64,000 bases of DNA from a phage. This document shows positions 1 through 64,000 of the stretch, in pieces (position 1 is the first letter of the stretch; every line of letters starts with the position of its first letter). The translations under genes and the position numbers were made by a program. Below the pieces are notes generated by a model. The model did not search any database, had not been told where the DNA came from, and saw only the letters and a list, made by a program, of their open reading frames with translations. The stretch lies in the sequence record OZ335964.1; one strand, 5' to 3'.

Positions 1-141
1 AATATTAGAAACGATAATACGGTTACTAATACTGCTAACGTTGCCAATACGCAGATCTATAACAATAATAGGACAGTGCAGATAACTAGACCTCAAACTA
101 ATACACCTTCTCCTGGACTATTACAAAAAGGAATAGTTTAA
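1..141 (+). CDS. 3' end of upstream late structural gene (partial; gp29-like baseplate hub/tape-measure by synteny)
   Basis: Open frame 1 from window edge to TAA at 139-141, immediately before gene 48; Asn/Thr-rich tail. Identity by T4 order 29-48-54 only. Confidence 0.35.
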   Translation, partial: NIRNDNTVTNTANVANTQIYNNNRTVQITRPQTNTPSPGLLQKGIV

Positions 142-142
142 T

Positions 143-1189
143 ATGAAAATTCAAATTTTGGATGATGCTAAAGATACTATTAATCGGGGTATCAAAGCAT
201 CTGCTGGGTTTACTAAAAAACCAGATAATACAACATTAACCGCACAATTTCCGTCTGAACGAGCTAGCGGTAATGATACTTCTGGTATATACATAAATGA
301 CCTTTATAATAACGGCTTGTTGTTTACTGCCTATGATTATAAAGAGCGTGTTACCGGTTCTCTTCGAAATTTCAGAAACGAACATAGTACATTGCGTGGA
401 TTTGGTGCACAAGGAAAGATAAGCGACAAGGAATTTTATCAAACATCTTTTGATCGCGAGGCTGTTGCTAATATCCTACTTCCTCGTAGTCAATCCGATG
501 TTGACTCGGTGAGTCATAAGTTTAATGATGTGGGTGAATCTCTCGTTACACGTGGTGGTGGCACTATTTCTGGTGCGTTGTCTGCTATGGCATCAACCGC
601 CGTATTTGGTGGTTTGGAGAGTTTAACGGGTGGTTATCTTGCCGATAAAAACGAACAGATTTATAATACCGCTCGTAGCATGTATGCTGGCGCAGATCCT
701 AGAACTAAAAACTATGTTTGGCACTTAACACCACGTAGTATTGAAGACCTGCGCAATATATTGATTATCTATGAAACTTTTGTAGAATTGTCTTATGGTT
801 CCAGCGGTATTTCTAGCACAGCAAAGCAATTAAAAGCGGAAGTTGATGCATGGTATAAAAAGACAATTCTTTCTAAGACGGTTCCAGAAGGAGCGGATAC
901 TTCCGGTACTTTGTTTGAGGGCATAACAGACTTTTTGACCAACGTGACCACGGTATCGAATCCGACTATATGGATGATCTCTAACTTTGGTAAACGTTCT
1001 GCTTATGAAGGTCGTAGCGACGTTTTCGGTCCAGCGCAAATTACTAACGTAAGGCTTGACAAATCACCAGACGGTAAATTTGGTGGTTTGGCTATTTCTC
1101 CTAACTTGCCTAGTACCTTCGTTCTGGAAGTATCGTTCAGGGAGATTCTTACTCTTTCTCGCGGTACTGTGTTTGGGAGTTCATTATAA
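143..1189 (+). CDS. 48: baseplate tail-tube cap protein gp48
   Basis: 348 aa, + strand, stop overlaps next start (TAATG); size and position match T4 gene 48 upstream of 54 and alt. Confidence 0.55.
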   Translation: MKIQILDDAKDTINRGIKASAGFTKKPDNTTLTAQFPSERASGNDTSGIYINDLYNNGLLFTAYDYKERVTGSLRNFRNEHSTLRGFGAQGKISDKEFYQTSFDREAVANILLPRSQSDVDSVSHKFNDVGESLVTRGGGTISGALSAMASTAVFGGLESLTGGYLADKNEQIYNTARSMYAGADPRTKNYVWHLTPRSIEDLRNILIIYETFVELSYGSSGISSTAKQLKAEVDAWYKKTILSKTVPEGADTSGTLFEGITDFLTNVTTVSNPTIWMISNFGKRSAYEGRSDVFGPAQITNVRLDKSPDGKFGGLAISPNLPSTFVLEVSFREILTLSRGTVFGSSL

Positions 1190-2118
1190 TGTTTGATTTA
1201 AAAGATTTCAACGAACAAGCCGCAAATCTTGATTTTCAGCGTTCTAATCTATTTTCGGTGGCATTTGCCACCGTTCCTAGTAGCAAGACACAGCAAATTT
1301 TAGAAAATTTTGGTGGTGCTATTCATGATATTATACCAGGTAAATTAAATGATTATTTTGGTATCACAGAGGGTGATTATACCGATGCTGTAAAAAATTT
1401 GGCTATACATGGAGTGCGCAGAGCCGTTACATCGTCAGGTGTCAAAAAGTATCTTTTGGGTGCAATGTCATCCCGTGTAGTTCAATCTCTTTTGGGGCAA
1501 TTTGAAGTTGGTACATATGTCATGGATTGGTTCAACATGGCATATAAGACAAGCGGTTTGATGGTATATGCTGTTAAGGTTCCAGAAAACCGATTGAGTT
1601 ATGAAATGGACAGAAACCACAATGCGCCTAACATTAGAATTACTGGACGTGATTATGACCCGTTGATTCTTAGCTTTAGAATGGACGCTAGCGCGTCTAA
1701 TTACAGGGCGATGCAGGATTGGGTTAACTCTGTAGAAGACCCCGTTACAGGGCTTCGTGCGCTTCCTGTAGACGTTGAAGCAGATATTCAAGTTAACCTA
1801 CATAATCGCATGGGTGTACCTCACACTATCATGATGTTTAATGGTTGTGTTCCTGTTGGGGTTAGTGCACCTGAGTTGAGTTATGAAAACAACAACGAGA
1901 TCACTACATTCGACGTGACGTTTGCTTATAGGACAATGCAAGTTGGTGCTGTTGGTGAGCAAGCCGCTAGAGAATGGATTGAAGATAAGGCCATAAACCT
2001 TATTCAAAATACTATAGGTGAGGGTAAAACAGGTTCATTAACTTCTGCTGGTAGTGCATTATCTAGATTGCAGGGTGTTGGTGGTAGGGTAGTTAATACT
2101 ATCACTAGATTATTTTAA
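1189..2118 (+). CDS. 54: baseplate tail-tube initiator gp54
   Basis: 309 aa, translationally coupled to gene 48; synteny 48-54-alt; followed by strong hairpin terminator. Confidence 0.55.
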   Translation: MFDLKDFNEQAANLDFQRSNLFSVAFATVPSSKTQQILENFGGAIHDIIPGKLNDYFGITEGDYTDAVKNLAIHGVRRAVTSSGVKKYLLGAMSSRVVQSLLGQFEVGTYVMDWFNMAYKTSGLMVYAVKVPENRLSYEMDRNHNAPNIRITGRDYDPLILSFRMDASASNYRAMQDWVNSVEDPVTGLRALPVDVEADIQVNLHNRMGVPHTIMMFNGCVPVGVSAPELSYENNNEITTFDVTFAYRTMQVGAVGEQAAREWIEDKAINLIQNTIGEGKTGSLTSAGSALSRLQGVGGRVVNTITRLF

Positions 2119-2120
2119 TA

Positions 2121-2148
2121 CAAAAAGGGGGCAAATGCCCCCTTTTTT
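2121..2148. terminator. bidirectional rho-independent terminator
   Basis: GGGGGC-AAAT-GCCCCC hairpin flanked by A-run and T-run between convergent genes 54 (+) and lipoprotein (-). Confidence 0.7.
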
Positions 2149-2653
2149 AATTTAGCAGATCTTCACACTGTTTACGCAGTTTATGACGATATTCTTTAGA
2201 TTGCAGTAGTTGTACTTTTTCATAATCCCCTATTTCATATGCATTTGAGAGATCATCCTGATATGCTGCCTCTGTACCAATTCGGCAAATGTCGTATTGA
2301 CGGGCTTTTTTCAAATCTAATTGTTCTCTCTCAAATTCTTTTCTTCGTTTTTCTTCTCGCTCTTGATACTTTTTATTTTGATATTCGATGTTGCTCTTAA
2401 TCTCTGCAATTCGTTGCTGTGCTTCTTGTGGCAATCCTACACGCAAAGCGGCTTCATCTTTTTTCTGTAACAGGTCGATAACACAGTATTCTGGTTCTTG
2501 ATAAGTCTGATTACCATGTGGATGGTAGTACCAACGAGCGCAATGTTCTTCGATTGACTGTATAGAAGCCGTAGCCGTTCGATAGTCTTTAATATTAGCA
2601 CAACCAGTTAACATGAATACAGCCGCAAGTCCGATTGGTTTAATCATTTTCAT
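2147..2653 (-). CDS. predicted lipoprotein, unknown function
   Basis: N-terminus MKMIKPIGLAAVFMLTGC has a signal peptide with lipobox L-T-G-C; charged coiled-coil-like C-terminal half; start overlaps upstream stop (ATGA). Confidence 0.6.
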   Translation of the reverse strand: MKMIKPIGLAAVFMLTGCANIKDYRTATASIQSIEEHCARWYYHPHGNQTYQEPEYCVIDLLQKKDEAALRVGLPQEAQQRIAEIKSNIEYQNKKYQEREEKRRKEFEREQLDLKKARQYDICRIGTEAAYQDDLSNAYEIGDYEKVQLLQSKEYRHKLRKQCEDLLN

Positions 2654-3474
2654 TTAGTCACCTCACCGAAAATTGTAAATTGTCTACGATTCTCATCGCC
2701 GAAAGATTCTACTACGTCGTTTACCTTTATGCAAGTCCCGCGCGGTAAAATTACTTCACATTCGCAAGGATTCCATGCAATTGACCCAACAACAAAACCT
2801 TTATGATCTTTTACGTCAATTACCCATGATACATTACAAGAATGTTGCATCTTTCCGGTCATTGATTCATATCGATTCTCACAATAAAGGCTAGTGCTAT
2901 TTGAAAGCCAGCCTCCAAAGATGATCGGTGTCATGCTGGTCGACACAAAGTTTTTAAAGGTAAATTCCTTATCTTCAATAATACGCTCTATTGTCTGAAT
3001 GTCAAGATGTTGACCGCGATAAAGAGTACCGTTTAACTTTTCGGTTTTATCCATGACACAATCCATCAAATCGACGATCTCTGATATCTCATCGGTCATG
3101 TCTTCTTCCCCTAAGAGAGCACCATTTACCCATTCGTATTGTTCAGACACATAATCACAGATTGCATTATATTCTGCTGGGGTTATGTTGTTATGTTTGT
3201 AATGTTTGAACACATTATCTCCAAAGTCTTCAGAGTGTACTTCATACATCACATTAATGATTTTCTTGACAAATCCATAATCTTGTGTCTCGCGCTCAAG
3301 GAAGCGGATAACATTCACGTAATCATCAAAGTTAATCTGATCGCTGATCATCTCAGTGATCATGTAACCATTAATCCCCTCAATGTCATATGTTTCAATA
3401 TAATTGTCCATACGTTCCATCATTGATTCGCGTGATTCTTCCGAAAGACGAAAATCCTGTAATTTCTTGAACAT
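2650..3474 (-). CDS. ADP-ribosyltransferase-fold protein (Alt/Mod-like paralogue)
   Basis: 274 aa with R-S-E triad in order: TLYRGQ (Arg), FVSTSMT (STS), CECEVILPRG (ExE); same motif set as Alt next door. Confidence 0.55.
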   Translation of the reverse strand: MFKKLQDFRLSEESRESMMERMDNYIETYDIEGINGYMITEMISDQINFDDYVNVIRFLERETQDYGFVKKIINVMYEVHSEDFGDNVFKHYKHNNITPAEYNAICDYVSEQYEWVNGALLGEEDMTDEISEIVDLMDCVMDKTEKLNGTLYRGQHLDIQTIERIIEDKEFTFKNFVSTSMTPIIFGGWLSNSTSLYCENRYESMTGKMQHSCNVSWVIDVKDHKGFVVGSIAWNPCECEVILPRGTCIKVNDVVESFGDENRRQFTIFGEVTK

Positions 3475-3493
3475 TTTAAACCTCCCATATAAC

Positions 3494-3528
3494 AGAAAAC
3501 GGGGCTAGTATAAAACTAGTCCCCGTTT
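3494..3528 (-). terminator. rho-independent terminator downstream of alt
   Basis: 11-bp perfect stem ACGGGGCTAGT/ACTAGTCCCCGT followed on minus strand by T-rich tract. Confidence 0.6.
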
Positions 3529-3552
3529 GAGTCAACCATTATTTCTTAAAAA

Positions 3553-5604
3553 TTACATTTTAAATTTATCTGGCATAGCGTCTACAGATACCAGATCAGC
3601 GATAAGCTGACGTAGAGTTGCCTTATCTGCTTTCTTACGTTCGGTTTTAGCTTCGGTAATAAAGCTGGAGAAAGACAGGTCAGAAGCAGGTTTAACAACA
3701 CCTTCACGGATGAATGCATCACCGTCCGCGATCATCTCGCCAGATTCTTGTAATGCTGCCAGTTCATTTTTGTTCATAATATGTGCCTCAATGTAATAAG
3801 TTTCTTGTGAATCCGTCGATGCCGTAGCACGAGTTACCGTATCAAAGGATAACACAACACCGCGAGGAAGTAAAATCTCGCATTCTTTGTAAGCAAATGC
3901 TTTGTTACCTACTGGCAATACAGGGATGTTTTCCGCGCCAGCAATGGAGAAAGCAACATTAGCGCCACCTTCACCGCGAGATCCAGCCATAGAATCTACA
4001 CCAGCAACGGCACTAGCCACGTTTGCATTCCAGCCACCAAAAATGTTAGGTGCAAGGGAAGTGCTCACATAGTTTTTAAAGTAAAACGCTTTTTGCTTAC
4101 GTGCAGTTTCCCACATTTGAGACCGGAAGTCCATACCACGATACAGAATAGTACCAGGATCAAGTTTAACGCCATAGTTAGAGAAGGCATTATCCAGTGC
4201 ATCGCACATCTTGACCAATTCTTCTGGATCTGCGATGCCTTCAAACTCTTCCAGCTTACGGTCGGTTAGGAAGTTGTTCATATTGATGTATGCTGCATCG
4301 GCATATTCGCTCAACACAAAACCTTCCGCGCCAGGCAGATCAAGATCAATATCTGCCATCATTTCACCCATGTTGCTAGCAATTGCTTCAAACATACCGG
4401 AAGCAACATTACGTAGGGCATCGGTTTTAATCTGGGTGATATGACTACGCAGCATTTCAGCTTTTACATCTGCTGGCATAGACTGGTCTACTCGATCCAT
4501 TGCCAGTGCGGTGATCTTGTTTTCGAATACTTCCTCGCTCATGATTTCTTTTAAGCGTTTGATTGATGCTGCGATAACTTCCGCAGACAACGGATCATAT
4601 TGATCCTGAACTTTTACCAGTTCACTTACTGCGTATTTTGCATCGGCTTCGCTTTCAAAAATAGTACGCATGAAACCATAGCGAGTGATAATATCACTTG
4701 TCCAGTCATTCAGAGAACGGGCGGTTGAACGTTCTAAGGCTTGACGATCAATCAGAGTATTAAACTGTTTCTTAGGTTCGGCTTCGGTGATATCTTCTTC
4801 CGGTTTAAGATTAATTTTTTCTGGATGATTCACATAGTCGCTGTTATAGGTCGCTTGAGTTTTCAGCATTTCTTCTTTAGTCAAACGAGACTTAGCCGCT
4901 ACACGTTGTTCTGCTTCCGCGTTTCGTTCTTCTTCTGATGCAAGGCTAGCCGCATACGCTTCATCTTTAGTCAGAGATTCACCAGTAGCTTTAGATACCC
5001 AGCGATCACCTAAATCACTTTCTACTTTAGTGAACAGGGAATCATCAAGTTTAATCCCTTTAATCTTATCAATCGACATCCCGCGACGCTTGACAACAAC
5101 TAAAGCGATCTTTTTGCTGGTCATTACTTCCTGCTGGAATACTTCAAACTTAGGAGTACGACGCACCAAACGCTCTATAACGCGCTTAACCAGTTCGGTC
5201 TTACCTTTCATGCGGGATACGTTAAAACGGAACATAACAGCGTCTAATTGCGCTTTACGGGCTGTTTCCATAACCACATCAAAAGCACTTGCCATAACTG
5301 CAATCGGGTTATCGCCTAGACCATTTTTAAGCTGTACAATACGACCGCTTTTGTTCATCTCGCACAGTACAACATGTGCGGTCTTGTCACCCATACGAAT
5401 GATTTTAGGTGTTTTGTTGGTGAAGTTACAAAGACGGACAATCACATCTTTATCGCGTGTCTGTACTGCAAAAAGCTGTTTAGGGTTCTGCTTAGGCTTT
5501 AAGCACTGTACCGGAGCAATACTACCAAAGTTTTCTTCCTCTTCCGTCAACAGCCATTTCTCGAAAGATTCAATCATTAGATCGTCGATTTCTAAGTTAA
5601 ACAT
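3553..5604 (-). CDS. alt: ADP-ribosyltransferase Alt (packaged, modifies host RNA polymerase in T4)
   Basis: 683 aa (T4 Alt 682 aa); C-terminal ART motifs ILYRGM, YVSTSLA, YKECEILLPRG; synteny between 54 and 30. Confidence 0.8.
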   Translation of the reverse strand: MFNLEIDDLMIESFEKWLLTEEEENFGSIAPVQCLKPKQNPKQLFAVQTRDKDVIVRLCNFTNKTPKIIRMGDKTAHVVLCEMNKSGRIVQLKNGLGDNPIAVMASAFDVVMETARKAQLDAVMFRFNVSRMKGKTELVKRVIERLVRRTPKFEVFQQEVMTSKKIALVVVKRRGMSIDKIKGIKLDDSLFTKVESDLGDRWVSKATGESLTKDEAYAASLASEEERNAEAEQRVAAKSRLTKEEMLKTQATYNSDYVNHPEKINLKPEEDITEAEPKKQFNTLIDRQALERSTARSLNDWTSDIITRYGFMRTIFESEADAKYAVSELVKVQDQYDPLSAEVIAASIKRLKEIMSEEVFENKITALAMDRVDQSMPADVKAEMLRSHITQIKTDALRNVASGMFEAIASNMGEMMADIDLDLPGAEGFVLSEYADAAYINMNNFLTDRKLEEFEGIADPEELVKMCDALDNAFSNYGVKLDPGTILYRGMDFRSQMWETARKQKAFYFKNYVSTSLAPNIFGGWNANVASAVAGVDSMAGSRGEGGANVAFSIAGAENIPVLPVGNKAFAYKECEILLPRGVVLSFDTVTRATASTDSQETYYIEAHIMNKNELAALQESGEMIADGDAFIREGVVKPASDLSFSSFITEAKTERKKADKATLRQLIADLVSVDAMPDKFKM

Positions 5605-5645
5605 TTTATATCCTCTAGTTGATAACCTATAAACCTATATTTATG

Positions 5646-5673
5646 AAAAAAGGGGCTTAACGCCCCCTTTTTA
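5646..5673. terminator. hairpin terminator
   Basis: GGGGC-TTAAC-GCCCC hairpin with flanking A-run/T-run. Confidence 0.55.
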
Positions 5674-5886
5674 TTATAATGCACCATCAAGCAATTGCTC
5701 TAAGGTGTATCCTGAATAGTCTTTTTCAATCAGGATATATTTTCCTACTCGTTTAATCCAGCCACGCATTTCAACGTATTCTGCGTAGTTGATAGTGCGA
5801 GTTGTTCCATCTTCTAGCAAAGCAGTACCGATTTCGTTAATGCGGTCATAAGTTACGTCGGTGATGATGATTTCGATGTTAGCCAT
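5674..5886 (-). CDS. hypothetical small early protein
   Basis: 70 aa; preceded by promoter cassette and RBS AGGAG; begins MANIE like the 8047..8298 gene, whose first codons are part of the same cassette. Confidence 0.5.
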   Translation of the reverse strand: MANIEIIITDVTYDRINEIGTALLEDGTTRTINYAEYVEMRGWIKRVGKYILIEKDYSGYTLEQLLDGAL

Positions 5887-5922
5887 TTGATACTCCTTAG
5901 TAGTTCGTTTCGGTATGTGTGC

Positions 5923-5951
5923 ATTATAGGGGATCGATGATCCCCTGTCAA
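5923..5951 (-). promoter_or_regulatory. sigma70-type early promoter cassette
   Basis: Minus strand: TTGACA - 17 nt palindromic spacer GGGGATCATCGATCCCC - TATAAT, then conserved leader CCGAAACGAACT and RBS. Confidence 0.6.
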
Positions 5952-5958
5952 CAACTTT

Positions 5959-6477
5959 TTAGTTATTTTTTAATTGCTCATCTTGCAATAAAGCAATCAC
6001 ATGCTGGCGATGTTCTTCCGACTGAGGCACACCGAAAAAGTTTGTTTTGTAGAAATACTCTAATCGGTCTTCTCGTGTGCTCTCTTCCATCATGATCGCG
6101 GGTAGTCCGAGATTTCGGAAACGTCGCTTTTCTGCTGGCGTAAAATCGCTGTAATACAGCATAGAATCATCATTACCAGCAATGCTAAACTCATCCTTCA
6201 TGAAAGAGAATATTGCGTTTAAACGCTGTTTACCGTCCACGATTTCGATCTCATAGCGAGAGCCATCATCAATCTTAGCCATTGCGATAGCACCAACCGG
6301 AAAATCATTAATCAGGTTTTCGATAAACATACGTTTGTTTTCTGTGTCCCATACTAAAGGACGCTGATAATCTGGGTTCATGTTGATAAAGCCATCTTCT
6401 AGCCATGCTTCATAGACAGATATGACAAAGTTTTTAGTATTGGTATAGTAACGGCGTTTAGGCGTTAAACGGTTCAT
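5959..6477 (-). CDS. DUF262/ParB-like domain protein (GmrS N-terminal-domain-like)
   Basis: Motifs DYQRPLVW, FPVG and VDGKQRLNAI (DGQQR-like); start MNRLTPKRR chosen by RBS AGGAGA and coupling to upstream stop (track ORF extends to 6513). Confidence 0.6.
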   Translation of the reverse strand: MNRLTPKRRYYTNTKNFVISVYEAWLEDGFINMNPDYQRPLVWDTENKRMFIENLINDFPVGAIAMAKIDDGSRYEIEIVDGKQRLNAIFSFMKDEFSIAGNDDSMLYYSDFTPAEKRRFRNLGLPAIMMEESTREDRLEYFYKTNFFGVPQSEEHRQHVIALLQDEQLKNN

Positions 6478-6478
6478 G

Positions 6479-6811
6479 TTATAGTCTCCTGAATGGATCA
6501 TCACGTAAATCAATATCTTTTAAGAACTCATCCCATGAATGGCGGATATTGTTCTTAATTCTCCAGATAAGCGCAGGGATTGAACGCTCTCCCATCTGGA
6601 AGTAAGGATCATATGATCCGTATGCCCAATATGCTACTACAATTCCACAATCAGCGCAATAGTATTCTATTTCACTTGCTGGCGACCAAAGTCCATCAAT
6701 ATGATCGGTGATCTTGCTTTCGATGTTATGGCTATGGCAATCAGGGCAACGGATGCAATGACCTTGTTTATCGTAATTTGACGTTAGCGAATACTTAAAC
6801 AATCTCATCAT
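6479..6811 (-). CDS. Cys-rich zinc-ribbon protein
   Basis: 110 aa with CIRCPDC ... CADCG cysteine clusters; start overlaps upstream stop (ATGATGA). Confidence 0.5.
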   Translation of the reverse strand: MMRLFKYSLTSNYDKQGHCIRCPDCHSHNIESKITDHIDGLWSPASEIEYYCADCGIVVAYWAYGSYDPYFQMGERSIPALIWRIKNNIRHSWDEFLKDIDLRDDPFRRL

Positions 6812-7572
6812 AGATCCTTATTGGCTTCAAATACTGCCTTTGCGAATCCTCGCGGGGTAAGTGACCTGATAGTCTTTGTTCTGGTTCCTTTCCCGCCTAG
6901 CTTAGAATGCTGTTTACTGTACCCTTTCTCAATCGGCAACGGTTTCTTTTCTGGCATTATAAAGCCTTGTCCGGTCCATAAGCAAGTCTTTTTCGGGTAC
7001 ATATCACGGGCGGCAATATACTCAGGAAACGTAGGATGTATATCATCTTCCGGCAAATAACCGCCATATTCCCACGGGTGGAACATGTAATCAGGCTTAC
7101 GCCACATGCTAGAGATAACGCTTACAGGATTCTCTATCATGTAGGGAACTCCTAGCCATTCACCCAAATAAGCTGTTATTTTAGCTGCCCGTACATCATG
7201 AACTTGAATTAATGGTCCTTGCTCTCGTTTCTTTCGTTCAAAGTGTGCAGCGCCACTAACAGCTAAATTTGAACAGCTAGGAAACGCAAAGATCATATCC
7301 GGTTTGCCCCATTCAAGATCCATCGCCCTTTCCAACCAATCCAGATCTATCCATGAATTAACATAAGTTAAATTTGGGTGTTCAAATCGAGTGTTATACT
7401 TTTTATATGTTCCATGATCGGCATCATCAGCATTAAAGCAGATCACTTTATGACCTGCTTTAGCCCATTCTAGACCCATAATACCGGACCCATCGAATGT
7501 ACAAAATATAAGTTTACTTTCCGTGGTTTTCATGATAGCCATACTCTCTTTCTGCTTTGGTTCTAACTGCAA
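6808..7572 (-). CDS. SAM-dependent methyltransferase-like protein with C5-cytosine-MTase-type motifs
   Basis: 254 aa; FDGSGIMG (motif I FxGxG), FAFPSCS (motif IV Pro-Cys), MIENPVS (motif VI ENV-like) with canonical spacing; no obvious TRD or motifs VIII-X, so function uncertain. Confidence 0.45.
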   Translation of the reverse strand: MQLEPKQKESMAIMKTTESKLIFCTFDGSGIMGLEWAKAGHKVICFNADDADHGTYKKYNTRFEHPNLTYVNSWIDLDWLERAMDLEWGKPDMIFAFPSCSNLAVSGAAHFERKKREQGPLIQVHDVRAAKITAYLGEWLGVPYMIENPVSVISSMWRKPDYMFHPWEYGGYLPEDDIHPTFPEYIAARDMYPKKTCLWTGQGFIMPEKKPLPIEKGYSKQHSKLGGKGTRTKTIRSLTPRGFAKAVFEANKDL

Positions 7573-8050
7573 CGGCTTCTTCTAGTGTGTCGAAACACCC
7601 TAGATATTTTCTATCACCGCGTCGACCGCCGCCAATTCTAACTACCCATTTATTGTATTTGTTTTTATGTATTCCACTATGTCCGCTTGTATTCTTTTTA
7701 GACTTTGTTTGATTTCTCATGTTGTCGCGGTGTAGTTTAAGTTCAAAGTTAACCGCTCTATTATCTGTCTTAATGTGATTAATATGATCTACTTCATATC
7801 CTTCTGGTATAGGTCCATTGTGGATAATATAACATACTCGATGAACTTTGTAGTTAATAATTTTACCGTCAATTTTTATTGACGATTCAAGATAACGTCC
7901 ACCACTTCCTAGTGACCCGACCTCCTTTCCAGCCCATGCAGCATTCCATTGTTTTATTCTTGATGGGTGTATATCTGTTCTCTCCTTCCATGTAAGGATA
8001 CCAGTGTCAGGATCATAATTAAAGTATTTCTTCCAGTCTATATTGTTCAC
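7514..8050 (-). CDS. HNH homing endonuclease with AP2-like DNA-binding domain
   Basis: 178 aa; HNH_3-type motif VDHINHIKTDNRAVNFEL plus AP2-like SGHSGIHKNKYNKWVVRIGGGRRGDRKYLGCFDTLEEAVAVR. Confidence 0.75.
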   Translation of the reverse strand: MNNIDWKKYFNYDPDTGILTWKERTDIHPSRIKQWNAAWAGKEVGSLGSGGRYLESSIKIDGKIINYKVHRVCYIIHNGPIPEGYEVDHINHIKTDNRAVNFELKLHRDNMRNQTKSKKNTSGHSGIHKNKYNKWVVRIGGGRRGDRKYLGCFDTLEEAVAVRTKAEREYGYHENHGK

Positions 8051-8298
8051 GCTGCCCCCATTGGTTTGATAGTAACAGAATCTAAAAGACCTTTGTTAGC
8101 CAGTTCGCGGCAAGTTTTCAGATCCGTAACTTCCCAGCCAGCCGCAATCAGGTTATCAATCAGGCTGTTAGCAACTTCTTCGCTCATGAAAGAGCACTGT
8201 TTGCCGATGGTGTAGCGTACACGCTGTAATTTCAGTTTACGGAAGCCTTTAACGTTCAGGTCTTTAGCGATTTTCTTTGCGGTTTCGATGTTAGCCAT
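8047..8298 (-). CDS. hypothetical small early protein
   Basis: 83 aa; promoter cassette and RBS upstream; stop overlaps HNH start. Confidence 0.5.
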   Translation of the reverse strand: MANIETAKKIAKDLNVKGFRKLKLQRVRYTIGKQCSFMSEEVANSLIDNLIAAGWEVTDLKTCRELANKGLLDSVTIKPMGAA

Positions 8299-8338
8299 TG
8301 TTTGATTCTCCTAAGTGGTATCTCGTCTTGATGTTTGT

Positions 8339-8368
8339 ATTGTAGGGGATCTCCCGATCCCCTGTCAA
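8339..8368 (-). promoter_or_regulatory. sigma70-type early promoter cassette
   Basis: TTGACA - 18 nt palindromic spacer GGGGATCGGGAGATCCCC - TACAAT on minus strand. Confidence 0.55.
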
Positions 8369-8381
8369 CAACTTTTTTAGA

Positions 8382-8855
8382 TTATTTGCACCAAATTCGA
8401 ATTATTTCGTCTCGTTCAAATTTCTGCCAGATTACTCGGTCACCCGCTGCCATGATACTGACAAATCCAGTTGTGTTTCCTGTGTACTTGCTTTTAGTCT
8501 CGGCATCATATTCAAAGAATGGTGCTTTAAGATCGCTAAACTCATCTTTTCCCACAAACTTCATAACATGACGATGCGCGTAATATTCGCTTCTTAGTGT
8601 TGTTGTGATAGTTCCGTCATTATTTGATTTCAGATGTAATTCTGCATCTTCATAAAGACTTGCATCTCGTTGTTTACTTTCAATACCGTCGTTATATGTT
8701 GATTTCGTTGCACTCCAACATTGATAAGTTTTATCAACATTTTCGATCTTTTCCTGTGTCATATCAAAAAGCGGTGCAACCTTTTTCTTAGCCGCGTGTG
8801 CTACGTTGGTCATGGACAGTGCTGCAACAACCACAATAGCAATAATCTTCTTCAT
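8382..8855 (-). CDS. secreted/periplasmic protein, unknown function
   Basis: 157 aa; N-terminal signal peptide MKKIIAIVVVAALSMTNVAHA. Confidence 0.6.
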   Translation of the reverse strand: MKKIIAIVVVAALSMTNVAHAAKKKVAPLFDMTQEKIENVDKTYQCWSATKSTYNDGIESKQRDASLYEDAELHLKSNNDGTITTTLRSEYYAHRHVMKFVGKDEFSDLKAPFFEYDAETKSKYTGNTTGFVSIMAAGDRVIWQKFERDEIIRIWCK

Positions 8856-8885
8856 AGTATTCTCCTTTTGTTTTGTGTTGGGAGT

Positions 8886-8914
8886 ATCTTAGCGACACTC
8901 CCGTTATTTTTCAA
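8886..8914 (-). promoter_or_regulatory. early promoter cassette (variant)
   Basis: TTGAAA - 17 nt - TAAGAT on minus strand; -10 lies in loop of GGGAGT..ACTCCC inverted repeat. Confidence 0.45.
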
Positions 8915-8919
8915 ATCTT

Positions 8920-9201
8920 TTATTCGTGATTAGTTTCGATGTTATACATTTTGCACCAGTTCAGCCAATCGCCCAGATCTTGATAGTTGATGCTTTTATC
9001 TGCTGCCATCGTTTTGGTCTTGATACCCATATGTGCGTTATGAGTAAGCATTTTTACAGTGAACTCAATTTTATCGCCTTTAGCTTTAACATCAACCAGT
9101 TTGGTCCACTGGCTACCAGCGCCGCGAATGTTCATACCAACGATGTTTCCGATGTATGCTTCTTTGTTTTTCAGGATTTCGGTTGCTTTGATGAATTTCA
9201 T
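8920..9201 (-). CDS. hypothetical protein
   Basis: 93 aa ORF with RBS and promoter cassette upstream. Confidence 0.5.
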   Translation of the reverse strand: MKFIKATEILKNKEAYIGNIVGMNIRGAGSQWTKLVDVKAKGDKIEFTVKMLTHNAHMGIKTKTMAADKSINYQDLGDWLNWCKMYNIETNHE

Positions 9202-9234
9202 TTTTGATTCTCCAGTTCGTTTCGGTATGGGTGT

Positions 9235-9263
9235 ATTATGCTATGTTCTTACTTTGGTGTCAA
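9235..9263 (-). promoter_or_regulatory. sigma70-type early promoter cassette
   Basis: TTGACA - 17 nt - CATAAT on minus strand, followed by conserved leader and RBS. Confidence 0.5.
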
Positions 9264-9270
9264 CAACTTT

Positions 9271-9540
9271 TTAGATATTTTCAGAAATAAATTTTAAAAC
9301 TTGACGTAAATGTTTCTCATCTTTGATAGTCGCCGGAAGTTCTTCTTTTACTTCCTGTGCAAGATAGATATTTCCGTTCCAAGTGAAAGATCCGTCTTCG
9401 TTTACGCGATAGCTGAACATCCACTCGCAATCATTTTCGATTTCATATACACACAGAAGGGTGTAATCGTTAAAGCTATTGATTTCAAGGTCGAAGCCGT
9501 GACGTTTTGCAAAGTTGGTAGTGGTTTTAGTCAGTGCCAT
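9271..9540 (-). CDS. hypothetical protein
   Basis: 89 aa; shares near-identical leader/RBS with the 8047..8298 gene. Confidence 0.5.
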   Translation of the reverse strand: MALTKTTTNFAKRHGFDLEINSFNDYTLLCVYEIENDCEWMFSYRVNEDGSFTWNGNIYLAQEVKEELPATIKDEKHLRQVLKFISENI

Positions 9541-9580
9541 TGTTTGATTCTCCTAAGTGGTATCTCGTTTCGATGGGTGT

Positions 9581-9609
9581 ATTATGCTATACACAGGATC
9601 TGGTGTCAA
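9581..9609 (-). promoter_or_regulatory. sigma70-type early promoter cassette
   Basis: TTGACA - 17 nt - CATAAT on minus strand. Confidence 0.5.
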
Positions 9610-9633
9610 TGCCTTTTTTAAAAATTTTGGCAA

Positions 9634-9659
9634 TAAAAAAGCCGACACTAAGGTCGGCT
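9634..9659 (-). terminator. rho-independent terminator
   Basis: GCCGAC-ACTAAG-GTCGGC hairpin followed on minus strand by T-run. Confidence 0.6.
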
Positions 9660-9666
9660 AATAAAA

Positions 9667-9975
9667 TCAACGAGATAGATAATCGTTTTGCGCGATCTGG
9701 TCGGCGTATGCTGGTGTTATGTCAATCGCCAACACTTTAACGCGTGCTTTCTTGCGACCTGGGTTTTCTCGTAACCAGTGCTCATGACCGTGCACATTTT
9801 TATATTTTGATGCGGTTTCGAAGGTACGGATCGGACCTGGATAATCTGCGTAAAGGATCTCTAGGTCTTCGGTGATGTAAAAATATACATCATAATTACT
9901 GTTCTCTAGTTTAAGCAGAGAATTGCGAAATTGTGGTAAATTCTCGCGGGTAAATTCAACTACAAGATTTTTCAT
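9667..9975 (-). CDS. HxHW/AVDV paralogue family member 1
   Basis: 102 aa from MKNLVVEF (RBS GAGGA upstream); track ORF's 49-aa extension runs through a terminator hairpin; motifs YFYITEDLEI, HGHEHW, VLAIDI. Confidence 0.55.
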   Translation of the reverse strand: MKNLVVEFTRENLPQFRNSLLKLENSNYDVYFYITEDLEILYADYPGPIRTFETASKYKNVHGHEHWLRENPGRKKARVKVLAIDITPAYADQIAQNDYLSR

Positions 9976-9997
9976 AGTGATATCCTCATTCAGATAG

Positions 9998-10022
9998 ATT
10001 AAAAGGGGCTTAATGCCCCCTA
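9998..10022 (-). terminator. rho-independent terminator
   Basis: AGGGGC-TTAAT-GCCCCT hairpin with minus-strand T-run. Confidence 0.55.
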
Positions 10023-10024
10023 TA

Positions 10025-10312
10025 TTAAAACAGTCCTTCCTGTACACCGTAGTAGAGTTCATCGCTGATAATTTCATTAATGCGACGGTGTGCATATTCC
10101 TGATTTGCGAAGTTGTCAGCAAGTTCTACTTTAGTTTCGCCGTCATGAGTCCATTTAGTGATAACTTTACCATCTGCAAATTTGAAGTTGAACTCTTTAG
10201 CTACCGCATCGCGTACCAGACATGCAAACTTGTTGTTGCGGATTGCATTATCGGTTTCGTGTGCAGCGTGAGCAAATTTGTTAACTTTCAGAGTGATAGT
10301 AATGTATGCCAT
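10025..10312 (-). CDS. hypothetical protein
   Basis: 95 aa ORF with cassette promoter and RBS. Confidence 0.5.
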   Translation of the reverse strand: MAYITITLKVNKFAHAAHETDNAIRNNKFACLVRDAVAKEFNFKFADGKVITKWTHDGETKVELADNFANQEYAHRRINEIISDELYYGVQEGLF

Positions 10313-10358
10313 AATTTGATTCTCCTAGTTAGAAAGTGTATCTCGTTTCGATGGGTGT

Positions 10359-10387
10359 ATTATGCTATACACCCGATCCGGTGTCAA
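10359..10387 (-). promoter_or_regulatory. sigma70-type early promoter cassette
   Basis: TTGACA - 17 nt - CATAAT on minus strand. Confidence 0.5.
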
Positions 10388-10394
10388 CAACTTT

Positions 10395-10688
10395 TTATAA
10401 AATAATTTTTTGATATTTTTCTATGATGTTCGTGTAATTCACATCAACCGCTATCACCGTTGCTTCGAATCCACCGTTTAGCCAATGGCTATGGTCATGA
10501 TCGTGAAAGAAACCAAGACCAGTGCGAAGACCTTCTTTATATTCGGCGCGTACATTTAGAGAATCGTCGATAAACAGATAAAACCATGAATTTTTACTAG
10601 GATTGATGATACAACCTTTCAGATTAGGGAGAATATCACGACTAAGAATAAACTTATCACCTACTTTGAACATAATATTAGTCCTCAC
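10395..10688 (-). CDS. HxHW/AVDV paralogue family member 2
   Basis: 97 aa; FYLFIDDSLNV, HDHDHSHW, VIAVDV. Confidence 0.55.
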   Translation of the reverse strand: MRTNIMFKVGDKFILSRDILPNLKGCIINPSKNSWFYLFIDDSLNVRAEYKEGLRTGLGFFHDHDHSHWLNGGFEATVIAVDVNYTNIIEKYQKIIL

Positions 10689-10998
10689 TTATAAGGTCAA
10701 ACCAATTGTTTTTCGCATAATGCTTAATGCGTGCTTGATCTGCTTCCGCTGGTGATAGATTCCATGCAACCACTACAACTTCTGACGCATCGTCATCCGT
10801 TTCTGATACCCAATGATTGTGATTCATACAGTTATTTGCGATCGAGTGAGCAAATGATTTCATCACTGGAGACGTATAATCATAGTAACGGATTTTCAGA
10901 TTTTCATCAACGTACAAATAGATCGTATAAGGTTTATATTCAGTAACCAGTAACAGACAGTTACGCAATTCTGGGAAAATATTTTTAGTTAATTTCAT
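10678..10998 (-). CDS. HxHW/AVDV paralogue family member 3
   Basis: 106 aa; IYLYVDENLKI, NHNHW, VVVVAW; N-terminus similar to member 1. Confidence 0.55.
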   Translation of the reverse strand: MKLTKNIFPELRNCLLLVTEYKPYTIYLYVDENLKIRYYDYTSPVMKSFAHSIANNCMNHNHWVSETDDDASEVVVVAWNLSPAEADQARIKHYAKNNWFDLISED

Positions 10999-11200
10999 AT
11001 TCTAGTTCTCCGTAATATACGGTAATCCATTTTTCTTCATACTTTGTATCTTTCCAACACACAATCCCGTTTACTGTGCAATCTTTGGAATTGACGAATG
11101 ATTCATATTGTTCTGCATCTTCCATCATTGCATGAGCGGTCTTTTCATCGAATATATCGCAGATCGCTTTATATGCTCGATAATCTTTAAATTTGCTCAT
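10985..11200 (-). CDS. hypothetical small protein, tandem duplicate A
   Basis: Starts MSKFKDYRAYK (track ORF has 4 extra codons); paralogue of adjacent 11203..11412 (MSKFKDYKAY...MMEDA). Confidence 0.5.
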   Translation of the reverse strand: MSKFKDYRAYKAICDIFDEKTAHAMMEDAEQYESFVNSKDCTVNGIVCWKDTKYEEKWITVYYGELEYEIN

Positions 11201-11202
11201 AA

Positions 11203-11412
11203 TTAAGACCACTCAAGAGTTTTTGAAAACACATCTATCCATTGTTGAGTATATGCGGTTTCTTTCCATGATACAATACCAGTCGAATAATGGTTTTTGT
11301 TTCCAGAAAAGGACGGGCATTTTGATGCATCTTCCATCATCTTTTCGGCGAACTCCGCGTCATATACCCGCAGGATCTGTTGATATGCTTTATAATCTTT
11401 AAATTTGCTCAT
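11203..11412 (-). CDS. hypothetical small protein, tandem duplicate B
   Basis: 69 aa; paralogue of 10985..11200. Confidence 0.5.
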   Translation of the reverse strand: MSKFKDYKAYQQILRVYDAEFAEKMMEDASKCPSFSGNKNHYSTGIVSWKETAYTQQWIDVFSKTLEWS

Positions 11413-11677
11413 AATTGTTAACTACCTTATCAGCTTCTTTTATTGTTTTTACATCAACTGCGATAATCCGTAAAGGTTCGTCGAAGGTCCACCAATGATC
11501 GTGAATATCGGCTTGTGATTTATCACCAAAGGAATCACGAATATCATTTTTACATTTATAGCTAATGTGACCTTCATAGTCAACATAAAGGTAATTATCG
11601 AAAATCGGCGTTTTTAAGATCATACCGAAAAATCTTTCTTTGTGTGTCTTATCCAGTGTTGCAGTAATTCGCATCAT
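11399..11677 (-). CDS. HxHW/AVDV paralogue family member 4
   Basis: 92 aa; LYVDYEGHISY, HDHW, IIAVDV. Confidence 0.55.
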   Translation of the reverse strand: MMRITATLDKTHKERFFGMILKTPIFDNYLYVDYEGHISYKCKNDIRDSFGDKSQADIHDHWWTFDEPLRIIAVDVKTIKEADKVVNNYEQI

Positions 11678-11689
11678 AATATATTCCTC

Positions 11690-11869
11690 TTAGAAAGGGA
11701 TGGTCATTTCTTGAGCTTGTACATTCTCGTTAGGATTAAACTTCATCCAACCGATATTGTCTACCAGCATATGTACATTTTTATCATATCCTACGTGAGT
11801 AGTCAACACTAAATGTGCTTTACCTTCAACGATGATTTCCATGTACTTCTGAACTTCGATAGCTTTCAT
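11690..11869 (-). CDS. small ORF (59 aa), below track threshold
   Basis: Hand-translated MKAIEVQKYMEIIVEGKAHLVLTTHVGYDKNVHMLVDNIGWMKFNPNENVQAQEMTIPF; RBS GGAGAATCAAAA and promoter cassette directly upstream. Confidence 0.4.
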   Translation of the reverse strand: MKAIEVQKYMEIIVEGKAHLVLTTHVGYDKNVHMLVDNIGWMKFNPNENVQAQEMTIPF

Positions 11870-11902
11870 TTTTGATTCTCCGTTTGTTGTCTTGATGGGA
11901 GT

Positions 11903-11931
11903 ATCTTACTACTCCCTTTAATCATTGTCAA
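11903..11931 (-). promoter_or_regulatory. early promoter cassette
   Basis: TTGACA - 17 nt - TAAGAT; -10 inside GGGAGTA..TACTCCC hairpin. Confidence 0.5.
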
Positions 11932-11934
11932 CTA

Positions 11935-12102
11935 TTATTTGTTAATTTCTGGTGCGTTGCTCGGATAGTAACCTTCTTTAACACCTAGATATTTTGCAAC
12001 CATTCCGGGGATCTTCTGTGCTACTACGATATCGAATTTCAGGTAGTCTTCACCGTGGTTTGCTACAATGTATGCTTCGCATTCTGCTTTAGTCTGGAAC
12101 AT
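11935..12102 (-). CDS. hypothetical small protein
   Basis: 55 aa from MFQTK with RBS AGGAGAATAAAA; track ORF's extension uses a GTG that overlaps the promoter -10 TATAAT. Confidence 0.45.
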   Translation of the reverse strand: MFQTKAECEAYIVANHGEDYLKFDIVVAQKIPGMVAKYLGVKEGYYPSNAPEINK

Positions 12103-12135
12103 TTTTATTCTCCTATATCTCGTTGGTATGTGTGC

Positions 12136-12164
12136 ATTATAGGGGATCACCGATCCCCTGTCAA
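12136..12164 (-). promoter_or_regulatory. sigma70-type early promoter cassette
   Basis: TTGACA - 17 nt palindromic spacer GGGGATCGGTGATCCCC - TATAAT on minus strand. Confidence 0.6.
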
Positions 12165-12169
12165 CAACT

Positions 12170-12463
12170 TTATAATGCTTTATATGCGTATTTCATAAAT
12201 TTGTCTGCCACTTCATTGGCATGTTCAGATTCTACGCCTGATTCGAGAACAATAGCTAGGTCGGTTTCGTCATTCCCGCCGTACCAATGATTTGATGTTC
12301 GATTTTTTTCAATTGGAAATTGGTCACTTTTATCTGTGCGACAAAATACATCTAAATGCTCGTCGATGTAAAAGATCCAATCCTCATAAAGAATAACGGT
12401 ATTAGCCAGATTTTTATTACCTTCAACGAAAGGTTCGGCTACAAACAAATTAGTATGTTCCAT
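12170..12463 (-). CDS. HxHW/AVDV paralogue family member 5
   Basis: 97 aa; IFYIDEHLDV, SNHW, LAIVLE. Confidence 0.5.
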   Translation of the reverse strand: MEHTNLFVAEPFVEGNKNLANTVILYEDWIFYIDEHLDVFCRTDKSDQFPIEKNRTSNHWYGGNDETDLAIVLESGVESEHANEVADKFMKYAYKAL

Positions 12464-12520
12464 AGTATTTTCCTCAATTTGTGGGAGAGTATTGCCCCTC
12501 CCGATGATTGTTATATTATA

Positions 12521-12841
12521 TCACACAAAATGGCGTGTCAATGCTTCTTTTGCGGTTCCGCTAAGACTTTCGATCTCGCCTGGCATAACATCAACTGCCA
12601 GAACTTCTACAACATCCTCTGATCCTAACCAGTGAGTATGACCTTTGTAGAACTTGATAACCAGACTACCTTCCTCGTCCCATTTAACGCTATCGCTAGC
12701 CCACCACACATCACCGTCGATAAAGTTGATGTAAAGCACACTACGCCACATTGAATTAATTACTTTCAATACTGCGCCTTTCATCTCTTCCACGGTGTGG
12801 TCTTCCATTTTGAAGACCTCACCTACCTGAACTTTTGCCAT
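12521..12841 (-). CDS. HxHW/AVDV paralogue family member 6
   Basis: 106 aa; LYINFIDGDV, HTHW, VLAVDV. Confidence 0.55.
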   Translation of the reverse strand: MAKVQVGEVFKMEDHTVEEMKGAVLKVINSMWRSVLYINFIDGDVWWASDSVKWDEEGSLVIKFYKGHTHWLGSEDVVEVLAVDVMPGEIESLSGTAKEALTRHFV

Positions 12842-12858
12842 TTAGTCACCTCTCTTTA

Positions 12859-13038
12859 TTACATAACAATCACGCCAGCCGTTGAAAGTTGATGTTTCAA
12901 CTGAGCATTTTCTGCTACTGTCAAATCAATGATTTCTTGTGACGCTGCAATCATATAACCATTGGTGATATTGTTTTGCATCAGTTCAATGGTTTCTTCG
13001 TTGTAGCGGATTTTAGCGATGATTTCGTTGAAGTTCAT
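12859..13038 (-). CDS. small ORF (59 aa), below track threshold
   Basis: Hand-translated MNFNEIIAKIRYNEETIELMQNNITNGYMIAASQEIIDLTVAENAQLKHQLSTAGVIVM; RBS and promoter cassette upstream. Confidence 0.4.
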   Translation of the reverse strand: MNFNEIIAKIRYNEETIELMQNNITNGYMIAASQEIIDLTVAENAQLKHQLSTAGVIVM

Positions 13039-13072
13039 GTTTGATTCTCCTAGTTCGTTTCGGTATGTGTGT

Positions 13073-13101
13073 AGTATAGGGGATCACCGATCCCCTGTCA
13101 A
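13073..13101 (-). promoter_or_regulatory. sigma70-type early promoter cassette
   Basis: TTGACA - 17 nt palindromic spacer GGGGATCGGTGATCCCC - TATACT. Confidence 0.55.
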
Positions 13102-13114
13102 CAACTTTTTTGAA

Positions 13115-13591
13115 TTATTTTTCTTGATGCTCGCGCTCGTACTTTTCGAAATAAAATTCTACTGGCTGGTCGTGGATTGACAGTAAGCCAAAGCGTTTAG
13201 CCGCTCGCAACCCCATATTGCGCTGAATGTACTTCTGGAAGTTCTCGCGTATACACTTACGCCAGTATTCTAAGCCCATACAGCTTTTATAAAGATTGCA
13301 TTGCACACACGCCGGATTCATGTTATCAAGTATATCATGCTCCGGTTTATGCATTCCTACAACCTTATACTTCCACGATCCATCATCATTACGGGCAATT
13401 CGTCCATTTTCATCATAGACTACTTTTGAGCGTCGTAATACTGGTTTGATGTGGTCTGCGTGCCAGCGATCCCCTAGTTCCTCGCCACAATAGGCACAAT
13501 GTCCACCATATTTCATTTTCAGGATCTGGCGTTGCTCTTTCTTTGACAATTTTTTAGGTTTAGGGGCTTTCGCCCCTTCATTATCACACAT
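13115..13591 (-). CDS. HNH-motif zinc-finger endonuclease-like protein
   Basis: 158 aa; CAYCG ... HADHIKP ... N ... CVQCN: canonical HNH Cys/His pattern; stop coupled to ligase start. Confidence 0.55.
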   Translation of the reverse strand: MCDNEGAKAPKPKKLSKKEQRQILKMKYGGHCAYCGEELGDRWHADHIKPVLRRSKVVYDENGRIARNDDGSWKYKVVGMHKPEHDILDNMNPACVQCNLYKSCMGLEYWRKCIRENFQKYIQRNMGLRAAKRFGLLSIHDQPVEFYFEKYEREHQEK

Positions 13592-15086
13592 CGAATACCT
13601 CTTTTACTGTATTTGCAGTGGTCTTGTCGTAGCGAATACGTTTGATGATCGGGAGAAATAAAGAGAACTCCGGTTCATCTTCTTTACGTGATTTGCTGCG
13701 GATATACCCGTTGCATGTCATCTCAATGACTTTTCCAATCAGGTTATGACGGTCAGCCCATAACATTTCTCGGTCAAGTTCATTTCGACGATCGAACGGA
13801 ATTACACGTTCGATACCATCATCACCTTTTTCGGTTGTAGTGTCGGTTAATCCCGATCCGGTGTTAGTCATCATTCGTCCACACGCACTACGGACAGTAA
13901 AACCGCCTACCTTATTGGGGTCTTTACTATGCGGATATACATCAACAATTTCCGCGTCGAAGTCAATCACTTCTTTAAATTTAACCTGATCTTTACTACG
14001 GCGATCTTCAAATACACCATGCAGATTTTTAAGGATAATACCTTCTAAGCCCATGTTTACATAGCGATGATATACTTCGCGAGCTTCATCGATATTGTTA
14101 ACTACAGTATTTTCGATTATCTGAACACGAGGATCGTTAAGTTCTTCAACAATCTGTTTTAGTTCTTCGAATCGATCTTTATATTGCTTCGTTGCTTTCT
14201 CGTTTCCGTAATACACATCACGGTCGATAACATCCCAGACAGTGTAAACAATACATTGGGCTTCTTCTTTTGGAATAGTTCCTTTCAGTGATTTGTTGAG
14301 GATACCATTTCCGGTCTGACGATCTGCAACAACGGATTCTTTTACTGCTTCCGCTACTGGCGTTAATGGTATTTCCTCTTCTTCAAATATCCATGACAGA
14401 GTACCATCATAAACGCTCTCAACGAAGTTCTGCGCTGGTGTTTGCGAAAGGGTAGGCATATATACCAATTCGCCATCTAGAACAATTCCACGGCCTCGTA
14501 GACGCTCTAAAACAGAAAACAAATCATCCAGCCCCTGGTAGGTATTACCTGAACGGGTATATATTGCTAATGTTTCCCCGTCAATATCAGCCATACCACG
14601 AGCGCCATCACTTTTAAGTTGTGCATATGCCGGATATTTGATATTAGCAATAGCCTTATCAGAATATGACGATGCAAGGTGGCATGGTTGCTGGGGGATC
14701 AGTTTCTTCCATACCTTGTTTGAAGTGGTAGCGGAACAACCGCATTCCAGATCACGATTCAGGACCATCATTGCAACTTTAGCATCATCTTCTGACAAGC
14801 AAGTCAGAGTATCGGTAACTAGCTGTAATGCTGCATTACCAGTTACTTGACGCGTGGCAAGTTTATTTTTAAAGACCTGCAATGCACCGGATAAAGACAA
14901 TACAGACGAATAGCGCGATGGTTTATCGTATTTCTTTACGCCAAACGTAACCTGTTTGCAATATGCCAGATAAAAGCATTCTTTCAGCGTTTCATTGCTT
15001 GCAGATTCTTTCAGGATCTTTTCTTTCAGCGATGTTTTGTCGGTCGCTGCAAGCTGGTTAATGATATTAAGAATTGACATTTTCAC
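13584..15086 (-). CDS. 30: ATP-dependent DNA ligase
   Basis: 500 aa (T4 gp30 487 aa); adenylation motif I KSDGARG; synteny alt...30...31. Confidence 0.9.
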   Translation of the reverse strand: MKMSILNIINQLAATDKTSLKEKILKESASNETLKECFYLAYCKQVTFGVKKYDKPSRYSSVLSLSGALQVFKNKLATRQVTGNAALQLVTDTLTCLSEDDAKVAMMVLNRDLECGCSATTSNKVWKKLIPQQPCHLASSYSDKAIANIKYPAYAQLKSDGARGMADIDGETLAIYTRSGNTYQGLDDLFSVLERLRGRGIVLDGELVYMPTLSQTPAQNFVESVYDGTLSWIFEEEEIPLTPVAEAVKESVVADRQTGNGILNKSLKGTIPKEEAQCIVYTVWDVIDRDVYYGNEKATKQYKDRFEELKQIVEELNDPRVQIIENTVVNNIDEAREVYHRYVNMGLEGIILKNLHGVFEDRRSKDQVKFKEVIDFDAEIVDVYPHSKDPNKVGGFTVRSACGRMMTNTGSGLTDTTTEKGDDGIERVIPFDRRNELDREMLWADRHNLIGKVIEMTCNGYIRSKSRKEDEPEFSLFLPIIKRIRYDKTTANTVKEVFDV

Positions 15087-15546
15087 CTCGTTTTGTTAAA
15101 CGTTCACGAATATCATTGAGGATACTACAAAATTCCGATTCGGTCAATATGGTCTTTAACGGATCAGTTCCACCTATGCTATGACGCAATTTCTTATTTC
15201 CGGTAGCGAGTAATGCTTTACAAAATTCTGGGTTATTCCGTGCCATCGTAACAAATGCCAGATGCACCAGTCTGTAATAATGCTCACTCATTCTATGAAT
15301 CGGGCGACCCTGAAAATATAGCATGTGATTCTCTATCTTTTCAGCCCTTCCGGTTCTTTTTGCTTTGCCACCGTGCATCAAAAAGATTTCTCTTTGTCTC
15401 TGAGGGTTCTTAAATCTTAGCCCCTGTAAAAATCCTTCTGTGCTGTTAATATCGCAACCAAATAGACGGAATGGTCTTTTATTGAAATTACTCAATTCAC
15501 CCGATGGATAAGGTCCACCCGCATAGATATCAATTTCAGAAGTCAT
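15067..15546 (-). CDS. NADAR/YbiA-like (DUF1768) domain protein
   Basis: 159 aa; GELSNFNKRPFRLFGCDINSTEGFLQGLRF parallels E. coli YbiA GDFSNFAAWPIKVDGKTWPTSEHYFQAQKF; C-terminal ALLATG also shared. Confidence 0.6.
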   Translation of the reverse strand: MTSEIDIYAGGPYPSGELSNFNKRPFRLFGCDINSTEGFLQGLRFKNPQRQREIFLMHGGKAKRTGRAEKIENHMLYFQGRPIHRMSEHYYRLVHLAFVTMARNNPEFCKALLATGNKKLRHSIGGTDPLKTILTESEFCSILNDIRERLTKRGENVNS

Positions 15547-15700
15547 TGAAACTAATCTCGCTAATCATAGAGAACGGATCATAATCGTCATGAGGAATAT
15601 CGATAGTAATCGAATGAGGATTTACCCATACACCAAACTGGTCTTCTTCGGTGAATACTTCGGTATGGATTTCGTGGATGTTTACATTCATAGTTTTCAT
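15536..15700 (-). CDS. small ORF (54 aa), below track threshold
   Basis: Hand-translated MKTMNVNIHEIHTEVFTEEDQFGVWVNPHSITIDIPHDDYDPFSMISEISFNDF; stop overlaps start of NADAR gene; RBS AAGGAA upstream. Confidence 0.35.
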   Translation of the reverse strand: MKTMNVNIHEIHTEVFTEEDQFGVWVNPHSITIDIPHDDYDPFSMISEISFNDF

Positions 15701-15743
15701 AATAAAATTCCTTAATAATCAATAACTTACAAAATCATATAGC

Positions 15744-15772
15744 CAAAATATAGGCGGGATTATTTCCCGCCG
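15744..15772 (-). terminator. rho-independent terminator after gene 31
   Basis: GGCGGGA-TTATTT-CCCGCC hairpin with minus-strand T-run. Confidence 0.6.
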
Positions 15773-15782
15773 TTTAAAATCA

Positions 15783-16106
15783 TTAACCGTAAACTACCAC
15801 AATATTCTGTTTGTGCGTTACAGTCCATTTCAGGTCGATCTCTTCTTCCTTCTTAACGCCGTTAATAACGTCTGGATGAGGAACTTTATTCATCTTGCCA
15901 TGTGGCAGTAGAACAATTTTACCCAGCAATTCTTTATCTACAGTTTCACCAATATCAATAATCTTACCTACCAGCGGAATCTCGCCCATAGTGCGCTTTT
16001 GCTCAATAATGATCCCCATAGAGCTTTTTACTTCGGTCCCTGCGCTTTCTGCTTTAGCTTCGATAATTACATAATCACCAAGTGCTTTAGGAGTTTTAAC
16101 GGTCAT
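15783..16106 (-). CDS. 31: GroES-like co-chaperonin gp31
   Basis: 107 aa; resembles T4 gp31 (GEYVI..., NVPHP mobile-loop region); synteny 30-31-cd. Confidence 0.7.
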   Translation of the reverse strand: MTVKTPKALGDYVIIEAKAESAGTEVKSSMGIIIEQKRTMGEIPLVGKIIDIGETVDKELLGKIVLLPHGKMNKVPHPDVINGVKKEEEIDLKWTVTHKQNIVVVYG

Positions 16107-16147
16107 AATTTTATTACCTCTTCAAATCAATACAGTTTAATGATGAA

Positions 16148-16468
16148 TTATTTATAAATTTCGACGATCTGCGCTGGAGTCAGCCCGTCTACATTAATCA
16201 GACTATCAAGCCCAAAACTACGGAAACCTTCAACTGCAATTTCATATACTGGCAAAGATGTTTCTGATTCTTTACGCGGTTTTTCAACATTCGGAACTAA
16301 CCACTTTTCGTATGTTTCAAACGGCATCAGTGCCGGATCTCTCGTAGCGATCATCTCGCGGACAGTACCATCTTTCTTAGTAAACTGCAAAGAGTGAGTA
16401 CCGACCGAAAACATTTTCTTTAGTGCTTCACGAAGTGCGATATTATCAATTTGTTCGGTCATTATCAA
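16148..16468 (-). CDS. hypothetical protein
   Basis: 106 aa ORF between 31 and cd; stop overlaps cd start. Confidence 0.5.
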   Translation of the reverse strand: MIMTEQIDNIALREALKKMFSVGTHSLQFTKKDGTVREMIATRDPALMPFETYEKWLVPNVEKPRKESETSLPVYEIAVEGFRSFGLDSLINVDGLTPAQIVEIYK

Positions 16469-16961
16469 TACCCTTCAAATCAGTCAATAATGCTTTTGGA
16501 ATACGCGTGATCGTAATATCTGCATTATTAAGAATATCAGCCCAATCACGCCCACCATTTCGATCATATGTGTCGCAATAGTATAGATGTTTAATTCCAC
16601 TGTTTGCAATTGCTTTAGCGCAATCTGGACACGGTGAAGCAGTACACCACATACTAGCACCTTCAATCGATACACCGCTACGGGCAGCAAACAAAATAGC
16701 ATTTAATTCAGCATGGATCTCGTTTTTCTGTGACCATGCACTATGTTCTGGTCGTTTTTCTGGGATCATTTTGCCGTCATCATCCAGCCAACCGCTTTTA
16801 TGTGCATGACAGCTACAATTTACTTGCCCTGCTGGAGTGCCGTTAAATCCAGTAGAAATGATTCGCCCGTCTTTTTCAATTAGTGCGCCTACCTTCCACG
16901 AAACGCATTTAGAGTTCTTTGCGATTAGATAGGCGATCTGCATGTAAGTTTGTGACAACAT
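16446..16961 (-). CDS. cd: dCMP deaminase
   Basis: 171 aa; zinc-binding deaminase motifs HAELNAI and CTASPCPDCAKAI. Confidence 0.85.
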   Translation of the reverse strand: MLSQTYMQIAYLIAKNSKCVSWKVGALIEKDGRIISTGFNGTPAGQVNCSCHAHKSGWLDDDGKMIPEKRPEHSAWSQKNEIHAELNAILFAARSGVSIEGASMWCTASPCPDCAKAIANSGIKHLYYCDTYDRNGGRDWADILNNADITITRIPKALLTDLKGIDNDRTN

Positions 16962-16982
16962 AATATAATCCTCACATATTAA

Positions 16983-17186
16983 TTAACCGTATACGCGAAA
17001 GTATTCTACTGTTCCGTCGCTATACTGTTTTACATTGAATGTATTCACGCCATGATCATTGCTCATAATGACATATACACTGCGACGCTCATCACCAAAC
17101 GGGTTAACTGGTGCGGGTTCAATTTCAACATTAAAACCACGTTTAGCAAGTGCTTCGCCTAATTGCTTGAGTTTATCGGTAAACAT
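16983..17186 (-). CDS. hypothetical small protein
   Basis: 67 aa ORF between cd and pseT. Confidence 0.45.
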   Translation of the reverse strand: MFTDKLKQLGEALAKRGFNVEIEPAPVNPFGDERRSVYVIMSNDHGVNTFNVKQYSDGTVEYFRVYG

Positions 17187-18085
17187 TAAAAGTCTCCGTA
17201 GTTAACCTGAAAACATTCTACACCAATTGAGCGGTACATGTCAACCACTTGATCACGGTCGTCTACTGCCAAAACAACATGATAACGCGGTGCAATTTCA
17301 GAGAAGAAAATCTCTTTCTTCACTTCATGGTCAGGACGACGATCATTAGTTTCGCGCTGGAAGTGATCACTAGGTTCAATACCTTGTTCACGCAACCATT
17401 GCAGCGTATCTTCCTCGCAAACATCCTCACGTCCTGAGCACGTAATGATACGATAGCCATTATCACGATACAGTTTAAGCATTTCGATCACTTGCGGACG
17501 CGGTTTATCTTCTTTGACCTTTGTCCAGTCAAACGGATGACGACCGCCCTTATCCGCTAATGTTCCATCAATATCAAAGATCACTGCCTTCGGCAGCATT
17601 GTATTCGGTTTGTATACTTCTTGACCCATATATTCCTGCATCAGATAAAATTGGTTACGCAAATGAGAAAGTGGAATTGCTTTCTCGCCGCGATAGAAAT
17701 TACGTTTCTTTAGTGTCTCAAATGATTCATTGAACACTTGTTCAGTATACACCGCGTTAAATTCTTTTGCAAGTTCTTTGTAGAATACACGATGTTTTTC
17801 TTTCAGGTTGGTATCGGAGATAATGATACTCAATCCGCGTGATAGAGTCTCACGAGCAATCATTCTCTGAATAGACTCTACCAGCTTTTCTTTTTCCTTA
17901 GTATACTTGTATTTCAAAAGTGAGTCAACACCAAACAACATAAGACGAAGATCATCGCGATTCACATTACGATAATTACTAAACCGTTTACATGTTTCCA
18001 TAGCCCATGTAGTTTTACCAGACCCAGAACAACCAACGGTTAAAATCACTTCACATTTCGGCATTATTTCTCCTTCGGTTTGCAC
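17186..18085 (-). CDS. pseT: polynucleotide 5'-kinase/3'-phosphatase
   Basis: 299 aa (T4 PNK 301 aa); Walker A GCSGSGKTTWA and HAD phosphatase motif VIFDIDGTLAD. Confidence 0.9.
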   Translation of the reverse strand: MQTEGEIMPKCEVILTVGCSGSGKTTWAMETCKRFSNYRNVNRDDLRLMLFGVDSLLKYKYTKEKEKLVESIQRMIARETLSRGLSIIISDTNLKEKHRVFYKELAKEFNAVYTEQVFNESFETLKKRNFYRGEKAIPLSHLRNQFYLMQEYMGQEVYKPNTMLPKAVIFDIDGTLADKGGRHPFDWTKVKEDKPRPQVIEMLKLYRDNGYRIITCSGREDVCEEDTLQWLREQGIEPSDHFQRETNDRRPDHEVKKEIFFSEIAPRYHVVLAVDDRDQVVDMYRSIGVECFQVNYGDF

Positions 18086-18516
18086 CGTTCCTCATTAAGT
18101 TCTTTGCGATAATAACACATGATCAACTTACTTTCAAGTGTATATCTCTTAATATCAGCCAACCAAACTCTAAATTTTTGGGAGTCCTCCCACGACATAG
18201 AAACTCTAGGTTTACCGTCTATTGTATCCACTTTCAGGTTAATGTCAACTTTTTCTATTGGTGCTGGTAGTGGAGGATGTAATTTCGGTTCCTGTGAATA
18301 ATGGTCCATTGTACACGAAGAAAGAGCAAATACAATAGGCACAGCGAAGACATGGATTATGGCGGTCTGAAAATTCTTATGTGCTTTCTTAAACATCCAG
18401 TGTATCACGAAAATTGAAAACACCATAAGGATAATAATGCTTGCACCTATCCCCAGATAATCAACCAGATTAAAATTGTTTATCTGCTCTTGCGTAGGCA
18501 ATATTTCTATGCTCAT
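18064..18516 (-). CDS. membrane protein, unknown function
   Basis: 150 aa with two hydrophobic helices (IGASIIILMVFSIFVIHW, IIHVFAVPIVFAL); exact start uncertain. Confidence 0.45.
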   Translation of the reverse strand: MSIEILPTQEQINNFNLVDYLGIGASIIILMVFSIFVIHWMFKKAHKNFQTAIIHVFAVPIVFALSSCTMDHYSQEPKLHPPLPAPIEKVDINLKVDTIDGKPRVSMSWEDSQKFRVWLADIKRYTLESKLIMCYYRKELNEERCKPKEK

Positions 18517-18848
18517 TTAGTAGCCTCCTTTAATTCTTCGGTAAACTCCTTAAATGAATCATTAAGCTGTTTCTCTACCAACTTGGGTTTTTGTGCTACT
18601 ACATAGCCTCGTGTAGCGTCTTTCATTGCTTTGTTTTGTTCTTCTGCAAACTTAGTTCTTATTCCGTACATCTCCTTTTGTAGTGAGTCTACGACCTTCA
18701 TCTTTTCATCTGTCTTTTTCTTATACTCTGTAAATTCCTGATTCAGACGATCTACCTCCTTTTTATTTTCCCACCACATATTGCCACCTACCCCCAGCAA
18801 TACAGATATGATAACAATGTATATCAGCTTTGACATATTACCCCCCAA
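18513..18848 (-). CDS. membrane-anchored coiled-coil protein
   Basis: 111 aa; N-terminal TM segment LIYIVIISVLLGVGG then charged helical region. Confidence 0.5.
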   Translation of the reverse strand: MGGNMSKLIYIVIISVLLGVGGNMWWENKKEVDRLNQEFTEYKKKTDEKMKVVDSLQKEMYGIRTKFAEEQNKAMKDATRGYVVAQKPKLVEKQLNDSFKEFTEELKEATK

Positions 18849-18849
18849 C

Positions 18850-18876
18850 GACGAAAGGCGGGGAACTAGCCCCGCT
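18850..18876 (-). terminator. hairpin terminator after rnlA
   Basis: GCGGGG-AACTAG-CCCCGC hairpin just downstream of rnlA stop. Confidence 0.45.
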
Positions 18877-18881
18877 TATTA

Positions 18882-20051
18882 TTACCAATCAATCTTATCA
18901 GCCGGAATTAGTTTCTTATAATTCCGTAGATAGTAAGTTTTCATTGAAGCCAGAATACGGTCATAATCAAGACCATCAAATGCAATCATCAGACACATGA
19001 AAATATATGCTTGTGCATCACCATGTTTACGTGATTCGATAGTCGCATTGGATGCATATGTCTTTCTGTCTTCTCCAGCGTGTGCGTTATAAAATTCTGT
19101 TGCTGTCGTGAAGGCATTGCGAAGAATAGACCTGAATGCTTCCTCGAATAGCTCGATTCGTTCCAGTGCTTCCGGTTCTCCTTCATATGCAGCACGCAAA
19201 TCATCGGTTTCGCTTTCTACGACATAGTAGATCAGGTTATTAGGAAACATCGATGTGTTTTTAATGTTGTGCACACCAATATACCATTCACTCTTCACTT
19301 TGAACATTTGACCGTCTTTAGTGCGTGCAACAATTCCTTCGATACCTTCTGCGGTCCGAACTTCATCAAGAATATTGCTAAAACGCGCTGAATCAACCTG
19401 TAACGCATTTACCAGATGAGGACGTAGGATTGCGTCAGCAAATAGCATTTGATGCGGTACGTACTCTCCTGTGACGTTATGGCGTACATTCAGAAGTGTT
19501 AGCGACGGTTCAGAATATTCTACAACAATTCGGTTGCTGGGTGCTGTATATTCAAAGTTGAAAGTATAATCAGACCCAATATCGGCGATCTTAGCGCGTA
19601 GATCCGCATACTTCTCTGAATACAGAAGACCGTTTGCTCTCTCTGCCTGGCTTGAGTACAAGGCCGCTTTAGACTTCAACTGAACATAGCCGTTATCAAT
19701 GTATGTGCTTACTAGACTACCGTCCATTTTGTCCATGACCATTTCCACATCTTCCGGCTTAAAGCGAGCGCGATCATTCTCACCTAAATTAAAAAACTTC
19801 TCCATAGGACGAGATGCAATGCGGACAGGTCGGTCTTTATCATCGATTTCAAACATGATCCCGCGACACTCTAACGCATCTGGTTTATTCCACATTTCCG
19901 GTTTGCTCAAGTACAGATAACTAAAAATGCGCATACGGGTTTGCATTGCCGTAATTTCATCTTTGTAATAGAACGTATCAGATCCGTCACATAGTGCCAT
20001 CAGATTTTTGAACAATGCTAAAACTTTTTTGTTGTTTTCTTTTGTTGACAT
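18882..20051 (-). CDS. rnlA: RNA ligase 1
   Basis: 389 aa (T4 Rnl1 374 aa); nucleotidyltransferase motif I KMDGSL; synteny next to pseT. Confidence 0.8.
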   Translation of the reverse strand: MSTKENNKKVLALFKNLMALCDGSDTFYYKDEITAMQTRMRIFSYLYLSKPEMWNKPDALECRGIMFEIDDKDRPVRIASRPMEKFFNLGENDRARFKPEDVEMVMDKMDGSLVSTYIDNGYVQLKSKAALYSSQAERANGLLYSEKYADLRAKIADIGSDYTFNFEYTAPSNRIVVEYSEPSLTLLNVRHNVTGEYVPHQMLFADAILRPHLVNALQVDSARFSNILDEVRTAEGIEGIVARTKDGQMFKVKSEWYIGVHNIKNTSMFPNNLIYYVVESETDDLRAAYEGEPEALERIELFEEAFRSILRNAFTTATEFYNAHAGEDRKTYASNATIESRKHGDAQAYIFMCLMIAFDGLDYDRILASMKTYYLRNYKKLIPADKIDW

Positions 20052-20448
20052 AATTTGTGTTCCATTCTGGTTTAAATTTGGTGATCAAAACAGGTTCTTC
20101 GATATCGGCAGTGCTTATAATATCTTTACCCGTTGGATTCTCGATGTACAACTCAAAGCATTGGCGGTAATAGAATGTTACTGTCTTACCTTCCTCTAGC
20201 GCCTTATGAATATTCTTACTCTTGCGAGTATCCGCTGTTGGTGTTTGTCTGTTAATGCTCGTCCGGTAATAATTGATCCGCTTTCTGAGATTAACAGTCT
20301 GACCAATATATACCAGTTCATCATCAACCACAATAGCGTAAAGAACATTTAAACGGTTCTTCTGAGGCGGTAGAATCACATCACCATCTTTACACTCTAA
20401 ACATGAATATTTAACGAATCCATAGTTTTCTATTAGCTCATTAATCAT
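19987..20448 (-). CDS. denA: endonuclease II (GIY-YIG family)
   Basis: 153 aa; NVLYAIVVDDELVYIGQTVNLRKRINYYRT closely matches remembered T4 EndoII GIY-YIG core. Confidence 0.8.
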   Translation of the reverse strand: MINELIENYGFVKYSCLECKDGDVILPPQKNRLNVLYAIVVDDELVYIGQTVNLRKRINYYRTSINRQTPTADTRKSKNIHKALEEGKTVTFYYRQCFELYIENPTGKDIISTADIEEPVLITKFKPEWNTNYVNKRKQQKSFSIVQKSDGTM

Positions 20449-20469
20449 TATCCTTTCCTCACGTCACAA

Positions 20470-20492
20470 CAAAGGCGGGATTTCTCCCGCCC
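20470..20492 (-). terminator. hairpin terminator
   Basis: GGCGGGA-TTTC-TCCCGCC hairpin between denA start and upstream gene stop. Confidence 0.45.
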
Positions 20493-20498
20493 ACCTTA

Positions 20499-20897
20499 TT
20501 AACTTTCCAGAATATCGCGAGCTTCGTTACGCTCCTTGATGATTTTCAGGACAAATTCCAGTTTTTCTTTGTTCAGTGTTCCGTTTTCCATTGCTTCTTT
20601 GACGGTAAACACTCCGCCACCTTGCCCGTATACAGTGACAGTGATTTCACCTAACATCGTGGTATGAAAACCGCCAATTTTCGGTGATTCGAAAGAAACA
20701 ATCACCTCACGGATAGTATTGCCATCGTTGATTTCTTCCAGCGTAATATCGCTTTTGTAAGCGGTTGCTTTAACCATACGGATCAGCATAGTCTGATCTG
20801 GGGAGATGGTCATTTTGTCCATTGCATGTTGCAATGCAGCGTAACCGAAAACTTTAACGAAGTCCAGAACGTCTTTGCGAGTTTGAAATTTAATCAT
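20499..20897 (-). CDS. hypothetical protein
   Basis: 132 aa ORF with cassette promoter and RBS AAGGAG. Confidence 0.5.
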   Translation of the reverse strand: MIKFQTRKDVLDFVKVFGYAALQHAMDKMTISPDQTMLIRMVKATAYKSDITLEEINDGNTIREVIVSFESPKIGGFHTTMLGEITVTVYGQGGGVFTVKEAMENGTLNKEKLEFVLKIIKERNEARDILES

Positions 20898-20938
20898 CTT
20901 GATACTCCTTAGTAAGTTAGTTTCGTTTCGATGGGGGT

Positions 20939-20967
20939 ATCTTACTACCCCCGTTTCAGGCTGTCAA
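20939..20967 (-). promoter_or_regulatory. early promoter cassette
   Basis: TTGACA - 17 nt - TAAGAT; -10 in loop of GGGGGTA..TACCCCC hairpin; conserved leader CATCGAAACGAAAC. Confidence 0.5.
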
Positions 20968-21186
20968 CTACTTTTTAATGACAAGTTCGAATTTTGCTAC
21001 CTTACGTCCTCGTTTATTGAAAGCAACCCACGGACGGTTTTCAATGTAGAACAATTCTTCGCCAATAATGAATACTGGCTGATTGTAAAGGCGACCCATC
21101 AGGTCACGCTGGCGAATGGTAGTAGATTCGTATACTTCGCCTACTACAAAGTGTTTGCTGATAGAGTCGGTGCAAGTAAATTTCAT
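20968..21186 (-). CDS. hypothetical small protein
   Basis: 72 aa; C-terminus VAKFELVIKK resembles 47700..47906 (VAKFEIIE). Confidence 0.5.
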   Translation of the reverse strand: MKFTCTDSISKHFVVGEVYESTTIRQRDLMGRLYNQPVFIIGEELFYIENRPWVAFNKRGRKVAKFELVIKK

Positions 21187-21219
21187 TTTGATTCTCCTGT
21201 GTTTCGTTTCGATGGGGGT

Positions 21220-21248
21220 ATCTTACTACCCCCGCTATTCAGTGTCAA
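21220..21248 (-). promoter_or_regulatory. early promoter cassette
   Basis: TTGACA - 17 nt - TAAGAT; near-identical to the 20939..20967 copy. Confidence 0.5.
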
Positions 21249-21255
21249 CTACTTT

Positions 21256-21474
21256 TTACTTGTTGTATTCATTCCACCATTGAGTGAGCTTATCAATTAT
21301 TTTTGTGTTTCTATCCAACTTATCCCACCGTTTTCGAGGGTTTATCAACCGGAATAGGTAAGGTGTACTTGTTAAGTGAACTCTGTCAATATAGTGATTG
21401 ATGTACTGTTTTTCAATTCTAAGTTTCATCTTTTTACGATGAAAATATGCAATGACTTGTTCTTCTGTTTCCAT
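21256..21474 (-). CDS. hypothetical small protein
   Basis: 72 aa basic protein. Confidence 0.45.
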   Translation of the reverse strand: METEEQVIAYFHRKKMKLRIEKQYINHYIDRVHLTSTPYLFRLINPRKRWDKLDRNTKIIDKLTQWWNEYNK

Positions 21475-21498
21475 ATGTTCCTCCGTTTCGATGTGCGT

Positions 21499-21528
21499 AT
21501 TATGCTATGGCAAGATCTGATTGTCAAC
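21499..21528 (-). promoter_or_regulatory. sigma70-type early promoter cassette
   Basis: TTGACA - 18 nt - CATAAT on minus strand. Confidence 0.45.
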
Positions 21529-21540
21529 ACCCAATAACAA

Positions 21541-21566
21541 AAAAGTCGCCACTATGGGCGACTTTG
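21541..21566 (-). terminator. rho-independent terminator
   Basis: GTCGCC-ACTATG-GGCGAC hairpin with minus-strand T-run. Confidence 0.6.
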
Positions 21567-21574
21567 AACAAACA

Positions 21575-22051
21575 TTAATCATGACCGTGATTTGCAATAT
21601 CCGCTCGCGTCTTATCTTTGTGATTTCCTACGTCAAAGACACGATAACCATTTTCACGCAAAACTTTAATCACTTCTGGGTTATCTTCGAATACCCCCAC
21701 TACTCCATCTTTATCAAAGGATTTAATTACCTCTAATTTGATGTGATAGTCTTTACGGGAATCGGTACGTCCTCTCATAAAGATTTTATCAAAACATACA
21801 CCGTTAGAAATTAACCAATCAATTGTTTCCATGTAAGCATGTGAACTTCGTCCGGTGAGGATGTAAATCAAATGCCCGTTGTCGGAAAGAGCATTGATAA
21901 CACGGATTACATCGTAAATGGGGGAATCTCCCCCACATGCCTTGTTATATTCGATCCATGACTCGACTTTATCAAGATTTTCGGTTGGCATCTTTGCTAG
22001 TCGATGTGTTGGATCTGTGATCGTAAAATCTAAATCGACAAAATATATCAT
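21575..22051 (-). CDS. HAD-superfamily phosphatase (possible nucleotidase)
   Basis: 158 aa; motif I FVDLDFTIT (DxDxT), ILTGR, C-terminal VFEDNPE; coupled to nrdB stop (ATGA). Confidence 0.55.
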   Translation of the reverse strand: MIYFVDLDFTITDPTHRLAKMPTENLDKVESWIEYNKACGGDSPIYDVIRVINALSDNGHLIYILTGRSSHAYMETIDWLISNGVCFDKIFMRGRTDSRKDYHIKLEVIKSFDKDGVVGVFEDNPEVIKVLRENGYRVFDVGNHKDKTRADIANHGHD

Positions 22052-23208
22052 AGATATTTCCCGAATCGGTTGTAGTCATCGTCTGTTAAATCGGTATTAA
22101 CCTGAGACACCAGATACATAATCTCTACTTCCTGCGCTGCATTCTGCACTTCGTCAGAGTTTAACCACTTACGCATCCACGGTAAAGGATGACGACGAAC
22201 ACTAAACGGGCTTTTCAGTCCGGCAGCACGCATACGGGAATCTGCCAGGTATTCTACATAGGTTTTCAGAATTTCCGGTGACAGGTTAGGAATTGCCCCC
22301 ATTGCGAATAGGTGGTCTACCCATTCTTTTTCTTGCTCGACAACATCCAGAAAGATTTTCGTTGCTTCGTCTTCAAGTTCTTCCGCAATCTGTTTCCACT
22401 CATCACCATCAGCCCCCGTTTGCCATTGACGAATAATGTATTGTGTGCCTTTTAAGTGAAGTTGTTCATCACGCGCAATAAATTTCATGATCTTCGCGTT
22501 ACCTTCCAGTAAACCACGTTCGGCAAAGCTGAAAGTACATGCAAAGGACACATAAAAACGGATTGCTTCCAAAGCATTGACGCAGTGTGCACACAGATAA
22601 ATCGAAGCCATCAGATCTCGTTTTGTATCTTCAAAAAATCTTCTTGCATCATCTAATGCTGTCGGGTCGTCTCGTTCTTCCCAATAGCGGAGATCTTCTT
22701 TTGCGTTCTCATACTTACGAATCCAATAGAGAACATCATCATAATATTGCCCGATAGATTCCGCTCGCTTCATGATAGCAGGGTTATCGATGATCTGGTC
22801 AAACTCACTAGCCGGATCAATAAAACAGTTACGCATAATGTGAGTATAACTGCGGCTATGAATCGTTTCGCTGAATGTCCATGTTTGCAACCATGTATCA
22901 AGAGTCGGATCAGATACAATTGGACCAAATGCTGCGGACGGTGCGCGACCTTGAATAGAATCAAGTAATGTCTGATACTTCAAGTTTTCGGTAAAGAAAC
23001 GCTTTTCAACGTCACCCATATTAAGATATTGAATGCGGTCAGTTGCAAGCGAGATCTCTTCTGGACGCCAGAAAAATGACAATTGCTTTTCGATCAGTTC
23101 TTCAAATACTTGATGACGCTGAATATCATAGCGAGCGATACCCAACCCACTACCCAGAAACATCGGTTCGTTCATAATATCAACATGTTCGCGGTTAAAT
23201 ACGCTCAT
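22048..23208 (-). CDS. nrdB: ribonucleotide reductase small subunit
   Basis: 386 aa (T4 NrdB 388 aa); uninterrupted, no intron; synteny with nrdA. Confidence 0.9.
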   Translation of the reverse strand: MSVFNREHVDIMNEPMFLGSGLGIARYDIQRHQVFEELIEKQLSFFWRPEEISLATDRIQYLNMGDVEKRFFTENLKYQTLLDSIQGRAPSAAFGPIVSDPTLDTWLQTWTFSETIHSRSYTHIMRNCFIDPASEFDQIIDNPAIMKRAESIGQYYDDVLYWIRKYENAKEDLRYWEERDDPTALDDARRFFEDTKRDLMASIYLCAHCVNALEAIRFYVSFACTFSFAERGLLEGNAKIMKFIARDEQLHLKGTQYIIRQWQTGADGDEWKQIAEELEDEATKIFLDVVEQEKEWVDHLFAMGAIPNLSPEILKTYVEYLADSRMRAAGLKSPFSVRRHPLPWMRKWLNSDEVQNAAQEVEIMYLVSQVNTDLTDDDYNRFGKYL

Positions 23209-23223
23209 TAATTCACCTCACTA

Positions 23224-23391
23224 TCACTTTTTAACACAAAAGAACTTAGTATTTCTGTTTATTTCGTTATCCTGTTGCAATTCCTGCACGGCTTCAAAAC
23301 AACTTTGATGTGATGAAAACTCCACGCTGGTAACAGTTCCTTTATTATATGAGCCTACGCTAACGGAAAGCAATAACCATATTGTAGCCAT
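23224..23391 (-). CDS. small ORF (55 aa), tandem paralogue 1
   Basis: Hand-translated MATIWLLLSVSVGSYNKGTVTSVEFSSHQSCFEAVQELQQDNEINRNTKFFCVKK; start overlaps upstream stop (TAATG). Confidence 0.45.
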   Translation of the reverse strand: MATIWLLLSVSVGSYNKGTVTSVEFSSHQSCFEAVQELQQDNEINRNTKFFCVKK

Positions 23392-23564
23392 TAGTTCACC
23401 TTCTGCTTTTCAACACAGTACAGATTCATAAAGCGTTTATTGTCTTCGCGGATAATCTCGCGAGCTTTAACGCAATCCTGCTTTGTTGCAAATTCAATAC
23501 TTGACATGTTTCCGTAATTATACATTGAATTGCTGATTGCAATCAATAACCATACAGTAGCCAT
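23391..23564 (-). CDS. small ORF (57 aa), tandem paralogue 2
   Basis: Hand-translated MATVWLLIAISNSMYNYGNMSSIEFATKQDCVKAREIIREDNKRFMNLYCVEKQKVN; paralogue of 23224..23391; coupled on both sides. Confidence 0.45.
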   Translation of the reverse strand: MATVWLLIAISNSMYNYGNMSSIEFATKQDCVKAREIIREDNKRFMNLYCVEKQKVN

Positions 23565-23731
23565 TATTCGACAACCTCAAAGCATTTATCATCAGGAAGA
23601 ATAGCCCATTCTACGCCGTATTCATCCTCAACGTAGTAGCAAGTCCCATCATGTCGAGCATCATATACATCACCGACAACAAAGCTATCGGCTAGTTCAA
23701 AATCTACAGCAACACATTTTAATTTGGTCAT
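23564..23731 (-). CDS. hypothetical small protein
   Basis: 55 aa from MTKLKCV with RBS GAGGA; track ORF's 21-codon extension overlaps the promoter. Confidence 0.45.
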   Translation of the reverse strand: MTKLKCVAVDFELADSFVVGDVYDARHDGTCYYVEDEYGVEWAILPDDKCFEVVE

Positions 23732-23762
23732 AATAAAATCCTCACTTGTTTTTGATGGTTGT

Positions 23763-23791
23763 ATTATAGCGGGGATTTCTCCCCGCGTCAA
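23763..23791 (-). promoter_or_regulatory. sigma70-type early promoter cassette
   Basis: TTGACG - 17 nt palindromic spacer CGGGGAGAAATCCCCGC - TATAAT. Confidence 0.5.
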
Positions 23792-23800
23792 CACTTATTT

Positions 23801-26044
23801 TTACAGTTTGCAAGATGAACATTCGCTAGCGTCTTCCGTACCATCAGCACCATCACGCACGTTAGCGTAATACAGTGTCTTGAGGCCGTAATATTGAGCA
23901 AATAACATATCATCTAATACATCAGCAATATCGACTTTACCAGTCTTATAAGTGCTTGGATCATAGGATGTATTGGAACTAATCGCCTGGTCGACAAACT
24001 TCTGCATAATAGCTGCCAGTGTCAGATAAGGCTTGTTACCTTTCTTGATCAGTGTCCAAAGCAAGTCAATAACATCAGCATTATTCTCTACGTTCGGAAT
24101 AACCTGATTAAATTGCCCTTCTTTCGATCCTTTAACCGATACAATCCCGCGAGGCGGTTCAATACCGTTTGTGCTGTTAGACACCTGAGAAGACGACTCA
24201 CAAGGCATCAGCGCCGAAAGCGTACTGTTACGAATGCCATATTTTTTCAGGTCTTCGCGCAGTTCTTCCCAATCCATCTCATACACCGGGTCAACCAGTT
24301 CATCTACTGTCTTTTTGTACCAGTCGATAGGCAGTTCACCGCGACCATAACGTGTTTCGTGCATCAGTTCGCAAGCACCCTTCTCTTTAGCCAGTTGCAC
24401 ACTAGCCTTAATCAGAGCATATTGCAAGCGTTCAAACGTTTTATGCGTAAACTCGTTGGCGTCTTCATATGTGAAGAAATTATCCGCCAGATATGATGCA
24501 AAGTTAGTCACACCAACACCCAGAGAGCGACGTTTTTTTGCTGTCAGAGCTTGTTCTACGGGATAATCCTGGTAATCTAACAAGTTGTCAAGTGCACGCA
24601 CCATAACCATAGCAATGCGTTCTACTTCTTCCATGTTTTCGATATCGAAATTACCTAAAACATATGCTGCCAAAGTACATAGGCTGATCTCTGAATCATC
24701 ACGCCCCATTGGTTTAGTAGGCAGTGCAATTTCGCAACACAGGTTAGATTGTTTAATCGGTGCTACATTGCGAATAAACGCCCCGTGATTGTTCATGTTG
24801 TCTGTGAACGCTGGATAGATTCGACCAGTGTTAAAACGTTCAATTGCCACCGCTAAAAACAGGTCTTCGGCTTTAACACGAGTTTTACGAACACTCGGAT
24901 CTTTTTCCAGTTTTTCGTAAAGCTGGCGGAAACCTTCCTCATCTCGGAAGTACAGATCCCACAACAAGCCACCTGCAACATCTGGACTAAACAGAGTAAT
25001 GTAATCCCGTTTAAGGAATCGCTCTACCATCAGGTTATTAATCTGTACGCCGTAATCAAGATGGCGAATGCGGTTATCTTCTACCCCTTTGTTGTTCTTC
25101 AACACAATAAGACTTTCAAACTCTAAATGCCACATTGGGTAATAGAGAGTCGCCGCCCCGCCACGAATACCGCCTTGTGAGCATGACTTAACGGCAGTCT
25201 GAAAATGTTTCCAGAATGGGATAACGCCAGTATGACGAACTTCACCATGCCCGATCTTAGATCCTTCCGCGCGAATCATGCCAGCGTTGATACCGATGCC
25301 AGCACGCTTACTAATATACTTGATGATTGCATTTGCTGTTTCGTTGATGCCCTGCAATGAGTCATCAGATTCGATCACCACACACGAACTAAATTGGCGT
25401 GTTGGAGTACGCACACCAGCCATAATCGGAGTAGGAAGAGAAATTTGCTTATTAGCAACAGCATTATAAAAATCAATCACATGTTCAAGTCGATTTTCTG
25501 TCTCTTCTTGATGTAAACACATACCGATCAGCATATACGCAAATTGCGGTGTTTCGATGATTTTCTTAGTGCTGCGATCCTGAACAAGATATTTCTCTTT
25601 TAATTGCATCGCACCAGCATAGGTCATTTTAAAATCAAGTTTATGATCGATGAATTTCTCCAGATATTCCACTTCTTCACGGGAATACTTTTGCAGAATT
25701 TCGCGATCATATTTTCCGGTTGCAATATTACGCTCAATATGGCTGTAAAAATCAATCGGTTGGAATTGACCGTATACTGATTTACGAAGCGCGAACATTG
25801 CAAGGTTACTTGCTACATATTGATAATCAGGTGTTTCTACAGTAATGTTGTCTGCGGCGACCTTAATCAATACTTTCTGGATATCGTTGGTAGACATACC
25901 TTCTGTCAGAAGTGGTTCAACCATATCAAACAATTCATATGGATCAACGTTATGACCTTCGGCTGCCGCTTCCAGAATTTTCATTACTTTTTCTTTTTCA
26001 AACGGAACAGTCAGACCGGAAGACTTAACAACATTTTTAATCAT
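23801..26044 (-). CDS. nrdA: ribonucleotide reductase large subunit
   Basis: 747 aa (T4 NrdA 754 aa); ATP-cone N-terminus, class I RNR catalytic core. Confidence 0.9.
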   Translation of the reverse strand: MIKNVVKSSGLTVPFEKEKVMKILEAAAEGHNVDPYELFDMVEPLLTEGMSTNDIQKVLIKVAADNITVETPDYQYVASNLAMFALRKSVYGQFQPIDFYSHIERNIATGKYDREILQKYSREEVEYLEKFIDHKLDFKMTYAGAMQLKEKYLVQDRSTKKIIETPQFAYMLIGMCLHQEETENRLEHVIDFYNAVANKQISLPTPIMAGVRTPTRQFSSCVVIESDDSLQGINETANAIIKYISKRAGIGINAGMIRAEGSKIGHGEVRHTGVIPFWKHFQTAVKSCSQGGIRGGAATLYYPMWHLEFESLIVLKNNKGVEDNRIRHLDYGVQINNLMVERFLKRDYITLFSPDVAGGLLWDLYFRDEEGFRQLYEKLEKDPSVRKTRVKAEDLFLAVAIERFNTGRIYPAFTDNMNNHGAFIRNVAPIKQSNLCCEIALPTKPMGRDDSEISLCTLAAYVLGNFDIENMEEVERIAMVMVRALDNLLDYQDYPVEQALTAKKRRSLGVGVTNFASYLADNFFTYEDANEFTHKTFERLQYALIKASVQLAKEKGACELMHETRYGRGELPIDWYKKTVDELVDPVYEMDWEELREDLKKYGIRNSTLSALMPCESSSQVSNSTNGIEPPRGIVSVKGSKEGQFNQVIPNVENNADVIDLLWTLIKKGNKPYLTLAAIMQKFVDQAISSNTSYDPSTYKTGKVDIADVLDDMLFAQYYGLKTLYYANVRDGADGTEDASECSSCKL

Positions 26045-26087
26045 ATTACCTCACTTCATATTTTAGCAGGAACAAGTTTATCCTCCA

Positions 26088-26107
26088 TATTGGGGGCTTT
26101 CGCCCCC
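26088..26107 (-). other. GNRA-type stem-loop (possible terminator or RNA stability element)
   Basis: GGGGGC-TTTC-GCCCCC; minus-strand reading GGGGGCGAAAGCCCCC is identical to the hairpin 3' of gene 34; no clear minus-strand T-run. Confidence 0.35.
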
Positions 26108-26113
26108 CTTTGT

Positions 26114-27346
26114 TTATACTGCCATTTGAGCGGTGATTGCTGGATGGCTTTGATAGTTGTGAATTTTAAAGTCTTTCGGAGTCTTTGTCAATACCTCATC
26201 TAATGATTTAAATTCCGGCAACTCAATTGTTGGTTTATCAAACGGAACACGGCTTAACTGTTCCATAACTTGATCAAAATGGTTTTTGTAAATGTGAGTA
26301 TCTCCACCAGAGAAAATCAGTTCTCCTACCTCAAGATCACACATTTTCGCTATGATGTGAGTTAACAGCGCATAGCTGGCAACATTAAAGGGCAAGCCCA
26401 AAAAGCTGTCTACGCTTCGCTGAAACCACATACAAGACAGTTTACCTTCATTGACATAGAATTGTACGAACGGATGACATACACCCAATACAGCATTATG
26501 TGTTCCTTGTACGTTCCATGAGTCAATGATGATACGTCGATCCGTTGGATTGTTTTTAATTTGTTCAATCACGTTTTGTAACTGGTCTTCCCAAATCTTC
26601 GGGCGATAGACATATTCTTCATCGTCTTTAGTGCTCGATGTGTCTACGTCCATACTAGCAAAGATCGTGGTATCTGGCGCTAAAATATCCCCGCCCAGAT
26701 AATCACTATCAAGCAGATAACCGAAATAACCATCATCTACCCATTCCTGGAATCCCCACAAGCAATATGCATCATTAACAAAATTAGATTGAGTCTTCCA
26801 GTGGTCTGCTACTAAGAATAGATTATATTCAGAATCAAACTCTTCATAACGCATACCACGCCAGATGGCACATAAACGGTCTTCTGTTTCATTGGTTGGC
26901 GTAAAGTCTTCTACCCACGGGTGCTTAAATGTATGTGTATATTTGCTCTTAACGCGCTTAATTTTGATTTCACCGTGTGGATGAATCGGTTTGCGTCGCC
27001 AAGCCATACCATACATATTGCCGACATTATAACCATTGAATCGCAAAGGATTCTTTTCTTTCATATCAAGACAGTTGCCGCGCCAAATGTCGAAGGCTTC
27101 TTCGTCAAACTTACCGCGTGTAATTTCCTGTAAGCGACGGCGGTCAAGTGATCCCTCCATAAACCATAGCAACTCGCCAATTACAGAGGCTGTAGCCATC
27201 TTTTTAGTGGTCAGTAAGGGGAAACCCTTGCTTAAATCGATTCGCATCTCTGCGCCGAATTTAGAGAGCGTACCTACCCCCGTGCGGTCTTCACGAGGCC
27301 AGCCATTATCAAGAACATCACGCAACAGTTTCAAATATTCTTTCAT
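26114..27346 (-). CDS. td: thymidylate synthase with large in-frame insertion
   Basis: 410 aa; DRTGVGT, RRIIIDSWN, CHPFVQFYV and C-terminal MAV match ThyA, but ~120 extra residues lie between the MYGMAWRR and IWEDQLQ blocks. Confidence 0.8.
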   Translation of the reverse strand: MKEYLKLLRDVLDNGWPREDRTGVGTLSKFGAEMRIDLSKGFPLLTTKKMATASVIGELLWFMEGSLDRRRLQEITRGKFDEEAFDIWRGNCLDMKEKNPLRFNGYNVGNMYGMAWRRKPIHPHGEIKIKRVKSKYTHTFKHPWVEDFTPTNETEDRLCAIWRGMRYEEFDSEYNLFLVADHWKTQSNFVNDAYCLWGFQEWVDDGYFGYLLDSDYLGGDILAPDTTIFASMDVDTSSTKDDEEYVYRPKIWEDQLQNVIEQIKNNPTDRRIIIDSWNVQGTHNAVLGVCHPFVQFYVNEGKLSCMWFQRSVDSFLGLPFNVASYALLTHIIAKMCDLEVGELIFSGGDTHIYKNHFDQVMEQLSRVPFDKPTIELPEFKSLDEVLTKTPKDFKIHNYQSHPAITAQMAV

Positions 27347-27587
27347 CCCACTTCACCTTTTTCTTATTGATTGCTTTCTTACGCAGTTTTGCTACTGTCT
27401 CGTCAATATCGATAAAGACAACGCCCGGATCGAATACAGTAACAGGTCTTGAAATGTCGCTATTTTCCTGTACTGGAAGCCATGACGCTTTAGCTTCATC
27501 ATAGAGATATTGTAAACCGTAATAATCTACGGCTACTGCGTAGTTTTCACTGGTAGCTGACCATAATTGAATAATGGTTATTTTCAT
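27318..27587 (-). CDS. hypothetical protein
   Basis: 89 aa from MKITIIQ (track ORF starts 9 codons earlier). Confidence 0.45.
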   Translation of the reverse strand: MKITIIQLWSATSENYAVAVDYYGLQYLYDEAKASWLPVQENSDISRPVTVFDPGVVFIDIDETVAKLRKKAINKKKVKWDERIFETVA

Positions 27588-27680
27588 TATTGTTCCCGTC
27601 CGCAATGTAAACACCGACTACCAGCAAACATCAAAGATTCACCACAATGTTTGCACTCATAATCTGTCAGAATTTTCATG

Positions 27681-28268
27681 TTACACCTTCTTACGTTCTA
27701 AAATTTGTTCGCTGATCAGGTAATCATCAAGGAAGTAATTATGTTCTTCTTTTGTTGCAAAGTCAAAATATAATTCCTGAATCATTTCCTTAGAGATACC
27801 AACATCATATTCAAATGGATCGTTGATTCCTGAACGTTGAACATACGTTAACACAATACGATCCGCAAAGTCAACCGCTTTTTCAATCAGGGAAGGTCCA
27901 CCGATAACACTTACCAAACCTTGCGTTTTCTCTAGGGCTTTTAACAGATCCTTCAATTCAATTCCAGTGTACACATCAGGTTGGTCGCCGTTTTTTGTTT
28001 TCGGTTCTGGCTTGCTGGTATCGGTGCTAACAACCACATTCAAGCGCCCCCAAAGTGCTTTAGGCAGACTTTCAAAGGTATTACGTCCCATTACTACCGC
28101 AGCAAAATCAACCTCACCAATGGTGCGGATTTTAAAGTTCTCCATATCTTTTTTGATTGGACGACCCCACGGTAAACCGCCTTTAAAACCAAAAGCCCAA
28201 TTTTCATCCGACATTTTAGTGTCACCAATCGCAAATACACATTGAATCATAATATAATCTCCTGTCAA
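27681..28268 (-). CDS. frd: dihydrofolate reductase
   Basis: 195 aa (T4 Frd 193 aa); DHFR N-terminal motif around GGLPW; synteny td-frd-32. Confidence 0.85.
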   Translation of the reverse strand: MTGDYIMIQCVFAIGDTKMSDENWAFGFKGGLPWGRPIKKDMENFKIRTIGEVDFAAVVMGRNTFESLPKALWGRLNVVVSTDTSKPEPKTKNGDQPDVYTGIELKDLLKALEKTQGLVSVIGGPSLIEKAVDFADRIVLTYVQRSGINDPFEYDVGISKEMIQELYFDFATKEEHNYFLDDYLISEQILERKKV

Positions 28269-28594
28269 ATCAATTTAAAGAAGTTTTCGTTTACATTTTC
28301 TTCGGTGATTGCTGTCTTAAATTCAGCTTCATCATCAGGCGAAACATAATAGCGTTCGGAATAATCACGCCACATTTTCAGTAAGCTAACACCAACATTA
28401 ACACCATTTTCCCAGAAACGGAATACAATTTTATGTGCGGTGTAACGGTAATCACTTTGAATCAAGCTACCATCCCCGCGACGAGATTCATAAACCGTAA
28501 TACATTCACGATTAGCGGCTTTAATGCATTCTTCAATAGTTCCACACGAGACAATTTCGGTTGATTCGTCTACGATTTTTTCTACTGTCCACAT
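28265..28594 (-). CDS. hypothetical protein
   Basis: 109 aa; stop coupled to frd start. Confidence 0.5.
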   Translation of the reverse strand: MWTVEKIVDESTEIVSCGTIEECIKAANRECITVYESRRGDGSLIQSDYRYTAHKIVFRFWENGVNVGVSLLKMWRDYSERYYVSPDDEAEFKTAITEENVNENFFKLI

Positions 28595-28625
28595 AATATA
28601 ATCCTCTCTTTGTTTCTATGTTTGT

Positions 28626-28653
28626 ATTATACATCATCTGTGTTCGGCGTCAA
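28626..28653 (-). promoter_or_regulatory. sigma70-type promoter
   Basis: TTGACG - 16 nt - TATAAT on minus strand upstream of 28265..28594. Confidence 0.45.
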
Positions 28654-28979
28654 CCTTTTTGTTCCATGAAAAGCGGTGCTGTTTCTTCTTTCAGTTTAAT
28701 AACTAGCGCGGAAACTTCATCAAGAAAATCTTTTTCCATATGAGCAAGCATTGATTTAGAATCTTTGATGACTTTCAAAGAATATTCACTTAGATTTCCT
28801 TTTCCTAACAATAATGCGGGATACACACTATGTGGGATCTCGATTTCATGATATTCACTCATAGTATAATATTTGTGAATTTTTAAATCTATATTTCTTC
28901 GTTGTACGTCTACATCAGCAATGACATACAGAAGTTCGATTTTATCACTTTTCTGGGAAAGGGTAGCATTCAAAAACAT
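28650..28979 (-). CDS. hypothetical protein
   Basis: 109 aa ORF with RBS GGAGGA. Confidence 0.5.
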   Translation of the reverse strand: MFLNATLSQKSDKIELLYVIADVDVQRRNIDLKIHKYYTMSEYHEIEIPHSVYPALLLGKGNLSEYSLKVIKDSKSMLAHMEKDFLDEVSALVIKLKEETAPLFMEQKG

Positions 28980-29008
28980 TGTTAATCCTCCGTTGTTTCG
29001 ATGAGTTC

Positions 29009-29036
29009 ATTATACATTACCTCGCCAACATGTCAA
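29009..29036 (-). promoter_or_regulatory. sigma70-type promoter
   Basis: TTGACA - 16 nt - TATAAT on minus strand. Confidence 0.45.
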
Positions 29037-29062
29037 CACCTTTTTCATAAATTTTTAGGCAA

Positions 29063-29088
29063 TAAAAAAGCCTCCCCGAAGGGAGGCT
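29063..29088 (-). terminator. rho-independent terminator after gene 32
   Basis: GCCTCCC-CGAA-GGGAGGC hairpin followed on minus strand by TTTTTTATT. Confidence 0.75.
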
Positions 29089-29098
29089 GTAAAATTCA

Positions 29099-30073
29099 TT
29101 ACATCGCTAACAGAGAGTCCAGGTCATCCAGATCAGAAGCGGAGGAAGTACCGCCACCCAGGTCCAGAGATGCCATCAGATCATCAGCGGAAGAATCTGA
29201 CGCCGTGCTAGCTGCGTTAATACCAACTACAGTGCTAGCTGCGGTAATACCAGAATCGAATGCATTTAAAGCAGCGTCAAAATCGTCAAGCTGGCTGTTA
29301 ATCGCTGCCGCAGCACTGGAAGCCGCAGCACCAGCTACCATAGAAACGCCCATAGTTTTCTTAAATTTGGTTTCCAGTTCATCGAACGGTTTAAACTGGC
29401 TAGGCGCTACAATCTCTCCCAGGTCAACCATGTTTTCCATCAGATATTTCTGATATGCTTCGTCTTCAATTTTCGGAAGCTGTGATTGCTGCATGAAACG
29501 AGAATCATCATAGTTCTGGTGTTTATCAACCTTCTTAGCTTTCAGGAGGAAGTTAGCACCGGAGAACACACAAGTTACATCGACCGGAACTTCGCCCATA
29601 TCGGTATTCACGTTCACCATTGCAACGATCTTATCATAAATTTTCTGACCGAAGCGGAATTTGAATACCTTACCTTCATTTTCTGGTGCTTGAGGATCTT
29701 TCAGTACCAGAATATTTGCGTAGTAAGAGGCTTTACGCTTAATCAGTTGCCATTCGGTTTTGTCGGTATTGTACAGGTCTTTTTCGTTAATATATTTGCA
29801 CACAGGGCAAGAATCAAAATCACCGTGGGTGCTGGAGCAGTTTTCCCAATACCATTTTCCATTAACTTTGAAGGAATGGTTTACCAGTTTCACAATCGGC
29901 AGACCGTCTTCTGTCTTAGACGGCAGGAAGCGAATCAGGGCTTCACCGTTACCTGCTGCATCAGTCTTAATCTTCCACTCTTTCGGGTCTTCTTTGGAGA
30001 AACCGTTGCCACCTTTCAGTGCGGCCAGTTGAGCTTGCAGTTTGGAGCTATCTTGACGACGAAACATGTTCAT
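29099..30073 (-). CDS. 32: single-stranded DNA-binding protein gp32
   Basis: 324 aa; ALIRFLPSK, NGKWYWENCSSTHGDFDSCPVC, ENEGKVFKFRFG closely match T4 gp32 including the Zn site. Confidence 0.9.
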   Translation of the reverse strand: MNMFRRQDSSKLQAQLAALKGGNGFSKEDPKEWKIKTDAAGNGEALIRFLPSKTEDGLPIVKLVNHSFKVNGKWYWENCSSTHGDFDSCPVCKYINEKDLYNTDKTEWQLIKRKASYYANILVLKDPQAPENEGKVFKFRFGQKIYDKIVAMVNVNTDMGEVPVDVTCVFSGANFLLKAKKVDKHQNYDDSRFMQQSQLPKIEDEAYQKYLMENMVDLGEIVAPSQFKPFDELETKFKKTMGVSMVAGAAASSAAAAINSQLDDFDAALNAFDSGITAASTVVGINAASTASDSSADDLMASLDLGGGTSSASDLDDLDSLLAM

Positions 30074-30133
30074 AATTATACCTCTTTATACATTAACTAT
30101 TGATTAATTTACGTTTTATACTATATCAGATAC

Positions 30134-30730
30134 TTAATTGCTTGTCAATACTTTATCAATTATATCTAACAGTTTTGGCTTTCTATTTTCAAATTCTAAC
30201 ATCTCTTCGGGAGAAATGTCAACTACTTCTGTTTTGTTGAAAAAGTTTGGGTCTATAGCATCAGCAACAAAGTTTCTCGCAAGTGCTGCCGCTTTCTCAT
30301 GAACATATATTCCCAAATATATCAACTTCTTTCTTTCGACCTGAATATTGGCAACATATTTACCATCTCGTTTATAAAGACTAACACCGATATATTCAGA
30401 CGATCGACCTTTCTGTTTACCCATATTTCTTGAGTTTTGTTGCTCGTTCGCATCTCTCAAGTTTTCAATCCTATTATCTGTTATAATTCGGTTAACATGG
30501 TCAACGTATTTTGGCATGTATCCATGATGCATAAAGAAAATTATTCTATGCTCTTTATGATGTTTACCATCGATACACACCAATCTGTATCCATGACTAG
30601 GATTAACTCCACCCGCTCTAGATCCGACTTTATGCTTTCTGTTTGTCGATATCTTGCGAATCAGCTTACCGTTATCATATTTAAAGAGTTCATGACAACG
30701 AGCATACAATTCAGGATCATATGTTTTCAC
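30134..30730 (-). CDS. HNH homing endonuclease with AP2-like domain
   Basis: 198 aa; HNH_3 motif VDHVNRIITDNRIENLR plus AP2-like SEYIGVSLYKRDGKYVANIQV; sits between 59 and 32. Confidence 0.7.
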   Translation of the reverse strand: MKTYDPELYARCHELFKYDNGKLIRKISTNRKHKVGSRAGGVNPSHGYRLVCIDGKHHKEHRIIFFMHHGYMPKYVDHVNRIITDNRIENLRDANEQQNSRNMGKQKGRSSEYIGVSLYKRDGKYVANIQVERKKLIYLGIYVHEKAAALARNFVADAIDPNFFNKTEVVDISPEEMLEFENRKPKLLDIIDKVLTSN

Positions 30731-31394
30731 CTTTTAACCTCGATATTTCTTTACACTCTTTAACTACTTTAACAAATAATGCTCTTGCTTTTGCGGCGTC
30801 AATAACAAGTAGTTTCTTGTACGCCTTCATTTTAACACTATAAGTTTGCCAAATCAAGTCTTTGGCTACCTTGTCGTGTTCGTCGATTATATTTAGAAAG
30901 CTATCTAACAACATAAACGACTCAAACGATATAATCCGATTTTGCAGTAGTTTAAAGATACCGCTAGTTTCGGTTGCGGGATTGTATGTAATTAGCTCTT
31001 TAAGAGTAACCCCGCGTTTCTCGGAGAAGTATACCAGACTTTTAATGTCATCGTCAAATCTTGTTGCTGCATCAGTGATCTTACCGATATACTCCATGTA
31101 AAATCCGTATGCGTCAACATCAGTGATTTCGCCTACCCATGCATCGGTATTAGCTACCAGATTGCTTAGGAATAGGAAGTATAATTCTCTTAGATTGTAC
31201 TTTTCCGCTAATTTCGCGAAATAATACTTATCTCTGCGTTTATTGAATGCGGCATCAGATAACCGCATCCTCCAATTGTATTTTACGCAATCGTAACGCC
31301 CGTTCATATGAGCTTTCATCATGCAATATAACATATACACAGATTTAGCATTAATTCGCATATCTGGATCTGGAGGAAGACGGTTTCTGATCAT
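30717..31394 (-). CDS. 59: helicase loader gp59
   Basis: 225 aa; KSVYMLY, MNGRYDCVKYNWRMRLSDAAFNKRRDKY, FLSNLVAN, SFMLLDSFLNIIDEHD closely match T4 gp59. Confidence 0.85.
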   Translation of the reverse strand: MIRNRLPPDPDMRINAKSVYMLYCMMKAHMNGRYDCVKYNWRMRLSDAAFNKRRDKYYFAKLAEKYNLRELYFLFLSNLVANTDAWVGEITDVDAYGFYMEYIGKITDAATRFDDDIKSLVYFSEKRGVTLKELITYNPATETSGIFKLLQNRIISFESFMLLDSFLNIIDEHDKVAKDLIWQTYSVKMKAYKKLLVIDAAKARALFVKVVKECKEISRLKGENI

Positions 31395-31403
31395 ACATAC
31401 CCC

Positions 31404-31673
31404 TTAAATATCGAGAGTGTTGGTCGGTTCGTCGATCACTCCCTTCCTGAGCGTTCTATTTACTATACATTCTTGTGTGATCTTGTCAATAATGGACACC
31501 GGAATATATTTCTGATAGTGACCATATTCTATAGAGTTTTCCTCTACAAACTGCGTTGTCGCTTCAAGATAGGTCAATCCCTCTTCAACAACTAGTTTTT
31601 CGATTGCAAGACCGTTTGCTGTTTTGTTCGCGGCTTTTACCGCATGTTCATTAAGCATTGAACACCCGATCAT
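31404..31673 (-). CDS. 33: late transcription co-activator gp33
   Basis: 89 aa; GLTYLEATTQFVEENSI matches T4 gp33 GMSYLEATTAFLEENSI; C-terminal TNTLDI conserved. Confidence 0.7.
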   Translation of the reverse strand: MIGCSMLNEHAVKAANKTANGLAIEKLVVEEGLTYLEATTQFVEENSIEYGHYQKYIPVSIIDKITQECIVNRTLRKGVIDEPTNTLDI

Positions 31674-31926
31674 AGAGTTCTACTGCTTCGTCGCGTTCTG
31701 CTTCGAAGGTTTCGCGCTGTTGTTGGTGATACAGTTTAAACAGAATGCCCCACATTTTACCGTCTACGCCTAATTCTTCTTTAGCACGCTGCTTTATCTC
31801 TTTGATCTTATCGCCGTATGCTTCTTGAATGGTTTTCTGATCGCTGGCTTCTTTAATCAGTTGTGCCAGGGTATTTCCGTGCACTGCTTCGTCAAATACT
31901 ACTTTTTCTTTTTTCTGTTCAGTCAT
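31651..31926 (-). CDS. dsbA: DsbA-like dsDNA-binding protein (by synteny)
   Basis: 91 aa acidic/basic helical protein between 33 and rnh, as T4 dsbA; sequence identity not verifiable from memory. Confidence 0.4.
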   Translation of the reverse strand: MTEQKKEKVVFDEAVHGNTLAQLIKEASDQKTIQEAYGDKIKEIKQRAKEELGVDGKMWGILFKLYHQQQRETFEAERDEAVELYDRVFNA

Positions 31927-31930
31927 AATA

Positions 31931-32530
31931 TTAACCCTCTTTAGTCATTAATTGAAAACCACGTTCAGCTTTTGAGATTTCGCTAGGACGTAAATCGTCA
32001 CCCACATATTCTAGCATCATTTCTCGGATAATGTCAAGTGCTTTTTCATCACCTGATTTTAACTCGAACTCAAGTTCATAATGAGCAGTGTCGCCAATTC
32101 CTTCGCCTACTTTGCCATAATAGAAAGTGTCTTTGCACATTTCCACTATACCACAATCCATATCTAGAGTCAATGACTTGCGATATGTCATTACTTGCAT
32201 TATTGTAGTGATATAGTCGGAGTTTACCCCTAGACTATCAATAAAATGGACGAACTCATCCCAATTTGAAAATGTAATTTCCTCGCGGTTGAATAGTCCA
32301 GATTCATTATCACCAATTTTGACCATGATCTCTGATTTTCTACAGTCAAGTCGTGCATAAATTCCTTTTTGACGTAGAGCATGATCTTCGGTATCATAAT
32401 AAAATTCGTGTTTTAGAATGTTATCTCGGTCTAAGAGATTGTACCCGTCATACATTGCCACCCACAAATCACAGATGGTTTCGACGCCAATTTGTGAGTG
32501 TGCATAGTATTTTAATTCAAGTTCTTTCAT
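31931..32530 (-). CDS. CYTH-domain protein (triphosphate tunnel metalloenzyme / CyaB-like)
   Basis: 199 aa; N-terminal ELELKY (ExExK signature) and C-terminal acidic strand YELEFELK; not in T4 between dsbA and rnh. Confidence 0.5.
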   Translation of the reverse strand: MKELELKYYAHSQIGVETICDLWVAMYDGYNLLDRDNILKHEFYYDTEDHALRQKGIYARLDCRKSEIMVKIGDNESGLFNREEITFSNWDEFVHFIDSLGVNSDYITTIMQVMTYRKSLTLDMDCGIVEMCKDTFYYGKVGEGIGDTAHYELEFELKSGDEKALDIIREMMLEYVGDDLRPSEISKAERGFQLMTKEG

Positions 32531-32540
32531 GTGTCAACCC

Positions 32541-33488
32541 TTAGAACTCACCAATTTTCTGCAACATTTTAACTAACGCATTTGTTACAAAATAGTTATA
32601 AATTTTACCGCGTGGTGCTGGTTTAGATTTTTCCCATGACTCCAGAATCTGGTTCTGAATATCATCTGGGATGTAATCAAAATCAATAAGTTCGCGGTTT
32701 TCGTCAAAGCGTCGTGCTTCTTCCTCTGTCATCAAAGACTTTGGATCTTCGGCATCGAAAATTTGCTCTAACCATTTGGTCGCAACTGGTTTAGCTCGCT
32801 CCCCTTCCAGTCGAGAGATAATAAAATCACTACGACATTTGACAGAAGCTACACCGTCTTTTGCGTCACCCTTAACACATTTTACCATAAGGTCTTTGTA
32901 AGGACTACCATATTTGCATTTCTTCCATGCTTTCTGTACTGGCGCCCACTGTTTCACGTTTTTGTATTTGTGCAACTGTGTGTAGTCACCATCACCGGAG
33001 TTGATCAGCACCTGACGACCTTCTACAGAAAACTTTTTAGTTAACACAGCGATTATATCATCCGCTTCAACTTTGTCAACCTTAATAACGTGATAAGGCA
33101 TGTTCTCTTTAAACTCTTCTGTGATCTTATTGATCGCAGCAAAGATCATCTCCCAATCACGCGGGTCTGCGTCTCGCTTTTCCTTGCGGTTACGCTTGTA
33201 ATAAGGTGCGATATCACGTCGCCAGTAACCTTTGCTTGAATCAAAAGCAAGTACCGTAATCGGGTATTGCTCTTTGAATTTTGTCATATTATAACGCATG
33301 GTGTCAAGAATAAGATGACGGATCATGCCTTCACTAATAGGATCTTCCGGTTTAAAGGTATGCGAGATAGTAGCAATCATAAGCTGCGACATATCAATCA
33401 AATGCACACCTTCCGGCAGTTTATCTTCTGGATCATCGAAGAAATCATTAAGTGTAGCGGTAGTTTTTGTAAACGGGTTATACGTCAT
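32541..33488 (-). CDS. rnh: RNase H (5'-3' exonuclease, FEN-1 family)
   Basis: 315 aa (T4 305 aa); GYWRRD, YYKRNR, ADDIIAVLTKKFS, SGDGDYTQLHKY, ASVKCRSDF, IDFDYIPD, PRGKIY match T4 RNase H. Confidence 0.85.
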   Translation of the reverse strand: MTYNPFTKTTATLNDFFDDPEDKLPEGVHLIDMSQLMIATISHTFKPEDPISEGMIRHLILDTMRYNMTKFKEQYPITVLAFDSSKGYWRRDIAPYYKRNRKEKRDADPRDWEMIFAAINKITEEFKENMPYHVIKVDKVEADDIIAVLTKKFSVEGRQVLINSGDGDYTQLHKYKNVKQWAPVQKAWKKCKYGSPYKDLMVKCVKGDAKDGVASVKCRSDFIISRLEGERAKPVATKWLEQIFDAEDPKSLMTEEEARRFDENRELIDFDYIPDDIQNQILESWEKSKPAPRGKIYNYFVTNALVKMLQKIGEF

Positions 33489-33490
33489 AA

Positions 33491-33676
33491 TTAAGTTCTC
33501 TCCACTCTCACAACAACAGACTCATCAAACGAGCTAGATACTTCACGATCATACCCGTATTTCTCCATAACTCGCAGAATTGCATTGTTTAATTCGGCAC
33601 GGAAATAATTGTAATCCTTATCTGGGATTCTGTCAACTATCCATTTTGCACCGTCTGACAAATCAACTTTAACCAT
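33491..33676 (-). CDS. hypothetical small protein
   Basis: 61 aa, coupled to rnh. Confidence 0.4.
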   Translation of the reverse strand: MVKVDLSDGAKWIVDRIPDKDYNYFRAELNNAILRVMEKYGYDREVSSSFDESVVVRVERT

Positions 33677-33712
33677 AATAACATCCTCTCTTTATTTGTC
33701 AAGCCTTCATTT

Positions 33713-33720
33713 TATAAATA
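33713..33720 (+). promoter_or_regulatory. T4-type late promoter
   Basis: Exact TATAAATA ~29 nt upstream of gene 34 ATG. Confidence 0.6.
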
Positions 33721-33748
33721 ATCTCATACTATAACAGGAGATCATATA

Positions 33749-36700
33749 ATGGCAGATTTATTAAATCAACATTTTAAAGCCACATTTGGCTTTGATGCTG
33801 GTAACGAAAAAGTCGTTAATGTAGCACTTGCAGATAAGAACACTCTCACTGATGCCGTTAACGTCGAATTTTTCAATTACCATAACGGTATTACGCAGTA
33901 TGACACAACTCGCGGTTATGATCAATACGGTACTGCAATCTATCAAAACCGTCCTTACTATGCAAAAGAAGATATCGCAAAACCAGCCGGAGAATTTGAT
34001 CCGACTAAATGGCAAGCACTGCGTACTGATCCACGTTGGGATTACATTGCAGCGACGTCCGGCGATACTCCCTTAAAGTCCGGTGATTATATCGCGGCGG
34101 ATTGCCAATTTGCAAACTTGACTTTCTCTATGCCTAACAAACCAGCCGAGGGAGATACTATAACAGTAAAAGATATCGGTGGCAAGTGTGGCGTAAACGA
34201 ATTATCGTTCCTTAGTTCCGGTCATGAGTTCTATCATAACGGAAACGTGTATAATCGCAAGTGGTATTGCACTACCCCTTATTCTATGGTGTATTTCATC
34301 TTTGCTCGTAACCGTTGGCATGTCTATCAGACTGGAACGGAGCCGCGCGGGGTATATGCACAACCAGCGATCGATCCTATCCAGATGCAGAACGGCGATC
34401 AGATATTCCGTCGCAGTGCGTTAGGTGAAATCAGTCTCGTGTTGCCTAAATTCGCTAATAATGGTGATGTGGTTTATACCACGGATCTGGATGGTCTGAC
34501 AGCAACCAACCACGTTACGATCAAGACTCATGAAGGAGCGCCGGATCATTCAATTGGCGCGGCTGGCGTGAAAGAGATTGTTGGTAAACGTAGCGGTCAT
34601 GGTGCATTCATCTTTGATATTGCAGAAAACTTATGGCGTGTCTGGGATGGCGACCAGTCTGTTCGTTTAAATCCGATTGTATCGGATACCCGTTTATCTC
34701 CGAATAGCTATGTTGCTGTATTTGGTGACAAAGATGTTACTCTGACTCTTCCTAGCAATGTAGAAATTGGTGACCGTATTCAGGTATCTATGCAGTATAT
34801 GCACGGAAACCAGAATTGCAAAATCGTAACTGCTGACGCAGATACAAAAATTCTTATGCAAAAGAATATGTTACAATTCCCTAAACGCAGTGAATACCCA
34901 TTCAACGGCGTTAATACATGGGGCGAAGTAACAGAATTATCATTCAATGCAGAGAAAGATTATGTTCCTTATCTGGAGTTCTCTTATACAGAAGGTGATG
35001 ACGGTAAGAAACACTGGTTGATTGCACATGCTCACCCGATGGTTGAACGCGTCGATCCTAAGCGTAAAGCGCGTGTAGGTGTTATTGCACTGGCTACTCA
35101 GGAAGAAACCAATAAAAACCATGAAGATAATCCTAACGATGAAGTAGCAGTTACCCCAAAAATGCTGGCTAACAAAACCGCAACCGAAACACGACGCGGT
35201 ATTGCTCGCATTGCTACTCAGGCGGAAACTCATCAAAATACTGGTTCCAACTTCCTCGATGATGTTATTGTTACGCCTAAAAAGCTGAATAACTGCGTTG
35301 CTACCGAAGAACGACGCGGGGTACTGGAAATCGCTACCCAGAATGAAACTAACGAAGGCTTAGACGATACCCGCGCTATTACTCCTAAGAAATTAGAAGA
35401 ACGTCGCGCTAGCGAAACTCTGGCAGGGATCGCGGAAATTGTAACTAATGGCGGTAAAGCTGCAACCGTTCGCGGTCAAACTGGCACTGGCATTTATGAT
35501 ATTAATGACCATGCTAAGATTGTTACCCCGCATAACCTGAATGAAGTTAAAGCTACCGAAACGTCTCGCGGTGTGGGTTATCTGGCAACTGATGCAGAAG
35601 TGCAAGGAGCAACGGAAACAACGCCACAAGATGCATTATTCATCACTACCCGTACTTTAACTAAGCGCACAGCAACAGAAACACGCACCGGGATCGCGGA
35701 GATTGCAACTCAGGAAGAAACCAACTTAGGGCAAAGTGATAACCATATTGTTACGCCTAAAAAGCTGCATACTCGCCGTGCTACTGAAACACTTCACGGT
35801 TTGGCTGAAATTGCCACACAAGACGAGTTTGACGCAGGACGCGATGATGCTCGCATTTCTACCCCGTTGAAGATTAAAACTTTCTTTGAACGTGCACAAC
35901 GTCTGAAAGTAGATCCGACTCAAGGGCTTAATCTTGAGGGTAATTTGTGGGATGGTATCACGATTCGCGGTTTGGATGCAAATGAAACCACTAAAGGTGT
36001 TGCTAAAGTTGCTACCCAGCAATTAACCGATGAAGGTCAAGATGATACTACCATTATCACGCCGAAAAAGCTACATGCTAAAAAGGCAACAGAAGATAAA
36101 GAAGGTATTATTCGAGTTGCTACAGAAGAAGAGGCTAAAGGTGGTGATTTAGGTAATGTTGCAATCACTCCTAAAACCTTTAAACTGGTTGTTCAGGATG
36201 CAGAAGACTGGAAAGCTACCGAAGGACGACGCGGATTCCTGAAAGTATCAACCAAAGAAAACTGTTTCGTTGGTGACAATTTACAGGGTTCTACTCAAGC
36301 ACTTGAACAATACCAGCATGAAGGGATTGCCGTAACTCCACGCGGTTTAAACTATGCTCTTGATAATTTCTTACCGAAAATGGCAACCGCTCAGAATAGT
36401 TTGAAATTAGGCAACGTAGAGGCCGCTAAATGGGCGCGTAGAGACGTAGATCAGGTTATTGAGTCCAACTATACCTTTAATAAAAAAGTCACTGTAAAAG
36501 GCGAATTAGAGGGATTAAAATCTGGATCGTTTGAAACTCTTTATATAACCAAAAATTCAACAGAAGAGGCGAGTACAGGGAATCTTGTTTTAGGTCTTCG
36601 TGGACAGAATGGTCATACCGGAATTGCACTGCATGGAACAACCGGAGACGTTGAGAACTCATGGGCTATGCTGGTAGGTGGCACTGGAACGAATCAAATC

Positions 36701-37480
36701 ACCAGTCCAACGGCAATTGCTTTTGGTGGAATTAATGATGTTGGTTATATTGACCATTATGCTTTTGCAATTGAACGTAATGGTGATGTTGCAGCATATC
36801 AGGATTTTATCGCAGGTCGTAACCTGATGGCTAAATCAGGTGGTCTTTACATCGGTGATCATGAAAATGCGGCAATGACTTACGCTTCCGGTGTTCTTAA
36901 TATTGGACACGGTAAAGTAAACTTTAAGGCTGGTTATCAGGAATTGACCACAGAGATCGCAGGACAGAAATATCAAATTGTTCATGCAGGAAACGCTGAC
37001 GAAGTTCTTAACCGTCAATTTGTTAAGAATGCTGGTGATACGATGACCGGAAAGCTGATTATGGACAATGCCGCAATTGTTTCTGTTAAACATGAAGCAA
37101 CGGCAGCAACCGCACCAGCCATCGGTAATATCGGCTTCTGGAATATGCGCGTGGCAACACAGAATATTGCAGACACCTACCCAGAAAAGAAAAATGGTAC
37201 ATTGATGCAATGGGGTACTGATGAAAACGGCCTTACCCAAATCTGGTCGCCTGATGGTACTCATAAGCATTATATCCGTTCCGGTACAGATGGTCAATGG
37301 ACCGCATGGGGCGAAATTTACACCAAACAGAACAAGCCTACTGCTCAGGAAATCGGGGCAGTGGTTGCCGAAGGTGGTTTGATGAACTCTATGACGGTGC
37401 GTGACTGGATCAAGGTTGGTAATGTTAAAATCATCGCCAATAATCTGACTCGTACCGTAGATTTTATCTGGGAAGACTAA
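33749..37480 (+). CDS. 34: long tail fibre proximal subunit gp34
   Basis: 1243 aa (T4 gp34 1289 aa); first of four + strand late genes; internal ~40-aa repeats. Confidence 0.75.
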   Translation: MADLLNQHFKATFGFDAGNEKVVNVALADKNTLTDAVNVEFFNYHNGITQYDTTRGYDQYGTAIYQNRPYYAKEDIAKPAGEFDPTKWQALRTDPRWDYIAATSGDTPLKSGDYIAADCQFANLTFSMPNKPAEGDTITVKDIGGKCGVNELSFLSSGHEFYHNGNVYNRKWYCTTPYSMVYFIFARNRWHVYQTGTEPRGVYAQPAIDPIQMQNGDQIFRRSALGEISLVLPKFANNGDVVYTTDLDGLTATNHVTIKTHEGAPDHSIGAAGVKEIVGKRSGHGAFIFDIAENLWRVWDGDQSVRLNPIVSDTRLSPNSYVAVFGDKDVTLTLPSNVEIGDRIQVSMQYMHGNQNCKIVTADADTKILMQKNMLQFPKRSEYPFNGVNTWGEVTELSFNAEKDYVPYLEFSYTEGDDGKKHWLIAHAHPMVERVDPKRKARVGVIALATQEETNKNHEDNPNDEVAVTPKMLANKTATETRRGIARIATQAETHQNTGSNFLDDVIVTPKKLNNCVATEERRGVLEIATQNETNEGLDDTRAITPKKLEERRASETLAGIAEIVTNGGKAATVRGQTGTGIYDINDHAKIVTPHNLNEVKATETSRGVGYLATDAEVQGATETTPQDALFITTRTLTKRTATETRTGIAEIATQEETNLGQSDNHIVTPKKLHTRRATETLHGLAEIATQDEFDAGRDDARISTPLKIKTFFERAQRLKVDPTQGLNLEGNLWDGITIRGLDANETTKGVAKVATQQLTDEGQDDTTIITPKKLHAKKATEDKEGIIRVATEEEAKGGDLGNVAITPKTFKLVVQDAEDWKATEGRRGFLKVSTKENCFVGDNLQGSTQALEQYQHEGIAVTPRGLNYALDNFLPKMATAQNSLKLGNVEAAKWARRDVDQVIESNYTFNKKVTVKGELEGLKSGSFETLYITKNSTEEASTGNLVLGLRGQNGHTGIALHGTTGDVENSWAMLVGGTGTNQITSPTAIAFGGINDVGYIDHYAFAIERNGDVAAYQDFIAGRNLMAKSGGLYIGDHENAAMTYASGVLNIGHGKVNFKAGYQELTTEIAGQKYQIVHAGNADEVLNRQFVKNAGDTMTGKLIMDNAAIVSVKHEATAATAPAIGNIGFWNMRVATQNIADTYPEKKNGTLMQWGTDENGLTQIWSPDGTHKHYIRSGTDGQWTAWGEIYTKQNKPTAQEIGAVVAEGGLMNSMTVRDWIKVGNVKIIANNLTRTVDFIWED
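35040..36250 (+). repeat. tandem coding repeats within gene 34
   Basis: About ten ~40-aa units of form ATETxRG(I/V)AxIATQxE...ITPKKL (RRGIARIATQAETHQN, RRGVLEIATQNETNEG, RTGIAEIATQEETNLG, LHGLAEIATQDEF...). Confidence 0.6.
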
Positions 37481-37484
37481 TTAA

Positions 37485-37505
37485 AAGGGGGCGAAAGCCC
37501 CCCTA
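37485..37505 (+). other. GNRA-type stem-loop between genes 34 and 35
   Basis: GGGGGCGAAAGCCCCC, same sequence as the hairpin 3' of td. Confidence 0.4.
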
Positions 37506-37515
37506 TGGGGTTATT

Positions 37516-38655
37516 ATGACACAAGAGATAGAATTACGCAATACTGGAATTAAGTTTGCGCATTTCGACGAAGACTCCGCGACATTTACAAGCATTTCAG
37601 AAAACAACTCTGTGATGTATAAGCTGGAAGTGCGCGGATCTAATGCGGATTCTTCCAAACCAGCAAGGATTAGATTTAATGGAGTGGAGATCGTCGGGAC
37701 TGGCTATGAGACTGGCCTAAACTTTAAAGTTCTTACTCCAACTGGACAATTGCACGAAGAAAAGGTATTCTATGGTCGTGGTGCTGTATTGGCAATGCGT
37801 GATTATCTTTCTTTACTGAAAGGGGATTATATTATCGCAATGGCATCACATGGAGAACTATTTGCAGATGTTGTAAGTGATGGCATATTTGCTAAGTTAG
37901 GATCTGTATCATTCCCAAATCACATTTTGTTACAGCAAATGCCTCGTGTGTCCTATGCTGCAATTTATTCTACTAAAATGGGTAAAATTGTGTGCGAAGG
38001 GATGCAAGCAACGCACGGAGAAGGTCAAGATTCGTCTATACAAATTGAGAAAGTTTATGATACTATAGACGATCTTGCAATTACAGGAACACCACAACGA
38101 TTTTTAGATTATCCGGTCGAGTATGTTAGCGAAGATGCCGAACATTTCGAGCTAATACAATGGCCTCATGATGAGATCAGCGCACCACTTGAAGATTTTA
38201 ACATCAAGACAGGTGACAAACTATCAATATCTTTTGAATTGTTCCGTGATAGTGCCGCAGCCGCAGCCAACGTAACAGCGCGATTCTTCCATAACTATTT
38301 TATGGAGGGTCAATATAAAACTGGCGTTCGTTATAATGCCAGCCAGAAAGATCAATGGGAAAAGTTCGAAGCTGTTTATACTGTACCGGAAGGTGTCGAT
38401 AGTGTAGTAACTGGTTGTATCAGATATCCAACCAACTCCAATGAAGGTGTTGTTAAGGTTAGAAACATCCTGATCACTCCTATAAGTGGTGTCGTCAAAA
38501 CTACCGGACCTACTTCCTTTGGTGTTAACGGTATTAGAACAACTCACATTCAGGATAACGGTGATTTTACTAACCCTGTTATGAGTCTTCTTAAACTACC
38601 TAGAGACAATAAACATATCACATCCAACAACTTTAAAGAGTTCGATGTTGATTAA
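37516..38655 (+). CDS. 35: long tail fibre hinge protein gp35
   Basis: 379 aa (T4 gp35 372 aa); position 34-35-36-37. Confidence 0.6.
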   Translation: MTQEIELRNTGIKFAHFDEDSATFTSISENNSVMYKLEVRGSNADSSKPARIRFNGVEIVGTGYETGLNFKVLTPTGQLHEEKVFYGRGAVLAMRDYLSLLKGDYIIAMASHGELFADVVSDGIFAKLGSVSFPNHILLQQMPRVSYAAIYSTKMGKIVCEGMQATHGEGQDSSIQIEKVYDTIDDLAITGTPQRFLDYPVEYVSEDAEHFELIQWPHDEISAPLEDFNIKTGDKLSISFELFRDSAAAAANVTARFFHNYFMEGQYKTGVRYNASQKDQWEKFEAVYTVPEGVDSVVTGCIRYPTNSNEGVVKVRNILITPISGVVKTTGPTSFGVNGIRTTHIQDNGDFTNPVMSLLKLPRDNKHITSNNFKEFDVD

Positions 38656-38666
38656 CATTTTTAACA

Positions 38667-38696
38667 AGCCGATCCTCGTGGTCGGCTTTATTTTTA
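38667..38696 (+). terminator. rho-independent terminator after gene 35
   Basis: AGCCGA..TCGGCT hairpin followed by TTTATTTTTAT. Confidence 0.6.
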
Positions 38697-38816
38697 TACA
38701 GTTGGTTAAAACATAACCAAAACGAAGAAAGATCTTTAGAATAATAGAAAATTTGTTTCGGCTAAAAAATAGTCAGTGCCTACGGCACGTCGCGAAGCGA
38801 TATTTTGTTAACATTC

Positions 38817-38824
38817 TATAAATA
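38817..38824 (+). promoter_or_regulatory. T4-type late promoter
   Basis: Exact TATAAATA ~34 nt upstream of gene 36 ATG. Confidence 0.6.
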
Positions 38825-38857
38825 CTCGGAACTATAACTAATTTTTGAGGTTACTTT

Positions 38858-40348
38858 ATGGCAGATTTGAAACATGGATCTACTGTAGGTGGATCTCCCA
38901 TTTGGACGCAAGGAAACTTGACGATCCAGCCAGCGGGTGATCAGCTTTTCTACAAAGGTCATAAAATCTATACCGCTTTTGATAAACCTTCGGCTGCCGA
39001 TTTTGATGCTGTTAGTGCATCCGAAGGTGGTACATTTCAGAAACTGGTCCATTTTGAGGAAGGTTTAAGCGTAGGTAGCGCATCGGCGGGTGAAACCAAA
39101 AAGAATGGTATCTTTAAAGGCCAGAGTGATGCTGCTAATTTTGACGGTGTAAGCTGGGGTTTGCATTCATGGAAGTCAATCGGCTTTGTTAATGCCCGTG
39201 ATGGCGTTATCATGGCGTATATTGACACCACAACGGGCGAATTTAAGTCTAAAGGGACTATCGAAGGGACAACCATTAAAGACACAGGTCAACGCGTCTA
39301 TAGCCCTGTTAATAAACCAACGAATAATGATTTAGATTTGGTGTCTCGTCGCGGTGATACCCTCACAGGAACATATAATTTAAACACTGTCACTGTTAAA
39401 CTATCGGTTGATTCGAAATTAATTGCAAGGGAACGTGATTTAATTAATTTTGATGCGACTAAGATCTATTATGGTAACGTTCTTGATACGTTGGTCTTCC
39501 GAAGTAAAGATGAGCCTACCATTTTTGTTAATGGCAAAGAAGGTCGTTTTTATCACACCAACAATAAACCAACTAAAGCCGATGTTGGACTAGGCAATGT
39601 CACCAATGATGCACAGGTTAAACGTGCTGGTGATATTATGGAAGGCAACTTGCAAGCGCCTAGAATGCTGGCGACAAACGATCCTGCTGGTCCTAATGAA
39701 TTGGTTCGTTTGAGCTACTTTGAGAAAAAATCAATGGTAGCAAATCCAACCATCATTGGAAACGTTGATTGGAACACTCTTATTAATCGCGGTATCTATC
39801 GTGTGGAAAATGCTGGATCAGGTACTAATAAACCGTCTGATAGCTATTATAACGGCGTTTTGATGGTATATCGCCCAGAAGATGCGGTCGGTACTCGTCG
39901 AATTGTTCAGGTGTATTATCCTGAATCTATTGACCATCCGATGTGCTGGCGTTCTTGTTCTAATGAATCGTGGACTGCATGGAACTATGTAGATCACCGT
40001 AAATTAGCCGATATTCGCTATGTTAACGTAACTGGCGATACCATGACAGGACCGTTAACTGTTCCGGCTGCAAATGGAGTTAGAACGGCTAAAACTAACT
40101 ATAATGGGGATAATTGCTATGCGGCTTTAAGTGGTGCTGATGGCACTGCTATGATTCACCGTATTAGTGATATTAAAGGGACCGAAAAGCTGGGGATCAC
40201 CCACGACTCAAAGGTCGTGTTTTTCCGTTCTAGAAACAATACTCAAACCGTAGACCGCTATCAGCTTTATCATGAAGGTAATAAACCAACTCCGGCTGAT
40301 GTTGGCGCAGTTCCACTTAATGCGGTGATTGATTTTGGTACTTTCTAA
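38858..40348 (+). CDS. 36: long tail fibre distal subunit gp36
   Basis: 496 aa; N-terminus MADL as in genes 34 and 37; repeated NKPT(K/P)ADVG motif; synteny. Confidence 0.6.
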   Translation: MADLKHGSTVGGSPIWTQGNLTIQPAGDQLFYKGHKIYTAFDKPSAADFDAVSASEGGTFQKLVHFEEGLSVGSASAGETKKNGIFKGQSDAANFDGVSWGLHSWKSIGFVNARDGVIMAYIDTTTGEFKSKGTIEGTTIKDTGQRVYSPVNKPTNNDLDLVSRRGDTLTGTYNLNTVTVKLSVDSKLIARERDLINFDATKIYYGNVLDTLVFRSKDEPTIFVNGKEGRFYHTNNKPTKADVGLGNVTNDAQVKRAGDIMEGNLQAPRMLATNDPAGPNELVRLSYFEKKSMVANPTIIGNVDWNTLINRGIYRVENAGSGTNKPSDSYYNGVLMVYRPEDAVGTRRIVQVYYPESIDHPMCWRSCSNESWTAWNYVDHRKLADIRYVNVTGDTMTGPLTVPAANGVRTAKTNYNGDNCYAALSGADGTAMIHRISDIKGTEKLGITHDSKVVFFRSRNNTQTVDRYQLYHEGNKPTPADVGAVPLNAVIDFGTF

Positions 40349-40350
40349 TT

Positions 40351-40378
40351 TTAGCGGGGATTATCTCCCCGCTTTTCT
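40351..40378 (+). terminator. rho-independent terminator after gene 36
   Basis: AGCGGGGA-TTAT-CTCCCCGCT hairpin followed by TTTTCT. Confidence 0.65.
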
Positions 40379-40418
40379 AAATAATATTATTCTAATAACC
40401 GTTTAAGGATTTTATAAA

Positions 40419-43049
40419 ATGGCAGATTTAAGCAGAATCCAATTTAAACGCACTAGCACTAAAGGCCGTCGACCTGATGCTGGTACGATGAATCCGGGGG
40501 AATTGGCAATCAATCTTGCGGATCAATATCTTCTTACTAAAAATGATTCCGGTGCTATTATCAATTTAAGTTGTCCTCCGGTTTATGACCGTGATGTTAC
40601 AATGGCGGGTAAAGTTAAAGGAAATAATTATATTTTAAGTAAAACCGCTAACTATCTGGAAGATCAGACAGCGCGAGATCTTAACTACTTTGGTGCTTTC
40701 CGTACCAATGGTCTTGATGGTTTTCTCGAACTCACGCTAAACGTTCCTCATTCTTCTGGTGTTCAGCATGGTCGAGGATTTACTTTCCAGTATGGACACA
40801 CAGGAAACCGTGTAGAAACTTATGGTTATAATAAAGAAGGACAAAAAGCATTTAGTTATAAAATGTATCACGAAGGTGATAAACCAACTCCAGGAGAATT
40901 GAACGTCTATAGCAAACAAGAAATTGACCGTATGTTTGTGAAAAACGTTAAAATGTCTGTTCCTTCCGGTGACGCAACTCGTGGTTACTTTAAGATCGCG
41001 ACCGCAATGATTCCGCAGAATGGTCGAATGGCATTTTTACGAATTTACGGCGGAAACGGATATAATGTTAACTCCTACGACCAGGTTGATTTCCTTGAAA
41101 TTGTGATTCGCGGTGGTAATAATAACCCTAAAGGTGTTAGTATTGCTGCATATCGTCGAAATTCTTTGAACGTACATGAGGTATTTGCAATTAATACTTC
41201 CGGTGATAACTATGACATTTATGTTAACTATGGTCGTTACACCGATAACGTTATTGTCGAGTTTGGAAAAACTGTTGATGTTGCATTGACTGTTCATGAT
41301 GTTCCTGAATTTTCTGCGACTAAACCAGCAACCGGAACTAAATTTGATGCTCGTGTTATTACGATGTTCAACACCGAAAACAAAGCCGGAACGTTGATGT
41401 TTGATAATAACTCACAAGCAACCTATGATATTGTGAGCCTTAATAACGTACCAGACAACAATAAAAAATATATGCGTAAATTCCGCAGTCGTGCGGCGGA
41501 AACAATATGGCATGAAACTGTTCAAGGTGATGTGTATCGTTTGGCTACTGGTTCTACCGACCAAAAAGAAGTATTAAAAATTGTTGGTAGTGATGGTTTA
41601 TTTGTCGATAGACTTCATCTGCAAGGCAATAACGCGATTCGTATGTGGCGTCCTACTGGTCGTAGTAACTATTTTGAATATATGGATCAGCGAGATGGTG
41701 CTAATAAGCGTCAAGGTTGGTTTGGCTTTGGTTCTATAGATACTAACGATTTTCAATGGTATAGTGACGAAGGTAAAAACTTTGTTAAGCTAGAAGCAAG
41801 TGGTCAAGTATCTTTAAGTACTGGTGCGACCAAAATTGTATACACTAATGGTCAATATGTAGCTGCCAATTCTGATGCATACCGTATGATCTTTGGTAAT
41901 TACGGTGCATTCTGGCGTAATGACGGCACTAAAGTTTATCTTCTTTCTACGGCTGAAAATGATAAATTTGGTGGCTGGAATACCTACCGACCGTTTATCT
42001 ATAATTTAGTATCTGGAAACGTTGATTTGGGTGGTGATACCACAGCCTCCGCATTGACCTTAGAAGGTGCAAGCAAAACCGCTCGATTTGGTGGTCATGT
42101 TTATACAGGCGGTAACTTACATAATACAGGTCAGTATATAACTATGGAGGCCGGACTTGCTGGTCAATCAATGGATTATATTCGTTTTAACCATTGGGGT
42201 AGTAGCAGCACCGGACGAAATAACATCTTGTATGTTGAAGACAGCAAAGGTCGTCATTTTTCTACCGAACGTTCTTCCACAGGAGCACTTAAAGCTGACT
42301 TTTTAGGTGAACTCGAAGTTGGTGGTAAGCTGACATGGGGTAAGGGTACAGCTAAATCCTCGTTTAACTTACGAGTGTGGGGCAATGATTCCCGTAAACA
42401 AGTGTTTGAATGTGCGGACGAAAGCGGTTGGCATTTCTATACCCAGCGTGCGGGTGGTCCTGGAACTAATGTAATTGAGTTTAACGTAAACGGTAGGATT
42501 ACTGTTCCTGAATTATATGTTGGTACTGCTGCATCAATATCTAAAATCAATGGTGCTTTTGGTGTCGGTACTACTAATGGATTAGGTGGTAGTTCAATTA
42601 CTCTGGGTGATAGTGATACTGGCTTTAAGCAAAATGGCGATGGCAACCTTGATGTTTATGCTAACAACGTTGCAGTAATGCGTTTTACTTCTGGTGCGAT
42701 TACCGCAAACAAACAATTGAACGTATCTGGTCGTGTTAACCCGTCTGATTATGGAAACTTTGATGGTCGTTATATCAAAAAGACCAGAGGATGGACTAGA
42801 ATATGGACGGGTACACTAGGTGGGAATACTCAGACCGGAACATTGCCTCAAGACCTTCGCTACCGTAACGTGTGGATCGTAATGGCTGATGGATTTAAAA
42901 ACTTCTTCCGTTTTGGTGATGACGGTACTTATTATCTGTCTGGTTATGGAGGTTGGATTAAAATGCAACTTCACTCTAGTGGTAAGATCTTTAAAAATAT
43001 TCAAGACCATTATTGCGTTCCTCGCGAAATTTGGGTTGAAAACGAATAA
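40419..43049 (+). CDS. 37: long tail fibre distal subunit / receptor-binding protein gp37
   Basis: 876 aa; N-terminus MADL; Gly-rich C-terminal region; immediately upstream of holin t with no gene 38-sized ORF between. Confidence 0.65.
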   Translation: MADLSRIQFKRTSTKGRRPDAGTMNPGELAINLADQYLLTKNDSGAIINLSCPPVYDRDVTMAGKVKGNNYILSKTANYLEDQTARDLNYFGAFRTNGLDGFLELTLNVPHSSGVQHGRGFTFQYGHTGNRVETYGYNKEGQKAFSYKMYHEGDKPTPGELNVYSKQEIDRMFVKNVKMSVPSGDATRGYFKIATAMIPQNGRMAFLRIYGGNGYNVNSYDQVDFLEIVIRGGNNNPKGVSIAAYRRNSLNVHEVFAINTSGDNYDIYVNYGRYTDNVIVEFGKTVDVALTVHDVPEFSATKPATGTKFDARVITMFNTENKAGTLMFDNNSQATYDIVSLNNVPDNNKKYMRKFRSRAAETIWHETVQGDVYRLATGSTDQKEVLKIVGSDGLFVDRLHLQGNNAIRMWRPTGRSNYFEYMDQRDGANKRQGWFGFGSIDTNDFQWYSDEGKNFVKLEASGQVSLSTGATKIVYTNGQYVAANSDAYRMIFGNYGAFWRNDGTKVYLLSTAENDKFGGWNTYRPFIYNLVSGNVDLGGDTTASALTLEGASKTARFGGHVYTGGNLHNTGQYITMEAGLAGQSMDYIRFNHWGSSSTGRNNILYVEDSKGRHFSTERSSTGALKADFLGELEVGGKLTWGKGTAKSSFNLRVWGNDSRKQVFECADESGWHFYTQRAGGPGTNVIEFNVNGRITVPELYVGTAASISKINGAFGVGTTNGLGGSSITLGDSDTGFKQNGDGNLDVYANNVAVMRFTSGAITANKQLNVSGRVNPSDYGNFDGRYIKKTRGWTRIWTGTLGGNTQTGTLPQDLRYRNVWIVMADGFKNFFRFGDDGTYYLSGYGGWIKMQLHSSGKIFKNIQDHYCVPREIWVENE

Positions 43050-43091
43050 GGAAAACTCCCAGGGAAGGGAAACTACTAAGGAGAAACGGCT

Positions 43092-43331
43092 ATGGTCTAT
43101 AATATCGTCATTGGTGCTTTGTCTAATTTCGGAATGAAATTATTGTCAAAGTTAATTAGTGAAAAGATGCTCACTAAAATTTTCTTCTACTGCGCTCGTC
43201 GTCTTGCGGCGTATACCAATACGCCAATTGATGATCGTTTTGTGGAAGAACTTTATAAGGAGTTTAATAAAGATCAGTCAGAAGATAGCAACGAGCAAAA
43301 TAAAAATAGTGATAGTCAAGTACCTAAATAA
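43092..43331 (+). CDS. hypothetical small protein
   Basis: 79 aa; hydrophobic N-terminus, acidic C-terminus; occupies the position of T4 gene 38 but is too small and shows no adhesin-like Gly-rich motifs. Confidence 0.4.
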   Translation: MVYNIVIGALSNFGMKLLSKLISEKMLTKIFFYCARRLAAYTNTPIDDRFVEELYKEFNKDQSEDSNEQNKNSDSQVPK

Positions 43332-43364
43332 GAGTACACTGTCATAGTTATTTTAGGGCATTAT

Positions 43365-44021
43365 ATGCAAGTTTCTGAAAAAGAGAAAGACTTTGCTATC
43401 TCAAATGTCCTGCGCGCTATTTTCACAACTAAAAGCACGGAGTTGCTCGTACTTCGTGTTTTTGCTGCCGTCGTGTTGTCCATATTAGCATTTGTCGTTT
43501 ATAGCAAAAACGAGTTATTTGCCTTGTATAAAGAGACTCGTTATGAGACTTATGCTCACGTTCTCCAGGTAGAGAAAGACCGCAATTTTGATAATGCAGC
43601 ACAGGAGCAGTTACAGATAGTTCATGTGTCGGCTGATGCCGATTTTTCTGCTGTTTTTAGTTTTCGTCCGAAAAACCTAAATTATTTTGTTGATTTGGTG
43701 GCATATGAAGGAAAGCTACCGCATACAATCGATGAAAAAAATTTAGGCGGATTTCCTATCAATAAAACGAGTGAAGAATATCGTAGGCATCTTTTAGGTA
43801 AATCCTATTTTACCGATAAAGATTTCCAGTATATTCCGTCGAGGGAGAAAAAATTAGAGAATATCGATATAGGGTTTATGTATTCTTGTCCTATATTCAA
43901 TCTCGATAATGTCTATTCTGGTAGTATCGCCATTGCATGGAAGAATAAACCGGATATTGACATTGAGAATTTAGATACTCTTTGCAATCAATCTGCCAGA
44001 ATCCTCGGAAGGATTAGATAA
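43365..44021 (+). CDS. t: holin T
   Basis: 218 aa (T4 T 218 aa); LEQLQIVHVSADADFSAVFSFRPKNLNYFVDLVAYEGKLP and MYSCPIFNLDNVYSG match T4 holin almost residue-for-residue. Confidence 0.85.
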   Translation: MQVSEKEKDFAISNVLRAIFTTKSTELLVLRVFAAVVLSILAFVVYSKNELFALYKETRYETYAHVLQVEKDRNFDNAAQEQLQIVHVSADADFSAVFSFRPKNLNYFVDLVAYEGKLPHTIDEKNLGGFPINKTSEEYRRHLLGKSYFTDKDFQYIPSREKKLENIDIGFMYSCPIFNLDNVYSGSIAIAWKNKPDIDIENLDTLCNQSARILGRIR

Positions 44022-44025
44022 CTTA

Positions 44026-44058
44026 AAGGGGAAGCCTTTCGGCCTCCCCTTCTTTTTT
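44026..44058 (+). terminator. rho-independent terminator after t
   Basis: GGGGAAGCC-TTTC-GGCCTCCCC hairpin followed by TTCTTTTTTATT. Confidence 0.65.
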
Positions 44059-44305
44059 ATTGGCGCATAGAAGCCCCTGAATCACATTTTGACGCTGTAT
44101 GATGAAAACATGTAGCGTACCAGTCATCGGCTTGTTTGTCTTCGTCAGAGAACGCATAGTTTCGTTGTATGCCGTTTTCTACTTTGACCAGTACAATAGC
44201 TGTTTCTGGAAGATCAATCAATCGGACAAAATCACCATCTTCCCACTCTACACGAGCAATATCATAACCCATCTCAAAATAAACAATCGCTTGCTCTAAT
44301 CTCAT
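44057..44305 (-). CDS. hypothetical protein
   Basis: 82 aa ORF. Confidence 0.4.
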   Translation of the reverse strand: MRLEQAIVYFEMGYDIARVEWEDGDFVRLIDLPETAIVLVKVENGIQRNYAFSDEDKQADDWYATCFHHTASKCDSGASMRQ

Positions 44306-44634
44306 TCTGGAAACTTCCCGTAAATGTTTTCTGCCAACATACGCGCATCGCTAATGATATCTTTCATGCTATGACCGTAGTGTTCAGCCATTGAGTTGAC
44401 ACAATCAACAAAGAAATTATAACGTCGACGGTTTAAGATTTCTTCTCTGTTATAGTTTTCATATTTGACGGTCGAGTGTGCTTTCTCTATTGCCTTGATC
44501 GCTATATTGACTTCATTGATAATGGTTTTAGCATTGTATGCGCCACGACGGATCAGGATATTTGTCAATTCTCTTGCAATATCTTGCAATTCTTCATATT
44601 CATGTTCAAACATAATCAACCTCTCAAAATACAA
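44302..44634 (-). CDS. hypothetical protein
   Basis: 110 aa ORF, coupled to neighbours. Confidence 0.5.
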   Translation of the reverse strand: MYFERLIMFEHEYEELQDIARELTNILIRRGAYNAKTIINEVNIAIKAIEKAHSTVKYENYNREEILNRRRYNFFVDCVNSMAEHYGHSMKDIISDARMLAENIYGKFPE

Positions 44635-44637
44635 TCC

Positions 44638-44970
44638 TTACAGATGAAAACCTGTTACAATTACCGCATCGATCATACCGCTAGGGATAAACGGTTCACC
44701 CTCTTTTATCTCAACTTTGAATTGATGCCATTTCGCTAATACTTCTTCCGGTACACCCAGAGATTCGGCATCTGCTTTAGTTTCATCCATAATCCAACTA
44801 GGCTGCATGAGAGCATAGTTTACATAGTCCATTTCTGGGGTCATGTCATCAATGTTAATATATTTGCAGTTGACGCGTTTCAGAATTTCAAATTCTTTAT
44901 TGTCAACCTGTACCATGTATAATTCAGTAGTTTCTGGAATCAGTTCCCACACAATCAGTACATTTTTCAT
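44638..44970 (-). CDS. hypothetical protein
   Basis: 110 aa ORF. Confidence 0.5.
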   Translation of the reverse strand: MKNVLIVWELIPETTELYMVQVDNKEFEILKRVNCKYINIDDMTPEMDYVNYALMQPSWIMDETKADAESLGVPEEVLAKWHQFKVEIKEGEPFIPSGMIDAVIVTGFHL

Positions 44971-44978
44971 AGTTCACC

Positions 44979-45347
44979 TCACTTAACAAAGATTTTCTTT
45001 AATGCTTTCAGGATCGTTGCTTCCGGCGCTTCTTCCGGTGGAGGAAGCAATTCTACCACTTCCTCTTCCAACTCGATATAGTCTACCAGATATTCTACAT
45101 AGAATGCAAGTGCTTCCATGAAATTAAATGCTACATCCGATTCACCACAAGCGCCTACATGCATTGTATAAACATCACTGCGATCAAGTTTGTGGATGCT
45201 CCCCAGATAGTTCCGGTTATACCAGACTTCCCACACTTTCAGCTTTCCAGTTTTGGTTGCTGTTTTATAATCGGTTTCGTAGTGGTGCAATTGACGTTGC
45301 AGATCATTGATAATAACACATTTTTCGTAATTGTTTTGAATTTCCAT
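44979..45347 (-). CDS. hypothetical protein
   Basis: 122 aa ORF. Confidence 0.5.
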   Translation of the reverse strand: MEIQNNYEKCVIINDLQRQLHHYETDYKTATKTGKLKVWEVWYNRNYLGSIHKLDRSDVYTMHVGACGESDVAFNFMEALAFYVEYLVDYIELEEEVVELLPPPEEAPEATILKALKKIFVK

Positions 45348-45357
45348 GATGTAATCC

Positions 45358-45549
45358 TCACTTATCGTTAAGAAGTTCTAAAACTTTCTGTCGTACTTTG
45401 TCAATATTAGTTGATTCAAAAACTGTACGGTATCCCCAGCTTTGACCGTATGAGCGCGAGCAATCCCCATATCCCCATTGTTCAACCTGATAGTATTCAA
45501 GGAATGGATGTTGCCGAACTATGATACCATCACGATTAAAAATTACCAT
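45358..45549 (-). CDS. hypothetical small protein
   Basis: 63 aa ORF. Confidence 0.4.
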   Translation of the reverse strand: MVIFNRDGIIVRQHPFLEYYQVEQWGYGDCSRSYGQSWGYRTVFESTNIDKVRQKVLELLNDK

Positions 45550-45572
45550 AATATAATCCTCAAGTCAACAAC

Positions 45573-45854
45573 TTATTTTCGGTTGTACTTCTGCCACTTT
45601 CGGTAATACTGCTTGTAAACCTGTTTTGCGTTTTCACCATCTTTACTATACATGTTATCTACCATCAAGTCAATAAGACCTTCCGGTGTCTGGTAGTTCC
45701 CCGCTCGAATAAGTTCTTTAATTAAAGTGTCCTGATGATCTTTGTATACTACGTTAATGATGGTCTTTTCTGCTTTCTTCGTCCCGATCATCCGGTGATT
45801 AGCTTTCATCGCATCCCACCAATCTTTTGTGATCTTCATGTTATTGAATTGCAT
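45573..45854 (-). CDS. hypothetical protein
   Basis: 93 aa basic protein. Confidence 0.45.
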   Translation of the reverse strand: MQFNNMKITKDWWDAMKANHRMIGTKKAEKTIINVVYKDHQDTLIKELIRAGNYQTPEGLIDLMVDNMYSKDGENAKQVYKQYYRKWQKYNRK

Positions 45855-45865
45855 AATTTAACCTC

Positions 45866-46624
45866 TTACTTGCACACGTATTGATCTACATCAATTGCGC
45901 CACCGAATGTAGGATGACGTTTTTCAAATCGAATAGTTCCGTCGTTTGGTTCGAAAACGGAGTATTCATATAGATCTTTCTTGCCAACATTCTTATAAAA
46001 CCCGCCTTTAGTCATAACGGTTTCTTGTACGTTTGCTTTGTGTACGTTGTATTCGTCAATGTATACAAAATCAACCATCTTCCCATTTTTAATGGTTACT
46101 TTAAGATCTCCTGGTTGGTTTCCATATTTTGCATACAGTGGAGCTTCTTTAATTTTGGTGGAAATTCCATCTTTCATACTCCACTCATAACGAACGGTGC
46201 ATTGATAGGTAAAAGTTTCGACCTTCGGTTCTTCCACCACTTTTTCTTCCTGTTTCGGTTGTTCTTCGTCAACCTTCACGGAAGTCTCTGAATCGCTTTC
46301 TGACGCGGTTTCTTCTTTAGGTAATACATTCATCAAGTTTTGGATTTGAGCGTTGTATACAGCCTCCAGTGGCTGAATCTGCCCGATATTGATCATTGTA
46401 TCACGAACAGTTTTATTCCAGTTGCGTTGCTCTTGTTTCAGAGACGGATCAATCTTAACAGCCTTAACATATACTTCATGAAGTTTCGAATCCAGTGCGG
46501 AGATTGACTCATTAGCACAAATAAACTTCTCTGATTTGGTAGTGGCTTTAGCGCAATCAAAGGACGCAGCATTAGCACCGAAAGCAGTAGCAGAAAGAAC
46601 GATAGCAGCGATAATGTTTTTCAT
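45866..46624 (-). CDS. secreted protein with LprI/DUF1311-like N-terminal domain
   Basis: 252 aa from MKNIIAAIVLSATAFGANA (signal peptide); ASFDCAKATTKSEKFIC...LDSKL...QRNWNKTVRD pattern; track ORF's extension overlaps the promoter. Confidence 0.5.
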   Translation of the reverse strand: MKNIIAAIVLSATAFGANAASFDCAKATTKSEKFICANESISALDSKLHEVYVKAVKIDPSLKQEQRNWNKTVRDTMINIGQIQPLEAVYNAQIQNLMNVLPKEETASESDSETSVKVDEEQPKQEEKVVEEPKVETFTYQCTVRYEWSMKDGISTKIKEAPLYAKYGNQPGDLKVTIKNGKMVDFVYIDEYNVHKANVQETVMTKGGFYKNVGKKDLYEYSVFEPNDGTIRFEKRHPTFGGAIDVDQYVCK

Positions 46625-46658
46625 AATATATTCCTCAGTGTTTTGTCTTGATGGGAGT

Positions 46659-46687
46659 ATCTTACTACTCCCCTGTTCTGGTGTCAA
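46659..46687 (-). promoter_or_regulatory. early promoter cassette
   Basis: TTGACA - 17 nt - TAAGAT; -10 within GGGAGTA..TACTCCC hairpin. Confidence 0.5.
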
Positions 46688-46706
46688 CTACTTTTTAAAT
46701 TTCTTC

Positions 46707-46850
46707 TACAGTAAAGTCTTCAATGTTGTTGTGCTCGGCGAACGTTGCCAGACCAGCATCCCATGCATCATCCTCAGAGAAGAATACACCGTAACGTTCA
46801 TATCCTTTAGCGCCTTCAAATTTAACCATTAATTTATGAGTATGTTTCAT
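46707..46850 (-). CDS. small ORF (47 aa), below track threshold
   Basis: Hand-translated MKHTHKLMVKFEGAKGYERYGVFFSEDDAWDAGLATLPSTTTLKTLL; RBS GGAGAATCAAAA and promoter cassette upstream. Confidence 0.35.
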
Positions 46851-46882
46851 TTTTGATTCTCCTTCGTTGTCTTGATGAGTTT

Positions 46883-46911
46883 AGTATAGGGGATCGCCGA
46901 TCCCCTGTCAA
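46883..46911 (-). promoter_or_regulatory. sigma70-type early promoter cassette
   Basis: TTGACA - 17 nt palindromic spacer GGGGATCGGCGATCCCC - TATACT. Confidence 0.55.
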
Positions 46912-46920
46912 CCGCTATTT

Positions 46921-47133
46921 TTAATTTTTACCCGCTCGTGCATTAATACGCATTTTCTGCATAGCCATGATCTGGGTTATTGCTTCTTCTTTACGTTCTT
47001 GTGTGATAACGTGACCAGATTCCGCAAACTCTCCAGCGACTTCTTCCACGATCTCGCGAATTTGAGAACGTCCAAAGATGCGGTTTCCTTCGTAGCTCAT
47101 AAACTCGGTTACTACTTGCTCGATAGATTTCAT
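46921..47133 (-). CDS. hypothetical small protein
   Basis: 70 aa from MKSIEQVV (RBS GGAGAATCAC); track ORF has 15-codon extension. Confidence 0.45.
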   Translation of the reverse strand: MKSIEQVVTEFMSYEGNRIFGRSQIREIVEEVAGEFAESGHVITQERKEEAITQIMAMQKMRINARAGKN

Positions 47134-47172
47134 GTGATTCTCCTTTCGTTTGGTATGGGAGTATGTTACTAC

Positions 47173-47201
47173 TCCCATTTCTTTACGTCAACAACTATTT
47201 T
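47173..47201 (-). promoter_or_regulatory. early promoter cassette
   Basis: TTGACG - 17 nt - TAACAT; GGGAGTAGTAACATACTCCC hairpin spans -10. Confidence 0.4.
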
Positions 47202-47425
47202 AAATTATTTTCGACCTTCATCCATTCCGCGTATTCTTGCGCGGCTACTTTCGGATTTAGTCCGTCTTCGTACATTGCTTCAAGTAATTCTTCGTCGGTG
47301 GGCTTATACCCTAGATAAGCCTCCACCTGATTTTTCCAAATTTTATACCAGTTCATATTATCACCAGTCAAGAGCGCGTGTCTCTGCGTCTTCCCATGCT
47401 TGGTCCATAACAGCCTTGAAAACAT
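47195..47425 (-). CDS. hypothetical small protein
   Basis: 76 aa ORF; an internal start at MNWYKIW (47356) would remove the 65-nt overlap with the upstream gene. Confidence 0.4.
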   Translation of the reverse strand: MFSRLLWTKHGKTQRHALLTGDNMNWYKIWKNQVEAYLGYKPTDEELLEAMYEDGLNPKVAAQEYAEWMKVENNLK

Positions 47426-47633
47426 ATTCTAAAGTATCATCTTTAGAGAATCCGAAGACCTTAGACGGAATATCTTCAATTGCTACTCCCGCAACTTCTG
47501 CATTACGCGCTTGGCAATAATGCAACTCTAAGTTATCGAGATAGCGACCGCCTAATTTCTCCATATCATCCCAGCATTTCCAGTAACCTACTTTATCTGC
47601 AATTGCCAACACTTTGCTGTTTTTGTTGCTCAT
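47361..47633 (-). CDS. hypothetical protein
   Basis: 90 aa from MSNKNSKVL (RBS GGAGAATCAAAG); track ORF's extension overlaps the promoter. Confidence 0.45.
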   Translation of the reverse strand: MSNKNSKVLAIADKVGYWKCWDDMEKLGGRYLDNLELHYCQARNAEVAGVAIEDIPSKVFGFSKDDTLEYVFKAVMDQAWEDAETRALDW

Positions 47634-47664
47634 CTTTGATTCTCCTTTTGTTTGATATGGGAGT

Positions 47665-47693
47665 ATATTACTACTCCCATTATTCACTGTCAA
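47665..47693 (-). promoter_or_regulatory. early promoter cassette
   Basis: TTGACA - 17 nt - TAATAT; GGGAGTAGTAATATACTCCC hairpin spans -10. Confidence 0.45.
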
Positions 47694-47699
47694 TAGATT

Positions 47700-47906
47700 T
47701 TATTCGATTATTTCAAATTTTGCTACCGGATCACCGTTTCGTTTGGTTGCAGTAAGTTTCTGTTTGTCAAAGTAAAACCAAATATAGTCACCATGAACTA
47801 CATCAAATGTGTTTCCGCTATTGTCCGTGAATACATCAACATCATAATCACACCCAACACTAAAGCTATAATTGATGTGATCGGTTTCAATGCAACGTAC
47901 TTTCAT
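47700..47906 (-). CDS. hypothetical small protein
   Basis: 68 aa from MKVRCIETD (RBS AAGGAGATTC); C-terminal VAKFEIIE resembles 20968..21186. Confidence 0.45.
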   Translation of the reverse strand: MKVRCIETDHINYSFSVGCDYDVDVFTDNSGNTFDVVHGDYIWFYFDKQKLTATKRNGDPVAKFEIIE

Positions 47907-47937
47907 TTTTGAATCTCCTTTTTGTTTCACTGTGTGT

Positions 47938-47966
47938 ATTATGCAATGCTGGATTATGGAAGTCAA
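47938..47966 (-). promoter_or_regulatory. sigma70-type promoter
   Basis: TTGACT - 17 nt - CATAAT on minus strand. Confidence 0.4.
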
Positions 47967-47980
47967 ACAACTTTTCAAAT

Positions 47981-48006
47981 AAAAAAGCCGACCACAAGGA
48001 TCGGCT
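47981..48006 (-). terminator. rho-independent terminator
   Basis: GCCGA..TCGGC hairpin with minus-strand T-run (plus A6). Confidence 0.55.
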
Positions 48007-48016
48007 TAATAGTCAG

Positions 48017-48412
48017 TTACTTACTAAATTTCTTTTTGGCTTCGTCTACTGCATGAGATGCCAGCACCGCTGCCGCATGTGCACTTTTATCTGTGTTGCA
48101 TAGAACACCCAGATAAACATCACGCCAAAGTTTAATCATCTCGTAGATCATATCAATATCATTTTCTTGTTTGTTGGCGATGCTATTCGTCGTTATCTGG
48201 TAAGGCAACGGTTTGATCTGTACTGGTTCCGCCATCGGGCTAATCGGTTTCGGATCGGTCATAATAGGTGCTGTTGTTGGTGATGTTTTCCATACGTCAT
48301 TATTCCACGGTTTAACGGTTGTACCGTATATTTTATAAGGATTTTTGTCTGGATCAACCATCCATGTATGATGGATACCTAAACCATTTGAAGTGATGCG
48401 TCGTTCAGTCAT
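48017..48412 (-). CDS. hypothetical protein
   Basis: 131 aa ORF. Confidence 0.5.
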   Translation of the reverse strand: MTERRITSNGLGIHHTWMVDPDKNPYKIYGTTVKPWNNDVWKTSPTTAPIMTDPKPISPMAEPVQIKPLPYQITTNSIANKQENDIDMIYEMIKLWRDVYLGVLCNTDKSAHAAAVLASHAVDEAKKKFSK

Positions 48413-48617
48413 GTTTTACCCCCTCTGATAATTCTTTCATCAAGCTGTCGATCTTTGCTCTGTGTTCTGGCGTGTTTGTCATCTCTGCTAATTTGCTCAG
48501 AGATTCACCGGTGATCCGGTTGGATTCTTCCAGTGTTTCAACGACAATTGGCACAATCTTTTTATTGTTGTACAGAAATGCAATATAACCGCCTTCTGGA
48601 TATTCTTTCATAATCAA
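48405..48617 (-). CDS. hypothetical small protein
   Basis: 70 aa, coupled to gene 52. Confidence 0.45.
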   Translation of the reverse strand: MIMKEYPEGGYIAFLYNNKKIVPIVVETLEESNRITGESLSKLAEMTNTPEHRAKIDSLMKELSEGVKHD

Positions 48618-49993
48618 CCCTTCTTAAGTTCTTTAAGATCTTTCTTATATTCCTTCATTGCGGTCGTCTTTGTCCAATACTCATATTCACTATGATGTTT
48701 ATCGGCATCTTTGACCAGTCGATCATACTCTTCTTGAGTAACGCTATACAATGGCATAGAAACGAGCTTATCGGCATATGGACGCAGTTTTTCATGTTCA
48801 TTGATGGATTGCATTACCTCGGCCTTTTTCTTGCCCTGTAGCTCGATTTCGCCCTTAATTACGCGGTCGATAAATTCGGCTTTAGCCATTGCATAATTGT
48901 ATGCTTCCAGTGTTTCGGCTTGCATCAATTCAATGCGTTTATCGACATACCCTAAGCGGATTTCGACGAATCGACGAATCAGGTCGCTAGCTTTCTCGAA
49001 TACTTCAACTAAACCACGTTCATTAACCACTACGATATTCTGGGCTACTAACTGCGTTAGTTTAAAATCCTTCATGATTTGCTCATGTCGAGCGGATTCA
49101 TCTTCGCTTTTGAAATAATCTCGTTTCAGTGTTACTTCAAATCTGAAACCATCCTTAGAGCAACGGTCATTATACGATACAATCAGATCTTTTTCTTCCA
49201 GTGCATCCAGCACCGCTACATATTCTTCACGGTCGAACTTATAAGGAACTTCCGTTATTGTCAGCTTAGTCTTGCCATTTAATTCATATGTACCCTCAAG
49301 AATCACGCCATCGCGATCATCTCGCGGGATAACTTTACCCGTGAATTTCGGGAATTGAACACTAGGTTCTTTATCCAGTTTTCCGGCAAGTGCTAGCTCT
49401 GTGCATTCAATGAGGCTTTCCAGTGAATGCGGTAAAATGTCAGTTTTATACCCTGTAGCAATACCACTAATACCATTAGCCAATACCATTGGCACAACTG
49501 GCAAGTAGAAGGCTGGCGGGATGTGTTCCAGATCTTCGTGCTTAGGTGCGCAATTCATATCTTTATAGATTTTAAAGAAGTTTTCATGCACACGAGCAAA
49601 GATATAACGTGCCGCACCTGCTTTCTGGACTAAACGCGATCCGAAGTTACCTTGACCGTCAAGCAGTGGAGTATTATTGCTCCATGTATTCGCCATGAGT
49701 GATCCGGCTTCTACGGCATTAGTTTCCCCGTGGTGATAACCCAACTCAGCAACACCAGATCCAATATCTGCCATCTTACGGAATTTCTTACGGTCGCCTT
49801 TACTCTTTTGAAGTGCACATTCCATAACAAAGCGTTGCACTGGTTTAAGCCCATCTACCAATTGAGGAATCCCGCGTTCCTCGGCAGAATAGATCGCATA
49901 TTCCTTAGCTTCATTATGTACAATGCTTTCAAGGCTGCGGTAAGTAAATGTGTTTACAATTTGACTAATTTTATCCATCTTCACCTCATACAC
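48614..49993 (-). CDS. 52: DNA topoisomerase II medium subunit (GyrA-like)
   Basis: 459 aa (T4 gp52 442 aa); GyrA-type LVDGLKPVQR and HHGE motifs. Confidence 0.85.
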   Translation of the reverse strand: MYEVKMDKISQIVNTFTYRSLESIVHNEAKEYAIYSAEERGIPQLVDGLKPVQRFVMECALQKSKGDRKKFRKMADIGSGVAELGYHHGETNAVEAGSLMANTWSNNTPLLDGQGNFGSRLVQKAGAARYIFARVHENFFKIYKDMNCAPKHEDLEHIPPAFYLPVVPMVLANGISGIATGYKTDILPHSLESLIECTELALAGKLDKEPSVQFPKFTGKVIPRDDRDGVILEGTYELNGKTKLTITEVPYKFDREEYVAVLDALEEKDLIVSYNDRCSKDGFRFEVTLKRDYFKSEDESARHEQIMKDFKLTQLVAQNIVVVNERGLVEVFEKASDLIRRFVEIRLGYVDKRIELMQAETLEAYNYAMAKAEFIDRVIKGEIELQGKKKAEVMQSINEHEKLRPYADKLVSMPLYSVTQEEYDRLVKDADKHHSEYEYWTKTTAMKEYKKDLKELKKG

Positions 49994-50348
49994 GCTTACA
50001 AATCACATTCTTTACTTTATCAGATTTATCAGCCCAATCCAATAGCCATTTTAACGGAAGGATTGAAACAATAAACGGGGCAGCAATCAAAGCAAACATG
50101 ATACACCGGATAATCAGGAAAACGCAAGTGACAAAACTAGCGATAGTGATCCCGACAAAACAAAATACCATAGAAAACAGAGTAATGATATAGAAAGGCC
50201 AGAATACCCACTCCCGCATCTTAACGCCTTTGTATTCTCTGAATTGCTTAAAATCTACAAACAACTCTCGGATAGACGCGTACAGGACCGAAAAATCATC
50301 TTTCATTGCTCTGAATGAGCAATCTTCTATTTTAGAATGACCTAACAT
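49986..50348 (-). CDS. membrane protein, unknown function
   Basis: 120 aa with two long hydrophobic segments. Confidence 0.5.
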   Translation of the reverse strand: MLGHSKIEDCSFRAMKDDFSVLYASIRELFVDFKQFREYKGVKMREWVFWPFYIITLFSMVFCFVGITIASFVTCVFLIIRCIMFALIAAPFIVSILPLKWLLDWADKSDKVKNVICKRV

Positions 50349-50350
50349 TA

Positions 50351-50644
50351 TTAACCGCCTTTCATCATTGATACTGGAATTGTTTTCTGATTTGTGTATA
50401 ATTGGCCTACTTCAATTTTTTCTTGAATCACCACAACGTTACAATATCCACTGTCTTTAAGTTTTCTGATAATGACTCGCTTTTGTTCGTCGGTGATAGG
50501 ATTGACTGTTCTCACCAATTCACCGCAAATAATAGCACCATCTTTACAATTACCAGTAACTTTCATGCTACGACCGTGAACAACAACCACATCACCGTAA
50601 ATCACATTTTCGTCGTCGTATTTGGTAATAACCGTGACCGTCAT
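50351..50644 (-). CDS. hypothetical protein
   Basis: 97 aa ORF. Confidence 0.5.
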   Translation of the reverse strand: MTVTVITKYDDENVIYGDVVVVHGRSMKVTGNCKDGAIICGELVRTVNPITDEQKRVIIRKLKDSGYCNVVVIQEKIEVGQLYTNQKTIPVSMMKGG

Positions 50645-50657
50645 AATGTATTCCCTC

Positions 50658-50682
50658 TAAGAAAGGCCGCGCAAAGCGGCCT
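50658..50682 (-). terminator. hairpin terminator
   Basis: GGCCGC-GCAAA-GCGGCC hairpin downstream of 50690..51016. Confidence 0.5.
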
Positions 50683-50689
50683 ATGTTGA

Positions 50690-51016
50690 TTATTGTTCTA
50701 CAGTATAACCGTTGTTTTCAAGCCATGCAATAACAATCTTTTCACCAATTTCATCGAGCATTTCATCAGAACCATATTCTTTGATGAAAGTCGATGGATC
50801 ATTATTGCTTACTACGTGCTGGATCACAACATGTTCAGGAATTGCGTCTAGCAGTTCGCTATGATCATACTCATTAACGATATCTTCAACACTAACATTA
50901 TTAACCAAATCAACATCATCCATAGTCACAGTAACGCGACCGGACGGACGCAGTGAATATTGGCTACTTTCAACTTCAACATGTGCACTTTCGCAAGTAA
51001 CTTTCATATCAACCAT
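50690..51016 (-). CDS. hypothetical acidic protein
   Basis: 108 aa, strongly acidic. Confidence 0.5.
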   Translation of the reverse strand: MVDMKVTCESAHVEVESSQYSLRPSGRVTVTMDDVDLVNNVSVEDIVNEYDHSELLDAIPEHVVIQHVVSNNDPSTFIKEYGSDEMLDEIGEKIVIAWLENNGYTVEQ

Positions 51017-51030
51017 AATTAATTCCTCTG

Positions 51031-52032
51031 TTAGTAATGGCTAAAACCTTCGGTTACATCTTCAACCACATAGTAACGATGACAGCGCATTTTGGCATTC
51101 GCATAATCTTTCGGGATACTTACAACGTGACGCGGATCAACTTTACATTTAATGATTCTGCCTCGTCCACCGCCATAGTGCGGAATATAGTGTTTCGCTG
51201 CAACATGGAGGCCATTAGAGCAAGTACGGTCATCATCTGGGTCCACGTCTTTACGCTTCATTTTAACCGTGCGCCCTGGGCTATTATCAAACGTATGCGT
51301 AAAGAAATCTTTATAATCAACATCAACACGTTTCCATGCATAGAAACAACCATCTTCCCCGATCTCAATGTCGTTGTGCTCTAAGAAGTCAAACAGACGA
51401 TCTACGGCCTTACGGCTAGGGTTTTTCTTGCACTTCTCAAAGAAGTTCAGATAGTGCGTATATGGCTTATTCTCTTTAATCGACTCCACAACTCGACGAG
51501 TCAGATTATTATCAAGAACAATATTATGATAATACACAATACCATTTTCGATACGGAAAGCGCCGTGATAATATACTTCAACCGCTTTCTTAATGTCAAT
51601 CAGCGTAATTGCTTTAATGAAATCATTCTGCTTAACTGCTTCCAGTGCTTCATTAAAGTTAACATGTGATGGATCAGCAGTATAAACAATGTCACCACAT
51701 GTAATAGTAATAAACTTAGTTGAGGCTATGGCTACGATTTTTGAGGAAGTAGTCACGGGCTTTTTTGCGCGTTCACCGCCTTTTCCTTTACTGGTTTTAC
51801 GGCGTGCTTTACGTTTTTCTAGTGCCTTGCGACCTTCCGCTACTGCGTCTTTCTGAATCAGTAATACACGGGAGGCAGTGCGACGAGATACACCAAATGC
51901 TGCCGCAAGTGCTTCGCGGGTAGTAAACTTACCTTCGCCCCACTGTTTAGCCAGTTTGATTTGTTTTGCAGAGTCCAGACATTGAACGTTACGGTCAGAG
52001 ACGGTGATTTTTGCTTTAGTCATAGTATTCAT
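51031..52032 (-). CDS. rIIB: RIIB protein
   Basis: 333 aa (T4 rIIB 312 aa); NPSRKAVDRLFDFL, FYAWKRV, CSNGLHV, YIPHYG, DPRHVVSIPKDYANAKMR, VVEDVTE match T4 rIIB. Confidence 0.85.
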   Translation of the reverse strand: MNTMTKAKITVSDRNVQCLDSAKQIKLAKQWGEGKFTTREALAAAFGVSRRTASRVLLIQKDAVAEGRKALEKRKARRKTSKGKGGERAKKPVTTSSKIVAIASTKFITITCGDIVYTADPSHVNFNEALEAVKQNDFIKAITLIDIKKAVEVYYHGAFRIENGIVYYHNIVLDNNLTRRVVESIKENKPYTHYLNFFEKCKKNPSRKAVDRLFDFLEHNDIEIGEDGCFYAWKRVDVDYKDFFTHTFDNSPGRTVKMKRKDVDPDDDRTCSNGLHVAAKHYIPHYGGGRGRIIKCKVDPRHVVSIPKDYANAKMRCHRYYVVEDVTEGFSHY

Positions 52033-52084
52033 TCCTCTATTAGTGGGCGACTCTCGCCGCCCGATTCACATCATTATACCAGAA

Positions 52085-52216
52085 TTATTTTGCTTCTACA
52101 ACCTTGCGGATTGTGCGGTCTGATACATTATAGATTCGTGCCAGTTCGCCTTTAGTCAAGCCGCGAGCGTATTGTTTACGGATGGTTTCTTTCTGGATAG
52201 CGGTCAGTTTAGTCAT
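52085..52216 (-). CDS. small helix-turn-helix protein (43 aa), below track threshold
   Basis: Hand-translated MTKLTAIQKETIRKQYARGLTKGELARIYNVSDRTIRKVVEAK; sits between rIIA stop and rIIB start. Confidence 0.4.
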   Translation of the reverse strand: MTKLTAIQKETIRKQYARGLTKGELARIYNVSDRTIRKVVEAK

Positions 52217-52227
52217 AATATCACCTC

Positions 52228-54336
52228 TTAAAATTTAACATTCTTAACCAGTTTCATAAAGTCTTGTGCTCGTTTGTCGTTGTGCAGAATACGATACCAG
52301 TTATCTACAATATCATACAGTAACGGGCTATTCTCTTTAAACTTCGCACAAACTGCTTTAATTCGTTCGTTTGCTGCCGTGAATTTTTCATCACAAATCT
52401 TTTTAGTTTCTTCGTCCATAATCCAACGGGTGTGAAGGAGTAACTTGGAAACCACTTTATTATAATGACGACCGTACAGTCTGTCAATAAATTCTGGAAC
52501 ACAGCGTTCTAATTCATCGTCATGATACAACATAGTGATCACACCCAGATATTCGCCATACCCCAGATGATTGGTCTTAACCTTCTTAGCCAGACCAGCC
52601 AGCTTACCGCGAACAAATTCTAGCGCACATTCCAGTTGTTCGTCAACGAGATATTTTTGTGTCTCATTACGGGTAATAATATACTTTGTTACCCCGAAGT
52701 AGTCAAGCGCCGTGTGTAATGTATTTTCATTATAGATCGATTGACGGCTACGGCTTTCGAATGCATCACCCACGCGGAACATGTGCAAGCCTGATAACTC
52801 GCGAATCTCTGCCGCTTTCATGTGATGGCTGGTTTTATGCCAACTGTCACCGATCTTTTCCACAATATACACGTTAGGCAGCTTAGGAGTCGCTTCACGC
52901 TGTACACGTTCTGTCTTCTCCGGCTTAACTGCTTTAGCACGCAGGTCGTCGGCCTCGGATACCTTAATCACGGTCATTTCAGATTCATCATAATACTGTT
53001 TGATGTACTCGAAAGTCTCCATATGTTTTTCGTTGTTCTGACGGAACACCAGTACCTTTTTATTGATGCCGTATTCCTGGACCATGCCGTTAAGAGTCAG
53101 TGCACGCAGTTTCGGTTTATCGGTATCATCAATAAGACATGTAATATCTTCTTTATGCATCCATACAAAATGCGTAATGTTGTATTGACTGCTAACGAAA
53201 GCAGGGCGCAATTTACTGATTGTATGTCGAGTACGATACAGAGTATACACTTGACCTTCTACGTCATTAGGCGAATCTTTACCAGCATTAACAAACTTAT
53301 TATAGATTTCTACCGGATCATCCCATTGTCCGATCTTACCCATCTTGCTAATAATATTGCGTTGAGTCGATGAATACTCGCTCATAAATTGCGCAAGTTT
53401 GCGCTCTGTTTTAATGTTGGCGATCTTTTCTTTAACCTTTTCCAACATCATTTCATTGATTTCTGCAATGCGTTTTTCGATGTTCGCTTTAGTCTCAATT
53501 GACAAGTGAACTTCTTCACGCGATGGCATCAGGTCCAGATCACCCAACTCAAAATTAATGTAAATGGTCTGGTGCTGGCGGTTTACAGCTTCTAACCATG
53601 TTCCGCGAACATATTCATACGGGATCGGATACTGGATCTTACCCATGATTGCATATACCACATAGGAATCGTTATCACGTCCATTACACACATAATAATT
53701 ATCAAAGCTAGGGAAATAATTAATTTCGATGGCATTGATATTAGGTTTGTGTTCCCCAAAATGACGCAGTACAAATTGTGCTTCTCGATGCCATGTCTGA
53801 ATATCTTTTTCCTTCACCGGAATAGTGATTTTCAGACCGTTGTCTTCATAGGTCGGTTCGTCGAAAATCTGCACCATTTTCGGCATAGAGTTTTGCACGA
53901 ATGCAGTAAAGCCATAAGCACGACCATTGTAGTAGTTTACGATTGTAAAGGTGTCGGTGTAGCTATAAGCAGATTTCGCACCTAAACCAAAAGATCCGAT
54001 ATAATCATTAGTCTGGTCTTTGGTTGATTCAAAGTAAACAGTAAACAGTTGTTCTAATTCTTTCTTAGACGGAATACCAGTACCATAATCACGCACAGAA
54101 AAATACGGTTCGATTGCAGTCGGTAAATGAATATCAAACGGACGATCTAAGGTTCCGGCTTCTTTGTGAGTGTCGGTAGCATTACATGAATACTCACGGA
54201 CGCAAGCACGCTCACAATATTGATAAGTGTTCTTAGAAAGCACCATAAAAGCCTTGCTACTTGCTTTCAGTGAAAAATCAACCGCACCGCTCAAGTCACT
54301 GCCAAATACTTCTTCATTATCAATATGCATTTTCAT
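52228..54336 (-). CDS. rIIA: RIIA protein (GHKL ATPase-like N-terminal domain)
   Basis: 702 aa (T4 rIIA 725 aa); DYGTGIP and GSFGLGAKSAYSYTDTF Bergerat-fold motifs; adjacent to rIIB. Confidence 0.85.
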   Translation of the reverse strand: MKMHIDNEEVFGSDLSGAVDFSLKASSKAFMVLSKNTYQYCERACVREYSCNATDTHKEAGTLDRPFDIHLPTAIEPYFSVRDYGTGIPSKKELEQLFTVYFESTKDQTNDYIGSFGLGAKSAYSYTDTFTIVNYYNGRAYGFTAFVQNSMPKMVQIFDEPTYEDNGLKITIPVKEKDIQTWHREAQFVLRHFGEHKPNINAIEINYFPSFDNYYVCNGRDNDSYVVYAIMGKIQYPIPYEYVRGTWLEAVNRQHQTIYINFELGDLDLMPSREEVHLSIETKANIEKRIAEINEMMLEKVKEKIANIKTERKLAQFMSEYSSTQRNIISKMGKIGQWDDPVEIYNKFVNAGKDSPNDVEGQVYTLYRTRHTISKLRPAFVSSQYNITHFVWMHKEDITCLIDDTDKPKLRALTLNGMVQEYGINKKVLVFRQNNEKHMETFEYIKQYYDESEMTVIKVSEADDLRAKAVKPEKTERVQREATPKLPNVYIVEKIGDSWHKTSHHMKAAEIRELSGLHMFRVGDAFESRSRQSIYNENTLHTALDYFGVTKYIITRNETQKYLVDEQLECALEFVRGKLAGLAKKVKTNHLGYGEYLGVITMLYHDDELERCVPEFIDRLYGRHYNKVVSKLLLHTRWIMDEETKKICDEKFTAANERIKAVCAKFKENSPLLYDIVDNWYRILHNDKRAQDFMKLVKNVKF

Positions 54337-54350
54337 AATATAATCCTCAC

Positions 54351-54608
54351 TTAATTAAAATCTTCTTTGTCCATCTCTGCGTAGATTGCATCCCACGCCC
54401 ATAAATCAATAAACGCATTATATGTCACGGTGCAATCGTTGTCAATCACTTCTTTCGCATATTTCTTGATGTTTTCGTAGGAAACTTGCGGATTAATTTT
54501 GTTCTTCCGAAGGTGCGCATATTCATACCTCAAACATTTCATAAACAGGTCCATCGATTTCTTTTCTCGATGACACTTGGCGATCATAAAATCAAAACTT
54601 CGACTCAT
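54351..54608 (-). CDS. hypothetical protein
   Basis: 85 aa ORF upstream of rIIA. Confidence 0.45.
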   Translation of the reverse strand: MSRSFDFMIAKCHREKKSMDLFMKCLRYEYAHLRKNKINPQVSYENIKKYAKEVIDNDCTVTYNAFIDLWAWDAIYAEMDKEDFN

Positions 54609-54619
54609 TTTTCTACTCC

Positions 54620-54814
54620 TTACACATTTTCAATCACCCATTGCAGATGGGCTTCTTCGGCAACCAGTTCAGCGCGGCTTTTCTCTAAGCACTTGCTGTA
54701 TTCTTTACGTTCCCACTCGGCAATTTCGTTTTTCAGGACTTCTTCATAGTAAGCAATTACTCCTTTCAGGTCTGAAACTTTACGGTTTGCCAATTCGATG
54801 TAATGGTTACGCAT
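54620..54814 (-). CDS. hypothetical small protein
   Basis: 64 aa. Confidence 0.4.
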   Translation of the reverse strand: MRNHYIELANRKVSDLKGVIAYYEEVLKNEIAEWERKEYSKCLEKSRAELVAEEAHLQWVIENV

Positions 54815-55010
54815 TTTGATTCTCCTTTGTTACTAGATAACGAATTTGGTCTTGCATTGCGATCAGTTCCCAGCGTGCTACTTTCATCATGGAAACTGAC
54901 TCTTTGAACATAATATTAGCTTTTTCCTTCTCCCCTGTCAAGTAGATTTCTGCAATTTTTTCACAAAATTTTTGAGTTTCTTCATTCTTAAACGGTTTCA
55001 TATAAGTCAA
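54807..55010 (-). CDS. hypothetical small protein
   Basis: 67 aa; promoter cassette upstream. Confidence 0.45.
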   Translation of the reverse strand: MTYMKPFKNEETQKFCEKIAEIYLTGEKEKANIMFKESVSMMKVARWELIAMQDQIRYLVTKENQNA

Positions 55011-55031
55011 CCTTTTGTTTTCGATGGGGAC

Positions 55032-55060
55032 ATTATGATATATCCCCGATCCAGTGACAA
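55032..55060 (-). promoter_or_regulatory. early promoter cassette
   Basis: TTGTCA - 17 nt - CATAAT; GGGGA..TCCCC inverted repeat spans -10. Confidence 0.4.
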
Positions 55061-55067
55061 CAGATTT

Positions 55068-55367
55068 TTAATCTTTTTTCAGTGCATCCATTACTCGCTC
55101 TGCGATCAGTTCTCGTAAGCACTGATAACCATGATATTTGATGGCAATGTCACGCAGATCATTAACCAGTTCCCGTACTTCATGGTCTTTCAGATCGTCT
55201 CTGTATTTCGATTTAATCGTATCTTTAGGTGGATTGCGGATAACCTGAAAACCTTGTTCTGCAATCACTGCGGCTTCTCGCTGGCGTTCATGCTGTACTG
55301 TATTTTTGATCAGGTCTGCTTCCATGAACTTTGCCATACTCATCATCATGTTATTCTTTTTGCTCAT
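55068..55367 (-). CDS. hypothetical protein
   Basis: 99 aa from MSKKNN (RBS GAGGA); track ORF has 12-codon extension. Confidence 0.45.
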   Translation of the reverse strand: MSKKNNMMMSMAKFMEADLIKNTVQHERQREAAVIAEQGFQVIRNPPKDTIKSKYRDDLKDHEVRELVNDLRDIAIKYHGYQCLRELIAERVMDALKKD

Positions 55368-55425
55368 TATTAAATCCTCATAAAAGAAAAGGGAGACTCC
55401 CATTATAGAGAATCTCCCTTGTATG

Positions 55426-55989
55426 TCAACTAAAATTTAAAGATGCAAACTCCCCGTGATGAATTTTTGCATATTCATCATATGCTCTAGCGGCTTCCTC
55501 CTGAGTAGCAAACGATCCTATGTATTTTCTGTATCCGTTTATCCTTATTTGTGCTTGCCACGGTCTTTTGCTAGATCCTTTGCGATGAGTAACACCATTA
55601 TATATGCTCGTGCACCCGTCCATTTTCTTTTTATTGTACATGTTTTGTTGTTGTGTTGCCTCCCGTAAATTTGGTGGATTGTTGTTTTCTGGATTCCCGT
55701 CTATGTGGTCTATTACCTTAACCTGTGTTCCATATTCAAGAAACCAGACAATTCTATGTACAAGATATGTAGATGTTCTCTTTTTAACCTTATTGTAAAC
55801 ATCTATTGCCAAATGACCGTAATTTAACTTTTTTGTTTTTACTTTATCACCGACTCGGTAGAAATATCCCTCTGGTAGACCATTAAAAGACGGACTATTT
55901 GTTTTGTGATATAGAACACCTTCCGTGTGTTCAAATCTGCGTTTTAATTCCTCTTGAATTTCAGTATTCCAAAATTTCGCACTTTTCAT
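55426..55989 (-). CDS. HNH homing endonuclease with AP2-like domain
   Basis: 187 aa; HNH_3 motif IDHIDGNPENNNPPNLR..QQQN plus AP2-like SIYNGVTHRKGSSKRPWQAQIRINGYRKYIGSFATQEEAARAYD; immediately downstream of gene 39. Confidence 0.7.
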   Translation of the reverse strand: MKSAKFWNTEIQEELKRRFEHTEGVLYHKTNSPSFNGLPEGYFYRVGDKVKTKKLNYGHLAIDVYNKVKKRTSTYLVHRIVWFLEYGTQVKVIDHIDGNPENNNPPNLREATQQQNMYNKKKMDGCTSIYNGVTHRKGSSKRPWQAQIRINGYRKYIGSFATQEEAARAYDEYAKIHHGEFASLNFS

Positions 55990-55990
55990 A

Positions 55991-57814
55991 TTATGACGCC
56001 ATCCATGCCTTCCTCATGTCTGAATCTTCACTATAGAGCAAATCGAATAGCTCTTTATAGTTTTCCGGTAACGTGATGATTTCCATTACAGGATCGTTGA
56101 TCACGCGATGATAATCTGATTCTGTAAGCGATGCTAACCCTTTGATATATCGAATGTTGTAACCTTTGATATTATCGCGATCGTTCTCGAAATCTTCTAG
56201 GTCATAATACCATCGAACATCATCACCTTTCTTTGGTTCCGCAATGATAATAGGTGTTTTGATAAACCGGATTCGTCCATCTTCGAACAATTCAGGCCAA
56301 CGAGCAAAGAAAGAGATCAGACTAGGTTTAATAGACCCGATGCCGTCAGTATCAGCGTCAGTCATAATCGCAATATTTTTGTATTGCATAACTTCCAGCG
56401 CATCAACACCAAATTGCAAACCAGTGATCGCCATGATGTTAAAAATTTCGGCGTTCTTAACGATCTTTGCCTCCGGTTGTTCCCACGTTGTAAGAGTTTT
56501 GCCTCGCAACGGGAAACCGCCATGTAAATCTTGATCACGTACAGAGATCAGATAGTTGATCGCGGAATCACCTTCCGTCAAAAACAGGGTAGTTTCTGCG
56601 TCAGTTCCAATAAGGTTAGCTTTAACGTGTTTTGCTACCTTAGCCCGTTTTGCTGCCTTTGCTGCCTTAGTCGCTGCCGCTTTATCTGCTGCCTCTTTGC
56701 GTGCCAAAACTACAGCAATAATAGGCATGATAATGTTTTCTTTCTTCGCAATGACTTTAGCCAGTTTTTTAAAATCCAGATCAATGTGTCGCTTGATATC
56801 ACCAGTTGGATTAGTCAAGCGTTCTTTTGTCTGTGAATCAAAACGAAGGTTAGGCAATTCACGAACAATAAGAATACAGGTCAATCCAGACTTAACCGCA
56901 GCTTTAGTAACATCAACCTTATATTCTTTCTTGATTCGTTTTACAATCTCTTCACAAAGATCATCTGTCACGTAGTCTACGTGTGTTCCCCCGTTTTTGG
57001 TAAACAGACCATTAGCAAATGATACTGATTTAAAACCTTCACCTTCAACCGCAGGAACTAGGGCAAGTGAAAAGTTTTTATCTTCAATGACAAACGGATC
57101 ATCATTGTATAGTTTAGCATAATCCTTGAACTTACTAACAATACGTTTACCATTAAACTTAAACGTGATCTTAGGAAAGATTACGCTCAATGATTGCAGA
57201 CGATCATGAACAATATCTAAAACAGAGTTGTCCATCATATAACCTTCGAAGTGGTCGAAGTCTGGGCAAAATGTAACCTTTGTTCCCTTCAATTTTGATG
57301 GTTTTGATGACCATGTGATATTTTCAGCACCGTTTGTGCACTGTACGGTCATTTCTGTTTCGCCGTCACAGGTCACACCAGTAAACCAATCGCTAAAGAA
57401 ATTTGACAACGACGATCCTACGCCGTTCATCCCTTGCGTGAGTCGATTTGTATCATCAAAGTTAGACCCTGCTTTTGTTCGTGTCCAAGCGGCTACAGGT
57501 TGCGGAATCTGCGTGCCCTCTGGGGTAGTAACCATATGTTGAGGAATACCGCGACCATTGTCTGTTACCGTAACAATATTGTTTTGGATATCGACGCTAA
57601 TCACATTGGCAAATTCAAAGTTAGTGCGGATCGCCTCGTCTACAGAGTTGTCGATGATCTCATCAATGATTTTAACCAGTCCAGGAACGTATGAAATTTT
57701 TGTCCACTTACCGAACAGGAAACGTTGATGTTCTTCGTATGTAGTTGACCCTATGTACATCCCAGCACGCTTAAGGACATGTTCACGATCAGATAAAATG
57801 CGGAACTCACTCAT
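55991..57814 (-). CDS. 39: DNA topoisomerase II large subunit (GyrB-like), uninterrupted 39+60 equivalent
   Basis: 607 aa; LKRAGMYIGS, IIDNSVDEA, DNGRGIP (GHKL ATPase) and TEGDSA (TOPRIM); length equals T4 gp39 (516) plus gp60 (160) fused. Confidence 0.85.
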   Translation of the reverse strand: MSEFRILSDREHVLKRAGMYIGSTTYEEHQRFLFGKWTKISYVPGLVKIIDEIIDNSVDEAIRTNFEFANVISVDIQNNIVTVTDNGRGIPQHMVTTPEGTQIPQPVAAWTRTKAGSNFDDTNRLTQGMNGVGSSLSNFFSDWFTGVTCDGETEMTVQCTNGAENITWSSKPSKLKGTKVTFCPDFDHFEGYMMDNSVLDIVHDRLQSLSVIFPKITFKFNGKRIVSKFKDYAKLYNDDPFVIEDKNFSLALVPAVEGEGFKSVSFANGLFTKNGGTHVDYVTDDLCEEIVKRIKKEYKVDVTKAAVKSGLTCILIVRELPNLRFDSQTKERLTNPTGDIKRHIDLDFKKLAKVIAKKENIIMPIIAVVLARKEAADKAAATKAAKAAKRAKVAKHVKANLIGTDAETTLFLTEGDSAINYLISVRDQDLHGGFPLRGKTLTTWEQPEAKIVKNAEIFNIMAITGLQFGVDALEVMQYKNIAIMTDADTDGIGSIKPSLISFFARWPELFEDGRIRFIKTPIIIAEPKKGDDVRWYYDLEDFENDRDNIKGYNIRYIKGLASLTESDYHRVINDPVMEIITLPENYKELFDLLYSEDSDMRKAWMAS

Positions 57815-57913
57815 TATTAAACCTCTTCATAACATAACCATAACTTACTGCAACCGCCACAAAGACGGCTGCAACAATCATATTAAAAATTGAGTGATTG
57901 TCAAGTATATGAC

Positions 57914-58087
57914 TCATGACACGCGCACATTTTTATCGTAATACCCGCCATTAATCCCGCGCGGGGCAGTCAATCCCTGTTTGCATTCTTTACCGCATTC
58001 AGGGCATTCTGCCTTTTCACGCTCGGAAATTTTGCGGATTTTCTGAAATTGACCGTGTTCTTCACAAGAATAATCGTATAATGGCAT
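57914..58087 (-). CDS. zinc-ribbon small protein
   Basis: 57 aa from MPLYDYSCEEHG...CPECG (CxxC...CxxC); track ORF extension overlaps dexA 3' end. Confidence 0.45.
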   Translation of the reverse strand: MPLYDYSCEEHGQFQKIRKISEREKAECPECGKECKQGLTAPRGINGGYYDKNVRVS

Positions 58088-58088
58088 A

Positions 58089-58757
58089 TTATCCCCTTTG
58101 TTTCTTAACTGAATTTGGATCTGGATTTTCTGGTAGGTCTTCCAGACCCATAGCATAACGTTGTGCATAGATTAGCATAAGAATATCGCGAGCGCAATCA
58201 TGAATTGCATCATGTGCGATAAAACCATCTAGCGTACCCATTGGTAACGGACACTCACACATCCCGCGATGCATCAATGTACGCTCAATGGCGGTGCGAA
58301 CATCTCGGATGTTCCAGAATCGCACAGGTTCAAGATTGAACGTCTCTCGTGTATTGTGTGCATCGCGGATCATATCAACTAGTAACGGAATATCAAACGC
58401 ATTACCGCGTGACCACATTACGGATTTAACCGGATCTATTCCTACGGATTCACAGAATGCGTTAAAACGCGCTAAACCTTCTTTAGTTGATACTTCCGTA
58501 CCATTTGTGATTAATTGCTTTCTCATGCCTTCTGAGGCGGTATTCTTCCACCATTCAACCACACCATGATCAAACACCCTTACACCTTTCTGGGAAGGAA
58601 TATCAAATTTTACCAGAAAGGAGTTGTCAACCAGTTCTTTAAATGTAGGTGGATTGTGCGGATCTTCTTTAAATCCGATTGCCGCCATATTGATCACCGC
58701 CCCATCAGGTGGATAACCTAAACTTTCAAAGTCAATCATTAAATCCACTGGAAGCAT
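58089..58757 (-). CDS. dexA: exonuclease A (DEDDh 3'-5' exonuclease)
   Basis: 222 aa from MLPVDLMIDFESLG (T4 DexA 227 aa); DxE and H-x4-D motifs; RBS GGAGGA. Confidence 0.65.
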   Translation of the reverse strand: MLPVDLMIDFESLGYPPDGAVINMAAIGFKEDPHNPPTFKELVDNSFLVKFDIPSQKGVRVFDHGVVEWWKNTASEGMRKQLITNGTEVSTKEGLARFNAFCESVGIDPVKSVMWSRGNAFDIPLLVDMIRDAHNTRETFNLEPVRFWNIRDVRTAIERTLMHRGMCECPLPMGTLDGFIAHDAIHDCARDILMLIYAQRYAMGLEDLPENPDPNSVKKQRG

Positions 58758-58758
58758 T

Positions 58759-59001
58759 TTAAATATCCTCCGCGATGTGCCGGAATAACTCCAGATCATT
58801 TTTATCAAGAATGAAACCGCTACAATCAATAATTCCTTTACCGTAATTATCGGTTAATAGTCGGTCCGTTGCCATGTATGCGCGTACTTTGTTGTTAAAA
58901 TTCATTACATGTTGTGCATAGTCACAATGAATCTTTTGACGGTTCCACGCGACAATTGATTCAAGATGAATTACCTTAGAGATATCGTTAATAACAACCA
59001 T
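58759..59001 (-). CDS. hypothetical small protein
   Basis: 80 aa, coupled to dexA. Confidence 0.45.
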   Translation of the reverse strand: MVVINDISKVIHLESIVAWNRQKIHCDYAQHVMNFNNKVRAYMATDRLLTDNYGKGIIDCSGFILDKNDLELFRHIAEDI

Positions 59002-59180
59002 ATCAAAAACCTCGCTTAGTGAAATGTTCGATCATTTTATTGATACATGCAGCTTCACTATCGCCGGACACATTCCAGCCATATAGACCCCATCTAAAAC
59101 ACATGGTAACAGTTCCATTGTGACGGCTTACCGTCACATCATTAAATTCTGGGATACTTCGCATAATCATAATAATTTCC

Positions 59181-60572
59181 TCAAATATAGTCTACTCGAT
59201 ACCGCGCACGGGTAACACCCACATATAATAACTGCATTGCCAATTCAAAGTCAACATTGTCTGTACACATGCAAGGAGTATACAGGAACACGCGGTCTAC
59301 GCTTATCCCTTGTGACTTATGAATGGTGCAAGCTGGTAATGCTTTTACATTCAAGAACATACGTTTCATCGTCCAGAAGGAATCCCAATCTGGTTTAAAT
59401 TTTGGATTCTCTTTCTTCATTTCGCGATATTGTCCGGCGACCGTATTCAGATAGATAGAGAAAATGTTCTTCTGACGTTGTTCTGTCAGAATGTTGATTT
59501 CTACTAAATCCGGTTTATCTGTAGTGATTCCGACTGCATCTAAACCGACTTTCTGATTTAGGATTTCTTTGTCTTCGTCATCATCGACGCTTTCCACTTT
59601 CAGAGTATAGCCTAAAACTGGTTGCGGATCTACCCCTGTGCAACGTAATGTAAATTCGCGCGGGATAACCTCTTTAACTCGGATCATCTCACCATTGTTA
59701 AAAATAACATTGGGAATCTTCTTCCCGCGTTCATCTCGCAGATATTCGATCAACGGTTCCTGAGTAACCAGAATTTCATCTACAATCACTGGTTCATCGG
59801 TGTTATAAACGCGCTTACGCACAATTTCATTGAGTTTTTCGACGCTCTTGTTAGTGTAGGCCAGAATACGGTTTTCCAACAAGTCTTCCGGCGTTTTAAC
59901 AGCTTCAAAATAATGTTTCATGAACTCTGGCAGCGTTGAGCTATGGAATACACCCTCGTTGTCGCACTGCTTTTCGAATACCCATTTACCGTTACGGACA
60001 GCAGTCGCCACATCAATTATTGGCGCATTAGATCGTTTAATCTCTGTAAGTTCTACATTCTGGAACCTTTCATCTGTGAAGAAAGGAGAGATCGACGTTG
60101 CACCGCTCGGATCAACTGGTCGTAACTGGTACAGATCACCCACGGCAATAATAACAATTCGACCGTTGATACTCTTCATGAGAATATCAAATAGTTTCTT
60201 ATCGACCATACTCGCTTCATCAACAATGATGATCTGAACATCATCTAGCTTAGGAGTATCTTTTTGTTCAAATACTTGAGTATCTTCATAGTTGGTTGGA
60301 TTTAGTCGCAGTAGTGCATGTAAAGTAAATGCTTGACGACCTACCGCCTTACTCAAAACTTTTTTAGCCTGGTGGGTAGGCGTTGCCAAAACCACACCAG
60401 TTACACCACGGCGGACCATTTCCTGGACAATGAATTTCATCATTGCGGTTTTACCAGTACCCGCCGCACCACGGACAGTTGTATGCTTCTTTTGTTCAAT
60501 GCGTTTCATTAGAACATCAAAAGCATGTTTTTGTCCGTCTGTCAACATATCGAAAGTTAATACTCTGCTCAT
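59181..60572 (-). CDS. dda: Dda DNA helicase (SF1B)
   Basis: 463 aa; FDMLTDGQKHAF, Walker A GAAGTGKT, ATPTHQAKKVLSK, IIIVDEASM match T4 Dda. Confidence 0.85.
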   Translation of the reverse strand: MSRVLTFDMLTDGQKHAFDVLMKRIEQKKHTTVRGAAGTGKTAMMKFIVQEMVRRGVTGVVLATPTHQAKKVLSKAVGRQAFTLHALLRLNPTNYEDTQVFEQKDTPKLDDVQIIIVDEASMVDKKLFDILMKSINGRIVIIAVGDLYQLRPVDPSGATSISPFFTDERFQNVELTEIKRSNAPIIDVATAVRNGKWVFEKQCDNEGVFHSSTLPEFMKHYFEAVKTPEDLLENRILAYTNKSVEKLNEIVRKRVYNTDEPVIVDEILVTQEPLIEYLRDERGKKIPNVIFNNGEMIRVKEVIPREFTLRCTGVDPQPVLGYTLKVESVDDDEDKEILNQKVGLDAVGITTDKPDLVEINILTEQRQKNIFSIYLNTVAGQYREMKKENPKFKPDWDSFWTMKRMFLNVKALPACTIHKSQGISVDRVFLYTPCMCTDNVDFELAMQLLYVGVTRARYRVDYI

Positions 60573-60886
60573 TATCCTAAAATCCTCACCTTGCGAACAC
60601 AGATAGTATTGAGTTCTCGCCGTACCCGTTCTTTTTCATATTCAGGAATTTTGTATTCTATACCATCCCGAACAATTTCAGAAGACCGGATTATACCAAA
60701 TTTTCGTTTAGGCACAACCTTGTATTTCGGTTCACCTGCCAATAGACTCTCACAATAATCTATCTGATCACACATTGACGCTAAAGCTGCATCATGTGTT
60801 TCGCAAGTTAGGACGCGACCTTTCGCGTCCACTGAGTATTGAAAGAATCCGTCTTTATCACGATAACATACAGCAAATACATGCAT
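60572..60886 (-). CDS. hypothetical protein
   Basis: 104 aa, coupled to dda (ATGA-type overlap). Confidence 0.5.
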   Translation of the reverse strand: MHVFAVCYRDKDGFFQYSVDAKGRVLTCETHDAALASMCDQIDYCESLLAGEPKYKVVPKRKFGIIRSSEIVRDGIEYKIPEYEKERVRRELNTICVRKVRILG

Positions 60887-61641
60887 TATAAACCTACCTT
60901 CGCTTTCATCAATTCAATCCACGACGCATCAATCGGAAGCCCGTATTTCACGCGTTCTTTTTGTGCTGGCGTTAAGTTCTCATACTTAGAAAGAGATTCA
61001 ATCAAAACGCTGGTATATTTTAGCACGATTTCGGTATTGTTTGCAATAGCCTTAAGTTTTTCCTCTTTCTTGTTGATTTCGCTAAGGGCTTGCTTGAGAT
61101 CTGCAATTTTCTGATAACGTTCTTCCATACGGAAGAGAGTATTTTTAATCGCTCGCTCGGCTGCCTCTGCTTTCTCCGGTTCGTTGTGCTTTTTGTGGCG
61201 CTCGATTGCTAATTTCTTTTCTTCGATTGCCATTTCCTGATTTTTGATGCGATTCTCGTTAAGTTCGATCCACTCTATGTACTTCGCACGTAGGGCAATT
61301 TCATCATCAGAAAGTTTACCGTTAGTTCCTAGTTCTTGGATCTCTTTAAGAGATTCGATAGTGTGATTACCACGGAAAGAATTGTATTTCAGTTTAACCG
61401 GAATCACATTTCCATCAACATAGCCCAGATTGCAATCAATGCGCTCTAAGGAGAGTCCATCATCACCTTCACCAAACTCCTCACCTGAATATGCGCAATG
61501 AGTCTGGCGATAGATGTTACGCACAGTGACTAAGCTCATAGAGAAGTCTTTGTTACGACGAGAAGCGCCAGCCATGATAGAGTTCAAACGGAAAACAACC
61601 AGCGCCAATTCTTCGTTAGATTTAAAAGCAAACAGTTTCAT
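60886..61641 (-). CDS. hypothetical protein (position of T4 srd)
   Basis: 251 aa; N-terminal Cys/His-containing region, C-terminal coiled coil; assignment by position only. Confidence 0.35.
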   Translation of the reverse strand: MKLFAFKSNEELALVVFRLNSIMAGASRRNKDFSMSLVTVRNIYRQTHCAYSGEEFGEGDDGLSLERIDCNLGYVDGNVIPVKLKYNSFRGNHTIESLKEIQELGTNGKLSDDEIALRAKYIEWIELNENRIKNQEMAIEEKKLAIERHKKHNEPEKAEAAERAIKNTLFRMEERYQKIADLKQALSEINKKEEKLKAIANNTEIVLKYTSVLIESLSKYENLTPAQKERVKYGLPIDASWIELMKAKVGL

Positions 61642-61670
61642 AATTGATTCTCCTTAGTTGGTATGTGTGT

Positions 61671-61699
61671 ATTATTGTCTATCTGGTTTGTGCTGTCAA
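61671..61699 (-). promoter_or_regulatory. sigma70-type promoter
   Basis: TTGACA - 17 nt - AATAAT on minus strand, then RBS AAGGAGAATCAATT. Confidence 0.4.
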
Positions 61700-61702
61700 C
61701 AC

Positions 61703-62206
61703 TTAAATTAAAGAAAATTTGTAAATCTCTATCAGGTCGCCATTGCACGCGTAAACTTCCTCGATCTCATCAAGGATCATGGTCGTCCCTGTCTTGTATA
61801 TGCACTCGCGCTCATCCGCCAACATAGCATACAAAGACAGTCGAGTAGTCGGATTGTCATACTCTTTAGACACCACTCGGTCTATAGCATGTTCGTAATA
61901 ATTCATGCAAGGCTTGGTAGGTTTTATTGCAATAATCTTTCCTGTTGCATAAACATCGGTTGCAAAGTCCTCTGCTGTTGATTGTAGTGGCGTAAAGCTC
62001 ATAGGACGCTCTACAACGAAAGAATCACCTACAATTAAGGTATCCAGCTTACGGCCTTCTCTTTTGCTCACACCGCGATACAAGGCTTCGTGATGCACTA
62101 ACCGTTCAGTCTTTTCAATCAATCCATTAAGGATCGACATATCGATATTTTCTTTAGAGTTCATCACTTCATCAATGATGTTAAGTTCTTCTGGTGTGAA
62201 TTGCAT
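61703..62206 (-). CDS. ADP-ribosyltransferase ModA/ModB-like
   Basis: 167 aa; ALYRGV (Arg), SFTP (S-T), ADEREC (ExE); position after dda as T4 modA/modB. Confidence 0.55.
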   Translation of the reverse strand: MQFTPEELNIIDEVMNSKENIDMSILNGLIEKTERLVHHEALYRGVSKREGRKLDTLIVGDSFVVERPMSFTPLQSTAEDFATDVYATGKIIAIKPTKPCMNYYEHAIDRVVSKEYDNPTTRLSLYAMLADERECIYKTGTTMILDEIEEVYACNGDLIEIYKFSLI

Positions 62207-62210
62207 AATA

Positions 62211-62240
62211 AAAAAGCCTCCAATCTTTCGACGGGAGGCA
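62211..62240. other. stem-loop in leader of Mod-like gene
   Basis: GCCTCC...GGAGGC inverted repeat flanked by A-run and T-rich sequence. Confidence 0.35.
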
Positions 62241-62287
62241 TAATAAAACCATTATAGAGTAGTGTCAATCACAAAGTGTATGTGATC

Positions 62288-62295
62288 TATAAATA
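62288..62295 (+). promoter_or_regulatory. T4-type late promoter
   Basis: Exact TATAAATA ~30 nt upstream of the + strand HNH gene ATG. Confidence 0.5.
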
Positions 62296-62324
62296 AGTTT
62301 GCTAGAACTAAAGGAGACCACAAA

Positions 62325-63254
62325 ATGAACTATAAACGTATTTATGATAACCTGATTGAACGTGCTAAGACTAGAACTATCGACGGATATACAGAAAAGC
62401 ATCACATCATACCACGTTGTATGAATGGAAGCGATGATGATAGCAATCTAGTTAGACTCACCCCAGAGGAACATTACATTGCTCACCTTCTGTTAGTTAA
62501 GATTTACCCAGATAACAGTAAATTGGTTTATGCTGCAAATATGATGTGCGTTTCTTCTGATTCACATAATGGAGAAAGACAGTCAAATAAACGTCATGGT
62601 TGGTTGCGTAGAAAAATGGCAGAGGCACATAGTAAAAGAATCCGCGATAGAATGGAGAACGATCCTGAATATAGAGCTAAGGTTTCGGAATGGGCTAGAA
62701 AAATGGGTAAAGCCATGAAAGGAGTTAAGCGAGGACCGGAATTTAGCAGAAAGTTGGCAGAAAGAAACAGAAATACCGTGATGAAAGAAGAAACTAAACG
62801 TAAAATCGGGGAAGCCAACAAAGGAAGGAAACGTACAGAAGAATATAAAAGAAAACATAGTGAGCGGTATAAGGGTGAAGGTAATCCGATGTATGGTAAA
62901 CGAGGAAAGGAACATCCGGCATATGGTACTAAACCGTGGAACAACCAAACATCATTTGTTGAGCAGAAAGCATGGTGGCGGTTCGCTGGCATGTTCTATG
63001 ACTGGTATCAGATGGATATTGACCGTGGGAAACATAAACGCCACGGTCATAAAAGAATGCTTGATGAATTGGGTTTTGTTGGTTGGCGAGAAAAAGAGCC
63101 AGCCGCAGCAAGACGATCAATTGAAATGTTTGCTAAAGGCTGGAATCCTTATGAAGACCAAGAATGGTTAGATTATATTAATACCCGCTTTCCAAACGAC
63201 GATAGTTTTCCGCGTTCTTCAACATATACAAAACAAACAAATCCTTTGCAGTAA
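62325..63254 (+). CDS. HNH homing endonuclease with NUMOD3-like repeats
   Basis: 309 aa; EKHHIIPRCMNGSDDDSNLVRLTPEEHYIAH (HNH) and repeated basic HSKRIRDRM / KRKIGEANKGRK / HSERYKGEGNPMYGKRGKEH motifs; only + strand gene in this block. Confidence 0.7.
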   Translation: MNYKRIYDNLIERAKTRTIDGYTEKHHIIPRCMNGSDDDSNLVRLTPEEHYIAHLLLVKIYPDNSKLVYAANMMCVSSDSHNGERQSNKRHGWLRRKMAEAHSKRIRDRMENDPEYRAKVSEWARKMGKAMKGVKRGPEFSRKLAERNRNTVMKEETKRKIGEANKGRKRTEEYKRKHSERYKGEGNPMYGKRGKEHPAYGTKPWNNQTSFVEQKAWWRFAGMFYDWYQMDIDRGKHKRHGHKRMLDELGFVGWREKEPAAARRSIEMFAKGWNPYEDQEWLDYINTRFPNDDSFPRSSTYTKQTNPLQ

Positions 63255-63702
63255 GACCTAATGCTAGGAATTTACACATAATAAAATGGAGTTGGTCCAC
63301 CGCCTCTAGGTATGTTTCGAGACGATCCGCCTCTGGCAAATCACTAAAGAGGCGGTTTCGTGCTTCCATGTGATTTGCTTTCCAGTGTTTCCATACCGCG
63401 CTCGCGTCCTTCCCGTTAGACATTCCACCTAATGCAGTATACAATTCTCGTGTTTCGTCGTCAAGAGCATTATCATTCGCTCGAATAAAATCTAAAATTT
63501 CTCCACACGTTTTCAATTCGTCAATTTTTGCTACCCACGGACGGTCCTTAGACACCTGATCCTGTAACGCTTTTTGCATATTCATCATGTGTTGGAACGG
63601 GTTATCACCGTTGGCGATGATTTCTTTATATTTTTCTTCTGCAAAATTCAGAGTTTCCGCATTTACTAAGTGTGCACAAGAATTAAATTCTGACATATTC
63701 AC
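63178..63702 (-). CDS. 56: gp56-like dCTP pyrophosphatase (tentative)
   Basis: 174 aa; ASAVWKHWKA and C-terminal LKNAENYRRLESGY resemble what I recall of T4 gp56; position after mod genes; 3' end overlaps HNH gene convergently. Confidence 0.45.
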   Translation of the reverse strand: MNMSEFNSCAHLVNAETLNFAEEKYKEIIANGDNPFQHMMNMQKALQDQVSKDRPWVAKIDELKTCGEILDFIRANDNALDDETRELYTALGGMSNGKDASAVWKHWKANHMEARNRLFSDLPEADRLETYLEAVDQLHFIMCKFLALGLTAKDLFVLYMLKNAENYRRLESGY

Positions 63703-63710
63703 CTCATTAA

Positions 63711-63983
63711 TTAAAATTTACAATATTTCATAAACCGCATTTTAGCCATCAGACCTTGTACGGTGTTCTCTTTGATATATTCCATGATCTGGTCGCGTGT
63801 AGCGCCCTCGTCCTGAATCATGGCGTTAACGTCTTTAGAATGCCACGGGCAACGGTCCCACAATACAATCTTTTCCCCTGCATTGATAAACTTTTCCAGT
63901 CGGTGCATTGTATCGGCTGACCGTGGTTCCGCATCAAGTACAAACACTCGCTGGTCTGGGAAAGGTATTTCATCTAATCCCAA
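63711..63983 (-). CDS. hypothetical protein
   Basis: 90 aa ORF at window edge. Confidence 0.45.
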   Translation of the reverse strand: MGLDEIPFPDQRVFVLDAEPRSADTMHRLEKFINAGEKIVLWDRCPWHSKDVNAMIQDEGATRDQIMEYIKENTVQGLMAKMRFMKYCKF

Positions 63984-64000
63984 AGTACCGCCAGTAATTG

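Follow-up and report, generated by a model that had tools for sequence, protein, structure and literature searches.

The closest described systems are envelope proteins made by other phages. The superinfection exclusion proteins of T-even phages such as T4 are Imm, which sits in the inner membrane, and Sp (Spackle), which is soluble in the periplasm and has an ordinary signal peptide. Llp of T5 and Cor of T1 and phi80, from virulent or temperate siphophages, are outer-membrane lipoproteins that inactivate FhuA. Both virulent T5 (Llp) and virulent T1 (Cor) make outer-membrane lipoproteins for superinfection exclusion (PMC9586334; PMC11990801), and in this paradigm the gene for the exclusion lipoprotein lies beside the receptor-binding gene and is matched to its receptor (PMC11990801). 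The gene described here, carried by a Krischvirus phage, encodes a predicted lipoprotein that resembles Llp and Cor in its predicted position at the inner leaflet of the outer membrane, in being probably early and in being putatively disulfide-stabilised. It differs from them in being ~2.5 times larger and all-helical as modelled, in carrying a long charged spacer, and in the setting of its gene, which is neither linked to receptor-binding genes nor co-varies with them; neither its sequence nor its fold was found to resemble Llp or Cor. Its true homologue is RB49p182 of phage RB49 (family phrog_16112, 28-78% identity), which is annotated as 'hypothetical protein' and has the genomic slot, the lipobox and the cysteine pattern in common with it, the copy studied here differing in that it belongs to a rare allele class (class A, described below), most records carrying class C. 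A search of the literature found no paper discussing the function or the allelic structure of this gene.

The window, by which we mean the whole stretch of 64,000 nucleotides that was analysed (sequence record OZ335964.1), belongs to a Krischvirus, that is, an RB49-like, T4-related phage, and its first 8 kb show ~93% DNA identity to Krischvirus JK32 and Whisky. The lipoprotein gene is an ORF of 168 aa with an ATG start and a TAA stop, its product begins MKMIKPIGLAAVFMLTGC / MKMIKPIGLAAVFMLTGCANIK, and the features that bear on it are the following:

143..1189: gp48
1189..2118: gp54, convergent with the lipoprotein gene
1950..2650: island of divergence in nucleotide identity to JK32, RB49 and E26
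2122..2148, both strands: bidirectional intrinsic terminator, GGGGGC-AAAT-GCCCCC with A/T runs on either side (-19.8 kcal/mol, z-score -4.4)
2147..2653, minus strand: lipoprotein precursor CDS, stop included (RB49p182 homologue, phrog_16112, allele class A)
2285..2482, minus strand: charged segment, residues 58-123, between Cys57 and Cys123, its length kept and its sequence variable
2600..2602, minus strand: codon of Cys18, which is predicted to be lipidated and to begin the mature protein and is unchanged in all of 20 homologues
2603..2653, minus strand: predicted signal peptide, residues 1-17 (MKMIKPIGLAAVFMLTG), passing the PS51257, G+LPP and DOLOP rules
2650..3474, minus strand: ART paralogue, 274 aa, first gene of the two-gene unit (PF03496, phrog_15144)
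2659..2664, minus strand: Shine-Dalgarno sequence GAGGTG of the lipoprotein gene, within the last ART codons (G-E-V) and kept in distant loci
3507..3535, minus strand: predicted sigma-70-like promoter TTGACT-17-TATACT, a consensus match 5' of the ART gene
3553..5604: alt
18064..18396: Rz1-type o-spanin of the phage (phrog_812), beside pseT (polynucleotide kinase), the spanin pair lying at ~18.1-18.5 kb

The first-pass annotation had described the product as bearing a canonical lipobox followed by a highly charged helical region, and both descriptions were borne out. The LTGC lipobox occupies residues 15-18, preceded by an n-region with Lys2 and Lys5 and by a hydrophobic core at residues 7-14, with L-T-G completing the signal peptide. 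PROSITE rule PS51257 calls for K/R within the first 7 residues, an uncharged hydrophobic core and then a lipobox of the form [LIVMFWSTAG](2)-[LIVMFYSTAGCQ]-[AGS]-C, with the Cys at 15-35; the protein passed it (GLAAVFMLTGC, Cys18, two Lys among residues 1-7), and the G+LPP pattern and the DOLOP lipobox likewise matched its N-terminus, making three formal rule sets, all passed. Among the 557 ORFs with a Met start and a length of 60 aa or more in the six frames of the window, PS51257 was passed at two loci only, namely this gene and 18064..18396, and since the second is the o-spanin, the rule is specific in this sequence. Judged by these signals, the gene product is very probably a real lipoprotein. 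Residue +2 after Cys18 is Ala19, and in E. coli an Ala at +2 predicts Lol-dependent sorting to the outer membrane, which is the location that we consider probable for this protein. A few existing annotations, made independently, already describe homologues as lipoproteins: the W115 record calls the homologue 'putative lipoprotein', the W115 authors having used LipoP (PMC9355613), and the UniProt entry of the KFS-EC homologue, A0A345BS00, carries the name 'Lipoprotein'.

As for the charged region, the mature lipoprotein (151 residues) contains 26 K+R and 28 D+E, and charge is concentrated at residues 86-120, 57% of which are charged, with 9 opposite-charge i/i+4 pairs. An AlphaFold2 model built from a 12-sequence alignment was all-helical, with a mean pLDDT of 86 and a pTM of 0.56, and placed helices at residues 31-43, 54-72, 79-141, 144-150 and 153-167. 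The segment between Cys57 and Cys123 (46% charged overall) makes up most of the predicted long helix. Since the pTM is only 0.56, the relative placement of the protein's two modules is uncertain in this model.

Homologues of the lipoprotein were found by tblastn in 59 phage records, all of them RB49-like phages of E. coli or Shigella, and the protein matched phrog_16112 (function unassigned) with E = 5.2e-19, its residues 1-166 aligning to positions 1-159 of the 161 in the profile; it matched no Pfam family. A profile search of 1.84 billion representative proteins gave 13 matches only, and two distant members, used as single queries against viral contigs, found nothing. The RB49p182-like family is tiny. 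Across 20 homologues (23-79% identity), Gly17-Cys18 of the lipobox is invariant and exactly four further cysteines are present in every one, and position +2 is occupied by A, V or S, in no case by D. Class B proteins (see below) have a lipobox, L/I-N-G-C, that the strict PROSITE pattern does not cover. Cys57 and Cys123 lie 64-69 residues apart in 18 of the 20, and Cys123 and Cys163 lie 40 residues apart in 19, whereas conservation of sequence is uneven, with the signal peptide being the most conserved part of the family and the N-terminal, membrane-proximal module the most variable. From this spacing and the model we infer that putative Cys38-Cys57 and Cys123-Cys163 pairings could each staple one small helical module, and that the charged helix 79-141, conserved in length and not in sequence, may serve as a rigid spacer between the two modules.

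Searches beyond the family gave little. Foldseek against the PDB returned no match with E below 1, and against viral models it returned family members only; the best match in a PDB sequence search was the TraV lipoprotein, through the signal peptide only. NCBIfam gave only sub-threshold signal-peptide matches to lipoprotein families, including the Lpp/OprI alanine-zipper model NF040598 (13 bits against a cut-off of 43, signal peptide only).

The T4 proteins come from the same phage family as the lipoprotein, are products of early genes and act in the envelope, but neither Imm nor Sp showed sequence or PDB fold similarity to it, and homologues of T4 imm and sp were found neither in the window nor in RB49 or E26 (tblastn E 0.05 or worse). 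RB49 retains rI, t and rII. With imm and sp not detectable in RB49, an exclusion role is left without an assigned gene in Krischvirus. T4 Imm.1 (PF17578), encoded beside imm, resembles our protein in being a small lipoprotein (LAGC lipobox) with four further cysteines, the last of them six residues from the C-terminus; homology to it was rejected (hhalign probability 10%, with 39 aligned columns that reach no further than the signal peptide and the first Cys).

Rz1-type o-spanins are likewise phage outer-membrane lipoproteins. A role in lysis was considered, whether the protein were spanin-like, a lysis-timing factor or a Spackle-like inhibitor of tail lysozyme. Such a role would suit an outer-membrane lipoprotein whose long helix could span part of the periplasm, and T4 Sp is similarly small, helical and periplasmic. 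RB49 is listed within the T4 spanin family (PMC6139136), and a T4-type spanin pair of the phage's own lies beside pseT, the real o-spanin being the phrog_812 protein at 18064..18396, so that o-spanin identity was rejected for our gene. Its product differs from the Rz1 type in not being proline-rich, in having no paired i-spanin and in having ART and gp54 as neighbours; it has no C-terminal membrane segment of the unimolecular-spanin kind, and no T4-type late promoter (TATAAATA) was found near the gene. Moreover, the LprI lysozyme-inhibitor domain occurs in another secreted protein of the phage, encoded at 45866..46627, which is a better candidate than the lipoprotein for a Spackle-like job. 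Together with the lack of a Spackle or PDB fold match, these observations make a role in lysis very unlikely. Because the defining features of the Llp, Cor, Rz1, Sp, Imm, Imm.1 and Lpp families were each looked for and not found in it, we place the lipoprotein outside all of them.

The gene lies in a compact setting. Its ATG (2653-2651) and the TGA of the ART gene (2652-2650) overlap by 4 nt (ATGA), and no terminator was found between the two genes. The ART paralogue scored 58 bits against PF03496 and E = 3e-197 against phrog_15144, has its motifs intact (Y-R-G at 152, S-T-S at 178 and E-C-E at 238) and lacks a signal peptide. On the far side, the terminator at 2122..2148 is common to the lipoprotein gene and the convergent gp54 and is annotated as a two-strand terminator in the GEC-3S record. 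Upstream, a hairpin at 3501-3524, 3' of alt, overlaps the predicted promoter and could terminate alt transcripts; this site is annotated in opposite senses in two records, as a promoter in GEC-3S and as a terminator in Makalu_001, and promoter-like matches in the region are no commoner than in shuffled sequence. Read in this way, a promoter, the ART paralogue, the lipoprotein gene and a bidirectional terminator would make up one transcription unit, and as the predicted promoter is sigma-70-like, the unit is probably early. The co-transcription with the ART gene proposed in the first-pass annotation is thus favoured by the overlap, by a Shine-Dalgarno sequence inside the ART gene and by the lack of an intervening terminator, the transcript itself being a prediction from these signals.

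The pairing with ART extends well beyond the window. The annotations of JK32, RB49, E26 and GEC-3S place the homologue in the slot between a short ART gene and gp54, and in the other records of the 59 an ADP-ribosyltransferase feature adjoins the lipoprotein match. Eight of eight distant metagenomic T4-like relatives (23-37% identity) have the lipoprotein gene directly 3' of a short ART paralogue, the junction being either an overlap of 4-8 nt or a gap of a few nt with a conserved GAGGT Shine-Dalgarno sequence, and where these contigs reach further the pair follows Alt and faces gp54. At the equivalent slot of T4 no lipoprotein was found, Alt.-3 having no signal peptide. The strict conservation of the coupled pair in 59 isolates and all eight distant relatives, even where ART identity drops to 30-63%, might be taken to mean that the lipoprotein is a specific partner of ART, acting as its immunity, chaperone or export factor. 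ART proteins, however, are 99-100% identical between phages whose lipoproteins are only 34-36% identical, which reveals no co-evolution and disfavours a specific partnership, and since ART lacks a signal peptide the two proteins should occupy different compartments. We consider such a partnership most improbable. Of the coupling to ART claimed at first, then, the physical part stands, whereas the arrangement looks organisational and does not point to a specific partnership.

The lipoproteins themselves fall into three classes. With the RB49 protein as query, the 59 records were split into class C (51 records, RB49 included, at 95-100% identity to the RB49 protein), class B (six records, namely E26, PHB13, 011D4, G37-3, AV108 and PTE-Eco09, at ~30%) and class A (two records, JK32 and Whisky, plus the window, at ~28-30%). 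The window lipoprotein is 76-78% identical to those of JK32 and Whisky. Classes A and B have nearly identical C-terminal modules and differ in the N-terminal two-thirds, and the members of class A are mosaics of segments.

This divergence is sharply bounded. Relative to the RB49 proteins, those of the window are 99% identical for Alt, 99% for the ART paralogue, 34% for the lipoprotein, 86% for gp54 and 76% for gp48. At the nucleotide level, 96-99% identity gives way to ~30-75% exactly where the lipoprotein gene starts, and the higher level is regained within the 3' end of gp54, giving the island at 1950..2650. The clearest comparison is that of RB49 (class C) with E26 (class B), whose genomes are 96.6% identical over the aligned part, with ~30 divergent islands: they agree fully in the protein sequences of ART, gp54 and Alt (100% identity, dS <= 0.08) and at 99% in gp48, whereas their lipoproteins share 36% identity with dS saturated. 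Such near-identical neighbours on both sides of a lipoprotein of 36% identity indicate that the lipoprotein gene alone was exchanged. New here is the existence of three discrete classes, ~30% identical to one another, that are swapped between near-identical phages.

Within a class, selection has preserved the sequence. The window and JK32 copies (both class A) gave a dN/dS of 0.08, which denotes purifying selection and shows the alleles to be old and functional and not decaying. The same value bears on whether the gene is a chance ORF, or one in decay, with a fortuitous lipobox. The lack of a Pfam family and of an assigned function is what such a reading would expect, but position and length are conserved, every one of 20 homologues has the cysteine pattern, AlphaFold2 models the protein with confidence, and the gene has a proper Shine-Dalgarno sequence and terminator. 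The conservation data already refute this reading, to which we assign a negligible probability. Deep, discrete alleles that are held by purifying selection and exchanged as cassettes are typical of conflict loci; import from distant phages, with no conflict-driven selection, could also give rise to discrete old alleles.

If the lipoprotein acted on the receptor of its own phage, its class would be expected to follow the adhesin, and so the distribution of classes bears directly on the idea, raised in the first-pass annotation, that it excludes other phages by blocking receptors or injection. In detail, a mask of the Llp/Cor type would inactivate the phage's own outer-membrane receptor (e.g. 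OmpA) from the periplasm, so that siblings would be kept out and progeny would not be lost on debris. Several observations are in keeping with it: a probably early outer-membrane lipoprotein in a virulent phage fits the Llp/Cor precedent (PMC9586334), OmpA is usable by RB49-like phages (PMC9569957), and the membrane-proximal N-terminal module is the most variable part of the protein. The gp38 adhesin, encoded ~65 kb from the lipoprotein gene in RB49, occurs in two types, either at least 94% or ~80-84% identical to that of RB49, and no association was found between gp38 type and lipoprotein class. Both types occur in class A (Whisky 95%, JK32 84%), in class B (AV108 98% and PTE-Eco09 96%, as against E26 82.5%, 011D4 83% and PHB13 80%) and among the class C records. 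Brandy49, whose gp38 was the most divergent among four phages studied (PMC9569957), nevertheless carries a class C lipoprotein, 97.5% identical to that of RB49.

The other proteins compared gave the same result. The types of the gp37 tip cross the lipoprotein classes with no association, and gp5, gp12, gp27-29, gp48 and gp54 are absent from the divergent islands between RB49 and E26. Two secreted proteins were also compared: that at 8382..8855 is present in 7 records only, and the five with the window's variant carry a class C lipoprotein, and that at 45866..46687 is 98% identical to that of RB49 and 67% identical to that of E26 and does not follow the class. Separately, a small protein encoded at 45573..45854, which has no signal peptide, shows a loosely similar three-way pattern. 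As the class is independent of gp38, gp37 and the hub proteins, an Llp/Cor-style mask of the phage's own receptor is disfavoured, and the lack of co-variation with its own entry proteins gives no indication of a self-exclusion factor tuned to them. The receptor-blocking claim is weakened further by the position of the gene apart from any receptor-binding gene and by the failure of sequence and fold comparisons to link the protein to Llp, Cor, Spackle or any solved structure, and we regard such a mask as quite unlikely.

The independence of the alleles from all virion proteins compared suggests that the variable partner may be encoded by the host. The lipoprotein could then manipulate the host or counter its defences, binding a periplasmic or outer-membrane machine (envelope-stress signalling, outer membrane-peptidoglycan tethers and BAM/Lpt are examples) or an envelope defence, with the classes tracking polymorphic host targets. 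A rigid spacer of conserved length directed towards the peptidoglycan would fit periplasmic binding, and one metagenomic homologue bears the pipeline-derived name 'outer membrane protein assembly factor'. Against this reading, the name received no support from Pfam, NCBIfam, the PDB sequence search or the fold search, the lipoprotein matched none of the PADLOC defence and anti-defence models, and class C is kept at 95-100% identity among phages whose E. coli and Shigella isolation hosts differ greatly. We regard a role directed at the host or against its defences as a serious, albeit unlikely, rival.

The best-supported guess is that the protein serves exclusion, or more broadly lytic conversion, a guess based on the Llp/Cor precedent, on the conflict-type pattern of the alleles and on the failure to detect imm and sp in a phage that keeps rI, t and rII. 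The precursor would follow the predicted Sec/Lgt/LspA route, with Sec export, attachment of lipid to Cys18 and cleavage by signal peptidase II, and its +2 Ala would direct it through Lol transport to the periplasmic face of the outer membrane. There, the spacer helix may keep the C-terminal module at a distance of several nanometres from the outer membrane, at about the depth of the peptidoglycan. Acting as a lytic-conversion factor, the protein would work from within the periplasm to alter the infected cell's envelope, either hindering other phages (exclusion at or after adsorption) or protecting the infected cell and the progeny. Its target would belong to the host envelope or to competitor phages as they arrive and would not be one matched to the phage's own adhesin, and the three allele classes would be alternative specificities kept by conflict. 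We put forward this role in exclusion or envelope conflict tentatively, as one that may well prove wrong. Its fullest form, in which the lipoprotein is the founding member of a new T4-related family of envelope exclusion proteins that replaces Imm and Sp in Krischvirus, with the classes being exclusion specificities under frequency-dependent competition, is more speculative still, and we hold it to be doubtful.

RB49-like phages are often isolated from many places and serve as candidates for therapy, and if the gene controls exclusion it would affect the design of cocktails, because phages of different classes might or might not exclude each other. Should it have no exclusion phenotype, it would be another conserved hypothetical envelope protein. 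If the proposed role is true, it would explain how superinfection and lysis inhibition are handled in a T4-related genus without detectable imm and sp. A sharply bounded three-allele cassette amid DNA that is 96-100% identical also constitutes a natural experiment for the study of balancing selection and targeted recombination in virulent phages.

The divergence island that holds the lipoprotein gene also takes in the final ~60 codons of the convergent gp54 gene, where nucleotide identity to the Krischvirus phage JK32 is 60-85%, as against 90-100% further upstream.

1936..2118, (+): gp54 C-terminus, in the same island as the lipoprotein gene

Elsewhere in the window, a small protein loosely parallels the three-way pattern of the lipoprotein (76% identity to its E26 copy and 51% to that of RB49), though we regard this parallel as probably coincidental. 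A second small gene is carried by only 7 phage records, and its product is 97-99% identical in FL38, MIZ2/3/6 and G2494 and 57% identical in RB49; no family match was found for this protein. It is a sporadic accessory gene with a periplasmic product and bears no relation to the lipoprotein class.

45573..45854, (-): protein of 93 aa that lacks an N-terminal signal peptide
8382..8855, (-): 157-aa protein with signal peptide MKKIIAIVVVAALSMTNVAHA

Two ORFs resembling homing endonucleases are probably mobile elements. RB49 lacks a counterpart of the first at this position, and the second lies on the strand opposite to its neighbouring genes.

7514..8050, (-): HNH-type homing-endonuclease-like ORF (HNH_3, E = 7e-15)
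62325..63254, (+): HNH-type homing-endonuclease-like ORF (NUMOD3 and a weak HNH match)

Upstream of alt lies an ORF that corresponds to the N-terminal domain of type IV restriction enzymes, in a phage-borne copy. A sigma-70 consensus precedes alt and the small ORF 5674..5886, and promoters are annotated in the corresponding region of the GEC-3S record.

5959..6513, (-): GmrSD_N (DUF262) ORF of 184 aa (PF03235, E = 6e-20)
5923..5951, (-): sigma-70 promoter TTGACA-17-TATAAT, a perfect consensus (12/12)

At the tail fibre locus, the distal 100-180 residues of gp37 gave no match with >80% coverage among 50,697 phage records, and partial matches of this region reach P1/P2-type tail fibres. Between gp37 and the holin gene there is a small ORF of 79 aa, which is not gp38; RB49 has the same arrangement, its gp38 lying ~65 kb from the lipoprotein locus.

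41850..43049, (+): gp37 C-terminal region

A second lipobox ORF adjoins the pseT-like polynucleotide kinase gene (17186..18085) and matches phrog_812 (Rz-like spanin); it is an o-spanin of the T4 pseT.3 type. T4 itself encodes the lipoprotein Imm.1, which has four further cysteines besides its signal and whose gene adjoins the superinfection-immunity gene imm; its RefSeq label, 'iduronate sulfatase', looks like a mis-annotation.

18064..18396, (-): second lipobox ORF (context ..FALSSC..), inside ORF 18064..18516
L021:8137-8514 (T4 record, NC_000866 26636..27013), (-): T4 gene imm.1, with a textbook lipoprotein signal MKIAILVIALGLAGC

Finally, a secreted protein of the window scores 24.8 bits for the LprI lysozyme-inhibitor domain (PF07007; cut-off 22) and is 98% identical to RB49p262 and just 67% identical to the E26 copy. 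This protein may be a tail lysozyme inhibitor like Spackle, a superinfection exclusion protein of T4.

45866..46627, (-): LprI-domain protein; its signal peptide, MKNIIAAIVLSATAFGANA, is of the ordinary type

Follow-up and report, generated by a model that had tools for sequence, protein, structure and literature searches.

The gene immediately downstream of alt in this phage, a Krischvirus (an RB49-like, T4-type coliphage), encodes a 274-aa protein that sequence comparison and structural modeling identify with high confidence as an R-S-E ADP-ribosyltransferase (ART). We consider it likely, from its sequence and predicted structure, that this gene specifies a competent Alt-type ART module, derived from an old copy of alt, that is made early in infection and is not packaged into the virion. 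An earlier note on this DNA had placed a second ART-fold gene directly downstream of alt, and in the window (the whole stretch of 64,000 nucleotides that was analyzed) both ORFs are indeed present on the minus strand, with the ART gene intact. The features of this locus are as follows.

2147..2653, minus strand: 168-aa predicted lipoprotein, with a signal peptide and an LTGC lipobox
2650..3474, minus strand: 274-aa stand-alone Alt-type R-S-E ADP-ribosyltransferase, equal to RB49p183
3497..3536, minus strand: intergenic PeSL-type cassette that separates the 274-aa gene from alt, with a predicted promoter and stem-loop
3553..5604, minus strand: alt, encoding a full-length Alt-like ADP-ribosyltransferase of 683 aa
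5638..5667, minus strand: region upstream of alt, with a GC hairpin and T-run followed by CATAAATA

The 274-aa gene is already annotated and published and is not a new discovery. Its counterpart RB49 ORF183c/RB49p183 (NP_891754; PHROG 15144), which is 99.3% identical and occupies the same position, differs from it in nothing material and is this very gene, carried by a sister isolate. The RefSeq entry for RB49p183 carries the note "similar to C-terminal part of T4 Alt protein," and Nolan et al. 2006 (PMC1524935) had already counted the gene as a paralogue that arose by duplication of alt. In the literature that we searched, we found no expression, virion-proteome, enzymatic, or functional studies of it. 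On one side, the ORF is separated from alt by 78 bp, with both on the minus strand. On the other, its stop codon overlaps the start of the lipoprotein gene (ATGA), as read directly in the sequence. The lipoprotein, a member of a family without assigned function (PHROG 16112), is found beside the ART in all relatives examined, including a homologue at the same position in the distant relative L005. It is hypervariable, with 34% identity to its RB49 counterpart, while the adjoining ART is 99% identical. A PADLOC search returned no match for the 274-aa ART, the lipoprotein, or the Mod-type protein of this phage (Mod167).

As for the ART assignment, the 274-aa protein matches the Pfam profile PF03496 (ADPrib_exo_Tox) over positions 2–187 of 196 with a score of 58.2 bits (E = 9e-16), the curated threshold being 23.4 bits. 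The R / S-T-S / ExE triad reported in the earlier note is present and the catalytic Arg and Glu are in register: when the protein is aligned with Alt proteins (48 sequences, 47 of them relatives), R153, S178, S180, E238, and E240 never vary and T179 hardly does, with the ExE motif corresponding to E238-C-E240. The catalytic codons can be read in the DNA as CGC (3018..3016), TCG-ACC-AGC (2943..2935), GAA (2763..2761), and GAA (2757..2755). Since a sequence search of the PDB gave marginal matches only (E of 0.06 or worse), a fold search was needed. The AF2 model of the protein (pLDDT 90.6, pTM 0.87) matched Vis, C3bot, CDTa, iota Ia, and Certhrax when compared with the PDB using Foldseek (probability 1.0, E from 7e-11 to 1e-8), and phmmer aligned its YRG, STS, and ExE motifs with those of the Tre1-like 6dre_B. 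The protein thus shares its fold and catalytic motifs with the C3 exoenzyme, Vis, iota-toxin Ia, and Tre1 toxins, but it differs from them in its low identity (16 to 20%), its host-takeover context, and some 50 extra N-terminal helical residues that are common to Alt. We infer that it catalyzes NAD+-dependent ADP-ribosyl transfer and, because of its ExE motif, that it would be an arginine-directed mono-ADP-ribosyltransferase of the Alt/VIP2 (R-S-E) family.

The closest kinship of the 274-aa protein is with Alt. The Alt of the window comprises an N-terminal domain, an ART module (residues ~400–610), and a C-terminal tail ending in ...MPDKFKM. In profile searches it matches PHROG 802 (E = 9e-181) and PF03496 (E = 2.4e-9), and it is 99% identical to RB49 alt and 27% identical to T4 Alt over the full length (E = 2e-61). 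The 274-aa protein corresponds to the C-terminal helical and ART module only, roughly Alt residues 330–610. It is 31% identical to T4 Alt residues 413–593 over 181 aa (BLASTP, E = 2e-22), it matches Alt PHROG 802 at positions 330–602 of 674 (E = 5.5e-45), and its model can be superposed in its entirety on the C-terminal region of the Alt model of Shigella phage SP18 (TMq 0.81, 297 columns). The N-terminal Alt domain (~330 aa) is absent, and so is the C-terminal tail with its conserved ...(M/L)PxKF end, the alignment stopping ~75 residues before the Alt C terminus. In precomputed Pfam listings, the 274-aa family carries PF03496 only, whereas the Alts carry PF03496 and PF26846 (Tevenvirinae_ADPRT). 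In T4 Alt, both termini are propeptides that are processed by gp21 in the prohead (PMC9026906). The 274-aa protein therefore resembles T4 Alt, a packaged NAD+:arginine mono-ADP-ribosyltransferase, in its module, in the register of its R / STS / ExE motifs, and in a locus lying between ligase-side accessory genes and gp54. It is unlike T4 Alt in lacking the N-terminal domain and the C-terminal tail, in having an early σ70-type promoter, and in forming a clade of its own.

T4-like phages commonly carry an additional copy of alt downstream of the first. In Tequatrovirus PE37 (gp068/gp069) and Moonvirus KM16 (gp246/gp245), both members of the tandem are full length (685 to 707 aa). In T4, alt.-1/alt.-2 are 95 to 98% identical to the N terminus of the downstream alt copy of PE37 and are remnants of such a tandem duplicate. 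The arrangement in the window, with a second alt-derived gene right after alt and before gp54, is like that in these phages. However, in contrast to the full-length copies of PE37/KM16 and the N-terminal fragments of T4, what is found here is the C-terminal catalytic module alone, with its own promoter cassette. The suggestion in the earlier note that the history of this locus differs from that in T4 is thus borne out, the extra alt copy being cut to its catalytic module. In the scenario that we favor, the 274-aa gene would descend from an old extra alt copy at the same locus, which would have lost an N-terminal domain of ~330 residues and a C-terminal tail of ~75 residues.

The 274-aa gene is real and under purifying selection, with a dN/dS of 0.03 to 0.05. 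It is present in all 59 Krischvirus-type records, and its family is retained down to 42 to 48% identity. The order alt–ART–lipoprotein–gp54 is also that of the distant relative L005, whose ART and Alt show 44% and 46% identity, respectively. The family is small and well delimited, an exhaustive search showing scores that drop from 268 to 125 bits at its limit. A recent duplication of the resident alt was considered and rejected on the basis of neighbor-joining (NJ) analysis, in which the 274-aa clade is separate from the resident Alt clade (bootstrap 86% and 97 to 98%, respectively), and also of the scores of the protein, which are 87 bits against T4 Alt and 67 bits against the neighboring Alt. 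The clade's branching point deep among the Alt lineages has bootstraps of 1 to 20% (NJ only). There are weak hints that it belongs to a Tevenvirinae "downstream alt" lineage, to which it is sister in one NJ tree (bootstrap ≤20%) and to which the 274-aa protein shows identities of 29 to 30%, vs. 24 to 28% otherwise. A further hint is that P0007 was the best match from outside the 274-aa family.

The earlier note had also pointed to a third, Mod-like ART gene about 56 kb away, which we recovered in the following neighborhood.

59181..60572: 463-aa ORF, candidate Dda helicase, taken to be such from its position and helicase-like sequence
60572..60886: Y01A/dda.1, a neighbor in the Mod locus
60886..61641: srd-like gene adjoining mod, with 32% identity to T4 Srd (E = 2e-27)
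61703..62206, minus strand: Mod-type ADP-ribosyltransferase (Mod167, 167 aa), the only Mod homologue in the window

Mod167 is homologous to T4 ModB (BLASTP, 33% identity, E = 1.4e-9) and ModA (E = 3e-5), with R44, S70, E132, and E134 aligning with the catalytic residues of these proteins. It lies at the T4-syntenic dda–dda.1–srd–mod position, where there is one mod gene vs. two in T4. The idea that a paralogue sits beside alt instead of in a Mod pair consequently holds in part. There is an ART beside alt, but it is Alt-derived, and the Mod locus is at its T4 position.

Could the 274-aa gene nevertheless be a paralogue of the ModA/ModB lineage that moved next to alt? The protein is small, the three ARTs equal the number in T4, and the Mod locus of the window has one gene rather than two. 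However, when the 274-aa protein was compared with ModA, ModB, and Mod167 by BLASTP, the best E was above 1, which refutes this relocation at the sequence level, while the matches to T4 Alt and to the Alt profile given above make the protein clearly Alt-like. Moreover, PF03496 matches the 274-aa protein and Alt but not Mod167, and the gene adjoins alt outside the dda–srd–mod early cluster, so that we regard this origin as very improbable. It is scarcely credible that the gene is a functionless, decaying remnant of an alt duplication. Such a fate has a precedent in T4 alt.-1/alt.-2, which illustrate that downstream alt copies can break into fragments. The low dN/dS argues strongly against it, as do a reading frame that is intact in 59/59 related genomes, catalytic residues and 70 positions that are invariant among homologues down to 42% identity, a confident fold, and the presence of a dedicated promoter and a Shine–Dalgarno sequence (GGGAGG, 3486..3481).

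This promoter is part of a cassette in which a predicted early promoter, GTTGAC-N17-TATACT (3536..3507), overlaps a stem-loop (3528..3497) with a T-run after it. The predicted RNA fold of the cassette has an energy of −20.6 kcal/mol (z = −2.5). The motif is one of 13 GTTGAC-N16-18-TAYAMT sites in the window, all of which are on the minus (early) strand, whereas 0.14 would be expected. In a generic σ70 scan of the region, 11 sites were found vs. 10.6 expected in shuffles, only the phage-specific GTTGAC motif being enriched. The same cassette is kept in L005, with changes in the stem bases. It displays the σ70 consensus promoter, the A/T-rich upstream region, and the intergenic G-run/C-run stem-loop by which promoter-early stem-loops (PeSLs) were defined in RB49/phi1, where promoter and terminator activities were measured in reporter assays on other PeSLs (PMC2839356). 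Both the promoter and the terminator of this cassette are predicted from sequence. The resident alt is organized differently, with a late-type ATAAATA motif rather than an early-type promoter. Upstream of it, a terminator scan predicted that a hairpin (5667..5652) and its T-run terminate the preceding gene, and CATAAATA at 5645..5638 resembles the T4-type late promoter TATAAATA, as which it probably functions. The alt gene of L005 has the same upstream layout, a hairpin plus AATAAATA.

From the loss of the termini that are propeptides in T4 Alt, together with the σ70-type early promoter/PeSL, we infer that the 274-aa enzyme is not packaged. Instead, the injected genome would direct its synthesis within the first minutes of infection, and the enzyme would then use NAD+ to ADP-ribosylate one or more host proteins in the cytoplasm. 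The resident full-length Alt would be a late product that enters the virion and is delivered by injection. The timing of the 274-aa enzyme would be like that of the early ModA/ModB of T4, in a phage that has one Mod. The analogy that we propose with ModA/ModB is a functional one, between small stand-alone R-S-E ARTs made early from the infecting genome, as the 274-aa protein has no detectable sequence similarity to them and is encoded at another locus.

A competing explanation is that the protein is a second packaged and injected ART. Late transcripts of alt would read through the hairpin into its gene, and a capsid-targeting-like N-terminal peptide would direct the protein to the prohead. There it would be cleaved after L-S-E(12), to be delivered with the DNA in the manner of Alt and the internal proteins. 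Its first 12 residues, MFKKLQDFRLSE, loosely resemble the N termini of T4 IPII/IPIII (MKTYQEFIAE) and IPI (MKTFKEF) and end in (L/I)-x-E, which is the gp21 cleavage type (cleavage logic in PMC9026906), and the gene lies directly 3' of a late-type alt. Late synthesis of the protein is conceivable, since the late alt transcript could extend into the gene. However, the N-terminal motif is found only in the closest members of the family (that of the window and P0002) and not in P0003–P0006 or P0009. Profile alignments set the N terminus of the family (residues ~8–36) opposite Alt ~310–350, which suggests homology to an internal region of Alt, and in the AF2 model residues 12–28 form a confidently predicted helix belonging to the fold. 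We found no similar N termini elsewhere in the window, nor in 45 kb of RB49 sequence surrounding the 57B gene, the place of ipI in T4. Since, in addition, a strong hairpin with a T-run separates alt from the 274-aa gene, which has its own early promoter, we retain a capsid-targeting sequence, whose likeness to T4 IP propeptides does not extend across the family, as an unlikely alternative.

If the 274-aa enzyme is an early, unpackaged Alt derivative, as we favor, it is plausible that its target is different, as the earlier note had surmised. More tentatively, it might be an active early ART whose substrate is other than the classical RNA polymerase alpha and which replaces the missing second Mod. 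The region after STS in C3-like ARTs contributes to NAD and substrate contacts. In the 274-aa family, which is a distinct clade, this segment (183–217, PIIFGGWLSNSTSLYCENRY...NVSW) is almost invariant and short, unlike the long, variable segment of Alt proteins. On the other hand, T4 Alt modifies many proteins, so that overlapping targets are equally possible, and AF2 confidence is lowest in this very segment (pLDDT 77 to 79). Were RNA polymerase alpha not the substrate, possible but speculative candidates would be another host protein or a host defense component, or else the activity may be NAD-capped-RNA transfer, for which ModB provides a precedent (10.1101/2021.06.04.446905). That an early, unpackaged Alt derivative with its own substrate stands in for a second Mod is therefore a possibility that we hold with less than even confidence.

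The practical value of the finding is modest; the gene has been annotated before, its fold and motifs are conventional, and the view of ART mechanism is left unchanged. Its interest is biological. With its three ADP-ribosyltransferases, T4 is the textbook example of how a phage reprograms transcription and translation in its host. If our interpretation is correct, RB49-type phages would reach three ARTs by another route, with a packaged Alt, an early derivative of the Alt module, and a single Mod. Should the derivative also have its own substrate, this would amount to a convergent re-creation, from a different ancestral gene, of a three-ART, two-wave program of host takeover. Under our interpretation, the gene would offer a convenient natural experiment on how the N- and C-terminal parts of Alt contribute, for example, to packaging vs. 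catalysis or targeting, and on how the target specificity of ARTs diverges after duplication.

Positions 2000..6000 of the window, used as a megablast query, match 59 phage records with 90-99% identity. Every one is an RB49-like T4-type coliphage (genus Krischvirus), RB49, JK32 and Whisky among them. The plus-strand baseplate genes gp48 and gp54 open the window, followed by accessory genes on the minus strand.

Genes of the window considered here, with coordinates and strand.
1189..2118, plus: gp54, 86% identical to RB49 gp54
2147..2653, minus: predicted lipoprotein, 168 aa, beginning MKMIKPIGLAAVFMLTGC; start ATG overlapping with the stop of ART (ATGA)
2650..3474, minus: 274-aa ADP-ribosyltransferase (ART), from the ORF list, 78 bp downstream of alt
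3553..5604, minus: alt, 683 aa, from the ORF list
5959..6513, minus: GmrSD_N (DUF262-type) domain protein, 184 aa, E=6e-20
7514..8050, minus: HNH_3 endonuclease, 178 aa, E=7e-15
61703..62206, minus: Mod167, the 167-aa Mod homologue
62325..63254, plus: NUMOD3-motif ORF, 309 aa, E=9.5e-7, with an HNH-like EKHHIIPR...EEH segment

The second ART gene that an earlier note had placed downstream of alt is confirmed by ORF coordinates, Pfam, the R-S-E triad in alignments and the predicted fold. The 274-aa protein scores 58.2 bits with PF03496 (ADP-ribosyltransferase exoenzyme; cutoff 23.4), a model that the resident Alt (the product of the window's own alt) also matches, and belongs to PHROGs family 15144 ("ADP-ribosyltransferase", E=3e-197). 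Alignment to Alt proteins shows no variation at R153, S178, S180, E238 or E240 and almost none at T179, which puts the catalytic Arg and Glu in register; the codons for R153, S178-T179-S180, E238 and E240 were checked directly in the DNA. An AlphaFold2 model built from a 48-sequence alignment (mean pLDDT 90.6, pTM 0.87) retrieves Vis, C3bot1/2, CDTa, iota toxin Ia, Certhrax and Plx2a from the PDB with Foldseek (probability 1.0, E 7e-11 to 1e-8). Among predicted viral structures, the C-terminal part of Shigella phage SP18 Alt superposes with the whole model (TMq 0.81, 297 columns). Since the ExE motif in R-S-E ARTs goes with arginine as acceptor, the same acceptor is predicted here.

The 274-aa protein is an Alt-type module rather than a Mod, since BLASTP matches it to T4 Alt 413-593 (31% identity, 181 aa, E=2e-22) and to the resident Alt (37% identity, 109 aa, E=4e-16) but to none of ModA, ModB and Mod167. 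These sequence comparisons contradict a relocated Mod as its origin. Residues 8-268 align with positions 330-602 of the 674-position PHROGs Alt profile (E=5.5e-45). Compared with full-length Alt, the protein lacks the first ~330 residues and the last ~75, including the conserved ...MPxKF end; in precomputed Pfam lists, its family carries PF03496 alone, whereas full-length Alts carry PF03496 and PF26846. Residues 183-217, which follow STS and have the lowest confidence in the model, are near-invariant within the family, unlike in Alt, and may reflect a distinct, conserved substrate.

Distribution, synteny, phylogeny and dN/dS together indicate an old gene kept by selection. Six family members (272-288 aa), the most distant at ~42% identity, came from a word-indexed search of 5.8 billion proteins. 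HMMER, run exhaustively over 1.84 billion cluster representatives, recovered just three from the family (425, 422 and 268 bits), below which scores drop to at most 125 bits, the level of full-length Alts and large polyvalent proteins. By tblastn, 59 records hold a copy at 60% identity or more, which equals the number with the locus. A more distant member (P0005, 44% identical) lies on L005, a metagenomic T4-like contig, where alt (668 aa), ART (275 aa), an overlapping 159-aa lipoprotein gene, gp54 and gp48 follow in the window's order. Because identity to L005 is 44% for ART and 46% for Alt, against 77-79% for gp54 and gp48, both ARTs are fast-evolving at similar rates. Neighbor-joining on the ART module groups the 274-aa family as one clade (bootstrap 86%), apart from that of the resident Alts (window, L005 and P0014; 97-98%), with no resolution at deeper nodes. 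Comparisons among Krischvirus give dN/dS values of 0.03-0.05 (ART) and 0.03-0.06 (alt); these values and the invariant catalytic residues contradict a decaying remnant.

The two genes also carry different predicted promoters. The 78-bp spacer between them contains ...AATAATG GTTGACT-N17-TATACT..., with a stem-loop, AACGGGG(A)CUAGU/ACUAGCCCCGUU (-20.6 kcal/mol), overlapping the promoter spacer and -10 element, then a T-run and the Shine-Dalgarno sequence GGGAGG. The window has 13 matches to GTTGAC-N16-18-TAYAMT, against 0.14 expected, always on the minus strand (lowest coordinate per match, i.e., the -10 end).

GTTGAC early-promoter motifs (motif match, minus strand).
3507, 5923, 12136, 13073, 17900, 18221, 23763, 28626, 29009, 33052, 33608, 46883, 55402

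A GGGG...CCCC palindrome fills the spacer in about half of these, and GTTGACAGGGGATCGGYGATCCCCTATAMT is near-identical at 12136, 13073 and 46883. Judged by its sequence, the alt-ART cassette is a PeSL (promoter-early stem-loop), a predicted promoter/terminator as described for RB49 and phi1, in which other PeSLs are strong σ70 promoters and terminators (PMC2839356). It is kept in L005 with changed stem bases. Upstream of alt, a terminator hairpin is followed by CATAAATA, and the equivalent position in L005 has AATAAATA; both resemble a T4-type late promoter, and RB49-type late promoters tolerate first-position variation (PMC1524935). The ART coding sequence also contains a near-consensus σ70 site (TTGACA-16-TATTAT, 11/12; 3005..2978, minus strand) ~325 bp before the first codon of the lipoprotein gene; it may serve that gene as an internal promoter or have arisen by chance.

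In T4, the prohead core contains ~40 copies of Alt, which gp21 trims at both termini (PMC9958956; PMC9026906). The resident Alt would be such a late-made, packaged and injected enzyme. The 274-aa protein, because packaging-associated regions are absent and an early promoter is present, would instead be synthesized de novo early and act in the cytoplasm. We considered that it too might be packaged, since its N-terminus, MFKKLQDFRLSE, resembles T4 IP propeptides. However, this resemblance is not conserved across the family, a confident helix spans residues 12-28 in the model, and in profile alignments the N-terminal positions fall opposite Alt residues ~310-350.

Duplication of alt recurs in T4-like phages. 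RB49ORF183c, 44RRORF188c and T4 alt.-1/alt.-2 were listed as paralogous duplications of alt, and 44RRORF187c as a full-length duplicate (Nolan et al. 2006, PMC1524935). RefSeq labels the RB49 gene [quoted passage not shown] and, for T4, notes that alt.-1 and alt.-2 duplicate the first part of alt. Two full-length alt genes stand in tandem in Tequatrovirus PE37 and in Moonvirus KM16. By sequence, the upstream PE37 copy is the counterpart of T4's functional Alt (70% identity). The N-terminus of the downstream copy (L010, PE37, 2747..4804) is 95% and 98% identical to alt.-1 and alt.-2 (L004, T4, 4066..4451), so T4 lost most of its second alt gene quite recently. The downstream copies group together with support (90%, neighbor-joining); in one tree the 274-aa family is weakly drawn to their clade, without bootstrap support.

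The third, Mod-like ART is borne out too: BLASTP gives Mod167 33% identity to ModB (E=1.4e-9) and 23% to ModA (E=3e-5), with Mod catalytic residues lining up with its R44, S70, E132 and E134. Its neighbors are a Srd homologue (E=2e-27), a Y01A/dda.1 protein and a 463-aa ORF that, from position and sequence, we take to be a putative Dda. This is the T4 gene order, and the Mod locus is therefore syntenic with that of T4, with one gene rather than two. Directly adjoining mod on the opposite strand, the NUMOD3 ORF is probably a homing endonuclease in place of T4's second mod gene.

The lipoprotein gene, always downstream of ART (also in L005), is hypervariable: its product shares 76% identity with that of JK32 and 34% with that of RB49, against 99% for the adjacent ART and Alt of RB49. 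Such a pattern suggests that alleles are replaced under diversifying pressure. The protein has no Pfam or PADLOC match, and possibly has an envelope or superinfection-exclusion function. gp54 is 86% identical to its RB49 counterpart, against 99% for the alt and ART genes, and megablast coverage to most relatives begins at ~2582; these sequence comparisons show mosaicism at the locus, with a recombination boundary close to the lipoprotein gene. Upstream of alt, the HNH_3 gene is inserted between a methyltransferase-like gene and small ORFs, at a site that in RB49 holds just one small ORF of 246 bp, and its product is likely a mobile homing endonuclease differing among isolates. Two genes upstream of alt, the GmrSD_N gene encodes a phage protein related to the N-terminal domain of a restriction enzyme that targets modified DNA.

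Together, an intact ART gene beside alt is real, ordinary and already on record. What is added here is its exact domain correspondence to Alt, its separate-clade status with conserved synteny and strong purifying selection, a predicted PeSL early promoter set against the late-type motif of alt, and a link between this locus, tandem alt pairs and the T4 relics.

Follow-up and report, generated by a model that had tools for sequence, protein, structure and literature searches.

The dispersed minus-strand regulatory modules of this phage are best explained as promoter-early stem-loops (PeSLs), known as dispersed regulatory cassettes from phages of the RB49/phi1 type, with a probability of about 0.9 for the whole explanation including its proposed working. 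The phenomenon is already known, and it is found here at the locus of its first description. The window, that is, the whole 64,000-nucleotide stretch analyzed (OZ335964.1), comes from a phage that its sequence places in Krischvirus, the genus of RB49 and phi1, with 92–97% identity to RB49, phi1, JSE, and related phages. The region from 5.9 to 13.1 kb is the alt-to-DNA-ligase hyperplastic region, with homologues of ORF185–ORF212, the locus used by Arbiol et al. (2010) to define PeSLs as a near-perfect sigma70 promoter (TTGACA-N17-TATAAT) with an AT-rich upstream part, a G(n)-loop-C(n) stem-loop whose position varies, a Shine-Dalgarno sequence, and ATG (PMC2839356). We identify the modules as PeSLs because the genus and the defining locus are the same, two cassettes match the experimentally tested elements PeSL206/205 and PeSL193/192 of RB49, and the published definition is matched feature by feature. 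Thus, what a first-pass annotation had described as a resemblance to the PeSL cassettes of T4-type phages is better read as identity.

Architecture and distribution of the cassettes

Between 5700 and 13300, the minus-strand modules share the order A-rich upstream sequence, GTTGTTGACA, a spacer of 16–18 nt, TAnnnT, an A/C-rich leader, AGGAGAATCAAA, and ATG. Each cassette spans ∼75–100 bp; the gene before it usually has its stop codon in the cassette's A-rich upstream part, and the 3' part consists of the ∼30-nt leader (A+C content 61–80% in the family), a strong Shine-Dalgarno sequence, and the start codon. In the 20 nt upstream, A+T averages 79% and A 50%, compared to a background of 60% and 32%. 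GTTGTTGACA occurs 18 times at ≤1 mismatch (6.0 expected), with 16 of these on the minus strand, and AGGAGAATCAAA, already noted as a conserved ribosome binding site (RBS), occurs 21 times at ≤2 mismatches (9.2 expected).

We built an nhmmer profile from 14 copies and accepted sites at E<0.2. The scan of the window recovered the 14 seeds and 8 independent sites; all 22 are minus-strand copies that end at an RBS and ATG, in agreement with the first-pass count of at least 22. No plus-strand match was obtained in the window, and the best intragenic match reached only E=0.37. Matches fell in the 5.9–13.1 kb cluster and in every outlying place listed earlier (20.9–23.8, 28.6–29.0, 46.6–48.0, 55.0, and 61.7 kb), and five more promoter-plus-hairpin sites were found near the 22. 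A −35 element of exactly TTGACA, as had been proposed together with the 16–18 nt spacer, occurs in 16 of the 22 copies, and the −10 element is TATAAT, CATAAT, TAAGAT, or TATACT in 18. The two leaders singled out previously, CCGAAACGAAC (three copies) and CATCGAAACGA (four copies), are confined to the minus strand, and identity does run into the first codons at 5886 and 8298, where both copies carry ATGGCTAACATCGAA and the two proteins, otherwise without similarity, share MANIE alone.

The minus strand has 33 promoters with ≥11 of 12 consensus positions and the plus strand none (1.4 expected), while a low-stringency promoter scan of 5–14 kb showed no excess over chance (33 versus 28.4 expected); the enrichment is limited to high-scoring sites and the full module. 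Across the window and 16 Krischvirus stretches, all 174 profile matches lie on the transcribed strand. The cassette sequence is restricted to Krischvirus records (59 of 50,697 phage records, 435 places), and the GEC-3S and RB49 records annotate cassette sites as promoters. The cassettes of the 5.9–13.1 kb cluster are as follows (E, nhmmer; fold energies in kcal/mol).

5888..5963, minus: PeSL before the ORF185 homologue; perfect TTGACA-17-TATAAT, spacer hairpin GGGGATCatcGATCCCC, leader CCGAAACGAAC; E=5e-15; fold −14.1, z −3.2; ORF186 indel junction 5886-5927
8302..8381, minus: PeSL before the ORF190 homologue; TTGACA-18-TACAAT, hairpin GGGGATCgggaGATCCCC; E=4e-14; fold −17.2, z −4.1; ORF191 indel junction overlap 8301-8388, the entire cassette
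8856..8928, minus: PeSL193/192 (site 8914), identical to the RB49 element over the aligned stretch; TTGAAA-17-TAAGAT, hairpin GGGAGTGTC...GATACTCCC over the −10; E=0.085; fold −16.8, z −6.6
9203..9277, minus: PeSL before the ORF193 homologue (site 9263), a degenerate copy lacking the hairpin; TTGACA-17-CATAAT; E=7.5e-13; fold z +0.08; isolated homology island 9227-9291 versus RB49
9544..9623, minus: PeSL before the ORF194 homologue (site 9609), weak hairpin; E=4.8e-14; fold −6.8; ORF195/196 indel junction 9562-9658; canonical terminator 9659-9640 immediately upstream (terminator scan)
10316..10400, minus: PeSL before the ORF198 homologue; hairpin GGGTGTAT-agcata-ATACACCC, CATAAT in loop and 3' arm; E=2.4e-17; fold −12.1; JSE replacement junction at 10430
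11871..11944, minus: PeSL before the ORF204 homologue; hairpin GGGAGTA-gtaaga-TACTCCC over −10 TAAGAT; E=1.3e-13; fold −13.3, z −3.8
12104..12176, minus: PeSL206/205 (site 12164), differing from the RB49 element solely by a 1-nt indel over the aligned stretch; perfect TTGACA-17-TATAAT, hairpin GGGGATCggtGATCCCC
12464..12545, minus: promoter with hairpin GGGAGGG...CTCTCCC downstream of the −10, the −35 lying inside the 3' end of the ORF208 homologue; no nhmmer profile match; fold −20.9; ORF207 deletion junction at RBS/ATG, 12461-12477
13041..13114, minus: PeSL before the ORF209 homologue; TTGACA-17-TATACT, hairpin GGGGATCggtGATCCCC; E=2e-16; 100% identical copy in phage JK32; ORF210/211 indel junction 13128|13131, overlap 13023-13111 versus RB49_OZ

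Elsewhere in the window we found the following.

3475..3549, minus: promoter downstream of alt (site 3535); TTGACT-17-TATACT overlapping hairpin GGGGACTAG...CTAGCCCC, then TTTTC; fold −20.0, z −4.1; annotated as a promoter in GEC-3S
20898..20980, minus: PeSL before the ORF225 homologue; hairpin GGGGGTA-gtaaga-TACCCCC, a compensatory variant; E=2.6e-13; junction overlap 20886-20980 in 5 of 5 relatives compared
21187..21259, minus: PeSL; hairpin GGGGGTA...TACCCCC; E=3.6e-16; fold −14.7
21475..21540, minus: PeSL-like promoter lacking a strong hairpin; TTGACA-17-CATAAT, leader CATCGAAACGG; E=8.5e-5
23732..23802, minus: PeSL; TTGACG-17-TATAAT, spacer hairpin GCGGGGAgaaaTCCCCGC; E=3.6e-4; fold −19.0, z −5.8; junction overlap 23763-23800 versus LF73P4
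28595..28668, minus: PeSL-like promoter lacking a hairpin (site 28653); TTGACG-16-TATAAT; E=0.008; one end of the gene-swap junction 28660|28982 versus RB49 ORF239
28980..29050, minus: PeSL-like promoter lacking a hairpin (site 29036); TTGACA-16-TATAAT; E=7e-5; the other end of that swap
46625..46701, minus: PeSL; hairpin GGGAGTA...TACTCCC; E=4.8e-17; junction 46702|46900
46851..46925, minus: PeSL; spacer hairpin GGGGATCggcGATCCCC; E=1.4e-12; junctions 46900, 46931
47134..47205, minus: PeSL; TTGACG-17-TAACAT, hairpin TGGGAGTA...TACTCCCA; E=4.4e-12; junction overlap 47198-47213, where relatives carry 501 nt extra
47634..47707, minus: PeSL; hairpin TGGGAGTA...TACTCCCA; E=1e-11; junction 47666|47903
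47907..47980, minus: PeSL-like promoter, no hairpin in the promoter; TTGACT-17-CATAAT; E=0.19; junction 47903
55002..55074, minus: PeSL; −35 TTGTCA, hairpin GGGGATAT...ATGTCCCC over CATAAT; E=5e-8; fold −13.2
55368..55443, minus: promoter overlapping a canonical terminator (site 55429); perfect TTGACA-16-TATAAT within a 13-bp hairpin, then a T-run; no nhmmer profile match; fold −21.3, z −4.0; junction 55429 of an HNH gene insertion
61642..61715, minus: PeSL-like promoter lacking a hairpin, before the srd homologue; E=0.003

Hairpins of the cassettes

A G-run/loop/C-run hairpin, placed in the spacer or over the −10, is present in ∼70% of the copies. Folding of 20 sites gave stable structures in 18 (−12 to −21 kcal/mol, z-scores −1.5 to −6.6), the exceptions being the copies at 9263 (no hairpin) and 9609 (weak). 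The hairpin is absent from 6 of 22 copies and thus is not obligatory. The stem sequence differs among copies while the pairing is kept: one pair of positions is occupied by AT 15, GC 5, and GT 4 times, others by TA 11 times with GC 6 and by GC 12 times with AT 5, and paired cells amount to 76–95%, compared to 24–75% after sliding the partner column. The spacer palindrome GGGGATC...GATCCCC described in the first-pass annotation as frequent does exist; however, it occurs in only 5 of 22 copies (6 if GCGGGGA...TCCCCGC is included), so "often" was an overstatement. Likewise, the −10, claimed for one variant to sit in the hairpin loop, is only partly in the loop, its other part lying in the 3' arm. 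Most PeSL hairpins have no U-tract, and the terminator scan passed them over, locating canonical terminators as elements separate from most of them; of the sites folded or scanned, only those at 55429, 3535, and 62268 have a T/U-run after the hairpin.

Junctions with related phages and alternative explanations

The cassette-flanked gene set of the window phage includes ORF192 and lacks ORF186, 191, 195/196, 207, 210/211, and 226; four HNH endonuclease genes are present that are absent from the relatives compared. The proposal that junctions between related phages should fall inside the cassettes was borne out: of 24 indel or replacement events, 13 by a strict and 15 by a lenient count involve cassettes, although only 27 of ∼101 gene boundaries have a cassette (strict P=0.004, lenient P=2.5e-4; the strict count for 14–64 kb alone is marginal, P=0.075). 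Four of the 9–11 events lacking a cassette are the window-specific HNH homing endonuclease genes. At 5886-5927, 8301-8388, 9562-9658, and 13023-13111, one window cassette aligns to both cassettes flanking a relative's extra gene, and the same pattern is seen at 20886-20980, 23763-23800, and 47198-47213. Furthermore, at orthologous sites the 5' half (hairpin loop and −10) assorts independently of the 3' leader, with all four loop/−10 combinations occurring upstream of ORF205, in keeping with the crossovers reported earlier between the −10 and ATG (PMC2839356).

By itself, the enrichment is compatible both with recombination that favors cassettes and with better survival of indels that keep a working promoter. 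The modules could be ordinary strong early promoters, alike through selection on promoter and RBS strength, since whole-gene indels must end between genes and only those that keep a promoter survive, which would associate promoters with junctions in the absence of any recombination device. Selection for strong promoters everywhere is suggested by 17 further near-consensus sigma70 promoters on the same strand that lack the leader/RBS module, most within the 3' ends of upstream genes, and the cassette-free events and the marginal value for 14–64 kb point the same way. We nevertheless consider this explanation unlikely, though the least so of the alternatives, because the similarity spans the spacer, the leader, and, at 5886 and 8298, the first five codons, parts with no obvious promoter role; because a single cassette matching two flanking ones is what homologous exchange between repeats should produce; and because of the independent assortment of the two halves and the published circles with cassette-to-cassette joints.

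It is distinctly less probable that the palindromes are sites for a dedicated protein, such as a spacer repressor or a recombinase or nuclease that recognizes structure or sequence, in an integron-like site-specific system that dispenses with general homologous recombination. A GGGG...CCCC-binding protein was raised as a possibility by Arbiol et al. (PMC2839356), the perfect palindrome GGGGATC-N3/4-GATCCCC sits exactly in the spacer, an operator-like position, with two GATC sites, and orthologous cassettes carry the loop alleles GGT and ACC, each the exact reverse complement of the other, as if the palindrome had flipped in DNA. Yet at least four unrelated stems, their varying position relative to the −35 and −10, and the compensatory changes indicate a structure rather than a sequence-specific site; the six copies lacking a palindrome still lie at junctions (e.g., 28653 and 29036); observed and published crossovers fall between the −10 and ATG, outside the hairpin; and neither an integrase nor a recombinase is reported for RB49/phi1 by the same authors. 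Tandem duplication of promoter plus gene, with later divergence of the genes and no role for the cassette, would account for the paralogues of the region (a five-member HxHW-motif protein family; adjacent genes at 10985-11200 and 11203-11412) and for the ORF191/ORF205 pair, 86% identical including its cassette. This reading is very improbable, given that most cassette-led genes are mutually unrelated, as are the two MANIE proteins, that HxHW family members mostly lack a cassette of their own, and that cassettes also lie 15–55 kb away beside unrelated genes.

Proposed working and relation to known systems

As PeSLs, the cassettes would act at three levels, with promoter, attenuator, and mini-circle activities transferred from orthologous elements. 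Host RNA polymerase with sigma70 probably starts early transcription at each cassette, producing short units of one to few small ORFan genes; PeSLs were active in lacZ promoter assays, PeSL206/205 giving about 13,000 Miller units (PMC2839356), and mapped 5' ends of early transcripts are in accord with the early-promoter consensus of RB49. Because the hairpin precedes the point at which its cassette's own transcript begins, it would appear only in RNA read through from upstream, where it may attenuate or terminate that transcript and insulate the units. Such attenuation was reported for one spacer-type hairpin, that of PeSL211/210, in a lacZ assay (PMC2839356), and termination by most other PeSL hairpins is extrapolated from this construct. 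Finally, as dispersed homology patches in the same orientation, the cassettes would let the general recombination machinery of the phage cross over between them, so that the genes in between are deleted, inserted, or swapped, possibly via mini-circles; the junction pattern is observed here, and mini-circles with cassette-to-cassette joints were detected by inverse PCR in the published work (PMC2839356).

Intrinsic (Rho-independent) terminators are likewise GC-rich intergenic RNA hairpins at the end of a transcription unit; unlike them, most PeSL hairpins lack a 3' U-tract. The "linker" sequences of Botstein and Campbell and the "morons" of Hendrix in lambdoid phages are also small, independently expressed gene units, each having a promoter and a terminator of its own, and their conserved flanks allow modular exchange, as with the cassettes here. 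Morons were defined in temperate siphoviruses and form no sequence family, and to our knowledge they are not thought to move via their regulatory sequences. Integron gene cassettes (attC) similarly form arrays of small genes with a supplied promoter, imperfectly conserved folded hairpins at the boundaries, and circular intermediates. Integrons require the IntI tyrosine recombinase, which recombines attC as a folded single strand. In contrast, no IntI-type enzyme is reported in RB49/phi1 (PMC2839356), and the junctions here lie in the leader, outside the hairpin. The PeSLs/PmSLs of T4/PST and KVP40/nt-1 (Comeau, Arbiol, and Krisch 2014; PMC4122927) are likewise composites of promoter and stem-loop in hyperplastic regions beside indels of close relatives, but differ in consensus (TTTACW...TAYWAT or TTGYVH...TAWWAT) and in their A/G-rich stems. 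With the RB49/phi1 PeSLs (Arbiol, Comeau, Kutateladze, Adamia, and Krisch 2010, Genome Biol Evol 2:140; PMC2839356), the cassettes share genus, locus, architecture, the link to ORFan indels (the ORF210 locus and the ORF192 case already in print among them), and crossovers between the −10 and ATG; there is no essential difference, the window phage being distinguished by its cassette-flanked gene set and its four HNH genes.

PeSL cassettes at the RB49/phi1 type locus

The promoter cassettes of the window are promoter-early stem-loops (PeSLs) of the RB49/phi1 type, with every computationally testable defining feature of these elements: a promoter, an AT-rich upstream stretch, a G(n)-loop-C(n) stem-loop at or next to the promoter, a Shine-Dalgarno (SD) sequence with ATG, intergenic placement upstream of ORFans in a hyperplastic region, homology, and recombination junctions. 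PeSLs were defined by Arbiol et al. 2010 (PMC2839356) in RB49 and phi1, with 51–52 per genome, and PeSL193/192, PeSL206/205, PeSL211/210, ORFan192 and ORFan210 were studied within the ORF185–ORF212 block (PMC2839356). The window itself is a Krischvirus, with 92–97% identity to RB49, phi1, JSE, ECD7, GEC-3S and about 60 other coliphage records, none of those compared being identical to it. The segment at 5.9–13.1 kb corresponds to the ORF185–ORF212 block, so that the likeness to PeSLs noted in the first-pass annotation becomes a match to named RB49 elements at their own locus:

3553–5604, alt
8856–8928, minus strand, cassette 8914, RB49 PeSL193/192, identical across the aligned stretch
12104–12176, minus strand, cassette 12164, RB49 PeSL206/205, sole difference a 1-nt indel near the RBS
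13584–15086, DNA ligase gene

Orthologous sites in the GEC-3S record are annotated as promoters with −35 and −10 signals, and the RB49 record carries an "early RB49 promoter" before gene 32. A BLAST search of 50,697 phage records with an 81-nt cassette query matched 435 places, and the 59 records with matches are all Krischvirus of E. coli or Shigella; an exact-core scan of IMG/VR returned three contigs only, two Krischvirus-sized and one a 4.4-kb fragment. The observation correctly recovers an element already known from publication, at the type locus of that element.

Read by eye on the minus strand between 5700 and 13300, the module runs from an A-rich stretch with a terminal GTTG through TTGACA, a 16–18 nt spacer, TAnnnT and an A/C-rich leader to AGGAGAATCAAA and ATG. 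At one mismatch or fewer, GTTGTTGACA was counted 18 times (expected 6.0; 16 of 18 on the minus strand), and the RBS string, at two mismatches or fewer, 21 times (expected 9.2). An nhmmer profile made from 14 clear copies was run against both strands at E<0.2 and yielded 22 sites, comprising the 14 seeds and 8 independent copies. All 22 lie on the minus strand and terminate in the RBS and ATG, in agreement with the earlier claim of at least 22 minus-strand sites sharing one module; the nhmmer scan gave no profile match on the plus strand of the window. The sites fall at 5.9–13.1, 20.9–23.8, 28.6–29.0, 46.6–48.0, 55.0 and 61.7 kb, exactly the locations first reported. Ten cassettes belong to the alt-to-ligase region and others to small-ORF clusters at 20.9–23.8 and 46.6–48.0 kb; the profile scan found none in the plus-strand tail-fibre block at 33.7–44.0 kb.

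Promoter sequence and hairpins

The −35 element is an exact TTGACA in 16 of the 22 copies and differs by a single mismatch in the others, the spacer measures 16–18 nt, and the −10 is TATAAT, CATAAT, TAAGAT or TATACT in 18 of 22, its second base being A and its sixth T in every copy. Over the 20 nt 5′ of the −35, A+T content averages 79% (background 60%) and A alone 50% (background 32%), and this stretch usually contains the stop codon of the upstream gene, a TAA or TAG being visible in most copies. Leaders are 24–46 nt long in the 21 copies measured by script (the copy at 55060, within 55002–55074, was read by eye) and 61–80% A+C in the family copies, and a GGAG-type SD followed by ATG closes all profile hits. 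Five more sites (3535, 12541, 55429, 62268 and 30148) pair a near-consensus promoter with a different leader; a strong hairpin is present at the first four and absent at 30148. The identity reported to run into the first codons at 5886 and 8298 is real, ATGGCTAACATCGAA being common to both. Paralogy was rejected as the reason for the shared MANIE, since the two proteins have nothing further in common.

Whether the motif also occurs inside coding sequence, a check proposed with the original description, has a divided answer: the full module is never found there (best profile match within a gene, E=0.37), whereas bare near-consensus promoters are. At 11 or more of 12 matching positions, the sigma70 promoter is found 33 times on the minus strand and never on the plus strand, with 1.4 expected. 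Seventeen of the 33 have no cassette leader and most of these lie in the 3′-terminal part of the gene ahead of them (for example, on the minus strand, 33702, 33636, 33079, 32537, 32037, 31489, 30222, 26191, 18248, 17244, 57904, 54445, 52487, 51599 and 3005). The surplus on the transcribed strand is in keeping with reports that RB49 lacks MotA and middle promoters. Tail-fibre gene 34 has a near-consensus promoter antisense to it at 37297. A low-stringency scan of 5–14 kb found 33 promoters against 28.4 expected and is therefore uninformative; discrimination comes only from the full-module profile and from matches at 11 or more of 12 positions.

Hairpins are strong in 15 of the 22 profile hits, weak in 1 (the copy at 9609, within 9544–9623) and absent from 6, among them the copy at 9263 (9203–9277). 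Degraded PeSL copies are also described in the published papers. In 18 of 20 folds the energies lie between −12 and −21 kcal/mol and the z-scores between −1.5 and −6.6. The stems fall into three classes.

Hairpin classes of the window cassettes
Class 1, spacer hairpin: GGGGATC-N3/4-GATCCCC; GCGGGGA-gaaa-TCCCCGC
Class 2, 7–9 bp stem over the −10: GGGAGTA/TACTCCC; GGGGGTA/TACCCCC
Class 3, 8 bp stem over CATAAT: GGGTGTAT/ATACACCC; GGGGATAT/ATGTCCCC

The palindromic spacer GGGGATC...GATCCCC, which had been described as frequent, exists but is confined to 5–6 of the 22 copies. Regulation of this palindrome through GATC and Dam was considered and dropped because GATC is absent from the other hairpin classes. 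We extended the comparison to the window plus 16 Krischvirus stretches, which gave 174 profile matches, all on the transcribed strand, and 101 distinct cores. One stem pair is AT in 15, GC in 5 and GT in 4; others are TA in 11 with GC in 6, or GC in 12 with AT in 5. Paired cells amount to 76–95%, versus 24–75% when the partner column is slid. The stems thus vary while pairing is retained, indicating that the structure is constrained rather than one particular sequence. In a scan of 5–14 kb for intrinsic terminators, defined as a GC-rich stem followed directly by a U-tract, no PeSL hairpin was called, the calls being instead 9659–9640, 10021–10004 and 5652–5666; the sites at 55429, 3535 and 62268 are the only folded or scanned ones with a T-run behind the stem. 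The Rfam covariance models gave no match at gathering score in the whole window.

Recombination junctions and gene modules

We compared 5–14 kb with eleven relatives, and 14–64 kb with RB49, a second RB49 assembly, LF73P4 and MIZ2. A check for recombination junctions between related phages inside the cassettes had been proposed; cassettes are involved in 13 of 24 events on a strict count, or 15 on a lenient one.

Events at cassettes (window coordinates; cassette-associated unless stated)
5886–5927, ORF186 indel
8301–8388, ORF191 indel
8388/8920, ORF192 indel, a published example
9562–9658, ORF195/196 indel
10430, one end of a JSE replacement
12461–12477, ORF207 indel, RBS/ATG only
13128/13131, and 13023–13111 versus RB49_OZ, ORF210/211 indel
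20886–20980, ORF226 indel
23763–23800, LF73P4 insertion
28660/28982, gene swap with RB49 ORF239
46702/46900, indel or swap
47198–47213, indel, relatives 501 nt longer
47666/47903, indel

Cassettes are carried by 27 of about 101 gene boundaries, the latter a rough count from our own gene caller, which mis-called three minus-strand ORFs as plus (~9310, 46614 and 47155); gene identities were taken from annotated relatives. The resulting enrichment of cassettes at events has P=0.004 (strict) or P=2.5e-4 (lenient), and 12 of 28 end points in 14–64 kb fall within 3.7% of the sequence length. At 7 cassette junctions the flanking alignments overlap in the window, a single window cassette matching both cassettes around the relative's extra gene, which is what homologous exchange between direct repeats is expected to produce. 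The junctions map to the leader, outside the hairpin, and published crossovers fall between the −10 and ATG (PMC2839356). Judged from the comparative data alone, this pattern may reflect survivorship bias. A role of the cassettes as recombination scaffolds is supported by the junction pattern here together with mini-circles sequenced in the literature, where inverse PCR recovered cassette-to-cassette circles for ORF192 and ORF210 in RB49/phi1 (PMC2839356). The homologue of ORF192 (ORFan192) at 8382–8855 (minus strand) has a cassette on either side, as in RB49; its start, MKKIIAIVVVAALSMTNVAHA, resembles a signal peptide, and it has no Pfam match.

The largest junctions outside cassette-to-cassette exchange are accounted for by four genes with HNH_3, HNH_3+AP2 or NUMOD3 domains (the last with sub-threshold HNH), which are missing from all relatives compared and are free-standing homing endonuclease genes.

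HNH-type genes and their insertions or replacements
7514–8050, minus strand, 7515/8046
30134–30517, minus strand, 30072/30725
55426–55989, minus strand, 55429/56019
62325–63254, plus strand, 62268/63674

Three of the four abut a promoter on one side, and the lenient count takes in 55429/56019 and 62268/63674 because each has one end at a promoter cassette. Other small differences away from cassettes are at 11194, 12839–12841, 26061/26093, 44427/44635, 45884/46223 and 57791/57826. The indel at 44427–44635, among small minus-strand ORFs, measures 207 nt in the window versus 654 nt in all four genomes compared, and neither a cassette nor an endonuclease gene is present at this junction. The distal tail-fibre gene (gp37 homologue, 41500–43040, plus strand) is 69–71% identical to relatives or unalignable, versus flanking DNA at ~88% on one side and ~94% on the other; this divergence is mosaicism of the host-range region, unrelated to PeSLs. 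A 172-aa protein encoded at 5959–6477 (minus strand) has a GmrSD_N (DUF262) nuclease domain (E=5e-20), and two genes away, at 6808–7542 (minus strand), is a gene annotated in relatives as a C-5 cytosine DNA methyltransferase, with no Pfam match here. The two genes may serve in restriction or anti-restriction.

Among orthologous cassettes of ten phages, the loop, −10 and leader alleles assort independently of one another, matching the published position of crossovers. All four loop/−10 combinations are found upstream of ORF205 (12104–12176) and three different loop alleles upstream of ORF209 (13041–13114). The loop allele GGT is the exact reverse complement of ACC, and the two occupy the same orthologous positions in different phages (ORF205, ORF209), which, with the all-combination variants, suggests that loop inversion and/or gene conversion may occur among cassettes. 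Whole promoter-plus-gene modules have also been duplicated, as indicated by adjacent paralogues at 10985–11200 and 11203–11412 (minus strand), both beginning MSKFKDY, and by the ORF205 gene with its cassette (11934–12171), which is 86% identical to the RB49 ORF191 module (3380–3617 of the compared locus L008), found elsewhere in relatives. Five small proteins of 92–106 aa, all on the minus strand (9667–9975, 10395–10673, 10678–10998, 11399–11677 and 12521–12841), form a divergent paralogue family with 21–24% identity and the motifs H-x-H-W and C-terminal (I/L)A(V/I)D(V/I); the one member scanned against Pfam matched no family at the curated cut-off.

Function and relation to known systems

From their near-consensus sequence and orientation, we infer that the window cassettes act as promoters. 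In the published work, lacZ fusions of PeSL206/205 and PeSL193/192 had promoter activity, ~13,000 Miller units for PeSL206/205, and the tested PeSLs proved difficult to clone in wild-type form (PMC2839356). The mapping of RB49 early transcript 5′ ends is credited to Desplats et al. 2002 (PMC135041) in a passage of Nolan et al. 2006. Attenuation or termination by the stem-loop has been published only for PeSL211/210 (PMC2839356), which has a spacer hairpin without a U-tract and whose locus is missing from the window; by extrapolation from it, the odds that other hairpins are attenuators are about even. Lying upstream of the predicted transcription start, the hairpins would be present only in read-through RNA from the upstream unit. 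We think it improbable that they are active at the DNA level, as extruded hairpins or cruciforms recognised by a structure-specific phage factor that triggers cassette exchange. The reverse-complement GGT/ACC loops and the assortment of the hairpin-bearing 5′ half apart from the leader hint faintly at such activity; if it is real, PeSL arrays would be analogous to integrons but independent of a recombinase.

PeSLs are among the few concrete mechanisms proposed for swapping accessory genes in large lytic phages with essential operons unharmed, and in the window, an independent genome, the same locus gives the published picture again. The cassette finding raises no new question. Two points are modestly new: the junction pattern holds again among more relatives, about a dozen of ~60 Krischvirus records, and the larger differences in gene content divide cleanly between ORFans flanked by PeSLs and genes for HNH endonucleases. 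Loop alleles of orthologous cassettes that are reverse complements (GGT/ACC) add a weak hint of hairpin activity in DNA. As to known systems, PeSLs work like Botstein-type linker sequences. Their likeness to integron cassettes is superficial, and they are not members of the integron class, since Arbiol et al. reported no dedicated recombinase in RB49/phi1 (PMC2839356) and the junctions lie outside the hairpin.
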